The notes under the pieces: generated by a model
Database searches by the model: none
Told to the model about the DNA's origin: nothing
The model's input: the letters and a program-made list of their open reading frames with translations, nothing else
Program-made: the position numbers and the translations under genes
NCBI RefSeq assembly: GCF_000143415.4
Contig: NW_003314287.1
Span: 580,203-644,202, forward strand
Direction: 5' to 3'
Source: Selaginella moellendorffii
Lineage: Eukaryota > Plantae > Lycopodiophyta
Length of the DNA: 64,000 nucleotides
Part shown: positions 1 through 64,000 of the stretch, in pieces
How positions within the stretch are numbered: the first letter of the stretch is position 1
Layout of the letters: the number at the start of each line of letters is the position of its first letter

Positions 1-247
1 GTATTTATAGACCTTAAAAATTGAGGAATTGGCATATATATGCTATAATTGAATGAATAGACTGTAACGTCAAAGAAAACAAACTTTATTATAATGACTT
101 TTAGTGTTCTTACTTTTGCTTTATGAAAGAATACAGTTAATAAGTGAAAATGGAAATTCACTTTAAACACAATCTAGAATATTTATAACAAAGTTAGGAG
201 TTTATAATTAATAGCTCTTCTAAAATATTTTTTATTATTAACTTAAA

Positions 248-1243
248 ATGATTTTTAAACTCTTTTTGTTATTTACATTTTTTATTTTATCTTATGCTCA
301 ACCACCTCAAACTAGATGGATTGGAGGTTTGGGTCATTTTGGTAATCAGCACATTAGAAGAATTATCTCTCAACTTAGACTTTTAATAGAAAGTATTGAT
401 ATTAATCAACCAATTGTATTGAACAATCATAACTTTTATCTTTATGATACTATTGCTGCTGGTTACCAACAAGTTATGATTAGAATTTATGTTGTTCCTT
501 CAGGTTTTAGAAACTTTATTAATTGTAATCCACTTCCTGCTAATTATCAATTTAGTGGCCAATATATTCAAAATATTTTCTTAGAAATTTTACGATTAGT
601 AGAGTATCATGCACAAAGATATGGTTTAGGAATGATTGGTACTGTATATAGGTATTTTTCAATAGATTATTTTACATTTGGAAATAATCCTGCAAGACAT
701 TCTACTGAACCATATCCTGATGTATCCTATCCAAAAGGATTACCTGATGATTCTAATCCACCTCCTGAGATATTTGATATTAAAAAAGATATTGATACTT
801 CTCAGTGTTGGCCATATCGAGCACAACTAATAAATGGTCCTTTAACTTTTTATGGCACATATATAATAAATAGTAATAGTTTAATTTCTCCAACTAACAA
901 ATTTAGAGCTAAATTAATAAAGTGTAATCTAGTAATTGATGATATTAAAACTAACAAGAATATATGGTCTACAATGTCAGAAAGAAGTGATATTTTGTGT
1001 TATCTTCACCTCAACCCAGAGGAACATTTACTCATAATAGATAAGGATAATAATATTATAGGGAAAAATAATAGTTTTGGTAAAAATGTAATAATATTTG
1101 CTGTTTTAACAATAGAAGATACTGGACACTTACTAGTAACATCTTATAATAATAGGATGAAAAAGATAATTGGAGAAATAAATTTTAAACAAAACTATAA
1201 AATAGAAATAATATTTATTCTGGCACTATTCTCACATTGTTGA
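248..1243 (+). CDS. Secreted protein: unknown N-terminal domain, Pro-rich linker and C-terminal bulb-type (B-)lectin-like domain
   Basis: Intronless 331-aa ORF open in very AT-rich DNA. Signal peptide MIFKLFLLFTFFILSYA; linker PYPDVSYPKGLPDDSNPPP; C-terminal NSLISPTNKF..CNLVI..IWST..CYLHL..EHLLIID..AVLTIEDTGHLLV follows the B-lectin beta-prism pattern with degenerate QxDxNxVxY motifs. Confidence 0.6.
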   Translation: MIFKLFLLFTFFILSYAQPPQTRWIGGLGHFGNQHIRRIISQLRLLIESIDINQPIVLNNHNFYLYDTIAAGYQQVMIRIYVVPSGFRNFINCNPLPANYQFSGQYIQNIFLEILRLVEYHAQRYGLGMIGTVYRYFSIDYFTFGNNPARHSTEPYPDVSYPKGLPDDSNPPPEIFDIKKDIDTSQCWPYRAQLINGPLTFYGTYIINSNSLISPTNKFRAKLIKCNLVIDDIKTNKNIWSTMSERSDILCYLHLNPEEHLLIIDKDNNIIGKNNSFGKNVIIFAVLTIEDTGHLLVTSYNNRMKKIIGEINFKQNYKIEIIFILALFSHC

Positions 1244-2313
1244 GTCCTTAACTTTATCTCATTTATTATTTTAATGTTATTATTTTATTATGTATTTAAT
1301 GTTCTTTATGGCCTTTATTTTTTATTTCTGATTCTTCTTCATTTTATTGTTGCTGCTCTTGCTCACAATGGTGAATCCATCCTACTGCTCATCTCCATAT
1401 GAAGACTGCCAAAAAGAACATCATGGTTGGAGAGTCATTCAAACCTAGATCTACACACCTAGCTCCTTTAAAGACTTATTAGATACTCTAAGCATCTACT
1501 ATAGAATGAAAACTCCCATTTCATTTTCCATTTTGTAGCAAATATATCCTTCTACTAATTGTCCTTAAAGTTTTGGTACACAATGATATCATAGCCTTCT
1601 ACAACTCTATACAAAACTAGCTTAGCTTTTACGTATTACAAAGGTATGGCTTTGCAAAATCTAAATAGAACCTCAAACTGCTGATCTCCTCTATATTTTT
1701 GCTCTTCTATTCTTTGTTTTAGATGCCACAGCAAGGATTGATGGCAAGGATCTTATGAATGGAAGCTATAAACACCATCTAGAGTTGGTAGTATACAAGT
1801 TTAAGAATCTTACCTCTCATTTGTTGTTCTATTATTTGAGTTTTCTTCTTTATCAAAGTAGTTGAATGTTAATGAAAAACTCTGGCACGAGATAGAAGAC
1901 AAAAAGGAACTACGACTCAGTTTAGCACTAAGAAAGCTACTTGAAACGAGTTATCCCAACATAAGAACCAAAATTACCATTATTAAATACTCAAGAATAC
2001 AAAAGATAAACAAGTGATGGAGTGTAGTGCATTTTATCTCTCTTTAAGTTAATTGGAAAAGCGAAAAGAAATCTTAATAATGTTATTTATCTTAAATCTC
2101 AATATCACATGCGCTAAGAGTAGAGTGTGCCCCCAGGAGGCCCAGAATGCAATCGCAAACTCTCTCATGTGAAGCCATGCAAAAGATCTCTAGGTCAAGA
2201 ACTACACTCTTGGTTATGGGCAACATCATTTTTGAAATGACCTTTTTATTCACCGATTCGGACACTAGCTTTAGAAATTAATGAAGTTTCTCATTTACAG
2301 TGTTTCGTATATA

Positions 2314-4548
2314 TCACCAATAATCGTTACACGAACACATGCCATCCAGAAAGTGATGGAACCGGTTTGTGTCCCGGACCAAGATCTCTCGCCCAGTGAC
2401 CTTGGAGATGACCTTGGTAGCGGCATGGCAGTCCGAGCACACCCGCAAGTTTTTGACGATCCGCAGTGGAGCGCCTGGAGGGGTGCTGATGAGCCCAAAT
2501 GCAATCGCCAGCTTCTCGCTGTGGTACCAAAGCAAGTTCTCCTTCTCGTCCTCCTCGACATCCTGGAGCACCACTTTGGTGTCTTGGAAGTACCCTGCTT
2601 CCTTCATTTGCCTGCCCAGCCGCTGGATCTCCGCGTAAATTTCGTCTCTCTGCGGATGCATCTTGTCTCCGGCGATGAACTCGTGCACTCGATCCAAGAC
2701 CTCTATCCAACTGCATCCAGGCTTCTTTTTTATTCCCCGCTCCTCCATAAGCTTCCGGATCCTGGCCGCGTCCTTGGGCCGTTTAGCCGCCGAGTAGATG
2801 TTGGCAAGCGTGATGTATGGAGACGAATTCTCGGGGTCAAGCTCGAAGACCACCTCGGCAGCGGCCTCTCCTCTCTCCACATCCGTGTACAGCTTGCAAG
2901 CGCTGAGCATCGTCATGTAGAGCAGCGGCCCCGGATGGAATGGCATGAGCCGGAGCAAATCCTCGGCATCGCGGAGCTTCCCAGCCCGGCCAAGAACGTC
3001 CACCATGCACGCGTAGTGCTCCAGCGTCGGCTCAACCTGAGTGTCTCCAACAATCGACCGAAAGAAATCCCCCGAGGCCTCCACCACCCCCGAGTTGCTG
3101 CACGCGAAGAGAACGCTGATGAAGATGATATCGTCGGGGAGAGTTCCTTCGCTAAGCATCCGGTGGTAAAGCTCCATTGCCTCGTCCACGCGACCGCGCT
3201 GAGCAAAAGCCGAGATCATCGACGACCACGAGATGACGTCCCTCCTCCTCATGCCGTCAAACACGATCTTGGCATCGCCCAGTGAGCCACACCTCCCGTA
3301 GAAGTTCACCAGCGCATTGCACACGACCAAGTCCGTGTCGAAGCCCCTCTCGGCGACGGCGGCGTGGATCTTCCTCCCTTCCGCGAGAGCTCCCAGAAAC
3401 GAGCAAGCATCGAGCAGGGTGATGAACGTCACCCGGTTTGGAGCCATCCCCTTCCTCGCGGAGCCCATCTCCCGGTAGAGCTCCAGCGCCATCCTCGCAT
3501 GCCCGTTCTGGGCATACGCGGCAAGCATCGCACTCCAGGACACGACGTTGGGCCGAGAGATTTTCTCAAACGCTGCTCGGGCCTCCTCCACGCTCTGGCA
3601 TTTGCCATACATGTTCACCAGCGCAGTGCCAACGATCACATCGACCTCCAAACCGGCACCCGCCACCCGAGAGTGAACTCTTCTCCCCTCTTCCAGCGAT
3701 CCTGGAGTGGTAAAACCACTGAGCACTGTCACATACGTCACCTTGTTCCTCTCCACGCCTCGGATCTCCATCTCTGTGTAGAGCTCCACCGCCTGGGCTG
3801 GATGCCCGTTCTGGGCATATGCCGCGATCATCGAGTTCCAGGCCACCGGATCTCTCTTGTTCGCCTTTGTGAAAAGCTCTCGCGCTTGATCGAGCCGTTT
3901 GCACTTGCCATACATGTTGATCAGCGCCGAGACGATGACGTGATCCCGGTCGTAGCCCTGGGACGAGATCCTTGCGTGGAGCAGCTTGCCAGCCGCGAGA
4001 TTTCCAGAGATCGAGCAGGCGCCGAGGACATTGAGCAGCGTGATCTCGTCCGGATGGATACCCTCGCAGTCCATGGCCCGGAACGCGGCGATGGCCTCGC
4101 TGCCGCAGCCATTCTGCGCGTAGGCGCCGATCAGGATGGTCCAGGAGAAGAGATTCTTGGCGAGGAGATTGTCGAAGACCGCTCGCGCGTCGACGACGCT
4201 GCCGCATCTGCCATACATCTGGATCAAGAAGCTGCCCACGTACCGATCCCTGTCCAGGCCGCAGCTCGCCGCGATTGAGTGGACGCGCCGGCCCTCCGCG
4301 ATCGCCCCCGCATTGCCGCATTCCTTGAGCAGGTCGGAGAAAAGCCCGCGCTCGCTGGCCACGCCAGGATTTCGGGCAAGATCCTCGATCGCCTGCCTCA
4401 ACCTGTTCCGCCCCTCTGGATCGCCGTCTTGGATGTGATCTTTGGAAAACCTGTGCCTCGCAGAGAGGCTCGTTGGCCGACTCTCCTGAAGCTCTTGGTG
4501 GTGCCTACCCGGGAAATCCAAAAACAGAGTGGAACCGAGCACAAGCAT
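2314..4548 (-). CDS. PLS-class PPR protein with E/E+ and DYW deaminase domain (organellar C-to-U RNA editing factor)
   Basis: 744-aa intronless ORF with P-L-S triplets, PG box PGCSWIE, zinc ligands HSEKLA and CSDC, ending NDYW. Confidence 0.96.
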   Translation of the reverse strand: MLVLGSTLFLDFPGRHHQELQESRPTSLSARHRFSKDHIQDGDPEGRNRLRQAIEDLARNPGVASERGLFSDLLKECGNAGAIAEGRRVHSIAASCGLDRDRYVGSFLIQMYGRCGSVVDARAVFDNLLAKNLFSWTILIGAYAQNGCGSEAIAAFRAMDCEGIHPDEITLLNVLGACSISGNLAAGKLLHARISSQGYDRDHVIVSALINMYGKCKRLDQARELFTKANKRDPVAWNSMIAAYAQNGHPAQAVELYTEMEIRGVERNKVTYVTVLSGFTTPGSLEEGRRVHSRVAGAGLEVDVIVGTALVNMYGKCQSVEEARAAFEKISRPNVVSWSAMLAAYAQNGHARMALELYREMGSARKGMAPNRVTFITLLDACSFLGALAEGRKIHAAVAERGFDTDLVVCNALVNFYGRCGSLGDAKIVFDGMRRRDVISWSSMISAFAQRGRVDEAMELYHRMLSEGTLPDDIIFISVLFACSNSGVVEASGDFFRSIVGDTQVEPTLEHYACMVDVLGRAGKLRDAEDLLRLMPFHPGPLLYMTMLSACKLYTDVERGEAAAEVVFELDPENSSPYITLANIYSAAKRPKDAARIRKLMEERGIKKKPGCSWIEVLDRVHEFIAGDKMHPQRDEIYAEIQRLGRQMKEAGYFQDTKVVLQDVEEDEKENLLWYHSEKLAIAFGLISTPPGAPLRIVKNLRVCSDCHAATKVISKVTGREILVRDTNRFHHFLDGMCSCNDYW

Positions 4549-4813
4549 ATTCTGCCCTAGATTCTCGATCTAGTTTTGTCGAACAAAGTGTTATAGAAAT
4601 TCCTGAGTGGACTGACTGATCATGACTGTAAGTTGCCAATGGAGAATGACTTGGATCAACTTCTAATCAACTCACAGACTCTACCAGCGCACTGAGCCTA
4701 CCTATAAAATAACTAAAAGAGAGTGTACTCATAGAACAAAAGAAAAAGAGAGTCTAGAGAGAGCCTAGAGAGCTTAGAGAGAGAGAGAGCGCTTTAACTG
4801 ATTTTGATCTTCA

Positions 4814-5362
4814 ATGCTGCGGCTCAGCATCCATGCCGCTCTGGCAGCAGCAGCGGCAATCTCTTGTTTCTCTTGCTTGATCTGCGCAGCAGGAGTGGAG
4901 CGCGATGGATCCAGCACCACCAGGCTCCACTTCTTCATGCACGACATGGTAAATCTCCAGAACCCAGCCAACGCCACCACCGCGCTCGTCGCCGGCCCAA
5001 AGAACAACCTCGCCACATTGGCATCGCTGGGATCCGTGATGGTGATCGACGACAAGCTCACCGAGGGGCCATCCCCGGACTCGCCCCTCGTCGGCCGAGC
5101 ACAGGGCTTCTACATGAGCGACTCGACCTCCATCTCCAGCCTGGGCCTCTTCATCACATTCACGGCGGTGCTCAACAACGGGACCATCAGCTTGCACGGG
5201 CAGGACAATGTTCTGGACCGGGAGCGCGAGATCGCCGTCATCGGTGGCACCGGCGCGTTTAGATCCGCCGCGGGCTACGCGATCATCTCCACCAACAAGA
5301 TGATCCCGCCGCTGTCTGTCATCCTCGATGTGCAGGTGTTCTTGAGGTTGCGGGCCTCGTAA
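4814..5362 (+). CDS. Dirigent protein
   Basis: 182 aa with signal peptide and the motifs LHFFMHD, GSVMVIDDKLTEGP, VGRAQGFY, EIAVIGGTGAFRSAAGY. Confidence 0.95.
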   Translation: MLRLSIHAALAAAAAISCFSCLICAAGVERDGSSTTRLHFFMHDMVNLQNPANATTALVAGPKNNLATLASLGSVMVIDDKLTEGPSPDSPLVGRAQGFYMSDSTSISSLGLFITFTAVLNNGTISLHGQDNVLDREREIAVIGGTGAFRSAAGYAIISTNKMIPPLSVILDVQVFLRLRAS

Positions 5363-5559
5363 TTTCTTCTTTGCCACTGGCTCGGGTAGTCAAGATCCTT
5401 GCCACCGTCAAAACGGAAAGGAAAAATAAAGAGAAGTCTCTCTACTTCACAGCGGTCTCCAGTGTGAAGTCTTTGGAATCAAGACCACCTAACGTTGGAT
5501 CTGTTTCTTCTCGTTGCAAGTTCGCTACTTTCTACAGTCAGGGCCCTCGAGAAAGTCCC

Positions 5560-5655
5560 TGCCACCATGGCCCACTAATTGGCCACTTCCATCTCCTGGG
5601 AAGATCCCCCCGCCAATCGACCCGAGCATTGTATGGCTTCATTTTCTCAGCATTC
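5560..5655 (+). pseudogene. Relic 5' fragment of a cytochrome P450 paralog
   Basis: Reads PLIGHFHLLGRSPRQS, matching PLIGHLHLLGRMPHQS / PLIGHLHLLGKLPHQS of the two intact P450s at DNA and protein level; there is no continuation. Confidence 0.7.
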
Positions 5656-6173
5656 AGTCGTAATCTAGAGCTCTATTGCAAAAATGATTAACATTCAATG
5701 CAGGTGTACCACTCTGAAATGACCTAAGGATGTTGTCAGCACGAAAAAGAAGACCTTTACCACAATTTCGGTGCAAATCAACCGACCAGTCTATCTTTAA
5801 AATCCTTCTCGTTAGAAAGGAACGTGAAAGAAAAACGTTCGGTAAGCAACAGTCTTGGAGATCACCGAGGGAAAAAGAAGCGCCTCTTTCACCTGAAACG
5901 TAGAGCCCAGAGCTCTGCTGTAAATGTTTTGTGATTCCTACCTTGGACGCTGCGCAAATGCCATGCTCACACTGTGTCATATAACAGCTTGTCCTCTGCA
6001 CGAAAGTCATTGGTGTCAATTGCGATGCAACCTTTATAGAATCGTGGCCCACTCGATATGGATGTTTGATGTTTGTCTTGCAATGCCTTTCCAAAAATGC
6101 GATCGGCCTGCCTTCCCAAATATAATTGCCATCCCGGGACCTCCATCCAAATTCCCTCCTTTCCTTCCATTCG

Positions 6174-7737
6174 ATGGACCTTGTCACCGCTTTCATTGTG
6201 CTCCTCGTGATCTTGCTCCCGATTCTTCGAGGCCTCTTTCAGCGGTCGCGGTTACCACCATCACCATCTTTCGGACTACCACTAATCGGCCACCTCCATC
6301 TCCTGGGAAGAATGCCTCACCAATCCCTCCAAGCGCTGGCCAAGAAGCACGGCTCCATTCTCTTCCTGCGACTTGGGATTATCCCTGCTGTGGTGGTTTC
6401 TAGCGTTGATCTGGCAAAAGAAGTACTCAAGAATCAGGATTTGACATTTGCTTCCAGGCCTTACTTTCTTGTCGGAGAGGATGTTGGCTACCACTTCATG
6501 GGGATGTCCCTCGCAGGTTACGGTGATCACTGGAAGAAGTTGCGGAGACTCTACACTTTGGAGCTCTTCACCGCTAAAAGGATTGATTCTTTCCTCTCGC
6601 TGCGCTTGGAGGAGCTCTCTCACATGCTGTCAGCTGTGTTATATGCACACGAGAAGAATCAGGCCGTAAACATGAGGAACCTCTTGACATGTTTTACCTT
6701 CAACACCATCACCCGGATCTTGATGAACAAGAGGTACTTCCAGCACCAAGGAGAGGAGTTGCAAGGCATTGATTCCAGCGAAGCTAGTGTTTTCAAGGCC
6801 GTCTTGAGCGAGATCACAGAGATCTCCCTGCAGTTTCACATCAGCGAGTTTGTTCCAGCCTATCTCAGGTGGATGGACTTGAGCGTTTATCACATGAGGA
6901 GGCTGCATGCTGACCAGGACAAGTTTCTGCAAAAGATTGTCGATGAACATAAGTACGAGAAAAACAAATCCTCAAAGGACTTCATGGACCTCATGCTAGA
7001 GCTTTTCGATGGGGATCCCAAAGGAGACAACATGATAAAAGCTGCAATGACAGTAAGCCAAAGGCAATATTTTAGTCTCAAAACCAGGAACTTATTAAAC
7101 TTACTTGCAGGAGCTTGTGTCAGCCGGAACAGAAACATCAGCAACTACTGTCGAGTGGACCTTCGGAGAGATCCTCCACCGTGCTCCACACGTCTTGACC
7201 AAAGCTCATGAGGAGCTCGACTCCGTTGTTGGACGCTCCCGGCTGGTGGACGAGGCCGATCTTCCACGCTTGCCTTATCTCCAAGCCATTATCAAGGAAG
7301 CATTTCGACTCCATGTCCCTGTTCCACTGCTTGTGCCTCACATGTCGATGCACGAGGCCAGTCTAGATGGCTATCACGTTCCAAAAGGAGCCACTACCAT
7401 CGTCAACGCTTATGCCATCGGACGAGATCCAGCTCTGTGGGACAATCCCCTCGAGTTTCGTCCGGAGAGATTCCTTGGCAGTTCCATGGACGTCAAAGGT
7501 CAGGATTTTGAGCTGCTTCCGTTCGGCTCCGGACGAAGAGCTTGTCCGGGAATGGGCCTCGGGCTTAAAACTGTTCAGCTGGCTCTGGCAAACTTGATCC
7601 ACGGCTTCGACTGGAAAGCTAGCGGGCAGAATGCGCTCGAGGAAGCTGCTGGTGCCGTCATCTGGTTGAAGACGCCGCTTGAAGCAGTGGGTTCTCCTAG
7701 ACTTCAAGTTGAGGTGCTCACCTCCTGTCATATTTGA
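6174..7737 (+). CDS. Cytochrome P450, CYP71 clan (A-type); exons 6174-7052 and 7111-7737, about 501 aa
   Basis: Membrane anchor and Pro hinge LPPSP..LPLIGHLHLL; 58-nt phase-0 GT-AG intron 7053-7110; I-helix AGTETS, ExxR (EAFR), PERF, heme motif FGSGRRACPG. Confidence 0.95.
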
Positions 7738-7920
7738 TTTGATAAATTCAGATATCAACTACAATCAAAATGCTACCTGTTTACTTCGTCGTCATTTTGT
7801 GTTGAGTTGCGTACGTGTCGGAGATCAGCTGCACCGAATCGGGCAAAGTTACATGGAAGAGCCGAGGTTTTGCTGTTCTTCGCGGCATTCACGACAGAAA
7901 GCAGCTTGTACGAGCGTCTT

Positions 7921-10434
7921 CTAGCAATGTCGTTTCCTCGTCAGCTCCAAAACTTTCTTTTGCTCTTGCCACATCCCAGCGCTGCCGTACAGATTCGCCA
8001 TCAAAGAGTATGCTGCCGGGTGCTGAGTATCAGTCTCCAAAAACTTGTCAAACGCAACCTTCCCCATTTCCAGATCTTTCCACTTCAAACAAGCGCCTAA
8101 GATGGTCGTCCAAGTAACAGCAGTTGCAGGAAATGGCATTCTCTTCGCAGCTTCTGTAGCATCCTGTACCATATTAGCTCGTCCCAGCATGTCGATGAAA
8201 CAATGATAGTGCTCGATCCCAGGTTGAATGCCAAACTCCCCAGATGCCATCCTTCGGAACAGCCTTTTTCCTTTCTCCACAAGACCAGCGCGGCTGCAGG
8301 CACTCAGGACGCACAGCAATGCGACTCCATCGACACCACCATCTTCTTTGGCCACCATCTCCTGAAAAAACTGTAGAGCCTGCTCCGTATCACCAGCAGA
8401 ACTGTATCCAGCCAAGAGAGCGGTCCAAGTCACCGAGTCCGTGTTCTTCATCGAATTGAAAGCTCGACGAGCTTTGCTGGTGCTGCCGCACTTCCCGTAG
8501 AAGTCCACTAGACCAGTAGCAACAAACTCTTCGTCCTCGAGTCCGTTTCTGCAAATCTCTGCGTAAATTGCTGTCCCTTCTTCAAGAGCCGCCAGCTCTC
8601 CACAGGCCATGAGCAGAGCGACACAAGTCCGGCTGTTTGGCACAAACCGACCTTCCTCCCGCATTTGCTGGTACGCTGCAAGAGCCAGCTCCGCCTCACC
8701 ATTCCCTGCATAGCCTACGATCAGCCCATTCCAAGCCACTAAGTCGTGAAAGGTCATCTTCTCGAAAACTGCTCGCGCGCTGATCATGCTTCCACACTTC
8801 CCAAACATCTCCACCAGTGCGCTGGCAACGAACACATGCACATCGAATCCACCTTTCTTGGCCTGTGAGTATATATCCGTTGCCTTCTGTAGCCACTCTA
8901 CTTTCACCACCCTTCCGTTGATTCTCTCTCCTTCCACTTTTCCTGCTAGTCGACCACAAGCCATTGCTGCTGCTACAAAGGTGCCACCATTCGGTGTACA
9001 GCCTTCGCCTTGCATACGCTCAAACAGCTTCCAGGCCATCTCTGCGTCTCCGTTTACCAAGCACCCCAGAATGATAACATTCCACGAGACCACATCTCGT
9101 TGAGCCATCTGCTCGAAAACTCTGCGAGACTCTTCCAGGCTCCCACACTTTGCATACATGTCCACCATCGTGTTCGCGACCCGTAAGTGCGAGCTGAATC
9201 CCTGCTTTGCAGCCTCTGTATGTAACTTTCTCCCAACTTCAAGCATGACCTGTTGGTTGTTCTGGTGCCCAGCAAGATTCCCACAAGCCACCATCACTGC
9301 AACGAAAGTACGAGAATCTGGCAAGCAGCCTTCGTCCTTCATCCGCTCAAAAAGTTCCAAAGCCACTTCAGCCTCGTTACTCTCTGCATACCCCAAGATC
9401 AGCGCGGTCCAGGACACAACGTCGTGACGAGGCATGCTCTCAAAGACCGCAAAGGCATCCTTCAAGCTGCCACACTTGACGTACATGTCGATCAAGCTGC
9501 ATGAAACGAACAAGTTTGAGCAACAACCACTAGTTGAAGCTTGGACGTGTACCTCTTTTCCTCTCTCCATGCTTCCACCCTTGACAAGCTTCCCGTTAAG
9601 TCTCTTCCCTTCTTCTTTGTCTGCCAAGTTACCACAAGCCATGAGCGCAGCGACAAAAGTTCGAGTATCTGCCTCCAGTTCCAGTGATGCCATGACAGAA
9701 AATAAATCCAACGCCAGCTCGCTCTCCCCGTTATCCACATATCCTTGTAGCAGTGCATTCCATGCTACAAGATCAGGTGACGGCATCTTGTCGAAGGCCA
9801 TACGAGCGTCCACCATGCTGCCACACTTCGCGTACGTAGTAACGAGCATACTTCCAATGAAAACGTCCGAGCGATAGTTATTTGCCAGAGCTTGGGAGTG
9901 AATGGCCATTCCCTTCTGTAAGCATCCCATCTTCACAAGCTTCCCACCGACTTGCATGGCTTCTTCCTTTGTCGCCCAGCTGGAACAGGCCATCAGTGCA
10001 GGAAGATACGTTCGAGCGTTTGGTTCGCTGCCTTCTCGTCTCATATCTTCAAAGAGCTGGAGAGCAACTTCACACTCTCCATTGACTGCGTAGCCAGCTA
10101 TGAGCGTGTTCCACGATATTACACTGTGAACCGGCATCTGGTGAAACACCTTGTGAGCTTCCGGCATGTTCCCACATTTCGCATACATGTTCACCAATGA
10201 GTTCCCCAGTGATGTATTCCACGGAAAGAGGCCGCTCTTCAACACAGTTGCATGAATTTCCTGGCCACCTTTTATGTCCTTCGAGCGGCCGCATGCTTTT
10301 AGTGCAGCCATCAGACTGCAGGCATCCACTGTCACCTTCTGGTTTTCGGGAGCATTCGCAAAAGGCAAGGAACTGGAACATCTTGATGATAGTTTTTGCT
10401 TGTAAACCCTCGTCCGACAGGTGAGCCGATACAT
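7921..10434 (-). CDS. PLS-class PPR protein, E-type (no DYW), with loop-extended L motifs
   Basis: 837-aa intronless ORF; Arg/Ser-rich N-terminus resembling a transit peptide; repeated PLS triplets; HYHCFIDMLGRA and E domain WTTILGAC..AAYSLMANLY. Confidence 0.95.
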   Translation of the reverse strand: MYRLTCRTRVYKQKLSSRCSSSLPFANAPENQKVTVDACSLMAALKACGRSKDIKGGQEIHATVLKSGLFPWNTSLGNSLVNMYAKCGNMPEAHKVFHQMPVHSVISWNTLIAGYAVNGECEVALQLFEDMRREGSEPNARTYLPALMACSSWATKEEAMQVGGKLVKMGCLQKGMAIHSQALANNYRSDVFIGSMLVTTYAKCGSMVDARMAFDKMPSPDLVAWNALLQGYVDNGESELALDLFSVMASLELEADTRTFVAALMACGNLADKEEGKRLNGKLVKGGSMERGKEVHVQASTSGCCSNLFVSCSLIDMYVKCGSLKDAFAVFESMPRHDVVSWTALILGYAESNEAEVALELFERMKDEGCLPDSRTFVAVMVACGNLAGHQNNQQVMLEVGRKLHTEAAKQGFSSHLRVANTMVDMYAKCGSLEESRRVFEQMAQRDVVSWNVIILGCLVNGDAEMAWKLFERMQGEGCTPNGGTFVAAAMACGRLAGKVEGERINGRVVKVEWLQKATDIYSQAKKGGFDVHVFVASALVEMFGKCGSMISARAVFEKMTFHDLVAWNGLIVGYAGNGEAELALAAYQQMREEGRFVPNSRTCVALLMACGELAALEEGTAIYAEICRNGLEDEEFVATGLVDFYGKCGSTSKARRAFNSMKNTDSVTWTALLAGYSSAGDTEQALQFFQEMVAKEDGGVDGVALLCVLSACSRAGLVEKGKRLFRRMASGEFGIQPGIEHYHCFIDMLGRANMVQDATEAAKRMPFPATAVTWTTILGACLKWKDLEMGKVAFDKFLETDTQHPAAYSLMANLYGSAGMWQEQKKVLELTRKRHC

Positions 10435-10762
10435 TAGAAGTCATCTTCAGGCTGCAGCTTAGGCCATCTGAAACATAAAGAGCTTAGGCACAGATCAATT
10501 TGACCCAGGATTACCAAACGTACTGTGTTGTACTCGGGAAATAGTTCCTGGACGAACGTCTAAGGTAATCTTCGAACAATCTATTCGTTTTGAGAAGCAA
10601 ACACATTAAAGTTAGCATGGATTCGCTGCCTAAATTTCTAAGTCACGCCAAGAGTATATACCTCTGCTGTTACTTTTGTTAATGCTCGCTAAGTGGAGGA
10701 CCGTTGGGGGGCCAGGAGCTTCATATATGTTCGAGCACTTTCCCTCTCTCCGGGCAAGGAAA

Positions 10763-11905
10763 ATGGCCGCCCCAAGGGAATGGATCCTCGCTCTCGTCCT
10801 GCTCATAATCGTCAATCTCTCCCTCAAAGGTATGAATCGAAAGAACGTACCACCTTGAGATTCTCTAAAGCGCTCCTCCATTCCAGCGTCCTCCACCAGC
10901 AGCATCGGCGTCAACTACGGAAGAATGAGCGATAATCTCCCATCCCCAGCCCAGGCAGCACAGCTCCTGATCCAGCACGGGATCACGAAGGTAAAGCTCT
11001 ACGACGCTGATCCATCGGTGATCTCCGCCTTCGCCAGCACTGGAATCCAGATCGCCGTATCGATGTACAACGAAGTAATCTGGCAGCTGGCCTCGAGCCA
11101 AGAACAAGCCGATAGCTGGCTCGCCTCTGCGATTCTCCCTCACCTGGCGGCTAACGCAAGCATTGAGATGATCCTGCTCGGCAACGAGGTACTCACCCGC
11201 GCAGATCCAGCGCTGGCGCCCCAGCTCGTCCCGGCAATGCGAAATCTCCACAAAACCCTAGTCACCAGGGGCCTGGATTCCAGAATCAAGCTGACAACGA
11301 GCCACGCGATGGACGTCCTGGATTTCTCGCGCTCTTTCCCGCCCTCGGCTGGTATATTCCGCCCCGGAATGGAGGAGACGATGAAGCCCCTCTTGGACTT
11401 CCTGGCGGAGACCTCCTCGCCGTTCCTGATCGATGCTTACCCCTATTTCGCGTACAGGGACGACAAGGGGGAGCATATCGATCTGGAGTTTGCGCTTCTC
11501 GACCCCAACTCATCTGGGACCACGGATTGGATCACTGGATTGCACTACCCGACGATGCTCGACGCCCAGGTGGACACAATCTATGCCGCGATGGGCAGGC
11601 TGGGCTATGGCAACGGCGAGGTTCGTGTCATTGTTGGCGAGACTGGGTGGCCATCGGCAGGCGACGAGAGGAATTTCGGGGCTGGGATGGAGAATGCGAG
11701 GAAATTCGTGCAAAATCTCGTACGTAGGCAGCAGCAGGGACTAGGAACGCCATTGCATCCAGAAGTTTCCATTGAATCATACATCTTTGCGCTGTTCAAT
11801 GAGGATTTGAAGCAGGGGAGCACAGCAGAGCGCAACTTTGGCCTCTTCTATCCCAACATGACACAAGTGTATAGCGTAGAGTTTTCTTTAAACATGTTTA
11901 AATAA
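10763..11905 (+). CDS. Glucan endo-1,3-beta-glucosidase (GH17); exons 10763-10829 and 10887-11905
   Basis: Signal-peptide exon MAAPREWILALVLLIIVNLSLK; 57-nt phase-1 intron; IGVNYG..DNLP, GNEV, DAYPYFAY, GETGWPS, YIFALFNEDLK, ERNFGLF. No X8 domain or GPI tail. Confidence 0.95.
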
Positions 11906-11909
11906 ACTG

Positions 11910-12083
11910 TGTGAGGGCCAAGTGTACGGCTATGATGCTGTATATTAATATTAGCATAATGGATTTTGGTAGCCGTCGGATTGGTTTCAATCCGGACCAC
12001 TCGCTCTTGTATATAAGTTAGGGTTTTTGGGCTAATTGATATGCACATTTCTGTATTCCCTTTCCATATTTCATGCACTCACA
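11910..12083 (+). repeat. 5' LTR of Gypsy element
   Basis: Differs from 16749-16922 at 9 of 174 positions, all transitions; contains TATATAA. Confidence 0.97.
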
Positions 12084-12084
12084 T

Positions 12085-12100
12085 TGGTGGAGATGAGGGG
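12085..12100 (+). promoter_or_regulatory. Primer binding site complementary to tRNA-Ala 3' end
   Basis: TGGTGGAGATGAGGGG starts 1 nt after the LTR and matches the reverse complement of the tRNA-Ala 3' end (...CCCCGCATCTCCACCA) with one mismatch. Confidence 0.8.
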
Positions 12101-12316
12101 CATCTTTGATTGTCTCTGGGGAGTGCTTGGATTTGGGATTTCGGTTTAGATCTAGCTTTTGCATTGTCTAGATCTAGCTTTTTCCATTTCCTTTCTTTTG
12201 TTCTTTCCTTTCAGGATTTTGGTTTAGATTTAGCTTTTTGCATTGTCTAGATCTACCATTTCTTTCCAGCTTTTTGTCATTTCTCTTCTTTTGCTCTTTC
12301 TTTCTCATTCATTTTC

Positions 12317-13249
12317 ATGGCCGATCCGCAATCTCCTCCTTTGACTCTAGAGCAGCAGTTGGTTCAATTGCTTGATGCTATGCGCTTGCAATTGAACAAC
12401 CAAACTCAGTTGATGGCGGCGTTCACGGCACATGGTACAACTCCTCCTGCTTTTGGTGCCAATCCTCGCGTTCGGCCGGAGTTCTTTCATGGGAATCTTG
12501 GGGATGATGTGTACCATTGGTTCGATCACTTCACGGTGATTGCCACATATCATTCTTGGGATGATGCTCGACGTTTGCGTGAGTTCCCCACATGTCTTCA
12601 AGGGACGGCATTGCAGTGGTACAATGGATTGAGCGTAGCTACTCGTGGCGATTGGAGTGTTCTTCCGGACGTCTTCAAACGCGCCTTCGGACACGCCGAC
12701 GATTGTGATGATGCCTTCCAACAATTGCATCGTCTTCGCCAAGGGCCATCTGAGTCGGTGATGCAATTTGGCATTCGTTTCCGAAGTCTTTTGCTTCGTG
12801 CAGAGCCAAATATGTCGGAGCGGATCAAGCTAGGTATGCTGTGGCTAGCACTTCGTCAAGATCTTGTCGGACTTGTGCATGCACTTGCTCCTGCCACTCT
12901 TGACGATGCTCTTCGCTTGGCACAACGTTATGAGACATCGCCTCTTCCACTTCTTGCTACACGTCCTTTAGCTCCACTTCCTATGAGTGATGGTCCTGTT
13001 CCCATGGAGGTTGATGCTGCTGCTACTCGAGTCCAAGGACAAGGGCGAGGACGTGGTCGTGGCCGTGACGTTCGTTGCTGGGCGTGTGATGAAGTTGGTC
13101 ATACTTATCGGCGTTGTCGGCGCTTTCCGGATTGGCGACCTCCATTTCCTGGGTGGAGACCTTGGCGTCAGCAACGTCCCGTTGGTGCTGCTGCGGTGGA
13201 AGGTTTGGATACCGAGGTGCATTCGGGAAACGAGGAGTCGCGCGAGTAA
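12317..13249 (+). CDS. gag: Retrotransposon Gag
   Basis: 310 aa; PEFFHG, LQGTALQWY, LRQGPSESV, DGPVPMEVD and zinc knuckle CWACDEVGHTYRRC (CX2CX4HX4C). Confidence 0.93.
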   Translation: MADPQSPPLTLEQQLVQLLDAMRLQLNNQTQLMAAFTAHGTTPPAFGANPRVRPEFFHGNLGDDVYHWFDHFTVIATYHSWDDARRLREFPTCLQGTALQWYNGLSVATRGDWSVLPDVFKRAFGHADDCDDAFQQLHRLRQGPSESVMQFGIRFRSLLLRAEPNMSERIKLGMLWLALRQDLVGLVHALAPATLDDALRLAQRYETSPLPLLATRPLAPLPMSDGPVPMEVDAAATRVQGQGRGRGRGRDVRCWACDEVGHTYRRCRRFPDWRPPFPGWRPWRQQRPVGAAAVEGLDTEVHSGNEESRE

Positions 13250-13288
13250 TGGAGGGACCTTGCGCGAATAAGTTAGTGACCCTTCCAT
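13225..13288 (+). promoter_or_regulatory. -1 programmed ribosomal frameshift signal (slippery heptamer plus H-type pseudoknot)
   Basis: G GGA AAC at 13225-13231 in the gag frame; 6-nt spacer; stem 1 13238-13246 with 13259-13267; stem 2 13249-13256 with 13281-13288; pol is in the -1 frame. Confidence 0.85.
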
Positions 13289-16200
13289 CTTTCTTTCGGG
13301 AGTATCATCAAGGGGTTCACTCGGCACCGGTTCATCCAGTGTTTACTTTCCAAGCTCGTTTTTATAACAAGAGGTCTCCTATTCTTCTCTCCGTGTTGGT
13401 TGATATAGGTTCGAGTTTATCTTCTATTGCTCGACCTGTTGCCACATGTTGTCGTCTACACTTGCGTCGTGCGGCGGATCCAATTTTCATTCTTTATGGC
13501 AACGGCCGTACACATGCATGTGCACGAGATGAGGCGGACCTGGTTGTGCGTGTGGGTGATCTCGAGCTTGAGTTGCAGTCGTTGCGGGTGGTGCCGAGTC
13601 AAGCTTTTGACCTCATTCTTGGTATGGATTGGTTGCAGCACAATCATGCCAAGTGTGACTTTGAGGCTTTTCCCCCTTGTCTCATACTTCCTTATGTTTC
13701 ATCCATTCCTCTCACTTCCGTACCTCTTCGTCCCTCTACTTCTACCTTTGCTTCCATTACTTTTGTTCCCCCATTATTTCCTCTTGTGTTTCCATCTTGT
13801 TCTGCTCTTCCCTTTTCCGATCCCTCCGATGATCTTTGTGTTGCAGCTGTTGACCAACTCATGAAGGAGTATTCTGATCTCTTTGAATTTGACCTATCGT
13901 CTGGGGCCAAGATTGCCACACGTCATCCCATTCCAACCGGGGATGCTCGTCCAATCAAGGTTCCTGTTCGTCGTCGGTCACCCAAGGAGATCAAGATTTT
14001 ACGTGCAAATGTCAAGGAGATGTTGGAGAAGGGTGTTATTCGGAAGTCACGGAGTCCTTGGGCATGTGAACCTCATCTTGTGATGAAGCCTGATGGGAGT
14101 ATTCGTTTCTGCATCGACTATCGTCCGTTAAATGAAGTGACGATCCCGGACGTGTACCCTCTTCTTCCTCACACTGCTGATCTCTTAGATCGTCTGGGGC
14201 GAAGTCGTTGGTTCACCAAGCTAGATCTTGCTTCTGGGTATTGGCAAGTACCGATGGCTGAAGACGATATTCCTAAGACTGCTTTTCATACACTATTTGG
14301 TTTGTACGAGTTTTTGGTGATGCCGTTTGGTTTGAACAATGCTCCAGCAACTTTTCAGCGGATGATGGACGAGGTTCTTTGCGATATGCTGGAGGTGACG
14401 GCTGACTTCATTGATGATGTCTTGATCCACTCGGAGGGGACGTGGGAGGAGCATGTTCGTGATGTTTGTAAAGTGTTGGATCGGCTACACGACGTTGGTT
14501 TAAAGCTGAAGCGGTCGAAGTGCGTGTTTGGGTCCAAGGACACAACTTATCTTGGGTACCGTATTTCTCGTGAGGGTTTGCAAGTTGATCCTGACAAACT
14601 TGTGGCTGTTCTAAAGTTCCCTACTCCGAAGTGTGTGAATGATGTGCAGCATTTTTTGGGTAAGGTGCAGTATCTCGGTCGTTTTGTGGATCATCTTTCC
14701 AATCGCACTATACCATTGCGAGCGTTGCTGAAGTCATCAACGTCATCTTTCATCTGGTCTCCCGATTGTGAGCGGGCGTTTGTGAATCTCAAAGAGCTAT
14801 TGACGACTCCTCCGATTTTGGCATATCCTGACTACACTCGACCTTTTATTTTGCGCGTGGATGCTTCTGACATTGATCTTGGAGGTGTGTTGATGCAAGA
14901 GAGCTCGAGTGTGCCTGGTCAGCGCCATCCCATTGCATACATAAGCCGTACATTACAACCAGCGGAGATGAACTACTCCACAACGTAGAAGGAGTGTTTA
15001 GCAGCAGTCTGGGGTTTCGAGAAACTTCATGCCTATCTACATGGTTCTCGGACGTTACTTGAAGGTGACCATGCTGCTGTTACTTCATTATTGAAGCGGA
15101 AGAACCTGGTTAGTCGTAATGCTCGATGGGCTTTGAAGCTTCAGATATATGATTTCGATGTTGTTCATCGCCTAGGGAGTTCTATGGCTGATGCTAATGC
15201 CCTTTCTCGAGCTCCTCTTCCTTCTCCACTCACTTCTCATGTTTCTGACGAACCTGTTGTTCCAACATCTGTGGATTTTCTAGATGAGGATTCTGTGCCG
15301 TCGGCGGTTGCTGTCCTTGACGTTCAGTGTCCACAGGGCGTAGAGCAAGATCTACCTTCTCTGGATGAGGTTCGCGAGGCTCAAAAGATTGAGCCGTGGA
15401 TTCGAAGGCTTCGAGATGGGTTTGAGAATCCTGCATCACTTGCTGATGACTTGCCTTTTCGGCATTTACATTCTCAATATCGCCTTGAAGATGGCTTTCT
15501 TTATTTTGTGGGGACGGATCCTGATGCTCATTTACGGCTGGTGGTGCCTTCGGTGTTTATTCCGCGGTTTCTCCATGCCTACCATGATTCTCCTATTCTA
15601 GGTGGGCATATGGGACACTGTCGTGTCACCGAGAAGCTGCGCAGATCTTTCTATTGGCCAGAGATGCGACGTGATATTATCCGGTATGTGCGTAGCTGCG
15701 TTTGGTGCCAAGCTCGTAATACTCCCCCTTGTGCTGCGGAAGGACGGTTGGAGTCAATTGCAGTTTCTCGTCCGTTTGAGTTGGTGGCGTTTGATCTTAT
15801 GGGACCTTTTCCGCGATCGACTACTGGCAATGAGTATGTTATTATTGCTTCTGACTACTTGACTCGTTGGGTGGAAGTTGGTGCTCTTGCTAGTGCCTCT
15901 GCAACTGCTGTTGGATACTTCCTCCTCAATCGAGTGGTGTTCTAGCATTTTTGTCCAGAACGGATTCTTTCGGATAATGGTCCTGCATTTATGGCTGAGG
16001 TATTTCATGTTTTGACATCTCGGTTGGGGATACGCCACACTTTTACGAGTGCTTATCATCCACAATCAGACGGTCTGGTGGAACGGCTCGTTCGGACATT
16101 CAAAGGGATGATTGCGAAGTATGTGAACTTTCAACATTCGGATTGGGATGGTTATTTGCCGTCTCTTCGGTATGCTTATGTCACAGGGGTGTAGAGTTCT

Positions 16201-16716
16201 GTTGGTGCTTCACCATATAAACTTCTATATGGTCATGATCCAATATTACCAACAGAGCTGGGGTTACCTTCGCGATTGCCATGAGCTCCTGATGCTAGGT
16301 CATGGGATCAATATTTGACAAGCATTCTTCCACTTGTCCGAGCAGAGTCTGTTGAACACTTAGGCCGTGTACAAGTGGGACAACAACAACGCTACAATTC
16401 CCATCATCGTCCACCAGCGGAGTACAAAGTGGATGATTTAGTGTTAGTCCGTTTTCCCCATCTTACGGTACGTGGTTTATCTAAGGGGCTCCTTGCGCAG
16501 TGGAAAGGACCGTATCGGGTGTTGCGGCAAGTTGGACCACAAGTTTATGAGGTTCGGCATGACGTTCAGCAGGCCGATCCTCCGGAGATTGTGCATGTGC
16601 AGCGGTTAAAACGCTTCATACAAAGGGATCAAGAGCAGTTAATACCGTCTACAGATCCACCGATGCCTCCTCCTGACGTTCCTCCAGATCCCGGCCCATC
16701 TACAAGAGAACCCTGA
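13229..16716 (+). pseudogene. pol: Pol (protease, RT, RNase H, integrase) in one frame, broken by in-frame stops
   Basis: Protease LVDIGS (catalytic DT/SG altered); RT CIDYRPLN, LDLASGYWQV, MPFGL, FIDD; RNase H DAS; integrase HHCC, D..D..E and GPY. Stops at about 14986, 15943, 16192 and 16282. Confidence 0.93.
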
Positions 16717-16748
16717 CGGCCTTCCATTATTCCGAGAGGAGGGGATGA

Positions 16749-16922
16749 TGTGAGGGCCAAGTGTACGGCTACGATGCCGTATACTAATATTAGCATAGTG
16801 GATTTTGGTAGCCATCGGATTGGTTTCAATCCGGACCATTCGCTCCTGTATATAAGCTAGGGTTTTTGGGCTAATTGATATGCACATTTCTGTATTCCCT
16901 TTCCATATTCCATGCACTCACA
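16749..16922 (+). repeat. 3' LTR of Gypsy element, preceded by PPT GAGAGGAGGGGA
   Basis: Direct repeat of 11910-12083; purine tract at 16734-16745. Confidence 0.97.
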
Positions 16923-17715
16923 ACTGGTAATGAATATTCTTAATATATCCTTATAAAAGATAAACTGACTAAGATAAATAATATCATTTTAAAATTCTAA
17001 TGAACTAAAATTACAATAATATATAACACTGTTCAAAACAAAAGACTAAGTTTTAATATAGCTAATTTTTTGTAAAAGAAATTAGTTACCTTTTTATTTT
17101 TTCTTAGAAATATTATTTAGTTTTCATTGATTTATAATTTCAAAATCAAGAATTTATTTTTAAAGTTTTAAATTTTGAATTTTCAAGTTTTTTACTGTAC
17201 CTAACAACAAAAACTTTTAATCTTTTACTTGTTAAATACAATAAAAAATAAATTGAAAATTAAAATTTTTCAACTTTTAAAACTAAAATATTAAAAATTT
17301 TAGTTGTTGAAAAAAACACTATTTTAAATTCTTCTTATCTACCCTATTTTTACCATATAAAATAATCAAATTATCTATGCAAACAAAATTATTTAGACAT
17401 AGTGCTTTCTTACAAAACTTGCATTTTAATTTTAAAGGATTATAATTTATTTTTTTCTTGAGAAACATAATTAAAGTTTATGCAATTTATTACAAATTTT
17501 AAATTCACTATATTTATCTAAGTGTTATTATGTTTTACATAACATATTCCTCTTTAAAACCCTCAACACCTTAACTTTTGATATTTACATTTTTTTAAAA
17601 CATTATAATAAAAATTAAATATATTTCAATTATGATTATGTGAGTTGTTATTTATTTTTTCCTTAAAAAGGGAAATAGGTTTTTGCTATGTTTAGCTGAA
17701 CATCAAGAAGTATAT

Positions 17716-18782
17716 TGTAAGCGACTAAATTTTCCATTCTACTTTAGTCATTTAACCGCACCTCCGACCAGTTGGAGGAGTCTCATTCACAACCTCCATA
17801 AGTCCAAATCAGGACTTGGGACTTGCTAGCCCCGAGAATGGCATCCATGCCACTCAACATTTGCACTTGGTCCAAGTGCTCCACGTGTCCAATCCCATGA
17901 CCGACACTCAAAGGTACCACCGACATGGCAGCCTGTTACGCTAAGGCCATGCCCAATTACCTTTGCTACACTGGTAGTCCAATACCACTTGCATCACAGT
18001 CTTGGCTCTCCAAGACTAGGCAAACCATCTGTGAATGGTCATCTCAGATCCACTCCTTAGCATCCTTAGAAGGCCCACTGACAAGGGGAATAGCCTTCCC
18101 CAACATCCCTCTGTCAGTCCTCATTAAGTCCCTTTCTGCCCCTGGCCTTGTTTGCCAACACTGCCACTGGATCGAAGCCCATAAGCCTGACCACTAAGTC
18201 CCACGGTCCTCTAGGACTTCCTCACCACACGACTGTGTCCTTGGTCATTACCCCAGAGGACTACTTCTCTTCCTTTCCACAGTCTGAGCCTTTGGGACAA
18301 CATTTCGGACACCGTGGCCTTACACGAACCACCTGGGTACTCTCCCCGCCTTCCGCCCTTGGGTGCTCTAGCCATGGGCTTAGAGCGAGGTTCCGTTGAG
18401 CCACGCCTGGTATCCAAGTAGGTAGTGCCACCCACACTTGGATTGGGAGCATCGGCCAATCGATATCCCGAGGGAACTAAAGTCGGTTTTTAAACACTTC
18501 ACCAAGCTACCCCACTTGTCAGTCTGTGTTCACTATAGTCTTGGACTTCCCAGTGGGCAGCTCATCACCCAACACTGGGTCTGGCCTTCCTGGGCCAAAC
18601 TGGCCTTTCCTGGCCAAACTGGCTCCACTGGGCTCCAACCCCCACACTCTCCATACTATACTTTTGGAACCCCCCGCCCCCCCCCCCCCCCCCCTAGGGG
18701 ACGATCGCTTTGGGCTTTCACCCAACTGCCTGTATTAGTATTCAGACTCGGACTCGGACTCGGTCCCGGATTCAGACTCAGA

Positions 18783-18825
<43 letters not shown>

Positions 18826-19384
18826 CCGGTCTCAGTTCCATCTCGGACTCCATCTCGAGTCCATCTCGGACTCCATATCAGACTTCACTTCGGGTCCGTA
18901 TCGGACTCCATCTCGGACTCCATCTCAGACTCCATCTCGGACTCCATCTCAGACTCCATCTCGGACTCTATATCAGACTCCACTTTGGGTCCATCTCGGA
19001 CTCCGTCTTGGTCCATCTCGGACTCCATCTCGGGTCCATCTCAAACTCCATCTCAGACTCCATCTCAGACTCCATCTCAGACTCCATCTCAGGTCCATTT
19101 TGGACTCTTTCTCGGTCCATCTTGGACTCCATCTCGGGTCCATCTCGAACTCCATCTTGGACTCCATCTCGAACTCCGTCTCGGGTCCCTTTTTAGAGCC
19201 TCGGTTATGGCTCGCTTCGTGCTCCTTCCTCAAGCACTTTGTTGGGAGTTCCACTCCCGCTCTCGACCTTTCAAGTCGGAGCTTTTAGTCCAAACGTGTT
19301 ACGCTCGTTTGGCTTTCGCTTTGGCCACTACCACATGGCACCCTTCCGGCTCCACTTTGGGGTCTAGGGATTTTGTGTCTCACA
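17716..19384 (-). mobile_element. Solo LTR (1669 bp) of the satellite-LTR non-autonomous family
   Basis: TG...CA termini; 5-bp TSD TATAT (17711-17715 and 19385-19389); colinear with the LTRs at 51289 and 57030. Strand is inferred from the PBS of the full copy. Confidence 0.93.
18743..19190. repeat. 6/12-bp minisatellite (GGACTC/GGTCTC, CTCGGACTCCAT) inside the LTR
   Basis: Directly visible tandem array; the same array occurs at about 52290-52820 and 58030-58585, and inverted and degenerate at about 48540-48845. Confidence 0.95.
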
Positions 19385-20706
19385 TATATATTTGTGATTT
19401 TATAGGTGAATGAATGCTGATTATTATCATCACTTTTATTTTAATTATCAATTTTATAATGTTTTAATCACTTTTAACTATATTTATCAACTCTTTTACC
19501 ACTAATTTTACTAGAAACCTATTTTTATTATTTTTCTAAAATTGATAAAGTTTTCTAAAATTAATTTTATTTTATGATTTTAGTTTGAAAATATCTTTTA
19601 TTTTCTTTTTAGATTTCAAACATAAAGGAAAGTTCTCAATATACATTTTTTGCTTAAAACTATATTTTACATTTCTTAGAAACCTTTAAACTTAAATGTT
19701 TAATTAAAATTAACCATAGAATAGAAAGAATGTTCTTTGTCAAATATGATTAAATAACACATGAACAATTATATATGGTTATATAAGAAAAATAATTATA
19801 TGTTTCATTATATGTTATTAAAGTTAACATTTTTATTGTAATATTATATATATTATTTCTATATTTATAAATAAATATTATTTCTTGAATTTTTTTCATC
19901 TTTGGTTAGTTTTATTCACCCAACCACAAGAAAAATCATTTATTGATACTGTGCAACATCTTGCAAAAAGATTTAATATGAAAAGAATTAAAATAAAGGT
20001 GTTAAAGGGTTTTGAGACACAATCTTAAAAATATTATTATTTGTGACATAATGTATAAAGTATTAAATTAAAATTAAATTTTATTATAGAGTGTATAAAC
20101 AATTGTAACCTCCATGAATCAACAGAAGTTAAAATGTTATCTTTATCAATAACACCAAATAATGTTTTTGTGCTAGAATCCACTTTCACCTTCTTTTCAG
20201 AAGAGGATAAGTAATTTTAAATGACATTGTGTGAATTTCACTGATATTTCTTTTTGCCATAAAAAATTGAGAATTTTAATTGTTAAAAAGGACATTATTT
20301 CTTGAATTTTTTTTCCATCTTTCCAAATCACTAATTATCATTTGTGTCAAAAAACAATTCCCAATTATGCTAAAATGTGCATAAGAAATTTTTCTCAAAA
20401 TTCTGGAGTCTATGTGACATCCTCTTCATGCTTCCTCTAACAACAATGTCAGCATGGTAGACAAGGAGTGATCAAACTGGTTATAGATCAATATATACTC
20501 ATTGTGTTTAAACGAAATCTACAAATTAGAAGTGGGAATGCTTGCAGCATTTGCCCCCTTTGGGCAAATTCTACAGTGGTGCATACTTTTAAGGCATTTG
20601 CCATGAGCTTTAACCCCCAGAGATGCAACCATCAACAATATGGCCTGAGTGCCATGCAAATGCACACAAGGTAAAACACAAAGAAGTTACCCCACGTGGC
20701 CCACAG

Positions 20707-23061
20707 CTAGCTAAACATTGCTTTGTCCCTCATGGCCCCAATCTCCTCTTGTTCCCTCCTCAGCCCCAGGCCCCCATAGATATTCCCCATGAGCACGTAC
20801 GCAGACTCGGCCCGTGCATCCAGTGCCACCACCCGATCAAACGCGAGCTTCCCCAGCACCGCATTTCCCCACTTGTGGCACGCCCCCAGCACCGTTGTCC
20901 AAGTTACCACCGTCGCCTCAAACGGCATCTCCTTGGCCAGCTTCACTGCCTCCACCACCCGGTTGGCCCGCCCCAGCATGTCCACCACGCAATGGTAGTG
21001 CTCCACGCCCGGAGTCACGCCATACCGCGGCGCCATCGATTCGAAGTAGGACAGCCCTTTCTCCACCAGGCCACCGTGGCTGCACGCTGTGAGAACGGAC
21101 AGGAAGGTGACGCCGTCTGGCGGTATGCCGCTGGCACGCATCTTCTCCAGCGCCGCAAACGCCTCGTCCGTGGAGCCGTGGCAGCTATAGCCGGAGATGA
21201 GCGCGCTCCATGCCACCAGGCTCTTGCTCTCGAGCGCGGAGAAGACCGCCTCGGCCTCGTCCATGCAGCCACACTTTGCGTAGAAGTCCACCAGCGTGTT
21301 GGCGAGGAAGGCGTCCGTGTGGAAGCCGGCGTCTCGGGCCTGCGAGTGGATCCTCCGCCCGACCTCCAGCGCCCCCAGCCGGGTGCAAGCGATGAGCACC
21401 GCCACGAACGTCCGCGCGTTTGGTCTCAGCCAGGAGGTATCGACGTGTTCGTCGCTGCTAGCCAAAGGAGTGATGGCCCCGGTGGTGCTCGTGCTCGTCA
21501 TCCGGAAGAAGAGGTCCACGGCCAGGCCGTTGAGTCCGTTGTCGCTGTAGCCGAGTATGAGCGCCGTCCAGGAAACCACGTCGTGGCGCTGCATCCGATC
21601 GAATACTCTCCGGGAGTCGAGCATGCTGCCGCACTTGGCGTACGCATCCACCAGCGTGTTGCCGAAGAAGATCTGGCACTCGCCTTCCTCCCTGGTCACC
21701 CGAGAGTGGAGAGACATGACCTTGTCCAGACACCGGAGGTTCAGCGGCATTGTCAGGTTGATGTTGCTGCTGCCTTGCTGCTCCTGCGAGGCCAAACTCC
21801 CGCAAGCCACCAGCGCGGATATGAAGCTGCGGACGTTTGGCTTGCAGCCACTGGCTTCCATTGCGTCAAAAGCCTCCACAGCTTTCTCAGGCTGGCCGTT
21901 TTCAGCGTATCCCAGAACGAGTGTGTTCCACAACACTGCATCCTGACGATGGCTCTTGTCGAAGACGCGCTGCGAGTCGTCCATGCTCCCGCACTTGGCA
22001 TACATGTCAATCAGAGTCCCTGCTACGTAGCTGTCCCTGTCATATCCAGAGCTTGCAGCTCGAGAGTGTAAGTCCCGTCCTCTCTCCAGGCATTTCTGTT
22101 TCACAGGCTTCCCGTCGACCACCACCGCTGTTTCCTTGTCTGCCAGGCTCGCGCATGCCACTAGAGCAGCGACGTAAGCCTGCGAGTCCCGTTCGAGGTC
22201 CATGCTCTCGAAAACTTCCAAAGCCAGCTCGACTTCCCCGTTCTCTACGTAGCCCAGGATCAGAGAGTTCCACGAAACGACGTCGTGAGATACCATCCTG
22301 TCGAAAGTCGCACGGGAATCCAGCATACTCCCACACTTGGCGTACATATCGACCAGTGTACTTGTCAAGAAGATCCTGGAGCCATAACCGGACTTTTCAG
22401 CCTGTGAGTGAAGAGCCATTCCCCTCTCCAGACTGTTCACTTTCACTGCTCCTGTGCCAATATTCCTGCCCAGTTCACTCGCCGCCAAGCTCGCGCATGC
22501 TGTTGCGGCAGCTACAAACGTCAAGTCGTCGGGTGCACAGTCCATTTTCGAGAAGAGCTCCCAGGCCATATCGCTCTTTCCATTCGTCACGTACCCCTTG
22601 ATGAGACTATTCCAAGTTGCCGCATCTCGAGCTTGCATGCTGTCGAAGACCTGCTTCGCATCGACCAGGCTCCCACACTTGGCATACATGTTGACCAGGC
22701 TGTTAGTTACGTAAGGATTTGAGTAATGTCCGCTGCCAATGCCATTCAAATGAAGGGCCTTACCAAGTTCCAGCTCCTTGGAGTTACTGGATGCTTTGAG
22801 AGCGGTGAGCAAAACGTTTACCTTCAGCTGTATTCCGCAATGGTTGTTCCTTAGTTCCAGTTCCACAAAACTCCATTGATCCATTTTGGCCAACATCTGC
22901 ATCTGCCAAGAAAAACAATCAGAACAAAAAGAATGAAGCAAAAGACAGCGAACTGGCCTTGTTGGGTCGATCAAGTGTCCAGAATGTCTGACTCGTACAC
23001 CGGCGCTCGAAACAGCAGCATCTACGGGTAGCGAGTTTTCTGACTGACATGAGGCTTCCAT
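20707..23061 (-). CDS. PLS-class PPR protein, E-type, with loop-extended L motifs (true start possibly 22902)
   Basis: Intronless ORF with PLS triplets, HYHCVVDMLGRA and WTTVLGAC..SAYVLMGNIY; no DYW. Confidence 0.92.
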   Translation of the reverse strand: MEASCQSENSLPVDAAVSSAGVRVRHSGHLIDPTRPVRCLLLHSFCSDCFSWQMQMLAKMDQWSFVELELRNNHCGIQLKVNVLLTALKASSNSKELELGKALHLNGIGSGHYSNPYVTNSLVNMYAKCGSLVDAKQVFDSMQARDAATWNSLIKGYVTNGKSDMAWELFSKMDCAPDDLTFVAAATACASLAASELGRNIGTGAVKVNSLERGMALHSQAEKSGYGSRIFLTSTLVDMYAKCGSMLDSRATFDRMVSHDVVSWNSLILGYVENGEVELALEVFESMDLERDSQAYVAALVACASLADKETAVVVDGKPVKQKCLERGRDLHSRAASSGYDRDSYVAGTLIDMYAKCGSMDDSQRVFDKSHRQDAVLWNTLVLGYAENGQPEKAVEAFDAMEASGCKPNVRSFISALVACGSLASQEQQGSSNINLTMPLNLRCLDKVMSLHSRVTREEGECQIFFGNTLVDAYAKCGSMLDSRRVFDRMQRHDVVSWTALILGYSDNGLNGLAVDLFFRMTSTSTTGAITPLASSDEHVDTSWLRPNARTFVAVLIACTRLGALEVGRRIHSQARDAGFHTDAFLANTLVDFYAKCGCMDEAEAVFSALESKSLVAWSALISGYSCHGSTDEAFAALEKMRASGIPPDGVTFLSVLTACSHGGLVEKGLSYFESMAPRYGVTPGVEHYHCVVDMLGRANRVVEAVKLAKEMPFEATVVTWTTVLGACHKWGNAVLGKLAFDRVVALDARAESAYVLMGNIYGGLGLRREQEEIGAMRDKAMFS

Positions 23062-23251
23062 CTGGAAAACGCTTCAAGCTCAACTACCTACAGCATACCT
23101 CTGGCTTCCATTTTTAGGGATTAGGCAAACGACGCAGGCAGATGAAAAAAACGCATTCCCTTCCACCACTATTTACAACAGAACAAAGTACTAGCACCAA
23201 CATTGTACCTTCTTCTGCAATTTCGGGAAAGATGTCAAGCGTACAGACAAA

Positions 23252-25760
23252 TCAAAACGAGCACTTCCTTACCATCCACTTCAAATCCTTGAGCCGCTCT
23301 AAAGCCTCTAGAAGTTCGGTCTGTTTTACCAGTACGTCGCCCAAAGTCTGCATCAAGCAAGTGAGTATTCGACTGCAAAAACAATTTAAAAACTCGAGCT
23401 AAACCTTCTTAGTTTCCGCGACGTCCGCTTCCAGCGTCTTGATGCGTTCTGCAGCTAGCTCCTGCTTTGGAGGAAGTGTCGCCAAAGGCAAACTGCTTAG
23501 TTCTGTCAGCTTTTTCTCCAAGTCTTCCACTCGAGAATTAAGGACGACAGAAACGTTGGGCCCTTTCGTCACGTTTTGAGGTTCAGCAGGTGTGACTGGC
23601 CGAGGGCTCTCTTGTAATTGCTGCTCCCTCCAAATCAACCGTCGAAAAAAGCTTAAGATTCCCATAAAAAACCCGACTAAAACTGAAACAAAGCTGTCAC
23701 TATCTGTAAAATGTTGAGGTTCATCAGCTAGTAGCATACGCAGACATGTAAGACGTACCTCTTTTTCGAGCTGGTAATGCTCTTTTTGGCACCATGTTTT
23801 GCTGAGTTTCGTTGCTCTCCGGTGTAGACTTCTGAACCTTACTGTCGTCTATTGTAGTGCTTTCGGTTTGTTGTTCGGAGGAAGAAGTCCCAGTCGCTGG
23901 TGAATCTACGATCTTGTCTACCACCACAACATCATCTGTTCCTAAGTTCCTTGCAATGCCGTCTATCTGTCATAAAATTAAGAACAGGAGTTAGATGAAC
24001 CAACAATGAAATGGGATACAAAGGTACTATACTTCTTCCTGGACGGGCTGCATTCGCGATGTTTCTGCGAGCGTCTGCGTCGAGGACCCGACTACCTCGC
24101 CGGGGGGTGCATCACTCTCGCCGGTCTAAAGAGCAAAAGCTCAAAACCTTCCGACAGAAACAAGGTGTTTTTCTACCTGAGAATTTATGCTGACAACCTG
24201 TCTTGAATACTTTGCCTTGCCAATCATTACCGCCTGGAAAAGGACTAATAGAACTTCACGGGCGTGCTTGCCAACTTAAAACTTACCTTCAATAACTCTG
24301 GATCCTTCCAAGGTCCTTTATCAGATCTCATACATCCTCCTTCTCCAGGACATGTGCACGTACCACCTATAAACTCTGGCAGCTGACTGTATGAAGAAAA
24401 CACGTCAAATTTATGCATACAATCATGTTTCACATATTACCTTGCATCCACCACTTCCAGGAGATTTGGCTGGTACTTGTATCCTAGAACCTGGAAAGTA
24501 ACAACGTTTCTGCGGGCGTAACCAGTAAGTTTTATCTCACAGTGATTTTAGAAGTCGTTTTGGGATCTAGGAACCCCTTCACTGTGTTCCATAACAGCCT
24601 GAATCCAGCACCAGCATTGATAATAAAAAGCTTGTGCAAAGTCTGCAACAATCAAAATGTTTCTTTTCAGCACAAAACTAAAGGCAACAGACTTACTTCC
24701 GGGTAGTTATCCCCATCAACTTTCTGAATTCTTATAATAAGGTCCCGTGCAGTCTTACTGAAATTTTTGAGACCCTGCAAGACAAGTGGATTACCTAAGA
24801 GACTAGAAAGAAAAATTCCAAACCCATACCACACCAGAAACATCCAGAATCGTTGTTCCGGAGTCAATGTGCCGTTTAACTGCAAGCGAGCATGCCGGGA
24901 ACTTGATTCTCAAAAGCTTCTCAAACTCCTGAACATGATACTTCAAGTATCTGTCCAATGTTGTCACCTGCATCAATTTGTTGGGCTCAACCTTTCCCAA
25001 GCGCTCGATGTAAATGGGCCTCCCTTCTTTGTCAACCCCATGGTGACCTTGAGGATAGTATTTTTTCACTTCCTCGATCTCACCAAACTCGAAATCCTGT
25101 ACACAAACGAAGTTTTCCTCACAGTAACAAAAAGATATACAATGAGATATCATTTACCTCCCCAATGGTGTCCACCCCGTTCTCCGCTCGCCACTGCAGC
25201 ATATTTGACCACATCAGTTTAGCCTTGTCAATATCAAGTCCACGAGCACGCAAGAACCTGAAGGATTAACATTAGAACTATACAAAAATTCGAAAACCAT
25301 CCATCGCAAGCATTAGAGTATACGAGTACCTTCGCAGCTCGTGATAGTCGTCATGGCTTTCGGGAAGTAAATTCTCGGACACCAGTGTAGTTCTAAAAGT
25401 TTGCACGATGACTTGCTCCTCAACGTCGCGGATGTCCTGGATGGGAATGGACTGCCTCCGATCAAAGATTTTAGACCTCCTCTTGAGTGCTTGCTTGAGC
25501 TTGGACGAAGCGATGATAGCCTTGAGCGCGGCCTTCCTCCTGCCCTTCTTGCTGCCACTGCTGTTATGCTTCTCCAACCTCGGAGAGGTCAATCCGCTGC
25601 TACTCCGGGCAGGCTCTCGCGCATCCTCCAGCGCCGGAGGAGGCGGCTTCATTGAGCTAGAGGGGACATCTAAACGACGAAGCAACATTTCACCCCAAGA
25701 TCCAATGCAAGAAAAGAAATCCCTACCTTGAGATTGCGATTGCGCCCGTGGTTCCTCCAT
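23252..25760 (-). CDS. Sec14-like phosphatidylinositol transfer protein with C-terminal nodulin coiled coil (SFH family), multi-exon
   Basis: Exons encode [84 protein letters not shown] and [32 protein letters not shown]; short GT-AG introns. Confidence 0.93.
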
Positions 25761-26049
25761 ATTACGAAGAACTCATCGCCGCGAGGGGGGCATCCCTGGA
25801 CAAAGGAGACGAAGAATCTAGGCGCCAGGAGCTATGATCGGGCGAGCACAACGAGATTGTTCCAACGAACCGGAAGAGCCAGCGCGATCATCATCCGTTT
25901 CCAGCGACATGGAAACTAAGCGGCATTTGTTCTGCCCTATTCCCCCGCAATCGTACAAGACTTGCGGCGAGCCGTCGGGTACCAACAGCCCAAAAAGCGC
26001 CACGTCACCGGCGTGTCGACCGTTATGTTTTGTGAATTAGGGTTCTTTG

Positions 26050-26470
26050 CGCCAATCACTGCGTCAAGCAAATCGATGCATCCAATTCCTCTGCAAAAAA
26101 TGCTTGGGCGCCTCGGTGGGCGCGGCAGATCATGGCAGGGACCATTCTCCTTTCTCAGCAGCGATCTTTCAAATGCCAAGCCTCGGATCGTGGAGTTTGC
26201 CCTTTGTGGGCGGGAACCACAAAATCTTTTTGACACAATTCAAGAACGCGATCTAATAGCTTGTATTGTAATGCTCACAGCGCTCACAGCTTTTTACGCC
26301 TTGAGGAGGGCCTTGGGAAGAAATCGCTGAAAGAGATCGTCTTGCCTGGACTGCCATGGTTGCTGCAAATGCCGGAAGGTAGACTGGAAAAGCACGCAAG
26401 ATGTTTAATCAAATGCTTCTCCACGTCAAAGCAGCAGGCCGCGTGTTCGATTCCAAGACCACATGGAAAA
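26050..26470 (+). pseudogene. Deletion-riddled relic of the SS-type PPR gene, directly upstream of P450 #2
   Basis: Blocks such as GCGATCTTTCAAATGCCAAG, CTCGGATCGTGG, CAAGAACGCGATCTAATAGCTTG and CGTCAAAGCAGCAGGC are colinear with 28300-28890. Confidence 0.8.
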
Positions 26471-26568
26471 ATTTCGATGATCCGCGCTTCCTCAGCTTTC
26501 ACATCGATCTGGTAAGCTCGTGCAAAATTCGTCATAAATTTGCCATTCTTTTCCTCCGCTCCTTTCAT

Positions 26569-28139
26569 ATGGATGTGTTCACAGCTTCCATCCTGCTCAT
26601 CTTGATCTTGCTTCCACTTCTCGGATTCTACTTTCGCCAGTCATGGCTCAAGCCGCCCTTGCCACCATCGCCATCTTCCGGCCTGCCGCTAATTGGCCAT
26701 CTCCATCTCCTGGGCAAACTCCCTCACCAATCTTTCCAAGCACTGGCCGAGAAGCACGGCCCCATTTTCTCGCTGCGATTCGGCTTTCGCCATGCCGTGG
26801 TCATCTCCAGCACCGATCTGGCGAAAGAGGTACTCAGGGTTCACGACGCAACGTTCGCTTCCAGGCCTTCCAACGTCGGAATGAACATTGGGTTCTACAA
26901 ATACCTCATGGGAGGAGCACCGTATGGCGATTTATGGAAGCAGCTGAGGAGGCTCTACAGCGTGGAGCTCCTCACCTCGAAAAGAATCGATTCCTTCCTC
27001 CCGCTGCGCTTGGAGGAGCTCTCTCTCATGCTGTCAGGCTTAGCAAGAGCACACGAGAGGAATGAGGCCGTGGACATGAGGAACCTCTTGACATGCTTCA
27101 CCTTCAACACCATCACCCGGATCTTGATGAACAAGAGGTACTTCCAGCACCAAGGAGAGGAGTTGCACGGCATTGATTCGAGCGAGGCCAGCGTCTTCAA
27201 GGCCATCCTGGTGGAGCTGTCCGAGACCGCTCTACAGTTTCGCATAAGCGCGCTGCTCCCTTCCTACCTCAGGTGGATCGACTGGAGCGTCTACTGGATC
27301 CGGAGGCTACACGCGAAGCAGGATCAGTTCCTGCAAAAGATCATCGACGAGCATAAGAACGAGAAGAACACATCGACGTCAAGCAAAGACATCATGGATA
27401 TGATGCTGGGGCTTCTGGCGGAGGACCCGCGAGGAGAAGACATAGTGAAAGCTGCCATGACAGTAAGCCACTGTTAGTCGAATGCCTAGAGCTTGATGGA
27501 TTTACTTGGCGTGCGCAGGAGCTTGTATCGGGCGGGACTGATACATCCGCGACGGTGATCGAGTGGGCCTTGGCAGAGATCCTTCACCGTGCTCCGCGCG
27601 TCTTGGGCAAAGCACACGACGAGCTCGACGCCGTGGTTGGACGCTCCCGGATGGTGGACGAGGCCGACCTTCCGCGCTTGCCTTATCTCCAAGCCATTAT
27701 CAAGGAAAACTTTCGACTCCATCCCCCGGCGCCACTCCTCGTCCCTCACATGCCGACGCATGAATCCAATCTAGCGGGCTACCGAGTTCTAGGAGGAACC
27801 ACCACCTTCGTCAACGTCTACGCCATCGGGAGAGATCCAGCGCTGTGGGACGAGCCCCTCGAGTTTCGTCCGGAGAGGTTCCTGGGCAGTTCCGTGGACG
27901 TCAAAGGCCAGGACTTTGAGCTGCTTCCGTTTGGCTCGGGACGAAGAGCGTGCCCGGGGATGGGGCTCGGGCTTAGAACTGTTCAGCTGGCACTCGCGAA
28001 CTTGATCCACGGCTTCCACTGGAGTGCTGCCGAGGAGAATGCGCTGGAGGAAGCTGGCGGCGCTGTCATCTGGGTCAAGACGCCGCTCAAAGCCATGGCT
28101 TCTCCGCGACTTCCAGTTGAGGTGCTCGCATGGAATTGA
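26569..28139 (+). CDS. Cytochrome P450, CYP71 clan, close paralog of 6174-7737; exons 26569-27462 and 27519-28139, about 504 aa
   Basis: Same intron position (56 nt); GGTDTS, ENFR, PERF, FGSGRRACPG; long near-identical stretches shared with P450 #1. Confidence 0.95.
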
Positions 28140-28237
28140 GCATTCCACTCCTAGCCTAGAGTTGAGCATTCTAAAATCTAACCTTTCCTTGAGTCACCAT
28201 TCCGTGTAGAATTCTCTTAGCGTCTTGGACCCATCCC

Positions 28238-30307
28238 ATGCTCTTCAGGCGAAGCGTCTGCCTGGAAGAGATCCAATCGTGCAAGTCGCCTCTCCAAGCG
28301 CGAGAAATCTATGCATCGATTCCAGGAAATTCGCTCCAATTTGACGCATTCCTCTGCAACAAGCTCGTTCAGATGTTTGGGCGCCTGGGCTGCGTGGAGC
28401 GGGCGCGGCAGATCTTTGACGCCATTGCCGACAGGGACTCCTTCTCCTGGGGAATCATGCTCTCCATATACGCGCGCAGCGGCGATCTCTCAAACGCCAA
28501 GGGCGTCTTCGATCGAATGCCGAGGTGGAGTCTCGGATCGTGGACTGCTCTCCTCTCCGCATTTGCCCTCTCCGGGCATCACGAGGAAGCAAAAACGCTT
28601 TTTGATACGATGCAAGAACGCGATCTGATAGCTTGGACGATAATGCTCACAGTGCTCGCCACCTTTTCTAATATTGATGACGCTAAATACCACTTTGATC
28701 AAATGCCCGAAAGGGATCTCGTCGCCTGGACTGCCATGCTCGCTGCAAATGCCGAGCGAGGGCAAATGGAAAACGCTCGCGAGACGTTCGATCAAATGCC
28801 CGAGCGGAATCTCTTCTCATGGACCTCTCTCCTCAGCGCGTACGGACGCTCCGGTGACGTCAAAGCAGCAGGCAGCGTGTTCAATTCCATGCCCGAGTGG
28901 AATCTCGTGGCATGGACGGCTATGCTCACGGGATATTCCTTGAGCGGGGATGTTGTCGGGGCCAAGCGCGCGTTCGATAGCATGCCGGAGAGAGATCTCA
29001 TCGCCTGGACAGCAATGCTCTCCGCCTATGCTTTCAACGGGCATCTTCGCTACGCGCGAGAAATCTTCCAGCGAATGCCGGAGCGCGATCTAATTTCCTG
29101 GGCAACGATGGTTGCGGCACTTGTGGAGAACGATCTACTGGAGGAGTCGAAGGAGCTGTTTGATCGAATGCCGCGGCACTGCGCTCTCTCGTCTAATACT
29201 CTCCTCGGAGTATATGCCCAAAAGGGGTACGTCCACCAGGCGCGGAGATTGTTTGATTCCATGGAGGAGCGCAATCTGGTGACGTGGTCCAAAATGCTGA
29301 TGTGCTATGCCCTGGTTGGTGGGGTTGACGAGCTGGCGGCGCTCTCAAGGGGGCTCAAGGTCCACACTCTTGCCACGTGGAACGCTTTGCTGACTGGATA
29401 TGCCCAGGCAGGGGATGTTGAGGAATCGATGCGAATATTTGACGCTATGAAGGAGCGAGATCTCGTGTCATGGACCACGCTTTTGACAGTTTTTCTTCAT
29501 TCCAAATCTCTTTGCCCTTATGAATCTGTAAAACACGTATTTGATAGAATGCCTGAGCATGATCCAGTGTCTTTCAACTTGTTATTCACATCAGTAGCGC
29601 AGTTTGGCAATTTGGACTTAACCATAGAGTGTTTCGACCAGTTACCTTGTAAAGATTTAGTCGCATGGACGACATTGTTATGTATTTACGCTCATCATGC
29701 TTGTGTAGATGAAGCTAAAGTCCTTTTCAGTCTAATGCCAGAGAGAGATCTTATTGCTTGGAACTCGATGCTCACGACATATACCTCAAATGGGCATCTT
29801 GCAGCAGCTGGTCGCCTGTTCGATTCCATGCCGGAGCGAGACACAGCCTCCTGGAACGCAATGCTGGCGGCATACACACAGCACAACCAGCCTACCCATG
29901 CCCTAGATTCCTTCTTCAGCATCCCACTAATCCTCCCACCAAATGGAATCTCCTTTGTGTGCTTTCTCGTAGGCAGCAGCCAGCTCGGTAGGGTTTGGGA
30001 CGGGCGGAGCGGCTGGCGGTCAATGGTAGTTGACTATGGAGTCAACCCAACCAAGCAGCACTATTGCTGCGTGGTTGACCTTCTAGGCCGCGCGGGGTAC
30101 GTGGGCGATGCCCAAGACCTAATCGCGGGCATGCCCTTCGTGCCAGATGCCCTAGATTGGACGTGCTTGCTGGGCGCGTGTAGAAGCAGAAGCAACACTG
30201 ATCGCCAAGGAGGCGTGGAAACTAGCAAGAGCGTTTTGGATTTAAACGCGAGCAATAGCGCGGCATATTCGCTTCTAGCCAACTCCATTGGCGGGAATCT
30301 TCCGTGA
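28238..30307 (+). CDS. PPR protein dominated by tandem 31-aa SS motifs, ending in an E domain
   Basis: 689 aa; many FD.MPERDL.AWTAML repeats; HYCCVVDLLGRAG and WTCLLGAC..AAYSLLAN. Confidence 0.93.
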   Translation: MLFRRSVCLEEIQSCKSPLQAREIYASIPGNSLQFDAFLCNKLVQMFGRLGCVERARQIFDAIADRDSFSWGIMLSIYARSGDLSNAKGVFDRMPRWSLGSWTALLSAFALSGHHEEAKTLFDTMQERDLIAWTIMLTVLATFSNIDDAKYHFDQMPERDLVAWTAMLAANAERGQMENARETFDQMPERNLFSWTSLLSAYGRSGDVKAAGSVFNSMPEWNLVAWTAMLTGYSLSGDVVGAKRAFDSMPERDLIAWTAMLSAYAFNGHLRYAREIFQRMPERDLISWATMVAALVENDLLEESKELFDRMPRHCALSSNTLLGVYAQKGYVHQARRLFDSMEERNLVTWSKMLMCYALVGGVDELAALSRGLKVHTLATWNALLTGYAQAGDVEESMRIFDAMKERDLVSWTTLLTVFLHSKSLCPYESVKHVFDRMPEHDPVSFNLLFTSVAQFGNLDLTIECFDQLPCKDLVAWTTLLCIYAHHACVDEAKVLFSLMPERDLIAWNSMLTTYTSNGHLAAAGRLFDSMPERDTASWNAMLAAYTQHNQPTHALDSFFSIPLILPPNGISFVCFLVGSSQLGRVWDGRSGWRSMVVDYGVNPTKQHYCCVVDLLGRAGYVGDAQDLIAGMPFVPDALDWTCLLGACRSRSNTDRQGGVETSKSVLDLNASNSAAYSLLANSIGGNLP

Positions 30308-30796
30308 GCCTATTGTCTGGGGCGTCCGACGTGGCGCCCGGGCAAGCTTACCGGCCGGCAGATTCCCACGCGGAATTGCCGGTTTTTATTATGACATGGA
30401 ATGGCGACGCGATGGTTTCTCACATTTGGCGTGAGATCGCGCGGTTGCCTGGGCTCCCCGCCGTCTACTGGAATTCCTCCCTCTTTTCTTTCTCTTTCTC
30501 GCTTCCCTCCTTTGCTCCACACGAGCGTCTTGTGCGTGGCTCTGCCGCCTTGCTGCTGGAGCTGGATCGATAACGGATCCTCGTGATCTAGTCGCAATAA
30601 CATCTCCTCTCGATCGGGCGGTTTTGTTGCATGCTGCTGCGTGTGGATTCCTCCATCGCGCTTAGCGCCAGCGGCGACACAGGTACTAGGTTTTCGGGAT
30701 TGATCGTCTTATCTTTCTTGGCCGGGAGCGGCATTGAGGCATTCGGTTGGATGAGAGATTTCTCGATCGGATCGACATTTCTTGTTTATCGTTTCG

Positions 30797-33618
30797 ATGG
30801 GAGCTATCGCAGCGGAGGCCAAGGAGCAAACCTTCTGGACGCGAATTACTGACAATCCTCCCGATTCTCAGGTGAACAAGCCCTCTTTTCCTCGTTTTCC
30901 TCGAAAACTTATGCCAGAAAAATTCTTGTTTCCAGACAAGAGTGCGTTTCCTACTTGATGAGATTGCGCTTCTACAGTCACGGTTCGAAATCAAAGATCA
31001 CTACGAAAGTAAGCTAGACAGAGATCAGCGAAAAAGTAGCGGGGATGGATTGGAAAGTAAACTCGGAGAACAAATCGTGTTGGTTCCTCCTCAGATTGAT
31101 CAAGTGAAAGATGACGCGGCCGTGGCAGCGCCGGCGTTAGTTGACGAGCAGCGAGAGTCTCAGGAAGAAATCGAAAATCAAGAATGTGAAGACATCCTAG
31201 TCCAGGTTCACCATTTGAAAACATTTCAGTCAGCTGAACTATCCTTTTCGTTTTTGTTTTTGCAGGCTCTGGAAGAGAAAGCTCGAACTTTGCTCGAAGA
31301 GAGGGCCTGGTTCTTCGAGAAGGCGGAGAAAGAGCTAAGGATCGGAAAAGTGGAGCAGTCGGACCTTGCAACGCTGTTACAACTTGAGAAGGCCAAGTTA
31401 CAAAGACACAGAAGCGAGCTTGTGGCCCTCGGGAAGAAAATTGTTTATAGCACTGTTGGAGCGGCTGAACTGGCACAGGTACGTGTTGGAAAGTTTTGTT
31501 GCTGCGATCTTCTAACGTGTTTGATATACTTTAGGATATTGTTGGAAAGTTGGAAAACTTACTCAATGAACGTCAAAGCCTTCACTTGAAATTTGAGGTG
31601 CAAGTGGAGCTGGGGCATTTCTTCAGACTTTTGAAGCTGCTGGAACTTCAGAAGGCCAAGCATGACATATCGAGGAAAGCGATTGAAAACAGTGTGCAAG
31701 AGTTTAAAGCCCAGGTAGAACAAGCCAGGAGCCAGCGGCAAGCGGGGGCCCCAGGGACACGTTTAGAGATCAGCGAGCAGACACCTGAAAAAGACGGAGG
31801 AAGTGAGCCAACAGAAGCTCTAAAGGAAACGATTCTTGATTTTCCTGAAGACAGCAAGGCTTCTTCTTCTTCTTCGACTGATGCCACACATTCAGATGGA
31901 AACAAGGAGAAATGGTGGAAACTCAAGAAAGAGACCAAGTCGGAAGTTTTGAAGTTGGTAGCCACCCAAGAACAACGGTGGAAAACGCAACAAGCCGTTC
32001 TCAAAGAAATGGAACGGAGGCTGGAGGTCACCGAGTTGGAAAGCCAACGGCTTCGTAACAGGTTGGAAGAAGCGGATTGCGGCGGTGGTTGTAGAACGGA
32101 GACTGAGACTTTTTCTTGGACAGCAAGTCTTCCGCAGGGCTATTCCAGCATTTATTTTTCTCCTATTTTTCAAGAGCGAAAGCCGAGCATGAAACCTCCA
32201 AAAGATGAAAAGGATGCTGAAATTTTCATATTGAAGACGGAAATCGGTGAACTGAAGTCGCGTCTTAATCAGAAGGTTGGTTGTCTATTGAATTCGAGCC
32301 TAACGTCAGTGTTGTTTTCTTAGCAAGGCGAGGACGACAAGTTTCTGGACAGGTATGCCATGCAACATGTTATTACTGCTGCTTATCATGTTATTCGTTC
32401 GACAGAATTCAAGTTCCTTCGGAGGAAAAAACCATTTCCATTGACGCGACTTCCAATAAAGCCGAGCTTAACAAAAGGTTGTTTAAAGTATTTGGAGGTT
32501 TTCAGACAGATGTATCTCGATTGTCATCTAGCGAAGGTAAGCAGCTATTGTTTCTACATTTTATCTCACTTACAAGCTGAAACCACGCAGATGATAAGCA
32601 CTCAAGCATTGACTTTGGAGAGGATTTGTCGAAAAACTCGAGTGTAGCTCCCTCTCAAAACGATGACCTGGAAGCTGAGATCCAGGCGATGAAGGCAAAA
32701 CGGTCTCGCGCTGCTGACGAGCATTCTCAGCAGTTGGACATAAAAGAAAAAACTTTAGCCTACGCGCAGGAATTAAACATGCGTTTGGCCAATGACATGT
32801 CCACTGCGGAGAATGCTTTGGCAGAACTGCGAGCAGAACATACTGGCTTGAGAGCCTCATTCGAAGCGAAGTGGAAAAGCTCGAGGAACGAAGTAAGCAA
32901 GTTCTACTTTTATAACCGTTCTGACATATTCTCACAGGCAGAGGAGCTAGCCAAAGGGCTAAGGATGAACATCAAGGCTCTAGAAAAGGAGCTGGCCGAT
33001 AAAGATTGTCTTCTAAGCGACTGGAAGAGCAGGGTGGAAGCATGCCAGAAGGAAACCGACGCTGCTGTTTTCGAGAAAAACGAGGTCCTCACAAGGCTAC
33101 AGCGTGTTATGAGCGAAATGGAAAGTCAGAGCGTAAAGATCACAAAACTGGAAGCTCGTGAGGTATGCTGGTCTTTTGAATTTGTTTTTCTTTTTTCTCA
33201 TATAGATCGATTGCAGCTTTATCAAGAGCAGCTCTCGTCCGAGCTTCAAGCGGCGAGAAATAAACTCAATATCGAAGCTGTCGAGCACGAAGCACTTGGA
33301 CAGCGTTACAGCCAGCTCCAATCCAGGCTGCTAGAGACAGAGTACCAACTTTCGCAGCGAGAGGAAGCTTTGGAACGATTGACGCTGCACTTGGCAGCGT
33401 CAGCGATACAAGAGCAGCGCCAGAGGCTCGAGGAGAGCAGCCGTGAGTCCCTGAGGAGCAAGCATCGAAAGAAAGAGCGCGCGAGGAAATCCATCCTGGA
33501 AGCCGAAGAGAAAATTGCAAGCATGGTTGCAGAGATGTCTCGAGCCAAGCTCGAGATGGAAGAACTCAAGTCGCAGAGTTTCCAGCTGCTGTCTACGAGA
33601 ACAGGCAAATATTACTAA
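30797..33618 (+). CDS. Long coiled-coil protein of unknown function, multi-exon (boundaries approximate)
   Basis: Successive E/K/Q/L-rich heptad ORFs (30942, 31550, 32626) separated by short GT-AG introns, e.g. 30872-30935. Confidence 0.7.
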
Positions 33619-34309
33619 TACAAACCTGTAAAAACTTTAAGCCTAAACCTTAAACCATGGAGCCTGCCCTTTTAAATGTGGAATATCCTTGTTAGCCCTA
33701 AATGTGAACTTTATACATCGACACAGGGGGAAGTCGTCAGCGTCCGGATCACGTATGTCGCATGGGCGAGATCCACAAGCGCGTGCTAGGCATCGCGATT
33801 CCCGCTGTTTACACTTCGAAGGGCGTGAAGGCGTGCCTAGAACTTTGGATGTCCAGTTCTAGCTGCTTGGCAAGACACGCAAGGACCGCCATCGAGACAG
33901 TGATAAGAAGTTAGGAACTAGTAACGGCTCGAGGGTGCTGTTCACGTAGGAGATGAGCTTGGCCGGCATGCAGAGGTCGGAGCTGAATTTCTACGCCCTG
34001 GCGGCCGCGTCCAGGGTGCCGCTGGTGACGAGGACACGCACTCGGAGCTTGCTCCTCGAGGATGTGAAAGACGGAAGACCTGAAAGACTTTTGAGGATCA
34101 GCAGGTCCAAGTACCCGTATCCAGTCCATTTACATTCTCACAGAGTCTAAGAGCTTAATAATCTCAAGAGCCGAGAAACCAGACTCTGTGATCCAAATGG
34201 ACATGAATCGTTCTAGTTTTCTTTTGTTTTCCTCACAAGGATCCTTGAGAAGAAAACTGCATTTTGCGCGTTGCCTCCAATGGATCCACATCCAACCTCT
34301 GGAGTAGAT

Positions 34310-34705
34310 GAAAGTTTCTTCGATACTCCTCTTTGTTTTTGTTTTTGATCCTGACCTTTTAGAACATGCAAGTCCCTATAGGGATCTTGTAGACCCACTT
34401 TACAAAATAAGCATATGGTGTGAATAATCTGTGGCACAGGCAGCTGGAAGGCCCTACAATGCTTCCAGGGGCTTCCAGCTGCCTGTGCAGCAGATTATTC
34501 ATACCATAGTCCCACTTTAAGGTGAAGAAGAATGTGCTGCGTAGTTTGCAAATTCAAGTAAGAAAAAACAGTTGAAGTAAGAACGATGAAGTTTTGCTGC
34601 GTTTTTGCTTAGGAACTTGTTAAAGCTAGCAGAGGAGAAGGGTGTCAAGTACATCCCATCTCTTGTTTGTTTAAATTTTCAGGATTGAGAGTTATGCAGA
34701 CAATG
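34310..34705 (+). pseudogene. Degenerate intron-containing fragment of the macrodomain gene at 40304-41958
   Basis: Colinear with the minus strand of 40520-40870: intron GATACTCCTCTTT..., exon AGGGGCTTCCAGCTGCCTGTGCAG, exon GGAACT..AAAGCT..GGAGAAGGGTGTCAAGTACATC, then GTTATGCAGA. Confidence 0.88.
34414..34508. ncRNA. Candidate miRNA-like hairpin (42-bp stem, 11-nt loop)
   Basis: Arms 34414-34455 and 34467-34508 pair with 38 Watson-Crick pairs, 2 G-U pairs and 2 mismatches. Expression is not shown. Confidence 0.5.
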
Positions 34706-35026
34706 CTTCCAAGATTTTGTTGAATACCAACAAAGAAAATGGGTGATCGATTTTTTTTTGTTTTTCTTTCTCTTCTTGCTTTGATCAATGGAACCTTTCT
34801 GCTTTTCCTTTTAGTAAATATATTTTGTTTTGGAGAATGCTTTTTCCAAGATAAATACTTTTCATGTGGAATTGAAGCTTTTTAATAGGAAAATATTAAA
34901 AGTATATCAAGTTATCAACACCAACATATATTAATTTACCATAGACAGCAAGATTGCGTTGAGAATCCATCCTTACAATACTTTAAAATGTTAAATAATA
35001 AAAATAAAATTATAAATTGCTAGATT

Positions 35027-35646
35027 TGTGACTGCATGGAATATGGAAAGGGAATACAGAAATGTACATATCAATTAGCCCAAAAACCCTAGCTTATATA
35101 CAAGAGCGAGTGGTCCGGATTGAAACCAATCCGACAGCTACCAAAATCCCATTACGTTAATATTAATATACGGCATCGTAGCCGTACATTTGGCCCTCAC
35201 ATCATCCCCTCCTCTCGGAATAATGGAAGACCATCAGGGTTTTCTTGTAGATGGGCCGGGATCTGGAGGAACATCAGGAGGAGGCATCGGCGGATCTGTA
35301 GATGGTATTAACCGCACCTGATCCCTTTGTATGAAGTGTTTTAACCGTTGCATATGCACAATCTTTGGAGGATCGGCTTGTTGGACGTCATGTTGAACCT
35401 CATAAACTTGTGGTCCAACTTGCCGCAACACTCAATACGGTCCTTTCCACTGTGCAAAGAGCCCCTTAGATAAACCATGTACCGTAAGATGGGGAAAACA
35501 GACTAACACCAAATCATCCACTTTGTACTCCGCAGGTGGATGATGATGGGAGTTGTAGCGCTGTTGTTGTCCCACTTGTATGCGGCCTAAGTGTTCAGCA
35601 GACTCCGCTCAGACAAATGGAAGAATGCTTGTCAAATATTGATCCC
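35027..35646 (-). mobile_element. Truncated copy of the Gypsy element: integrase 3' end, PPT and 3' LTR (35027-35201)
   Basis: Reverse complement of about 16303-16922. Confidence 0.95.
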
Positions 35647-38600
35647 CTCTCAAAGCATTTCAATGTGCTGATTACCGCTGCTTCCTAAAGGCATTACCAC
35701 AACACGTGGCCTCCATCAAGTGGAACCATCGGGCAGGAACATGTTATGAACATCCTAGTGTCTAGCTCGTACCGAAACTGTGAAAAGCTCGTTGTCCTTT
35801 GTGATCAAAACAGGAAGGCCCCTATTCCGGAAGGGACTTGAGCTTCCTCCAGCCGTCGTGTATGTCAGTGTGCAATGTCCCTTTAGAGCACGTTGTTGGA
35901 CTTCGAGAAGATCGTTTCTGTTATTTTTGCAAACTTTGCAGTCCTCAGCGAACAGGTGCCATTGAAACAGCCTTTGCAGCTACGATCATCGCTTCATTGC
36001 CACCACGATATAAGATATCTCTTCATATAGTACGTGTTCTCGTTCGGAAATAGTACACTCTCGTTGGGTTGTTGACTAGCTACCTCCCATATGATATGAG
36101 TTAGCAAACGTGACATCATTCAGAGGACTATCATAAAATATTTTAACCTATTAGTTTGCCACCATGATTTTCAAATGACTCCCAAGTCAAATATCTCTTA
36201 TACACACTTGTTCATTTGCTCCTTTTAAGGATATTAAATGCCACTTTTGACAAGATAAGCATCTTGAGTGGGGATGCTTTGGCAAGTGTGCACAGACTTG
36301 GTTTGATTAATAAGACTAAATAACTTTGGAAACTGAATCAAGAGTTTCTTAACATCATGCTCCTGCTCTATAGCAGAGAGCAAAAAGCGTAAATAGCAAA
36401 GATGGAAGATTTTTAAGCACAACTATTTGACCAGTGCTTGATAGCAATAAGAGGAGGATGCCTTGGAATGTGAGGAATTTTTTATCAAAATCATATTACA
36501 CCCTAACAACTCACAATCAATTAACACTTGAGATAATATCATAAACTTGGTTGAACAATGAAAGGGTGTATATAAATATTTTGTCACATATTGAGAAAGA
36601 AAGAGTCACACACTTTTGAGAAAGCATAGGTTTTAGGGTTTGGAGAGTGAGATTGGAGGTGCATGAGGGCTTATGCATTTTTTAGAACACATTATTCGAG
36701 GGAAATAATATATTGGTATAATGTATAGCACAATTCCCTTAATTTTGACATTCAAAACATTGTGGATGACAAATATAGTTTAATACCATATGCCCGCATG
36801 CAAAAAATCATGAACCACAACCATAACCTTGATGTTTGCTACCTCCAAACACTGTCACACCCACCACAATAACTATTATGCCTTTGTACACACTCACATC
36901 ACTATTTTGCCTCTATATATGATCATATGTGCCATGGCTTGTTAGTTGCTACTGTAAGTATAGCAAATAAAATTCAAAAGACAATCGAAGAATTCTACAG
37001 AGAGATGAAAAACTACTTAACATCTCCATCCAGGGAAGAGGTATGTTTAGATTACCAAAGTCTCATACTTATAATACAAACAATCAATTGTTTAAATTAT
37101 ACTAATGTGTCAACCTAGATTAGATACAATAATCTTGTTTATATCTAGATTATTTTTAAATTTACTTTGGCACATCAAACACAATTTCATGCTGCAATTT
37201 ATCTATAATAGCTCTTTTTTCCTAGAATTTTAGACTGGAACTGACTGGGAAGTCCAAATTCAAGAATTTACACATAATAATTTTCCTCTAGCATTTCTAA
37301 AAAGATTATATATTAATCGAAAATTCTTTTTGATTGTTTACAATCAACCATGCTTTCTTGCAAGTGCACACCTCATAAGCCCTTGAACCCATATGGATTA
37401 TATCTCAAATCAAGTTGTTTACATAATGATAATTGATAATTTTTTCTAATCTACTCAATTGATATGGAATATTTCTAGATTGTCTATTTTTTTCCTCCAC
37501 CACCTTTATAAATGTCTTGTCATCTCACTTGCACCATCTCATTGCCTTAAGAACTTGAACTTGAGCTTATCCTAGTTTTTAACAACCCAATATATATTTA
37601 TAGTCATTGAGTTTTTGTCTACTATAAAAAGAAAAATTGTGTAAGCTTCTGAGTTCATGCTTCATGCATAATATTATTTAAACCAAAATATTCTTAACTC
37701 CTCCTAAAATTGTTAACTAATTAAAGAAAAGAATGCACTTTTATTTATGGGCTTTTTATTTTTATATTTAAATGCTACTCTCCTTTGGCTGCTAAAATCT
37801 AGAGTAAAATTAAATTTTAAACCATTTCTTTTGATTGCTTATGATTTGGTATAGAAGCTAACAAAGCTTTGTAAAGTCAATATTTTATTTTAACTGAGAT
37901 AATAAGTATTAAGTTGAGTCCTCAAAAGTCCATAACTTATACCATTGAAAATTATAATTATTCTTTCAATAAGCACTATAAAAGTTGTATCAACTTCTAA
38001 TTCTTGCTATGCAAGTATAAGCCTCAATAATTTGTCATACTTTTGTGTGGTCATCAATATCTAAGAGCTGGATAAACTTATAAGAAAATGGAAGCTCTTG
38101 TCAAAGCAAGTGGTGGAATCTTGATAATAATTGAAAACCACTTTGTAGAAACTTTTGGACAAATTAACTTTGAAATTGATCCTTTCTATCATGCAAAGCA
38201 TATGAGAAAAGGCACTAATATACAAAATATTCACAACTTCACTTCATAAATCGTTGTAAAGCCTTCCAAGTTTATGAAATCTTTCATTCCAAGGGATTTC
38301 AATTTTTAGAGCTTATGAGGAGAAAAATAAGTTCTTAAGAAACTTTTCACACTTGAATTGAGAGTTGAACTTTAAACCTATTACATTATGAAACAAGGGT
38401 TTGGTATACACTTAATATCCTCTATAAGGACTAGCTGCTTATATCTTCAAAATAGTGTCAATGGCCTTATGCAAGGAATAGGGTCCCCTACCAATTAAAA
38501 TAGCCAGATGTAGAACAAGAAGTGATATACTTAGTGAGAGCTAAATTAATATCTCAAGTGGTTGGCCATATGTAAGTAACCAAAAAGAATAATTCAAAAG

Positions 38601-39429
38601 ACGATTTGTAAAGGTTCAAATATAGAAAGAAAAAATCTATGAATACTGTTTTCACTTGGTTAAAGGTTTTAAGATACTTATGGTTAAGCTTTTTTGGGTT
38701 TAAATGATGACCTCTCGCAAAATCTAAGCTTAAGAGCCTACAGTTGGTATCAAGAAAATTTTGGGTTTGACTTTGTTATTTGGCTAGGGGAATCACACCA
38801 TATAACCTTTTGGGAAGTCTAAACTCATGAGGTTATATTTAGTATTAGAGAGGTATCAAATTTAACTCTTTTAGTTGGCTAGAAAATTACATCACATGTT
38901 GAGATTGTTTAAACTTAGAAGTTTACATTTGGTATCATGGAAGTTTTGGGTTTAATTTTATTAGTGCTAAGGGAATTAAATTATATGTTAAGATTAACAT
39001 CTGGTAAAGGTTTAATTTACCTTTGGCTGGGTTTGACTTTAAGCAAAAGTTTAGCAAATATAAATATGTATTCTTAGAAAAGGAAATTAAAATGATTTTC
39101 TTTTAATATTATTTATTTTTAATTTTCTTTTCAAAGATCCTAAGCAATTTAGAAATATTACATATGTCAATCTAAAATTTTTAAAATAAAAAAAACATAT
39201 AAAATATCAAAGAAAATTAACTTTTACTGTATAATATAGCAAATTATTATATAATTTTAAAGATTTTTCTTTAATAAAAACAGATAAATACTTTGTAAAA
39301 GAAATTACTTTATAATCAAGAATAAAAAATATTTATCATAAGATTTTTTATTTCTCACACAAGTGTTATATGTCTTAAAACACAGAGAATATATTTAATT
39401 TATATAATTATTTAATAAAGCTACTTTTT

Positions 39430-40310
39430 TATAAAAGAAATTAGATACTCACAATACCTCTATAATATTTTCTCAAAAATATTATTTTAGTTTATTTTGT
39501 TATTTTACAATTTCAAAATTAAATCTTTATTTTAAAATTTTAAAAATTTTAATGTTCACAGTTATCAAAGGAAACACTACTTCTTCTTGAAATTACCTTT
39601 TATTTACCCTTTGTTCATCATATTAAAAAAGGTAATTATTTTTGCAAATAAAAATATTTTCATAAAACAAAGAATAACATTAATTAATTTTCTATTTTAT
39701 TTTGCAGATAAACACTTCCAAGTTCGATATACTTGAAAATTGGTTATATATTAAAGCATGGGACACTTAGTATCTTTTTCTTTTTATTAAGCTTTGTTAA
39801 GCTTGCAATCTTTAATTTTGGAATTTCAAACTTCCAAGTATATTGAGTTTTTTAAGATTTTGTATTTGAACTTTAACGGGTAATACTTTCCTTTGTTTTT
39901 CTTGATAAATACAATTTGGTTTTGCATAGCTCATTACAATTTTAGGATTTACCACAATTTTTGGAGTGCTATCATTTTTTTAATGGTATACTCCTTTTTA
40001 AAACATTTTTTTTATAAACTTTTGATTTGTAATTTTAAGAAAATTTTATATTACATATAAAATATTTTAGAATTATTGTAATCACTCTTGCTTTTATAGT
40101 TACTTATATATTTCTAATCAATTTTAACTATATTTAATCAACTCTTTTACTATCAATTTTACTAAATTTTATATAGATTTTATATAAAGTTTTTCTAAAA
40201 TAATTAGATTTTAAAATTTTAGTTTGAAAAAGTTTTTAGTTTGTGTTTTTAAAGTAAATTATTTTACTTGAACATTTGTTTAATCTTAAATGTTCAATTA
40301 AGATTACCCA
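39430..40310. repeat. Old AT-rich dispersed repeat; a second copy at about 17070-17700 plus 19440-19715 is split by the solo LTR
   Basis: Colinear blocks, e.g. AATCA.TTTTAACTATATTT..CAACTCTTTTAC and CTTAAATGTT.AATTAA.ATTA.CC, at both loci. Confidence 0.6.
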
Positions 40311-41958
40311 CTCACATCGTGCTCAAAATTGAGTTTTGCTAAATCCACCCAAGTCTGCCAAGCACTAGGCTCAAACAAAACAAAATGGATCTACATAAAC
40401 GAAAACAGGAAAGTTCAAGCAAGATAGAAGGAGAACAAAATAAGGATCACTCACCTCTGAAAAGCCCTCAGAATTTTCTTTGATGGTATTCAACGAGATC
40501 TTGGCAGCGTCGTCCAATGGATATCTGCATAACATTCATTCAATCATCGAGGATTTAAACAAGGAAGCTTTTACCCGTAGATCCCACAGGAGATGGCCGG
40601 GAATGCGATGTACTTGACGCCCTTCTCCCTTGCAAGCTTTATCGAGTTCCTGAGCAAAAAAAGCAGCAAAGCTTCATTATTCTTTTTTCTTTTCTCACTT
40701 TTACCTGTAGGCACTTGCAAGATAAGCAGCACAGTCATCTTTCACTTCCTTGTCATAAACCGGGCCTACGGTGTGGATAATCCGCTGCACAGGCAGCTGG
40801 AAGCCCCTAGAAAAAAACTTCAATCAAGAACAAAATGAAAAAGAGGAGTACCAAGAAGAAAACTTACGGTGTCTCCACGGCCATTCCAACGCCACAACGA
40901 ACACCACCGTGGCTAGGCAAGTCCCTACAAGCACGGAGTAGCTCTCCTCCAGCGGCACGATGGATCGCTGCAAGAAAAGAAAGAAAGAAAGAAAGAATTG
41001 TCTTACGATCGATCAAACACTAAAGCTTTGGAAGAAAAGAAAAAAAGAAAAAGAAACCTTACGAACCTCCGTCCACTCCACCGCCTCCCATCATTAGCTC
41101 GTTGGCCGCATTCACGATGGCATCCGACTCTCCATCAATCTTCCACTTTGTGATATCCCCTCGCTGGAGGACGAGCTTGCATTCTCCGGAAGGGAGCTTG
41201 AACTTGAGCGCCTGGGGAAGGAGATCCGGCTGCGAAGAGCTGGAGAAGGACCTCATGGCTGCCTTGGAGCGTTTAGTGGTCGCCACCCCTTCACCACTCG
41301 AGAGGAAGCCACGCTTCCCACATGAAAAGGAAAGCCCCATTGTGGACGTGGACAAAGAGTTTTTAACTATTTGTTCTTCCTCGCTTTGGTAGCGTTTTCT
41401 CGCTAGCCGAGCAGTGAGAAGATCTCCTCCTTCTCCTCCTCCTCCTCCTCCTTCTCCTTCTTCATAGTTTTTCACCGTCCTTCGCTCGAGGAGATGATGA
41501 TCCACGCTGCCAAACTGGAGCTCCTCCAGGCTTGCTGGAAGAAGAGAGGGAGCAAGCTGCTGGATCATGCCATCTTGCTGAGATTTTTCCAGGCTTTTGG
41601 CCTGGATGGAGACCATTTCCATGGTGCCAAACTGGAAAACGTCCAAGCTGCCGAACTGGAACTTCCAGTTTGCGAGAAGAGGCTCGCCGCGCTTGTCCCG
41701 ATCGTGCCGGGTGATTGTCGCTGCCACTCTGTGTGAATCCCGGCGCTGGAAAGAGCTGCTGTGGATGTGGATCCATTCTTGCGCGGCATTGATCGCGGCC
41801 ACGTCCATTGGAGCAGCAAAATGCCTGGAAGATCGAAGAGGAGGATTCTTTTCGCTCACCAGAGATCTTGAATCGCCGCGGCTGGAGATACTCCTGGAAA
41901 TGTGGGGTGACCTCGAGAATCTAGCAACAGACCCCAAAAATAATTTCCAGCGCCTCAT
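40304..41958 (-). CDS. MacroD-type macrodomain protein (ADP-ribosylhydrolase / O-acetyl-ADP-ribose deacetylase-like) with long N-terminal extension, 6 exons
   Basis: GDITKW, AIVNAAN, GGGGVDGAIH, IIHTVGP, AFPAISCGIYGYP, IHFVLF; Arg/Ser-rich N-terminus resembling a mitochondrial presequence. Confidence 0.92.
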
Positions 41959-42757
41959 CGTCTCATCAAACACAAACATTCCCTCCCCTGTTCTAGGGCA
42001 AAAGGGTTAGGGTTCTTCGCGACAACGATGGCGTTTAGCGGGAGCGCTAGCAATTCCAGGTGATTCTCTCTCGCTCTCTCTCGCTCTCTCCTCATTGTCT
42101 AGATCCGATCTTCCAGGCAGAGGCAGAGCTCCAATCGGCTGCCACAGCGGGAGGAACACGTCCAGCTCCGGATTGATCCCGTCCACGGCGATCTCGACGA
42201 TCACGTCCAGGATCTCCACCAGCGAGTGGTCCTCTTGAAGAATGTAAGGGTTTGGATCAATCAAGAGAAGATTCTCACGACCGATCTCCACAGGTTGCGA
42301 AGGAAATCGAGCAGGAAACGAAGTACCAAAATGACCTTCTCAATCAGCTGGTATAATCGTTTGATCTATCATAGCTCTCTCTTTTCTTCGATGATATCTT
42401 CTTTTTTGTTTGCTCGATCAGCTCTTATCTTTCTTCCTTTTTTTGTTCTTCATTCTCCTAGGAAGAAACGATGGCCAAGGCTGGCGCTGGGCTCAAGAAC
42501 AGCATGAACAGACTATCCAGAGCGATGGCACAACATAGCTCCAACCACGTCCTCCACGTCGTCATGTTTGCTCTGGTTTGCTTCTTCTTTGTATACCTCT
42601 GGTCTCGATTTTCCAGATAGTAACAACTGATCTTATTTGCGATCGATCGATCACACCTTCTCTCTTGCTTTGAGGTAAAGGAAGGTCTTTCCATTCCAAG
42701 AAATTTTCTAAAGATGTTACAACACACAGGTTATAAATCAAAAGACTTATAGCTGCT

Positions 42758-44214
42758 CTAGTGCCGCTCCACCACTGCTCCCAAGCTGTCCGTGACGAAG
42801 AACCTCAGCGTCCTGGGGTTGACAACCTCCAGCGTGCACAGATCCCCGATCCTCATCTTGTAGTGCTTGACGATGGCCGACCAGCCCTGCGTGAGCATCC
42901 GCTTCCTCGCCACAATCCACCTCATTTCCCATTCTTTGCCGGCTCTGTCAACCAGCTTCACCATGCACGTCTGTGGCGGAAGCCACCGCAACGCAAACGC
43001 CTTCTCGATCGTCTGGAGGAACCAAAGTCAGGCAAAGGAGACGAAAAGAGCGACTCTTACCAGTCGAGAGTAGGGAGCGACGTTGGTCGTCCGGATGGGA
43101 ATGGTTATCCTCGGCAGTGGAGTTGTAGCAGCAGCAGCAGCAGCAGTAGCAGCGGTAGCAGCGGTAGCATCAGACGCAGCAGCAATTTGAGGCTTGGTCT
43201 CCAAAACGTTCACTGGATTCTCCGGCTCGGCAACAGGAGTATCGGGTGCCGTGACAGCAGGATTCTCCACCACGCCAGTGTTATTCGTAACGTCCGGCTC
43301 CGGTGCAGCAGGGTTGGCAGCAGCAGCCGCCTCGATGGCGGAGACAGAAATAAAGACCTTGAAGTTCTTCCTCTCGGTTTTCAGCACCAGGTGTATTCCT
43401 GCTTCCTCCGCGGCACCTCGTCCTCCAGACATATCGATCTCTAGCGGTTCCTGTGCTGTTCCCAGTGACTGCCTTCGCTCTGCTCTTTCCGGGGTTACCA
43501 TCTCGCTGGCTGGTGTTACTGGTGTTGCTGCTGCTACCGGTGCAGCATGAACTTCACCATCCTCCAACCGAGCAGCTTTACTTGGAGGACCATGCTCGAG
43601 CTCTTGCTCCTGGGCAGTCCTCTTCCTCAGTTCAAACTGATCTTCCGACTCTGGAGCTGGAGTAGTGGCAGTCGCAGGTGCAGTAGCAGCAGCAGTAGCA
43701 GCAGCAGCCGGATCTTCCACAAACTTTGAGGCTACAGTTTCTTCTTCCACGCCCGGCATCGCGGTCTCTGCAACAGCCGACTCCACCTCCGGCTGCTCCT
43801 GCTTCACCTTGACATTCCGCCTGGCATCCGAGTCCTCCCCGGCCCGCGTTATCTTCACCGAGAAGAGGCTGGGACTGAGCATGGTGAACATCACCTGGTC
43901 GTCGATCTCGAGCTCGTTGTCCCTCGCAAACGCAGTCCACCCGGGCCCCCGAAACGCATACGTGGAGCTCTTCAGCACCGCAACCTTCACCACCCATTTC
44001 TTGTGGGAGTTGATCTTGAGCACCGCTTCGCTGGCCAGCTTGCCGCGCTGCTCGTCGTGAAACTCCTTTGGAATAGGCTGTGGCAAGGCATCACGAGTTA
44101 GTTCGTCTTCTAGAGATCGAGAGAGCTTACCAGGCATCCCGGGTAGTCCTTTGATACCGCTACTCGAGTGATCGTCTTTGTGAAACACGGCAGTGTGCCG
44201 ATCTTGGAGCCCAT
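42758..44214 (-). CDS. Two-B3-domain REM-like transcription factor, 3 exons
   Basis: Exon 1 MGSK..PCFTKTI..GCL splices to PIPKEF..W.V..GPGWTAFARDNELEIDDQVMF; Ala/Pro/Glu-rich linker; second B3 LVDRAGKEWEM..LTQGWSAIVKHYKMRIGDLC. Confidence 0.9.
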
Positions 44215-44338
44215 CTCACTCTCCCAGTCTCTAAGTCTCTCCGAGTCCCACAGGACCATTACCCTTCCTCGACTCACTCTAAAAACCTAACAGCAAAAAG
44301 AAAGTCTCTACTCTACCTCTCACTCCCTGTTTCCTAGC

Positions 44339-45560
44339 TTAACTATCGGAACCACGACCTCTTTTCTCGCCCCTTCTCTTTTCTCTAGCAGCCTCTTCCT
44401 CCCTCCGTCTATAATCACCTCGATATCGTCCTCCTCGCTGTGGAGTGGCCTCCGGCTGCGAGCTTCGAGCGTTTCCCAGTCCACCACCGAGTCTCTTTGG
44501 AAGCCAGTTCTTGACCGTCCTGCCTCTCTCAACGTCTACGAGAATTCGGCGGTTGTCAATCTTGGTTCCATCAGCGTGCTTGTAAGCATCTGCAATCAAG
44601 GGAAAAAGAAAAGAAAACGTTTAGCTCGCTGTGTTGTACGCGAAGAGAAAACGAAACCCCACTTTTCATGTCTTGGCTGTGGTAGAATTCCACGAAGGCG
44701 TATCCGCGGGGCTTGCCAGTGTGCTTATCGTGGACAAGGCGTACCTAAGGAAAGAATCTTAGAGACACTGCGAAGGATAAAAGAAAGAAAAGACTCACCT
44801 GGCTAGCTATAGAGAGAGACAAGAGACCTCATTTGAGGAGAAGCATGAACTGGACTGAGACACACACCATCTTAGGCAAAAATAAAAAATAAAAAAAAAA
44901 TCATGCACTTACCACCATCTCGCACTCAAGCCATGGTACTTACCCTTTTAACCGGACCATACCGTTCGAATTCACGCTGTAGCCGGTGCTCGGTCGTCTC
45001 GTAGCTCTGGAAAGTTAATGGTAAAACGAATAGGAAAAAAAAAACGATGGGAGACAACTTACAAGCTTGCCGATGAAAAGCGTCTTGTATGGATCACCTC
45101 GAGCATTGGGATCGGAACGAGGATCATCTGGAAAGATCACGAGTGATGGTAGCGAAAGGAAAAAAAAGAAAGAACGAAAGTGAACTTACACTTTGGAATC
45201 TCTTCGGCCAATTTCTCCTTTCCCTTCTCCAAGCGAGCGGCATTCACTCTCGCCCTTCTTTCGGCGATGGTCTCCACTTTCGCCTGGGATTCCTGATCAT
45301 CGATCGATAGGTTCTCAAAACAGCTGACGAATTGCGCGATGCCAGTGTAGGGAGGCAATTCTTTCTTCTCGATCGGCTCCTTGTACTCCACCGGGGGCGG
45401 AGGATCGAACAGCCGCAGCAAATTTGGGGTTAATCCAGTCGGATGACTCTTGGCCAGCTGAAAAGGAGATCAAATCAAAGAGCGTAAAAAAGATAGAACT
45501 TACCTGCTTCAAATGCTTCACATATGGCGAGTCCTCTTTCCTCTGCCTGGGCTTGCCCAT
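44339..45560 (-). CDS. U1-70K: U1 snRNP 70 kDa protein, multi-exon, with short Arg-rich tail
   Basis: [40 protein letters not shown] (RNP1), [37 protein letters not shown]. Confidence 0.93.
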
Positions 45561-45829
45561 TGCTCTAGAACACGACGAACCCTAAATATCAGAGCGTTTT
45601 AGAAGGCGCTCCAACGGCTACGATGATTTTCCTACTCAACGGCCACGATGCCCTCATACATTGTCAGTGCGAATAAGAGGCAAGTACCGTGAATAGCTAG
45701 AAAATTTTTTAAAAAAAGTAGAAAGAGAACCTCCTGAGAATGCTTTTAACTCACTTGCATCCCCCTCAAGGCGATATCTTATGTTCGTTTCGTGGCTCCC
45801 AAGTTGATGGAGAGCCTCAAACTATATCC

Positions 45830-48378
45830 TCAAACATTGAACGCTAACATCAAATGTTTGAAAGTTGTTTTTCATTTTCTTTCTTCATTTGATCCAGATC
45901 TTGGGTTAATAGATCTTATTATACTTTATAGCTTGATCATAAAGTTGCAAAATTTAACTTTTGGATGCAATCAATTTTATTTTAGCAACATAATATTTGA
46001 CAGCTTAGTGCAAGCTCACAAATTCACTATATTAATCTTTTCTTGATAGATCTTAACTGAATTGCTCTGCTGAGTGTTTGCATGAGAACTTTAGAGTGAT
46101 GTTTTGCAATTTCCTCCCACATTAGTTTATTTTGAGTGGGGAAGAGGTTTCTAGAGCTTCTTGCAGATAAACCTAAAGAAGAGTTAAATAAGTGATGGTC
46201 TGGTCACATTTGTCTGCTCTCAGCAGAGAAGAACAACATGTGTTTTCTGAAACAAGTGAGTGTTTAATAAACCACACTCCCAAAATACAATTGCTTACTC
46301 GTGGACAAACACTATGGATTTGTACACTACAGAACAGAAAAGAAATTTAACATAAGATGAAGCGACAGTGTAGAATCAGAGCTAACAACCATTCATGCTA
46401 GTCCCGCAACATAGTCTTCCACACAGCAAACATAGGCCGGTATTGTTTTGCAACGTAATCAGTAGTATCTACATAGAAAAAAGGAAAACATAAGATGGTC
46501 TTAGGGAACAAGTAAAGAAAGACTTTGAAGGACAGTAGAGTCATCAGTTGGAAAGCCACTGCTCCCACAGCTCTTAGAACACTGGACACTGAAGACTGTG
46601 GCACCACTTGAAAATGACTGCCACCTCCAAGGTATCATGAAATCTAAAATGCATGAAACAAGAGTCATTGTGTGAAGTTGTTTTTGTCCTAGGCAAGAAC
46701 TCAATATGTAGCCGTTTTCTCTCTCCTCTTGCCATCTGATATGCATGTCCTTTCCTACTTTGGCACCATCCAATAAAAATGTCCCATTAACAATACATGC
46801 CCAACTAAAAAAACACTGTTGTGGTTATAGAAATTTGTAAAAATTGGGAGGAACTAATATGAAGTATTTGCTCATGGCGGTGTTTTAACTCTCCTTTAGG
46901 AGGAGACATTGATGTTTTATGATCCACTTTAAGCAATAAAATCACAATAGGATCATATTGAAAAGAATACATTCCCATATTTCATTTCATGGGCATATAT
47001 AAATCATATCAATGAATGTTTTGATGGCTAACAAATGCAATAGCATGTATGTATCAATCTTCCAAACTAGGTTTATGATCTCTTTAGATATCACTAAATG
47101 CTATAAAAGCATTCCACTTTAAGGTGAAACTGGTTTTATCAATGTTATAAACTACTTTATAGACCTCACTCATACTAATATGAGGGAAACTCAAAAGAGC
47201 TATCTGTGTGAAAGCTTAATAATGGAAAATGGAAATGCAAGCTTCAAACAAATAAAAATACAAAATTATATTGTTCTTAGTCAAAATTACATATATTCAA
47301 TTAGAGAAGGTCGTGTGGAAACAAAAAGTTGGTATATCTATAGATTTTTCCTGTTCACCCACATAGTGTAACCTATTTCTTTTCTTTTTCAAATATAGGA
47401 CCATTGTGTTTTTTTATGGCCATCATCGCTTAATATCAACATACTTAAACAATTTGCAGATGCCTTAAGATATATAGGCGGCTTGTTTGTTACTAATGGA
47501 CCTTTAACCCAAAATTATACAGAAGGTCAGAAAATATAAAACAAGTTTACATGTTAGAATACTTAGAGGTGAAAGAAGTGTGGAATTTTCTACAAGTTAC
47601 AATCACTACCAATACATCTAATGGAAAATATACCTTAAAAAAGAGTATAATAAACAAGATGAGCTTCTTTTAATACACAAAAATACCTTCACTTAGCATC
47701 AAATCAGCCTTTTTCCACCTCATATAATATTAAATGTTCACAAGTCAACAAGAAGAAGAGCATTGCATCTTGGTGCTGACAGACAAGCCATGTGCATGAG
47801 GGGTGGCCCTCACTTATCAGCACATGCAAACGCTAATAGCTTGACCCTAAGACCATCTTATGTTTTCCTTTTTTCTATGTAGATACTATTGATTGCGTTT
47901 GCAAAAAAATACCGGGTTATGTTTGCTGTGTGGAAGACTGTGTTGCAGAACTGGCATGAATGGTTGTTAACTTTGATTCTATATTGTCATTTCATCTTAT
48001 GTTAAATTTTTTTCTGCTCTGTAGTGTATAAATGCATAGCGTTCGTCCATGAGTAAGCAATTGTATTTCGAGAGTGTGGTTTATTAAACACTCATTTGTT
48101 TCAGAAAACAAGTGTTGTTCTTCTCTGCTAAGAGTAGACAAATGTGCCCATCACTTATTTGTTGCTTTTTCATTCACTTAATTTGTGAGCTTGCACTAAG
48201 CTATCAAATATAATGTTGTATATGGCACTAAATAAAATTGATTTCATCCAAAAGTTAAATTTTGCAATTTTGTGATCAAGCTGTAATGATAAGATCTATT
48301 AACCCAAGATCTAGATCAAATGAAGAAAGAAAATGAAAAATAACTTTCAAAAATTTGATGTTAGCGTTCAATGTCTGA
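45830..48378. repeat. Large inverted repeat: arms about 45830-46506 and 47845-48378, with a 1.3-kb spacer
   Basis: CATTGAACGCTAACATCAAA... and ...AACATAAGATGGTCTTAGGG recur as reverse complements; the right arm lacks about 140 bp. Confidence 0.92.
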
Positions 48379-48399
48379 ACCTAAAAACTTGGTAGTGGA

Positions 48400-51300
48400 T
48401 ATAGTGCTCAAGAACAAAGTGCTCAAGAAAAGTGCATGGAGCAATTGGTAAATGAGTCTTTAAAAAAGAACACAAGAAAGATTGACACAAGGCAAGTGTC
48501 ATGAAACATGAAAGTGTCAAGAACAAGTCTAAAATAGGACCCAAGAAGGAGTCTGAAATGGAGTCCAAGAAGCAGTCCAAAAAAGAATTCAAGATGGACT
48601 CCGAGATGGACATAAGATGGAGTCTGAAATGGACCCAAGATGGATCCGTGATGAAGTCCGAGATGGACCTAAGATGGAGTCTAAGGTTGAGTTCAAAATC
48701 AAGTCTGAAATCGAGATCGAGATCGAGACCGAGACTGAGATCGAGAGCGAGAGCGAGACCGTGACCAATACTGAGTCCAAGACCGAGTCCGAGACCAAAT
48801 CCGAGACTAAGTTTAAGTCCGAGTCCAAGTTCGAGTCCAAGTCCGAGGGTGAAATCCCAAAGAGATCATCTCCTAGACCCTAAGAGGTTTGGTGAGCTCC
48901 AAAAATATACTAAGGGAGGACTCTAGTATAGCTAATTTGGCCAAGAAATGCCAATGTGATCAAGGAAGGGTATACCCATGTGTTGGGTGATGATATAACC
49001 ACTAAAGAGTCCAAAGCTAGAGTGAACAAGTAAAGTAACTTGGTAAAATGTTCAAAAGCCAACTCTAACTCCCTAGAGAGATTGAATAGTCAAAAGTACT
49101 CCCAATCCAAATGTGGGTGGCATTACCTACTTGGATATTTAGTGTGGTTCATCAAAACCTCACTCTCGCCACATGGCTAAGACACTTAAGGGTGGAAAGT
49201 GGGGAAAGTACCCAAAAGGCTTGTATAGGGTTATTGTGTTTCAAAATGTTATTTTAAAGTCCCAAATTATGGAAAGGAAAAAGAATAATCCTTTAATGTA
49301 GTGATGAAGGATACGGTCACATGGTGAAGAAGTCTTAGAGGTCAATAAGACTTAATGGTCAGGCCTTTAGGCCTTACTCAGTGGCAGTGTTGGCGAATAT
49401 AGCCATAGATGAAGAGGGACTTGGTGGGAATAGAAGAAAGGACATTGGGGAAGGGTATTCCCTATATCTTTAAACATCCTAAGGGTGTTAAAGTGTGGTC
49501 AAAGGATGACCACTCATAGACAGATGGCTCAGTCTTTGAGAGGTAAAACTATTATATAAATGGTCTTGGACTACCAATGTGACAAGGGTGAATGGCATAA
49601 CTTTAGTGTAACAAGTTAATATATCAGTAATACCTTTGGGTGTCAGTCATGAGATCGAACATGTGGAACACTTGGACCAAATATAAAAGTTGAGTGGCAT
49701 AGATGCCATTCATGAGGCTAGTATATCCTCAAGTTAGAAATAAGATTTATAAAGTTTGTGAGTGAAACTCCTTTAAGTGGTTAAAGGTGTGATTAAGTGG
49801 CTAAAGTAGAATGAAAAAATTAATTGTTTACAATTTGGTATTGAAGTTGTTCCTTAATCCAATTGTTATTGGTGGTCAAATATATTACCACTTGATATTG
49901 GCATTGAAAAGTCCTAGAAATGGGTTTTCCTCGAGGAGTAGTACTTTCCACCTTAGTTTATATATAAACATATTAACAATATGGTGAATACAAGGGGGCC
50001 AGTAAGATCTTGGGAACAATATAAGGTTTTCCTTAGAGAGTTGAGGATGTGAACAATAAAAGTGTTTGACTTAGCAAACTGGATAATGTGGTTGTAGTAA
50101 ATAACTATAATTGGGATCACGAGAATGATGAAAACTCCTAAATAATAAAAGAGTTATAAGATTATCCTCATATAATTGAAGATAATGCTTAAGAATTTGA
50201 TATTGGAGTTAGTGACTGTATGAGGTCAAATATAAATAAGGATACAGGTCCTTGAAATAGTAGTCAAGGCTACCTTTAATAAATGCTGGAATAACTTAAA
50301 GAGTTGGGGATGTACTTAGAGAATGAGTTGGTATTCTTATGATATAGATAGAGAGTTCTAAGGGGCAAATGTAGCCCATATGAAACAAAAAATAATCAAG
50401 TGTCGGAATAACACTTGCAAAGACAATCCTTATAAATAGGATATGAATACAATAAGTTGTATTCTAGAAAGTTCAAAAGTAGAACATTATAAGTCATCAG
50501 CTTAATAATGTCTAAAAGTTGGATAACTCAAGTGGAATCAAAGAATGGTCCTAAAGGATTGGTAGAAGCATTTAGATTAAGGTATGTGGTACCCTACGGA
50601 GGACAGAGAGGATTATAAGATTCAAGTATGAGACCAATAAGTATCTCATTGATGGCAGAATGTGCCATACTAAAGTCGTGGGAAAAGTGTTTCAGGAAGA
50701 AAGCAACTTTAGCACAGAGTTGTGTATGAACACTATGATATAATGTTAACTGATAGTTGGCATGAGAAATGACTATTTTGGTCTTGGCAAAGACTTAGAC
50801 ACAAGTGGAAAGTGTCATGAGAGTAGGCTCATGGAGCTGATAGAATAAAGACCCCAAGTGTTTCAAAGGATAAAGCCTTGAAGTCAAATTAGTTGGTTCA
50901 TGAAAACCTTTTGGTCTTGCAAAAGAAATCCCATGAAAATAGGATTGGCATAGCCTAAGTTGGAAAGCATGTGATTCGAGTGTGTGAACCCAAATAATGA
51001 TGGAGGTGTGAAAGCACTAGCAATGAGTTATAAGACTTAATGACTATAAGGTAATTAAGCAAAATGTGTGTCATAATTGATTGAATTGGTGGAAGTCAAC
51101 TTCCCAAGACTTTTTATTGGAATAATAAGGAAGATAAAAATATCCTTTAAGGGATTAATTGTTTATGTTGCAATATAGTAAGTCAAGGTCATAAAAGGAA
51201 ATGTTCATTGCCAAAGAAGTCCATCATAAGGACACCTAAGCAATCTTAAACACCTAAGAAGTGGTGTTGAGTATCATGAGGGCATTAGTGTAAGCGACTA

Positions 51301-54300
51301 ATTTTTCCATTCTACTTTAGTCACTTAACCACACCTCCGACCGCTTGGAGGAGTCTCATTCACAACCTCCATAAGTCCAATTCAGGACTTGGGGCTTGCT
51401 AGCCCCAAGAATGGCATCCATGCCACTCAACACTTGCACCTGGTCCAAGTGCTCCACGTGTCCGGTCCCAAGACCGACACCCAAAGGTACCACTGACATA
51501 TCGGCCCGTTATGCTAAGGCCATACCCATTCACCTTTGCTGCACTAGTGGTCCAATACCACTTGCATCACAATCCCGTCTCTCCAAGACTGGGCCATCCG
51601 TCCACGAGTGGTCATCCTAGATCCACTCCTTAGCATCCTTAGGGTGCCCACAGACTTGGGGAATAGCCTTCCCCAAAGTCCCTTTGTCAGTTCCTACCAA
51701 GTCCCTTTTCTGTCCATGGCCATGTTTGCCAACACTGCCACTCGATCAAGGCTCACAGGCCCGACCATTAAGTCCTATGGTCCTCTGGGACTTCCTCACC
51801 ATGTGACTGTATCCTTAGTCACTACACTAGAGGACTGCTCTTCCTCCTTTCCCCCATTTAGGACTCCAGGACAACATTTTGGAACACCATGGGCCTACGC
51901 GAGCCCCGTGGGTACTCTCCCCACCTTTCGCCTTTAGGTGCTCTAGCCATGGGCTTAGAGCGAGGTTCCATTGAGCCACGCCAGGTATCCAAGTAGGTAG
52001 TGCCACCCATACTTGGACTGGGAGCATCGGCCAGTCGATCTCCCGGGGGAACTAGAGCCGGCTCTTGAACACTTCACCAAGCTACCCCGCTTGTCGGTCC
52101 GTGTTCACTCTAGTCTTGGACTTCCCAGTGGTCAGTTCATCACCCAACACTGGGTTTGGCCTTCCTGGGCCAAACTGGCCTTTCCTGGCCAAACTGGCTC
52201 CACTGCAGTCCTCCCCCTTACTATACTTTTGGAGCTCACCAAACCCCCCAGGGTCTGGGAGACGAACGCTTTGGGCTTTCACCCTCTCAGACTCGGACTC
52301 GGACTCGGACTCGGACTCGGACTTGGACTCGGGCTCGGGCTCGGTCTCAGCCTTGGCCTCGGTCCCGGTCTCGGTCCCGGTCTCGGTCTCGGTCTCGGTC
52401 TCGGTCCCGGTCTCGGTCTCAACCTCGGACTCCATCTCGGACTCCATCTCGGGCTCCGTCTCGGTCCATCTCGGACTCCATCTCGGACTCCGTCTCGGTC
52501 CATCTCGGACTCCATCTCGGGTCCATCTCGGACTCCGTCTCGGTCCACCTCGGACTCCATCTCGGGTCCATCTCAGACTCTGTCTCTGTCCACCTCGGAC
52601 TCCATCTCGAACTCCATCTTGGGTCCATCTCGGACTCCATCTCGGACTCCATCTCGGGTCCATCTCGGACTCCGTCTCGGTCCACCTCGGACTCCACTTC
52701 GGGTCCATCTCGGACTCCATATCAGACTCCATCTCAGTCTCCACTTTGGACTCCATATCGGACTCCACTTCGGGTCCATCTCGGACTCCAACTAGGGTCC
52801 GTCTCAGACTCCATCTCAGACACTTCCACGTGTCATATGTTGGTCCTTTTTGGGTCCCTTTTTGGAGCCTCGCTTATTGCTCGCTTCGTGCTTGTTCCTC
52901 AAGCACTTTGTTGGGAGTTCCACTCCCACTCTTGACCTTTCAAGTTGGAGCTTTTAGTCCAAACGTGTTACGCTCGTTTGGCTTTCACTTCGGCCACTAC
53001 CACGTGGCACCATTTCCAGCTCCACTTTGGGGCCTAGGGATTTTGTGTCTCACAACTCCACCACCCATAGACGAAGTTCGATGTCCTCATCGAACGGTAA
53101 ACTATTTTATAAAGTAACACCCGCATGTGTTACCATTTCCATCCTTGGCCCCTAGCCAATATTTGTCAATGGTTTGACATTGAAGGCTCACCATGCCTTC
53201 TCCATATTCGTCAATGGTTCGACACCAAAGGCTCACCATGCCTTGCCCATCCTCTAAGGAGGATAGTCTCTCCAACTTAGAGACTCACTTGACCACCTGG
53301 GGTGGTTTGCTCTTTTTTATTGGTTCAGTTCTCGCTAAACCCGTTAGAGACACCCTCTCTAACTCAATTCCAGTACTCATTCTTGAGTAGTCACAGATTC
53401 CATTGATCTACCTTTGCACTTTGGAATGTTTACTCTTGACTTTTTGGAGTCAATTTCCTAGGTGTCTCCGACACCTTGCCTTGCACATTTTGTGCAACTC
53501 CACTTCCCCTCCTAGGAAGTTCTCTACTCGAGGGCACTCTCATCCTCTTTTCTATTTTTTGTGCCACCATTGGCATTACGTTCCATTTATCATTATTTGT
53601 GCTAGGGCTGTCCACGGCCCTATCTTTTGGCTACTTAGTTGCTCCTTCACTTAGAGCCTTTCCTTTGCCAAATTGGAGCACTTGGGAATCCATCCTTGGA
53701 AGTCCACTTCTTTTTCCGCAATCCGTTAGCATCAAACACATTAGTGTTCCTTGGTTAACTTTGCCACTTGGATTCTTTCCAATGGATCCCACGGCCCTAT
53801 CTTGGCCACTCATCTTTTGCTCCTATCCATTGATTGTTGCACCAAGCAACATAGGATCGCTACCTCCATTTTTGAGGTTTCCTTTCGGTTCCATAGTAAA
53901 CACTTTGCTTTGCCAAGTCCAAAGGGTGTTCACCCCTAGTACGTCTCTTTAACATTTTTTGTCGTGAGCTTTATCCACAGCCCAACTTTTTGAGACCCTC
54001 CCTTGGATCTTTTATAGAGACTACTTTCCTTGGACTTACTATGCCATAGCATTGACATAGCTCATTTCCCTTAGGTGTGCTTCCCACTTGGTCACCTCAA
54101 CCAAGCCACACCTTTATCAATGGTTCAAATCAACACTTTGAACTAGGAATCATATTCCTTAACCCAAACAAAGACTTGGTCCTTGTTTACCCACAAGATC
54201 ACCTAGTGATCTCATCTCGACCCCTTAATAGGTCTATCAATAGGGACTAGGTCTTCCAGACCCTTCTAAGTTGTTGACTATGACCCCGGGGGCATCCCCC

Positions 54301-57300
54301 ACACTTGGCGGTGCGCCCAAGCCAGCCCTTCCGGCCAAGGATCTATAGCAACTGAGACTGGGTGTCCCCATCTCATTCACCACGTCTTTGGTGCCCTTTG
54401 CACCAAAGTGTTCAAGTTAGATATGCCGAGCTTTCACTCTAAACAATCTAACCGTGCATCACGACTCCGAGGCATCCCTCGCTTGGCGGTGTGCCCAAAC
54501 CAGTCTCCACACTGAGACTCCATGACCACCGAAAAATGAGTGTCCTCATATTCCAAACCATCACCACGCCCTAGTGAGTTGGGACTTGAACCCAAGCACT
54601 AGAGGGTTGGGACTCGAACCCAACCTCCGTATATGCATCTACGGACGGCATCACCCAGGATGCCTGGCGTGACTCCCCACGCCGGTGCACCAACTTGTAC
54701 TCAAAGCGCGCTACAGATCACAGCTTAGGAACCTAGTTCCTCCACACTGCCAAGTCCTCTCACTTGACAAATCTGTGATCATGCATGGACTCCTCCATGC
54801 TTGGCCCCATGGCCCACCCTTTTTGAAGTTATCACCTTCAACTAGGGTATTTGTTCCCTCGACTTGCCAATCTCGCTTGGCAAGTCCTCCGACCACTGTG
54901 ACATAGTTCCTGCACAAGCGTGAAAGCCCTTGATCATCGACTTTCGTTCAAAGCCCTCTCTTTGAACACTCGGGAACTACTTCCCTAACCTTGATAGCCT
55001 TGCCTCATGGCAAGCTTCAAGACTACGCTTCTGCTGTGCCACTCTGATTTCGCGCGTTCCTTGAACCATTTACACTTGGCCTTTCTAGGTACTAAGCTAC
55101 CTAGAATCCTCTTTGGGAACCTTGAAGGAACTTTGTCCCTTAGCTTGTTAAGGCCTCCCTTTTTGCAAGCTTTCCAATTACCATATAGTCTAACATGGAC
55201 AATTCCATATTTTAGACTCTCCATGGCATCACAGTTGCTAGCGGCAACACCCTCGAGCCCCCACTTGATTCTCCACTCCCAACTGGCATAACCAACCTTG
55301 GTTATGCCCTTTGATTCCTATGGTTTGGTTTTATCCCCTTACTTCTTGCTTTTGGCTTCACACCTTTCCTTCGGTCATTCTCCTTCAGACCAAGAGGATA
55401 GCTTTGCACTTTCTATCATGCCGTAGCAAGTATTCTTAGGGATGAACCTACCCGATAGCCTAGGGAGTGGTTCCTCAATCCAGGTATGCTCACTTTATAA
55501 TCCCACACACCGGGATTACGTTGTTGCTTACGGGCCTTTGCATGCCCATCGCTAGCCTTGCCAAAATTCCATCTTTGGCTTTGTCCAATTCGAGTAGACA
55601 GTCTTCTCCTGTCTCGGCCACCTTGGACATTTGGATAGCACCTACTATCCATCATTCGCTAGGGACTTAGTCCCTTGGGCCTTAGCTACTGCCCTCGCGA
55701 CATCAAACACCACCTCTTGGTGTTCTAGAGTGTTCGGGTGTCCCAATGACGGCTTCCTTAACAATGAGTATTTTCTTTTATGACATTGACTTACTACATC
55801 ACAACATAAGCAACTTATCCCCTATAAGGGTATATCCAACTTCCCTATGCCATTAAGAAGGCTTGGGTAGCTACCTTCTACCCGTTTAACCAATTATTTT
55901 GCACCTCTTGCATAGTTGCCTCGTAGTTGTCAAGTCCTACAACTCATTGCTGGTGCTTCCACACCTCCATCATTATCTGGGTCACCACACTCCAACTGCA
56001 TACTCTGCAGCTTAGGCTATGCCATTCCCATTCTATTGGGATTCCTTTGGCAAGGGGTTCTCATGAACCCACCAACATAGCCTCAAGGTATCACACCTTG
56101 GCACATTTGGTGTTTCCACACCATCGGCTCCACGAGCCTACCTCTATGACACTTTTCCTTTGTGTCTAAGTCTTTGCCAAGACCAATACCACTCTTTCTC
56201 ATGCCAACTATCTATTAGCACTGCACCATAGAGGTCACACACAACTTTGTGTCAAAGTTGTTTTCTTTTTGGGAACACCTTTCCCACAACTTTAGCATGG
56301 CACATTTTGCCATCGATGAGATACCCTCTATTCTCATCCTTGGATCCTATGATCCCCCCCATCCTTCGTGGGGTACCACACACCTTAGTCCAAATGCTTC
56401 CATCAATCCTTTAGGATTATTCCTTGACTCTATTGGAGTCATCCAGCTTTTTGGACCTGGTTAATCCATAGACCCGTAAGGTCCTACTTGTGGGGCACTT
56501 GCTCACTGGAATACACTTCTTGCATTCACGTCCTACTCACAAGGACTATTTTCACAAGTGTTACTCTGACACTTGATTTTGTTCTCTGGGGCAACCTTTG
56601 CCCCTTAGGACTACTTGTCCATGTGATGAGAATACCAACTCATCTCTAAGTACACCCCCCAACTCCTTGGGTTGTTCCAGCATTTATTAAAGGTAGCCCT
56701 GGCTACCATTTCAAAGACTTGAGTCCTCTTCCGTATTTGACCTCCCATGGTCATCACTTCAAGTCTCACATTCATGAGCACTAACCTCAACTATATGAGG
56801 ATAACCATATACTGTCCCCAACATCCCAAAGTCGTTCCCTTACTGGCCCCTTTTCTATCCACCACATCGCGCCCAAGTTCATGCATGAACTCGAGTGGAG
56901 AGCCATGTCCTCTCGACGTCCTACTCCTCAAGGATAGGCCCACTCCTAGGACCTTCCGATGCCAATATCAATGGTGATATACTCGAGCACCAATAAAAGT
57001 CAGACTAAGGAACAGCTCCGATACCAAGTTGTAAGCGACTAATTTTTCCATTCTACTTTAGTCACTTAACCACACCTTCGACCGCTTGGAGGAGTCTCAT
57101 TCATAACCTCCATAAGTCCAATTCAGGACTTGGGGCTTGCTAGCCCCAAGAATGGCATCCATGCCACTCAACACTTGCACCTGGTCTAAGTGCTCCACGT
57201 GTCCGGTCCCAAGACCGACACCCAAAGGTACCATTGACATATTGGCCCGTTACGCTAAGGCCATGCCCATTCACCTTTGCTGCATTAGTGGTCCAATACC

Positions 57301-59053
57301 ACTTGCATCACAATCCCATCTCTCCAAGACTGGGCCATCCGTCCACGAGTGGTCATCCTAGATCCACTCCTTAGCATCCTTAGGGTGCCCACAGACTTGG
57401 GGAATAGCCTTCCCCAAAGTCCCTTTGTCAGTTCCTACCAAGTCCCTTTTCCGTCCATGGCCATGTTTGCCAACACTGCCACTCGATCAAGGCTCACAGG
57501 CCCGACCACTAAGTCCTATGGTCCTCTGGGACTTCCTCACCATGTGACTATATCCTTAGTCACTACACTAGAGGACTGCTCTTCCTCCTTTCCCCCATTT
57601 AGGACTCCAGGACAACATTTTGGAACACCATGGGCCTACGCGAGCCCCGTGGGTACTCTCCCCACCTTTCGCCTTTAGGTGCTCTAGCCATGGGCTTAGA
57701 GCGAGGTTCCATTGAGCCACGCCATGTATCCAAGTAGGTAGTGCCACCCATACTTGGACTGGGAGCATCGGCCAGTCGATCTCCCGGGGGAACTAGAGCC
57801 GGCTCTTGAACACTTCACCAAGCTACCCCGCTTGTCGGTCCGTGTTCACTCTAGTCTTGGACTTCCCAGTGGTCAGTTCATCACCCAACACTGGGTCTGG
57901 CCTTCCTGGGCCAAACTGGCCTTTCTTGGCCAAACTGGCTCCATTGCAATCCTCCCCCTTACTATACTTTTGGAGCTCACCAAACCCCCCAGGGTCTAGG
58001 AGACGAACGCTTTGGGCTTTCACCCTCTCAGACTCGGACTCGGACTCAGACTCAGACTCGGACTTGGACTCGGGCTCGGGCTCGGTCTCAGCCTTGGCCT
58101 CAGTCCCGGTCTCCGTCCCGGTCTCGGTCTCGGTCTCGGTCTCGGTCCCGGTCTCGGTCTCAACCTCAGACTCCATCTCAGGTCCTTCTCGGACTCCATC
58201 TCGGACTCCATCTCGGGCTCCGTCTCGGTCCATCTCGGACTCCATCTCGGACTCCGTCTCGGTCCATCTCGGACTCCATCTCGGGTCCATCTCGGACTCC
58301 GTCTCGGTCCACCTCGGACTCCATCTCGGGTCCATCTCGGACTCTGTCTCTATCCACCTCAGACTCCATCTCGGACTCCATCTTGGGTCCATCTCGGACT
58401 CCATCTCGGACTCCATCTCGGGTCCATCTCGGACTCCGTCTCGGTCCACCTCGGACTCCACTTCGGGTCCATCTCGGACTCCATATTAGACTCCATCTCA
58501 GTCTCCACTTTGGACTCCATATCGGACTCCACTTCGGGTCCATCTCGGACTCCAACTAGGGTCCGTCTCAGACTCCATCTCGGACACTTCCACGTGTCAT
58601 GTGTTGGTCCTTTTTGGGTCCCTTTTTGGAGCCTCGCTTATTGTTCGCTTCGTGCTTGTTCCTCGAGCACTTTGTTGGGAGTTCCACTCCCACTCTCGAC
58701 CTTTCAAGTCGGAGCTTTTAGTCCAAACGTGTTACGCTCGTTTGGCTTTCACTTCGGCCACTACCACGTGGCACCATTTCCAGCTCCACTTTGGGGCCTA
58801 GGGATTTTGTGTCTCACAATTAGATAACACCCTAAAGATTAAGTCTCTAAAGAATAATGGATATAAAATGCTATTCAATGTCTATAGTTGTAGAAATTTA
58901 AAGACGGGAGAAGTCTATCCATCCAAAATTGAATAAAGCCAAAATAGATTTTGGCTAAGCTAGTGATGGGCACACAAAAGCCCATGAGTAGCAATGTTAA
59001 TCCTAATGTGTGGGATTATAAGGTGAACATATCTAGATTGAGAAACCACTCCC
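48400..59053 (+). mobile_element. Old, AT-eroded truncated copy of the satellite-LTR element (LTR about 48400-49832, internal 49833-51288 and 58819-59053), interrupted by a younger copy
   Basis: Reverse-complement similarity to the young LTR and interior; decayed PBS TGGTATTGAAGT at 49836; homology resumes right after the TSD at 58823. Confidence 0.85.
51289..58818 (-). mobile_element. Young non-autonomous LTR retroelement (LARD-like), 7530 bp
   Basis: Highly similar LTRs 51289-53054 and 57030-58818 with TG..CA termini; TSD ATTAG (51284-51288 and 58819-58823); minus-strand PBS TGGTATCGGAGC (57015-57026, tRNA-iMet); purine-rich tract at about 53056-53067; 4-kb interior with no RT/INT ORF. Confidence 0.93.
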
Positions 59054-59650
59054 CATACTTGCATCCGAACATTCGAACGCAACCGGATTCGAACGGGTAT
59101 CGAACGTTTAATACCAGTTTAGCTTTTTTTCGAACGGTGTAGCGGTTCTAAAATGGGCGTAAGCCCGGGCGAGGCTTACTGGAGTCCACACCTGGTCAAA
59201 GCCCTCACCTTGGTCGGATCTTGATCACCCCTGCTTGCCAGCGCCTTGGGTTTGCTCCTGAGATGACCTGCCCTGGCTCCTGCCACGCCTCCTTATCGCC
59301 GCCCCTCCCAAGAAGTCCCCCCCGATGCGCCGCCCGATCCTCTGTAACAAACCGGTCTCCTCCCCGCCACGTCGGATCCCCTGCCAAGTCATCTCTCTCC
59401 ATGTCATCATCCACGTGTCCCGCCTCACTTTGTTCTACGGGCTCGTTATTGGCCGCTACAACGGGTATAATGGTTTTCAGTTTTTTTCGAACCCTGATTT
59501 TACATGAACCCTAATCCTAAGTAAAAGAAAGCATATTCTTTAGGGTTTTTAAAAATATTCTTGGTGTTTAAACGCCGTTTTAAACGCCGTATTATACACG
59601 CGTTTTAAACGGCGTTTTTTATTAATCGTACCCGTTCGAATGCAAGTATG
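59054..59650. mobile_element. Non-autonomous TIR element (hAT-like MITE), 597 bp
   Basis: 17-bp TIRs CATACTTGCATCCGAAC and GTTCGAATGCAAGTATG (1 mismatch); repeated subterminal CGAAC/AAACG motifs; no matching TSD. Confidence 0.7.
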
Positions 59651-61265
59651 CTGGGAGCTCACCGCCGCCATTCTGTTGCAGCCCTTGAAGCAAGACAAGT
59701 GTGCGCTGCTGCTCCCGAATCAAAACCTCGTCTTGCACAACTTTGGATTCGAGGTAGATCTCCCGCCCAGGTGGAAGCGGCTCCGACTCCAACTCGATGA
59801 GAGGGATGATCACAGCTCGTCGCAGAGGCGCCTCCTGGCCGTGCCTCCTCGTGGGCTGCTGGTTCTCTACTGCAACACTGTCCAAGGCGAGGCGGGAGAT
59901 CGTCACTCCCTTCTCTGCTACAACCTTGATCCGGAGCAGCAGCATCAAGCTTCCGTTTTGGAGCTTCCAGCAGAGTATGACGGCGGTGGCGTCCAAGCCT
60001 GCCAAGTCGTGCATCCCAGCAAGGATGTTGAGTGGTATCATCTCGTCATCTTGCGCGCTCCCGCTCATGGAATACGGTGAGCGAGTGGCATCGCGACGTT
60101 CGCATCCGAGACAGTGCCGACGCCATCCATATCCCGGGGAAGTCGATCGCGCATGTGTTGCTGCCTCCGGAGCTCCATTGTCAGCAGCCTCAGACGATCC
60201 AGGCCCAACATTCGACCTTCTTGTTTCTTGTTGCCGCAATCGGCAAAGCCACAGGTAAAAAACCCTTTTTTATTTTGCTTGAGTGATTGGCCATGGCTAA
60301 TCTTTGCCGGCGATTATCTCTGGAGGAGAAGCCCAGACTTGGATGCTGGAAATGGTGTGAGCTACTTCAGTTCTCAAAGCTTTTCTTTCCATTCTTTCTC
60401 ACAATGTTTGTGAACAAGCGTGCCAACATTTAGTACTGCCGGAGATCCGGTGCCTGGGAGTCACGGGCTCCCTGGCCGTTTTTGTCGACTCCAAGCATCG
60501 CTTGCTCTCGTGCTTGGTCGATCCGTGGAGCTGATATATCAACAGCAGTTCCGTCAAGAGCTGGAACTTGGATGGCAACATAATCAATATAGTCTCTCCA
60601 TGATTCACTAGCACATATAGATCAACATTTTTAGGCGAAGTTAACTTTCCAGAACTGTCAATACTTTTTCTTCGTTTGTTTGTCATAACAAGCCAACATT
60701 TTGTGGTCAGTGCTTTCTCTATAATGTACCAGGATCAAGACACCGGGAGGCCGTGAAGCTTGCGCCTCTGGACTACGACATGCCACTTGAGGATAGTTTC
60801 CTTCACAAATCCTTTAGTAGGATCCATCCTCAATTCGAATAGCTTGCAGTTGTTACAAACAAGGATTTTGCTGTCGCCACAAAGGATCGAAGCTCCATGA
60901 CGAACTCGCCCATTACCATCAAATTTAGGATGGTTAGAACAAGTAAGGATAATCTCCCAACACCGGGTATAATTTATAACTCTCCAGATTCCCTTGCAAG
61001 TATACATATTGTTATCCTTGATAACTACACCATAGTGATAAGAGGCAATGTAACCTTATTCCACAAATTATCGGGCTCCAATATTATACCGATCCAGTCG
61101 CTTTTTAGACAAGTCCATCCCCATTGCAGTGTTCTCTCCCAACAAAGTGCTGGGAGAATCTTAGACTCTGCAATGAGAGGATTCCAGCCCAATTCCAGAC
61201 TAAAAGATCTCCTTTTATCCCAAATAACAAGCTACTGCTCGAGTTTAGAACATAAATCCATGTAA
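59651..61265 (+). pseudogene. 5'-truncated gene remnant, possibly an F-box-associated domain
   Basis: Coding-like GC-rich segment starting exactly at the MITE end (GLLVLY..LLCYNL..LELP); later exons contain an in-frame stop and the near-terminal motif MRGFQPN. Confidence 0.4.
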
Positions 61266-61595
61266 CAGGTTGGCATGCTTCTTGTCCATAATCTAGACCC
61301 GAGGACTATGATTCAAGTGGTGTGTGTAGTGAAGGGTGACATATTTAAAAGGAAAATGTCCTAAACCCTAAGATGGTTCGCTAAATATCCGACGGCTACG
61401 ATGAATTTCCTACATGATGCAATAGGGTTTTAACGTGCGGCCAAGATTTTTGAAATTGAGAATGTCCAAGCGATGGACGGCCAGGATCCAGAAGGTGCAG
61501 ATAAATATCTCTAGGGGTTTAGGGTGTTTGAGGGGAAGGGTTTTGGCGATCGATTCTTTCTTATCGGGGGCGCTCCATCTCGAGTTTCAGCGGCG

Positions 61596-62810
61596 ATGCA
61601 GGCCGGGGTCGTGAAATGCAAGGTCTTCCCTCGCTTGGCGCAGGCGTCGCAGCTGTTGGAGAGGAATGCCGGCCTTGCATCGCTCTACAAGCGAGCGTCG
61701 GGCATTCACACGACGCCGACGGTGGAGGTAGCGCAGCCGACGAGGATCAGCTGCGCAATGGGTGGGCCGCGATCTATGGATAGGCCCCGCCGTCGCCCAA
61801 ATTTCGATAGGCCGGGGGATACTCCCCCGACTCCACCGCCGCCGCCGCCGCCAGAGCCTCTGAGCGGCCAGGTCAAGTACAGGATCTCGGAGAACTGCGT
61901 CATGGCGATCTGGAAGGGCGACATTGCCTTGTGGCACGTCGATGGACAAAACGATTGCATTGTAAGGCTTTTTTTTTTCTTGTCTCGTTTTCGTGATGGT
62001 TCTTATGTCTTCTTTTGTTTTCCAGGTTGCTCCTGCGAACAAGCGATGCAATGCCGGATTTGGAGTCGATGGAGGTGAGTTTTGATCGGTTTTTCACCAT
62101 TCTAAGGAAGCTCTTTTCTTTTGTTGTTGTTCTAGCTATTCACCGTGGAGGAGGACCACGTCTTCTGGATGCTTGCCAGAAGCTCCCGGACGTAGCACCG
62201 CAAGGCATCAAATGCGAGGTTGGGAATGCTGTGATCACAAGGTGGGTGTAGCAAGGCCTTCTCTCGGGATTCGTTGTCTTATGTTTGTTTCGTGGTTGCC
62301 AGGGGATTCAATCTTCCTGCTTCTCGTGTGATTCACGCGATTGGTCCCGTCTACGAGGACAAGAACCGAGACGAGTCGGAGAGAAACCTCACCAATGCAT
62401 ACAAGTAAGGCTCTTTGATCAGAAAAAAAATGTTTTTAATCTCTCGGTGGTTATAGGAGTGCTATCGCGTTAGCTCTCAAGGAAAGCATCAGATTCATGG
62501 CGTTCCCTGCGCTCTCCTGTGAACTCTACGGGTAATTCTCGTCTTTCTAAGAGTTTCGAGTCCAAAAAATCGTCTTTTTTTCCAGATATCCTTACGACGA
62601 GGGAGCCGAAGTTGCATTGAACGCTGTGATAAAAAACCACCATGGATTGTCTGAGGTATATGAAGTTTGAGCTAGAACCTTTTTTCATTTTTCTTTTCTT
62701 TTTGTTCTCTCCAGGTCCATTTCATTATCAAGGCACAGGATGGATACGATTCCTGGATCGACGAGGCCAAGAGGATGTTTAGACACCAGCCACAGGCACT
62801 GATGCAGTAG
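61596..62810 (+). CDS. Divergent macrodomain protein with putative plastid transit peptide, 7 exons
   Basis: Spliced: IWKGDIALWHVDGQNDCI|VAPANKRCNAGFGVDG|AIHRGGGPRLLDAC..AVITR|GFNLPASRVIHAIGPVY..|..AFPALSCELYG|YPYDEGAEVAL..|VHFII..QALMQ*. Confidence 0.9.
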
Positions 62811-63199
62811 CAGCAAAGTTGCGAGAGCTCTATTCCTCTTAACACAGTCTGTAGCTAGAAACTACGTTAAATTTCAATCTGGAAAATGTGTGCCGATCCA
62901 ACGGCTGTGGCTCGCTCTCTACTTTGTATCCATCGGATGCCATTGCCTAGTTGTTATACGGCGGAATATCCAGATGAAGCAGGATATTTGAAAGAGAGCT
63001 CGAGGACGCAAAGCGCTAGGGCAGCGCAAAGGCGCAGGCGCGCGAGGCGTTGGAGGTCAGTCATTTCTTCTGCGCTTGGATGTAGATTCGTTAGCGCGCT
63101 TTCATCCGGGCCGGAAATCTCCCAGGGTTTTGGGTTTTGGCTGGAAATCTCGCATTCTTCTCGCCCTGTTCCTTTCTAGGATTTCTTCCGGCACTCACA

Positions 63200-64000
63200 A
63201 TGGCCGCATTCTTGTGTGAAACAATCGCAGGGAAGATGGGGGCCGTGGGAGTGGTCCAAGCTTCGCAGTTCTTGGGCGCGGTGAAATCGCCGCCAGGTCT
63301 ATCATCGCTAACGCAACACACCCAGCTCGTTGGGTCGAGCATTCGCAGGAAGAACAGCATCCACACGCAGCCATCGCTTCACATCAATTGCGCCATGGGC
63401 GGGCCTCGCTCGGCGGGAATGGATCGGCCTCGCAGGAGACCAAACTTCGATCGTCCCAGTGGAGAGAAGCCCGTTCCTCCGCCGCCACCCCCGCCAGAGC
63501 CCCTCACTGGGGCGGTCAAGTATAAGCTCTCGGATACGTGCACCATGGTGATTTGGAAGGGCGACTTGGGACTGTGGTATATCGATGGACAAAACGATGC
63601 TGTGGTAAGCAAAGCTTTCGCGTCTAGGCTTTTCTTTTCTCGCTCTTTTTTCTCTCGAAGAAGTCTGAAGTTCATGTTCGTTATTTTTTCTTCTTCGTTT
63701 TCCTAGGTGGCTCCTGCGAACAAAAGATGCAATGCCGGATATGGTGTCGATGGAAGTAAGCTTTGATGCGCTTTAAAAGCCAGGAAAACATCGAGCTAAA
63801 AGTTTCTAAATGGCAGCTATCCATCGCTTTGCGGGTCCGAGGTTGCTTGATACTTGCCAGAAGTTGCCCGACGTAGCACCTCAAGGGATCAAGTGCGAGG
63901 TCGGTCAGGCTGTGATCACAAGGTAAAGCTCTCTCTTTTTGATCTTAGAGTCTTGTCCACTTCATTCTTCCTTTCTTGCAGGGGTTTTAATCTCCAGGCG
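63200..64000 (+). CDS. Tandem paralog of the divergent macrodomain protein (runs off the window end)
   Basis: Ser/Ala-rich transit-like N-terminus; INCAMGGPRS..DRPRRRPNFDRP, poly-Pro, IWKGDLGLWYIDGQNDAV|VAPANKRCNAGYGVDG; same intron positions. Confidence 0.9.

Follow-up and report, generated by a model that had tools for sequence, protein, structure and literature searches.

A hairpin in a decaying macrodomain pseudogene of Selaginella moellendorffii: a probable neutral by-product of DNA repair or replication, complementary to its parent gene

Within the 64-kb stretch of Selaginella moellendorffii DNA analysed here (the window), two 42-nt arms at positions 34414-34455 and 34467-34508, 90% complementary and spaced 11 nt apart, fold into a strong hairpin inside an eroded copy of a macrodomain gene. 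We consider it probable, at roughly 60%, that this hairpin, although real, is neutral and arose as a by-product when DNA was repaired or replicated in a dying gene copy. The origin of its arms by inverted duplication inside the pseudogene is well supported by the alignments described below, and a small-RNA function is no more than plausible, on grounds of complementarity. Most likely, the hairpin is silent, or at best an incidental low-level source of siRNAs, and not an established regulator; this absence of function is one that we infer from the combined evidence on divergence, promoter content and database matches.

On the plus strand, the 42-bp stem consists of 38 Watson-Crick pairs, 2 G-U pairs and 2 mismatches (1x1) with zero bulges, and it closes on an 11-nt loop, in agreement with the composition given in the original prediction. 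On the minus strand, all four non-Watson-Crick positions are mismatches. The original prediction had also proposed folding positions 34380-34540, and this segment indeed formed a strong hairpin as RNA, with a minimum free energy of -84.2 kcal/mol (z -9.9) on the plus strand and -80.9 kcal/mol (z -9.3) on the minus strand, as measured against 200 dinucleotide shuffles, none of which (0/200) equalled the real hairpin. The 116-nt core (34405-34520) gave fold z-scores of -12.0 and -11.3 on the plus and minus strands, respectively. Furthermore, when the whole window was scanned for inverted repeats of at least 22 nt, the hairpin was the sole pair that was not of low complexity, the remaining 15 pairs all being low-complexity sequence.

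Alignments by blastn, tblastx and local alignment placed a partial genomic copy of the macrodomain gene at about 34190-34745 (plus strand), corresponding to positions 41010-40473 of the intact gene on the minus strand, so that pseudogene and parent gene are convergent. The copy holds the end of intron 1, exon 2, intron 2, exon 3, intron 3, exon 4 and intron 4, and terminates in part of exon 5; its upstream alignment to the gene scored 65 compared to a shuffle maximum of 44. Ungapped identity to the gene was 77% in intron 2, 77% in the rest of exon 3, 79% in intron 3, 80% in exon 4, 86% in intron 4 and 74% in exon 5, and the reading frame is broken by in-frame stops and many indels. Thus, the collinear alignments, stops and indels confirm that the hairpin lies inside an eroded copy of the macrodomain gene, as had been claimed. 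Because intron sequence is present, the pseudogene is a genomic segmental copy, and the included introns rule out an origin as a retrocopy. Moreover, the copy begins in intron 1 or exon 2 and carries neither exon 1 nor anything upstream of it, and thus inherited no promoter. A short way upstream of the hairpin, the pseudogene holds two more small inverted repeats. The one at 34215-34258 is an imperfect palindrome of 18-27 nt around a central GGATCC (fold z -1.65, not significant), and the one at 34138-34191 is a pair of 11-nt perfect arms with 32 nt between them, the fold of which is likewise not significant.

Each arm of the hairpin shows homology to the first part of exon 3 in the parent gene. 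The 3' arm (34467-34508, plus strand) is the pseudogene's own in-place exon 3 start in sense orientation; its collinearity with the gene extends leftward through 6 nt of acceptor sequence and also rightward, and it belongs to a 210-nt collinear alignment. The 5' arm (34414-34455, plus strand) repeats the exon 3 start in inverted orientation, reads antisense to the macrodomain mRNA on the plus strand, and is identical to the gene at 41 of 49 positions. This homology of the two arms to the gene, in opposite orientations, bears out the proposed birth of the hairpin by inverted duplication in a macrodomain pseudogene. A three-way alignment of the two arms and the gene delimited the 11-nt loop (34456-34466) and showed that each arm extends 6 nt into intron-derived sequence at the loop. 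Since both arms enter intron-derived sequence by 6 nt, the original centre of symmetry lay at about 34460-34462; on this alignment, the present 11-nt loop is a partly decayed palindrome.

The 5' arm is contained in a 100-nt insert (34363-34462, plus strand) located between the homologue of the intron-2 acceptor and the in-place exon 3, a site at which the gene has about 10 nt and the pseudogene about 113 nt. The inverted arm copy accounts for 49 nt of the insert and comprises the exon 3 start plus 6 intron bases. Of the 51 nt of the insert that remain outside the arm, 28 fall within exact matches of at least 8 nt to nearby sequence, compared to 12.6 nt expected from shuffles (P 0.03). An 11-nt patch at 34368-34378 (plus strand) is an exact antisense copy of exon 2 sequence at 40917-40927 of the gene, and these are the only two copies in the window (0.03 expected); the same patch also forms half of a small palindrome across 34368-34390 in the fold of 34360-34400. 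In addition, the insert carries the left copy (34390-34402, plus strand) of a 13-nt direct repeat, identical at 12 of 13 positions to the right copy (34507-34519, plus strand), which is native exon 3 sequence directly after the 3' arm. Both copies share one transversion relative to the gene, which favours local copying. Thus, the direct repeats said to flank the stem do exist, but the right copy is native exon and the pair is not a target-site duplication.

Other parts of the insert are less readily assigned. A 10-nt spacer pairs with the right repeat on the minus strand through G-U only, and may continue the inverted copy in a form decayed by transitions. The 12-mer at the loop (34456-34467) is identical to 34700-34711 in pseudogene exon 5, 244 nt downstream (0.03 expected), which may represent one more templated patch, sharing 5 nt of microhomology with the junction, or a coincidence. 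The stretch 34363-34389 (27 nt) lacks an evident source. A DUP-INV-DUP model (a simple direct-inverted-direct triplication), in which these 27 nt would be a decayed first copy of the exon 3 start, is unsupported, as their alignment to the gene was no better than that of shuffles (P 0.41). The template of the left arm could be either the right arm or the gene, which are not distinguished because the paralogue at 62298-62408 (46% amino-acid identity) is too distant to polarise the three differences from the gene that the arms share, and two of these three shared sites are CpG transitions; the transversion shared within the 13-nt repeat tips the balance towards a locally made copy.

From this anatomy we infer a repair mechanism of the following kind. 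A fragment of the neighbouring MacroD-type gene, lacking exon 1 and the promoter, would have been duplicated some 6 kb from its source in the opposite orientation, and would then have decayed. A later break or stalled fork at the pseudogene's intron 2/exon 3 junction may have been resolved by template switching, through fold-back or templated filler-DNA synthesis, which would have added about 100 nt: the 49-nt inverted copy of the exon 3 start, the 13-nt direct copy and at least one short exon 2 patch. A near-perfect palindrome would thereby have been made in one step, its arms presumably diverging since then to differ at 6 of 46 positions.

A single template-switching event is documented to produce inverted repeats, alone or together with direct ones, and such events can seed miRNA hairpins (PMC10710096). 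The patchwork of hairpin and direct repeat observed here is consistent with switching of this kind, or with templated filler synthesis at a break. A template-switch mutation is recognised by an inverted copy that adjoins its source, replacing or adding sequence in one event, together with an outgroup that preserves the pre-event state; comparison of the pseudogene with the gene shows the adjacency and a direct-plus-inverted pattern, and makes the hairpin a candidate case. The hairpin further resembles the template-switch miRNA hairpins (PMC10710096) in that its stem falls within their 30-55 nt class, and in having an accompanying direct repeat and later point mutations. In contrast, that work concerned primates and used ancestral reconstructions, whereas here the comparison is between pseudogene and gene, and the insert holds extra patches. 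More than one exact repair pathway is possible. A single switch would leave the extra patches of the insert unexplained. Templated filler DNA at the junctions of plant double-strand-break repair was reportedly described by Gorbunova and Levy in 1997 and by Salomon and Puchta in 1998. Filler DNA of this kind is similarly pieced together from short copies, some direct and some inverted, of sequence near the junction; however, it is usually known from transgene or induced-break assays, whereas here it is assigned from the anatomy.

We also compared the divergence of the arms with that of the pseudogene around them. Over 46 positions of the three-way comparison, the differences from the gene were 3 shared by both arms, 2 confined to the right arm and 4 confined to the left arm. 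The two arms thus disagree at 6 of 46 positions (13%), and the hairpin is not a fresh duplication. Identity to the gene was 38/42 in the right arm, 36/42 in the left arm and 236/303 in the pooled flank. The claim that the stem is better preserved than the flanking pseudogene held nominally for the right arm (one-sided Fisher test, P 0.039, post hoc) and failed for the left arm (P 0.17, likewise post hoc). No other 42-nt window of the pseudogene is as well kept as the right arm (90.5% compared to a median of 67% over 42-nt windows, gaps counted), and neither arm contains an indel (0 in each), whereas the flank contains many. Both post-duplication transitions yield G-U rather than A-C on the plus strand. 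These three observations count against the neutral reading. The exon piece in question encodes the parent's most conserved macrodomain motif, and consequently the gene lineage adds fewer changes there than in the flanks. Altogether, neither the arm differences nor the Fisher tests gave a significant sign of selection for pairing, nor any against it.

The parent macrodomain gene occupies about 40300-41980 on the minus strand, 6.3 kb from the pseudogene. Its exons read as an intact MacroD-type domain, with Pfam Macro matches in exon 3 (40806-40712, E 8e-7) and exon 4 (40651-40574, E 2.5e-7); exon 3 spans 40712-40806 (minus strand), with bounds read from the sequence. Both the Pfam search and the target scoring were carried out exon by exon on unjoined exons, and so cover only sites that lie within a single exon. 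Exon 1 (41059-41979, minus strand) encodes a 300-aa low-complexity N-terminal extension with repeated FQFG(S/T)-type motifs, and this extension had no match in Pfam.

The plus-strand 5' arm contains a perfect 17-nt antisense run to the gene (34434-34450 = 40787-40803), just as predicted, and the reverse complement of the 3' arm contains a perfect antisense run of 25 nt (34467-34491 = 40784-40808). Positions 40808-40807 are the intron AG, hence exon 3 begins at 40806, and the perfect run therefore measures 23 nt in the mature mRNA (40784-40806). Thus, the 25-nt match of the original prediction stands on the pre-mRNA and shortens to 23 nt on the spliced transcript; similarly, the arms are homologous to the exon as proposed, but the interval assigned to it, 40767-40808, takes in the two intron bases. 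The predicted small-RNA target site in exon 3 is 40784-40806. When all 21- and 22-mers from the hairpin were scored, 55 of them scored 0-4 against exon 3. RNAs of the plus-strand 5' arm scored 1-4, the best plus-strand 21-mer (34434-34454) having one mismatch to exon 3, and minus-strand RNAs within 34467-34491 matched perfectly. Small RNAs from the hairpin, scored within exon 3, would accordingly reach plant targeting stringency against the founder mRNA, and small RNAs from either strand would match exon 3 of the macrodomain gene.

This complementarity raises the alternative that the hairpin is a young, lineage-specific MIRNA or hairpin-siRNA gene, the 21-nt RNAs of which, produced by DCL1, or by DCL4/DCL3, would cleave or repress the neighbouring macrodomain mRNA in exon 3. 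We regard this as unlikely, although the machinery exists: S. moellendorffii has DCL1, DCL3 and DCL4, and degradome data show miRNA-guided cleavage in this species (PMC5569507). The structure is also suitable. The plant MIRNA criteria of Axtell and Meyers 2018 (10.1101/213314) describe a single foldback whose duplex has no secondary stems and tolerates up to 5 mismatched positions, of which up to 3 may be asymmetric, together with reads of a 20-24 nt miRNA and its miRNA* at a precision of at least 75% in at least 2 independent libraries; the hairpin has the structural features called for, as its foldback is far below 300 nt in length and every 21-nt duplex within it stays within the limit of 5 mismatches. 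Base-to-loop processing by DCL1 involves a lower stem of 15-17 bp followed by a 21-nt duplex (PMC11317159), and the 42-bp stem accommodates both. If transcribed from either strand, the hairpin would therefore have the geometry of a short base-to-loop plant pri-miRNA, with lower stem, duplex and small loop, and would yield 21-nt RNAs with 0-2 mismatches to parent exon 3. The 21-mer at 34430-34450, which starts with U, lies at the expected first base-to-loop cut and has a target score of 3.5, and other registers score 0-1.

The arms are homologous to a founder gene in opposite orientations, which is one criterion for an inverted-duplication proto-MIRNA, beside small RNAs that complement the founder mRNA and a locus that is transcribed and diced. 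Judging from its anatomy, the hairpin stands where the inverted-duplication route to MIRNA genes begins. As in MIRNA birth by inverted duplication (Allen et al. 2004; PMC11317159), the homology of the arms extends beyond the 21-nt duplex, the stem is near-perfect, the founder gene is nearby and the small RNAs would be complementary to it. However, the repeats of proto-MIRNAs are often hundreds of nucleotides long, whereas the arms here measure 42-49 nt and lie in a promoter-less pseudogene fragment. Most such inverted repeats never turn into miRNA genes, and in Arabidopsis halleri an origin from inverted duplications of coding genes is rare among confirmed young miRNAs, applying to only a handful of the genes (10.1101/2024.07.25.605110). 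The nominally better preservation of the right arm would be consistent with a functional small-RNA gene; on the other hand, the pseudogene inherited no promoter, the differences between the arms are as drift predicts, and Rfam, literature word searches and survey supplements contained no match. Sequence words of the hairpin were also absent from the listed candidates of You et al., only 69 of 209 of which mapped to the genome.

Two sources of transcription in the neighbourhood can be named, both speculatively. A plus-strand gene upstream of the hairpin ends at 33618, 800 nt away, and read-through from it could supply transcription of the hairpin on the plus strand. A truncated 3' piece of a Gypsy-like element (35027-35646, minus strand) is 92% identical to 16304-16923 and ends in a 174-nt LTR (35201-35027, minus strand), itself 94% identical to the LTR at 11910-12083; this LTR is oriented toward the hairpin, which lies at a distance of 520 nt, and read-out from the LTR could supply transcription on the minus strand. 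The fuller version of the small-RNA reading, namely a lycophyte locus between proto-MIRNA and MIRNA, born in a pseudogene by template switching, that is transcribed from the upstream gene or the LTR and produces a 21-nt RNA cleaving the canonical MacroD-type mRNA in exon 3, seems to us distinctly improbable. If true, it would represent the first case in plants of an ADP-ribose eraser gene controlled by a small RNA. More generally, if the hairpin is active, it would be a cleanly dated miRNA born from a target fragment in an early-diverging vascular plant, with legible junction anatomy, that places an ADP-ribosylhydrolase under small-RNA control and joins the template-switch route, so far described in primates, to the plant inverted-duplication model. 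If it is silent, which we think likelier, it is ordinary pseudogene wreckage that illustrates the raw material for such genes.

It is very unlikely that the hairpin is an already catalogued S. moellendorffii MIRNA gene in miRBase or PmiREN. Rfam omits some single-species miRBase families, which leaves this reading some room; nevertheless, in a cmscan covering all 4227 Rfam families the only matches, to the animal families mir-578 (33.6 bits, gathering threshold 98) and mir-3102 (29.8 bits, gathering threshold 61), stayed below threshold and mostly reflect the long clean stem, and the Rfam 15 covariance models gave nothing at gathering threshold over the entire window. Literature word searches with 12-16-mers of the arms returned, in the papers covered, unrelated primer sequences only, with no occurrence in a plant or miRNA context, and the supplements of two miRNA surveys that include Selaginella (PMC5569507, PMC9698635) contained none of the arm words. 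An exact look-up of four ORFs of the window, including the ORF across the hairpin, found none of them in the protein collection searched.

Finally, a small foldback or MITE-like transposable element inserted with a target-site duplication of 9-13 bp, which would explain a 13-nt direct repeat flanking a terminal-inverted-repeat structure and would fit with MITEs being a major source of plant miRNA hairpins (PMC9641971), is extremely unlikely, since collinearity with the gene on either side of the right arm and right repeat shows that these were never inserted, the arms are exon sequence, and no second copy exists within the 64 kb. Insertion of a transposon with target-site duplication was accordingly rejected, the right-hand repeat being native exon sequence and the structure being single-copy in the window.

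The remainder of the window contains several genes and repeats. A full Gypsy-like element is present at 11910-16922 (plus strand), with LTRs of about 174 nt at 11910-12083 and 16749-16922 and plus-strand ORFs at 12317-15945. Upstream of the pseudogene on the plus strand are a cytochrome-P450-like gene of two ORFs (26401-28139), recognised by eye from the translations, and an intronless gene for a PPR protein of 689 aa (28238-30307), which falls among Streptophyta PPR clusters. The region between the pseudogene and the macrodomain gene (36000-40500) is very AT-rich (GC 17-36%) and poor in ORFs, and within it 39411-40030 resembles 17052-17590. A gene for a B3 DNA-binding-domain protein lies at 43028-44188 on the minus strand (Pfam B3, E 9.5e-9). 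A repeat family of about 1.3 kb is represented at 17713-19000, 51286-52565, 57029-58318 and 48600-49834, three copies being 82-83% identical and one inverted copy 69% identical, and shows a tandem-like internal structure around 18750-19100, 52400-52800 and 58190-58590.
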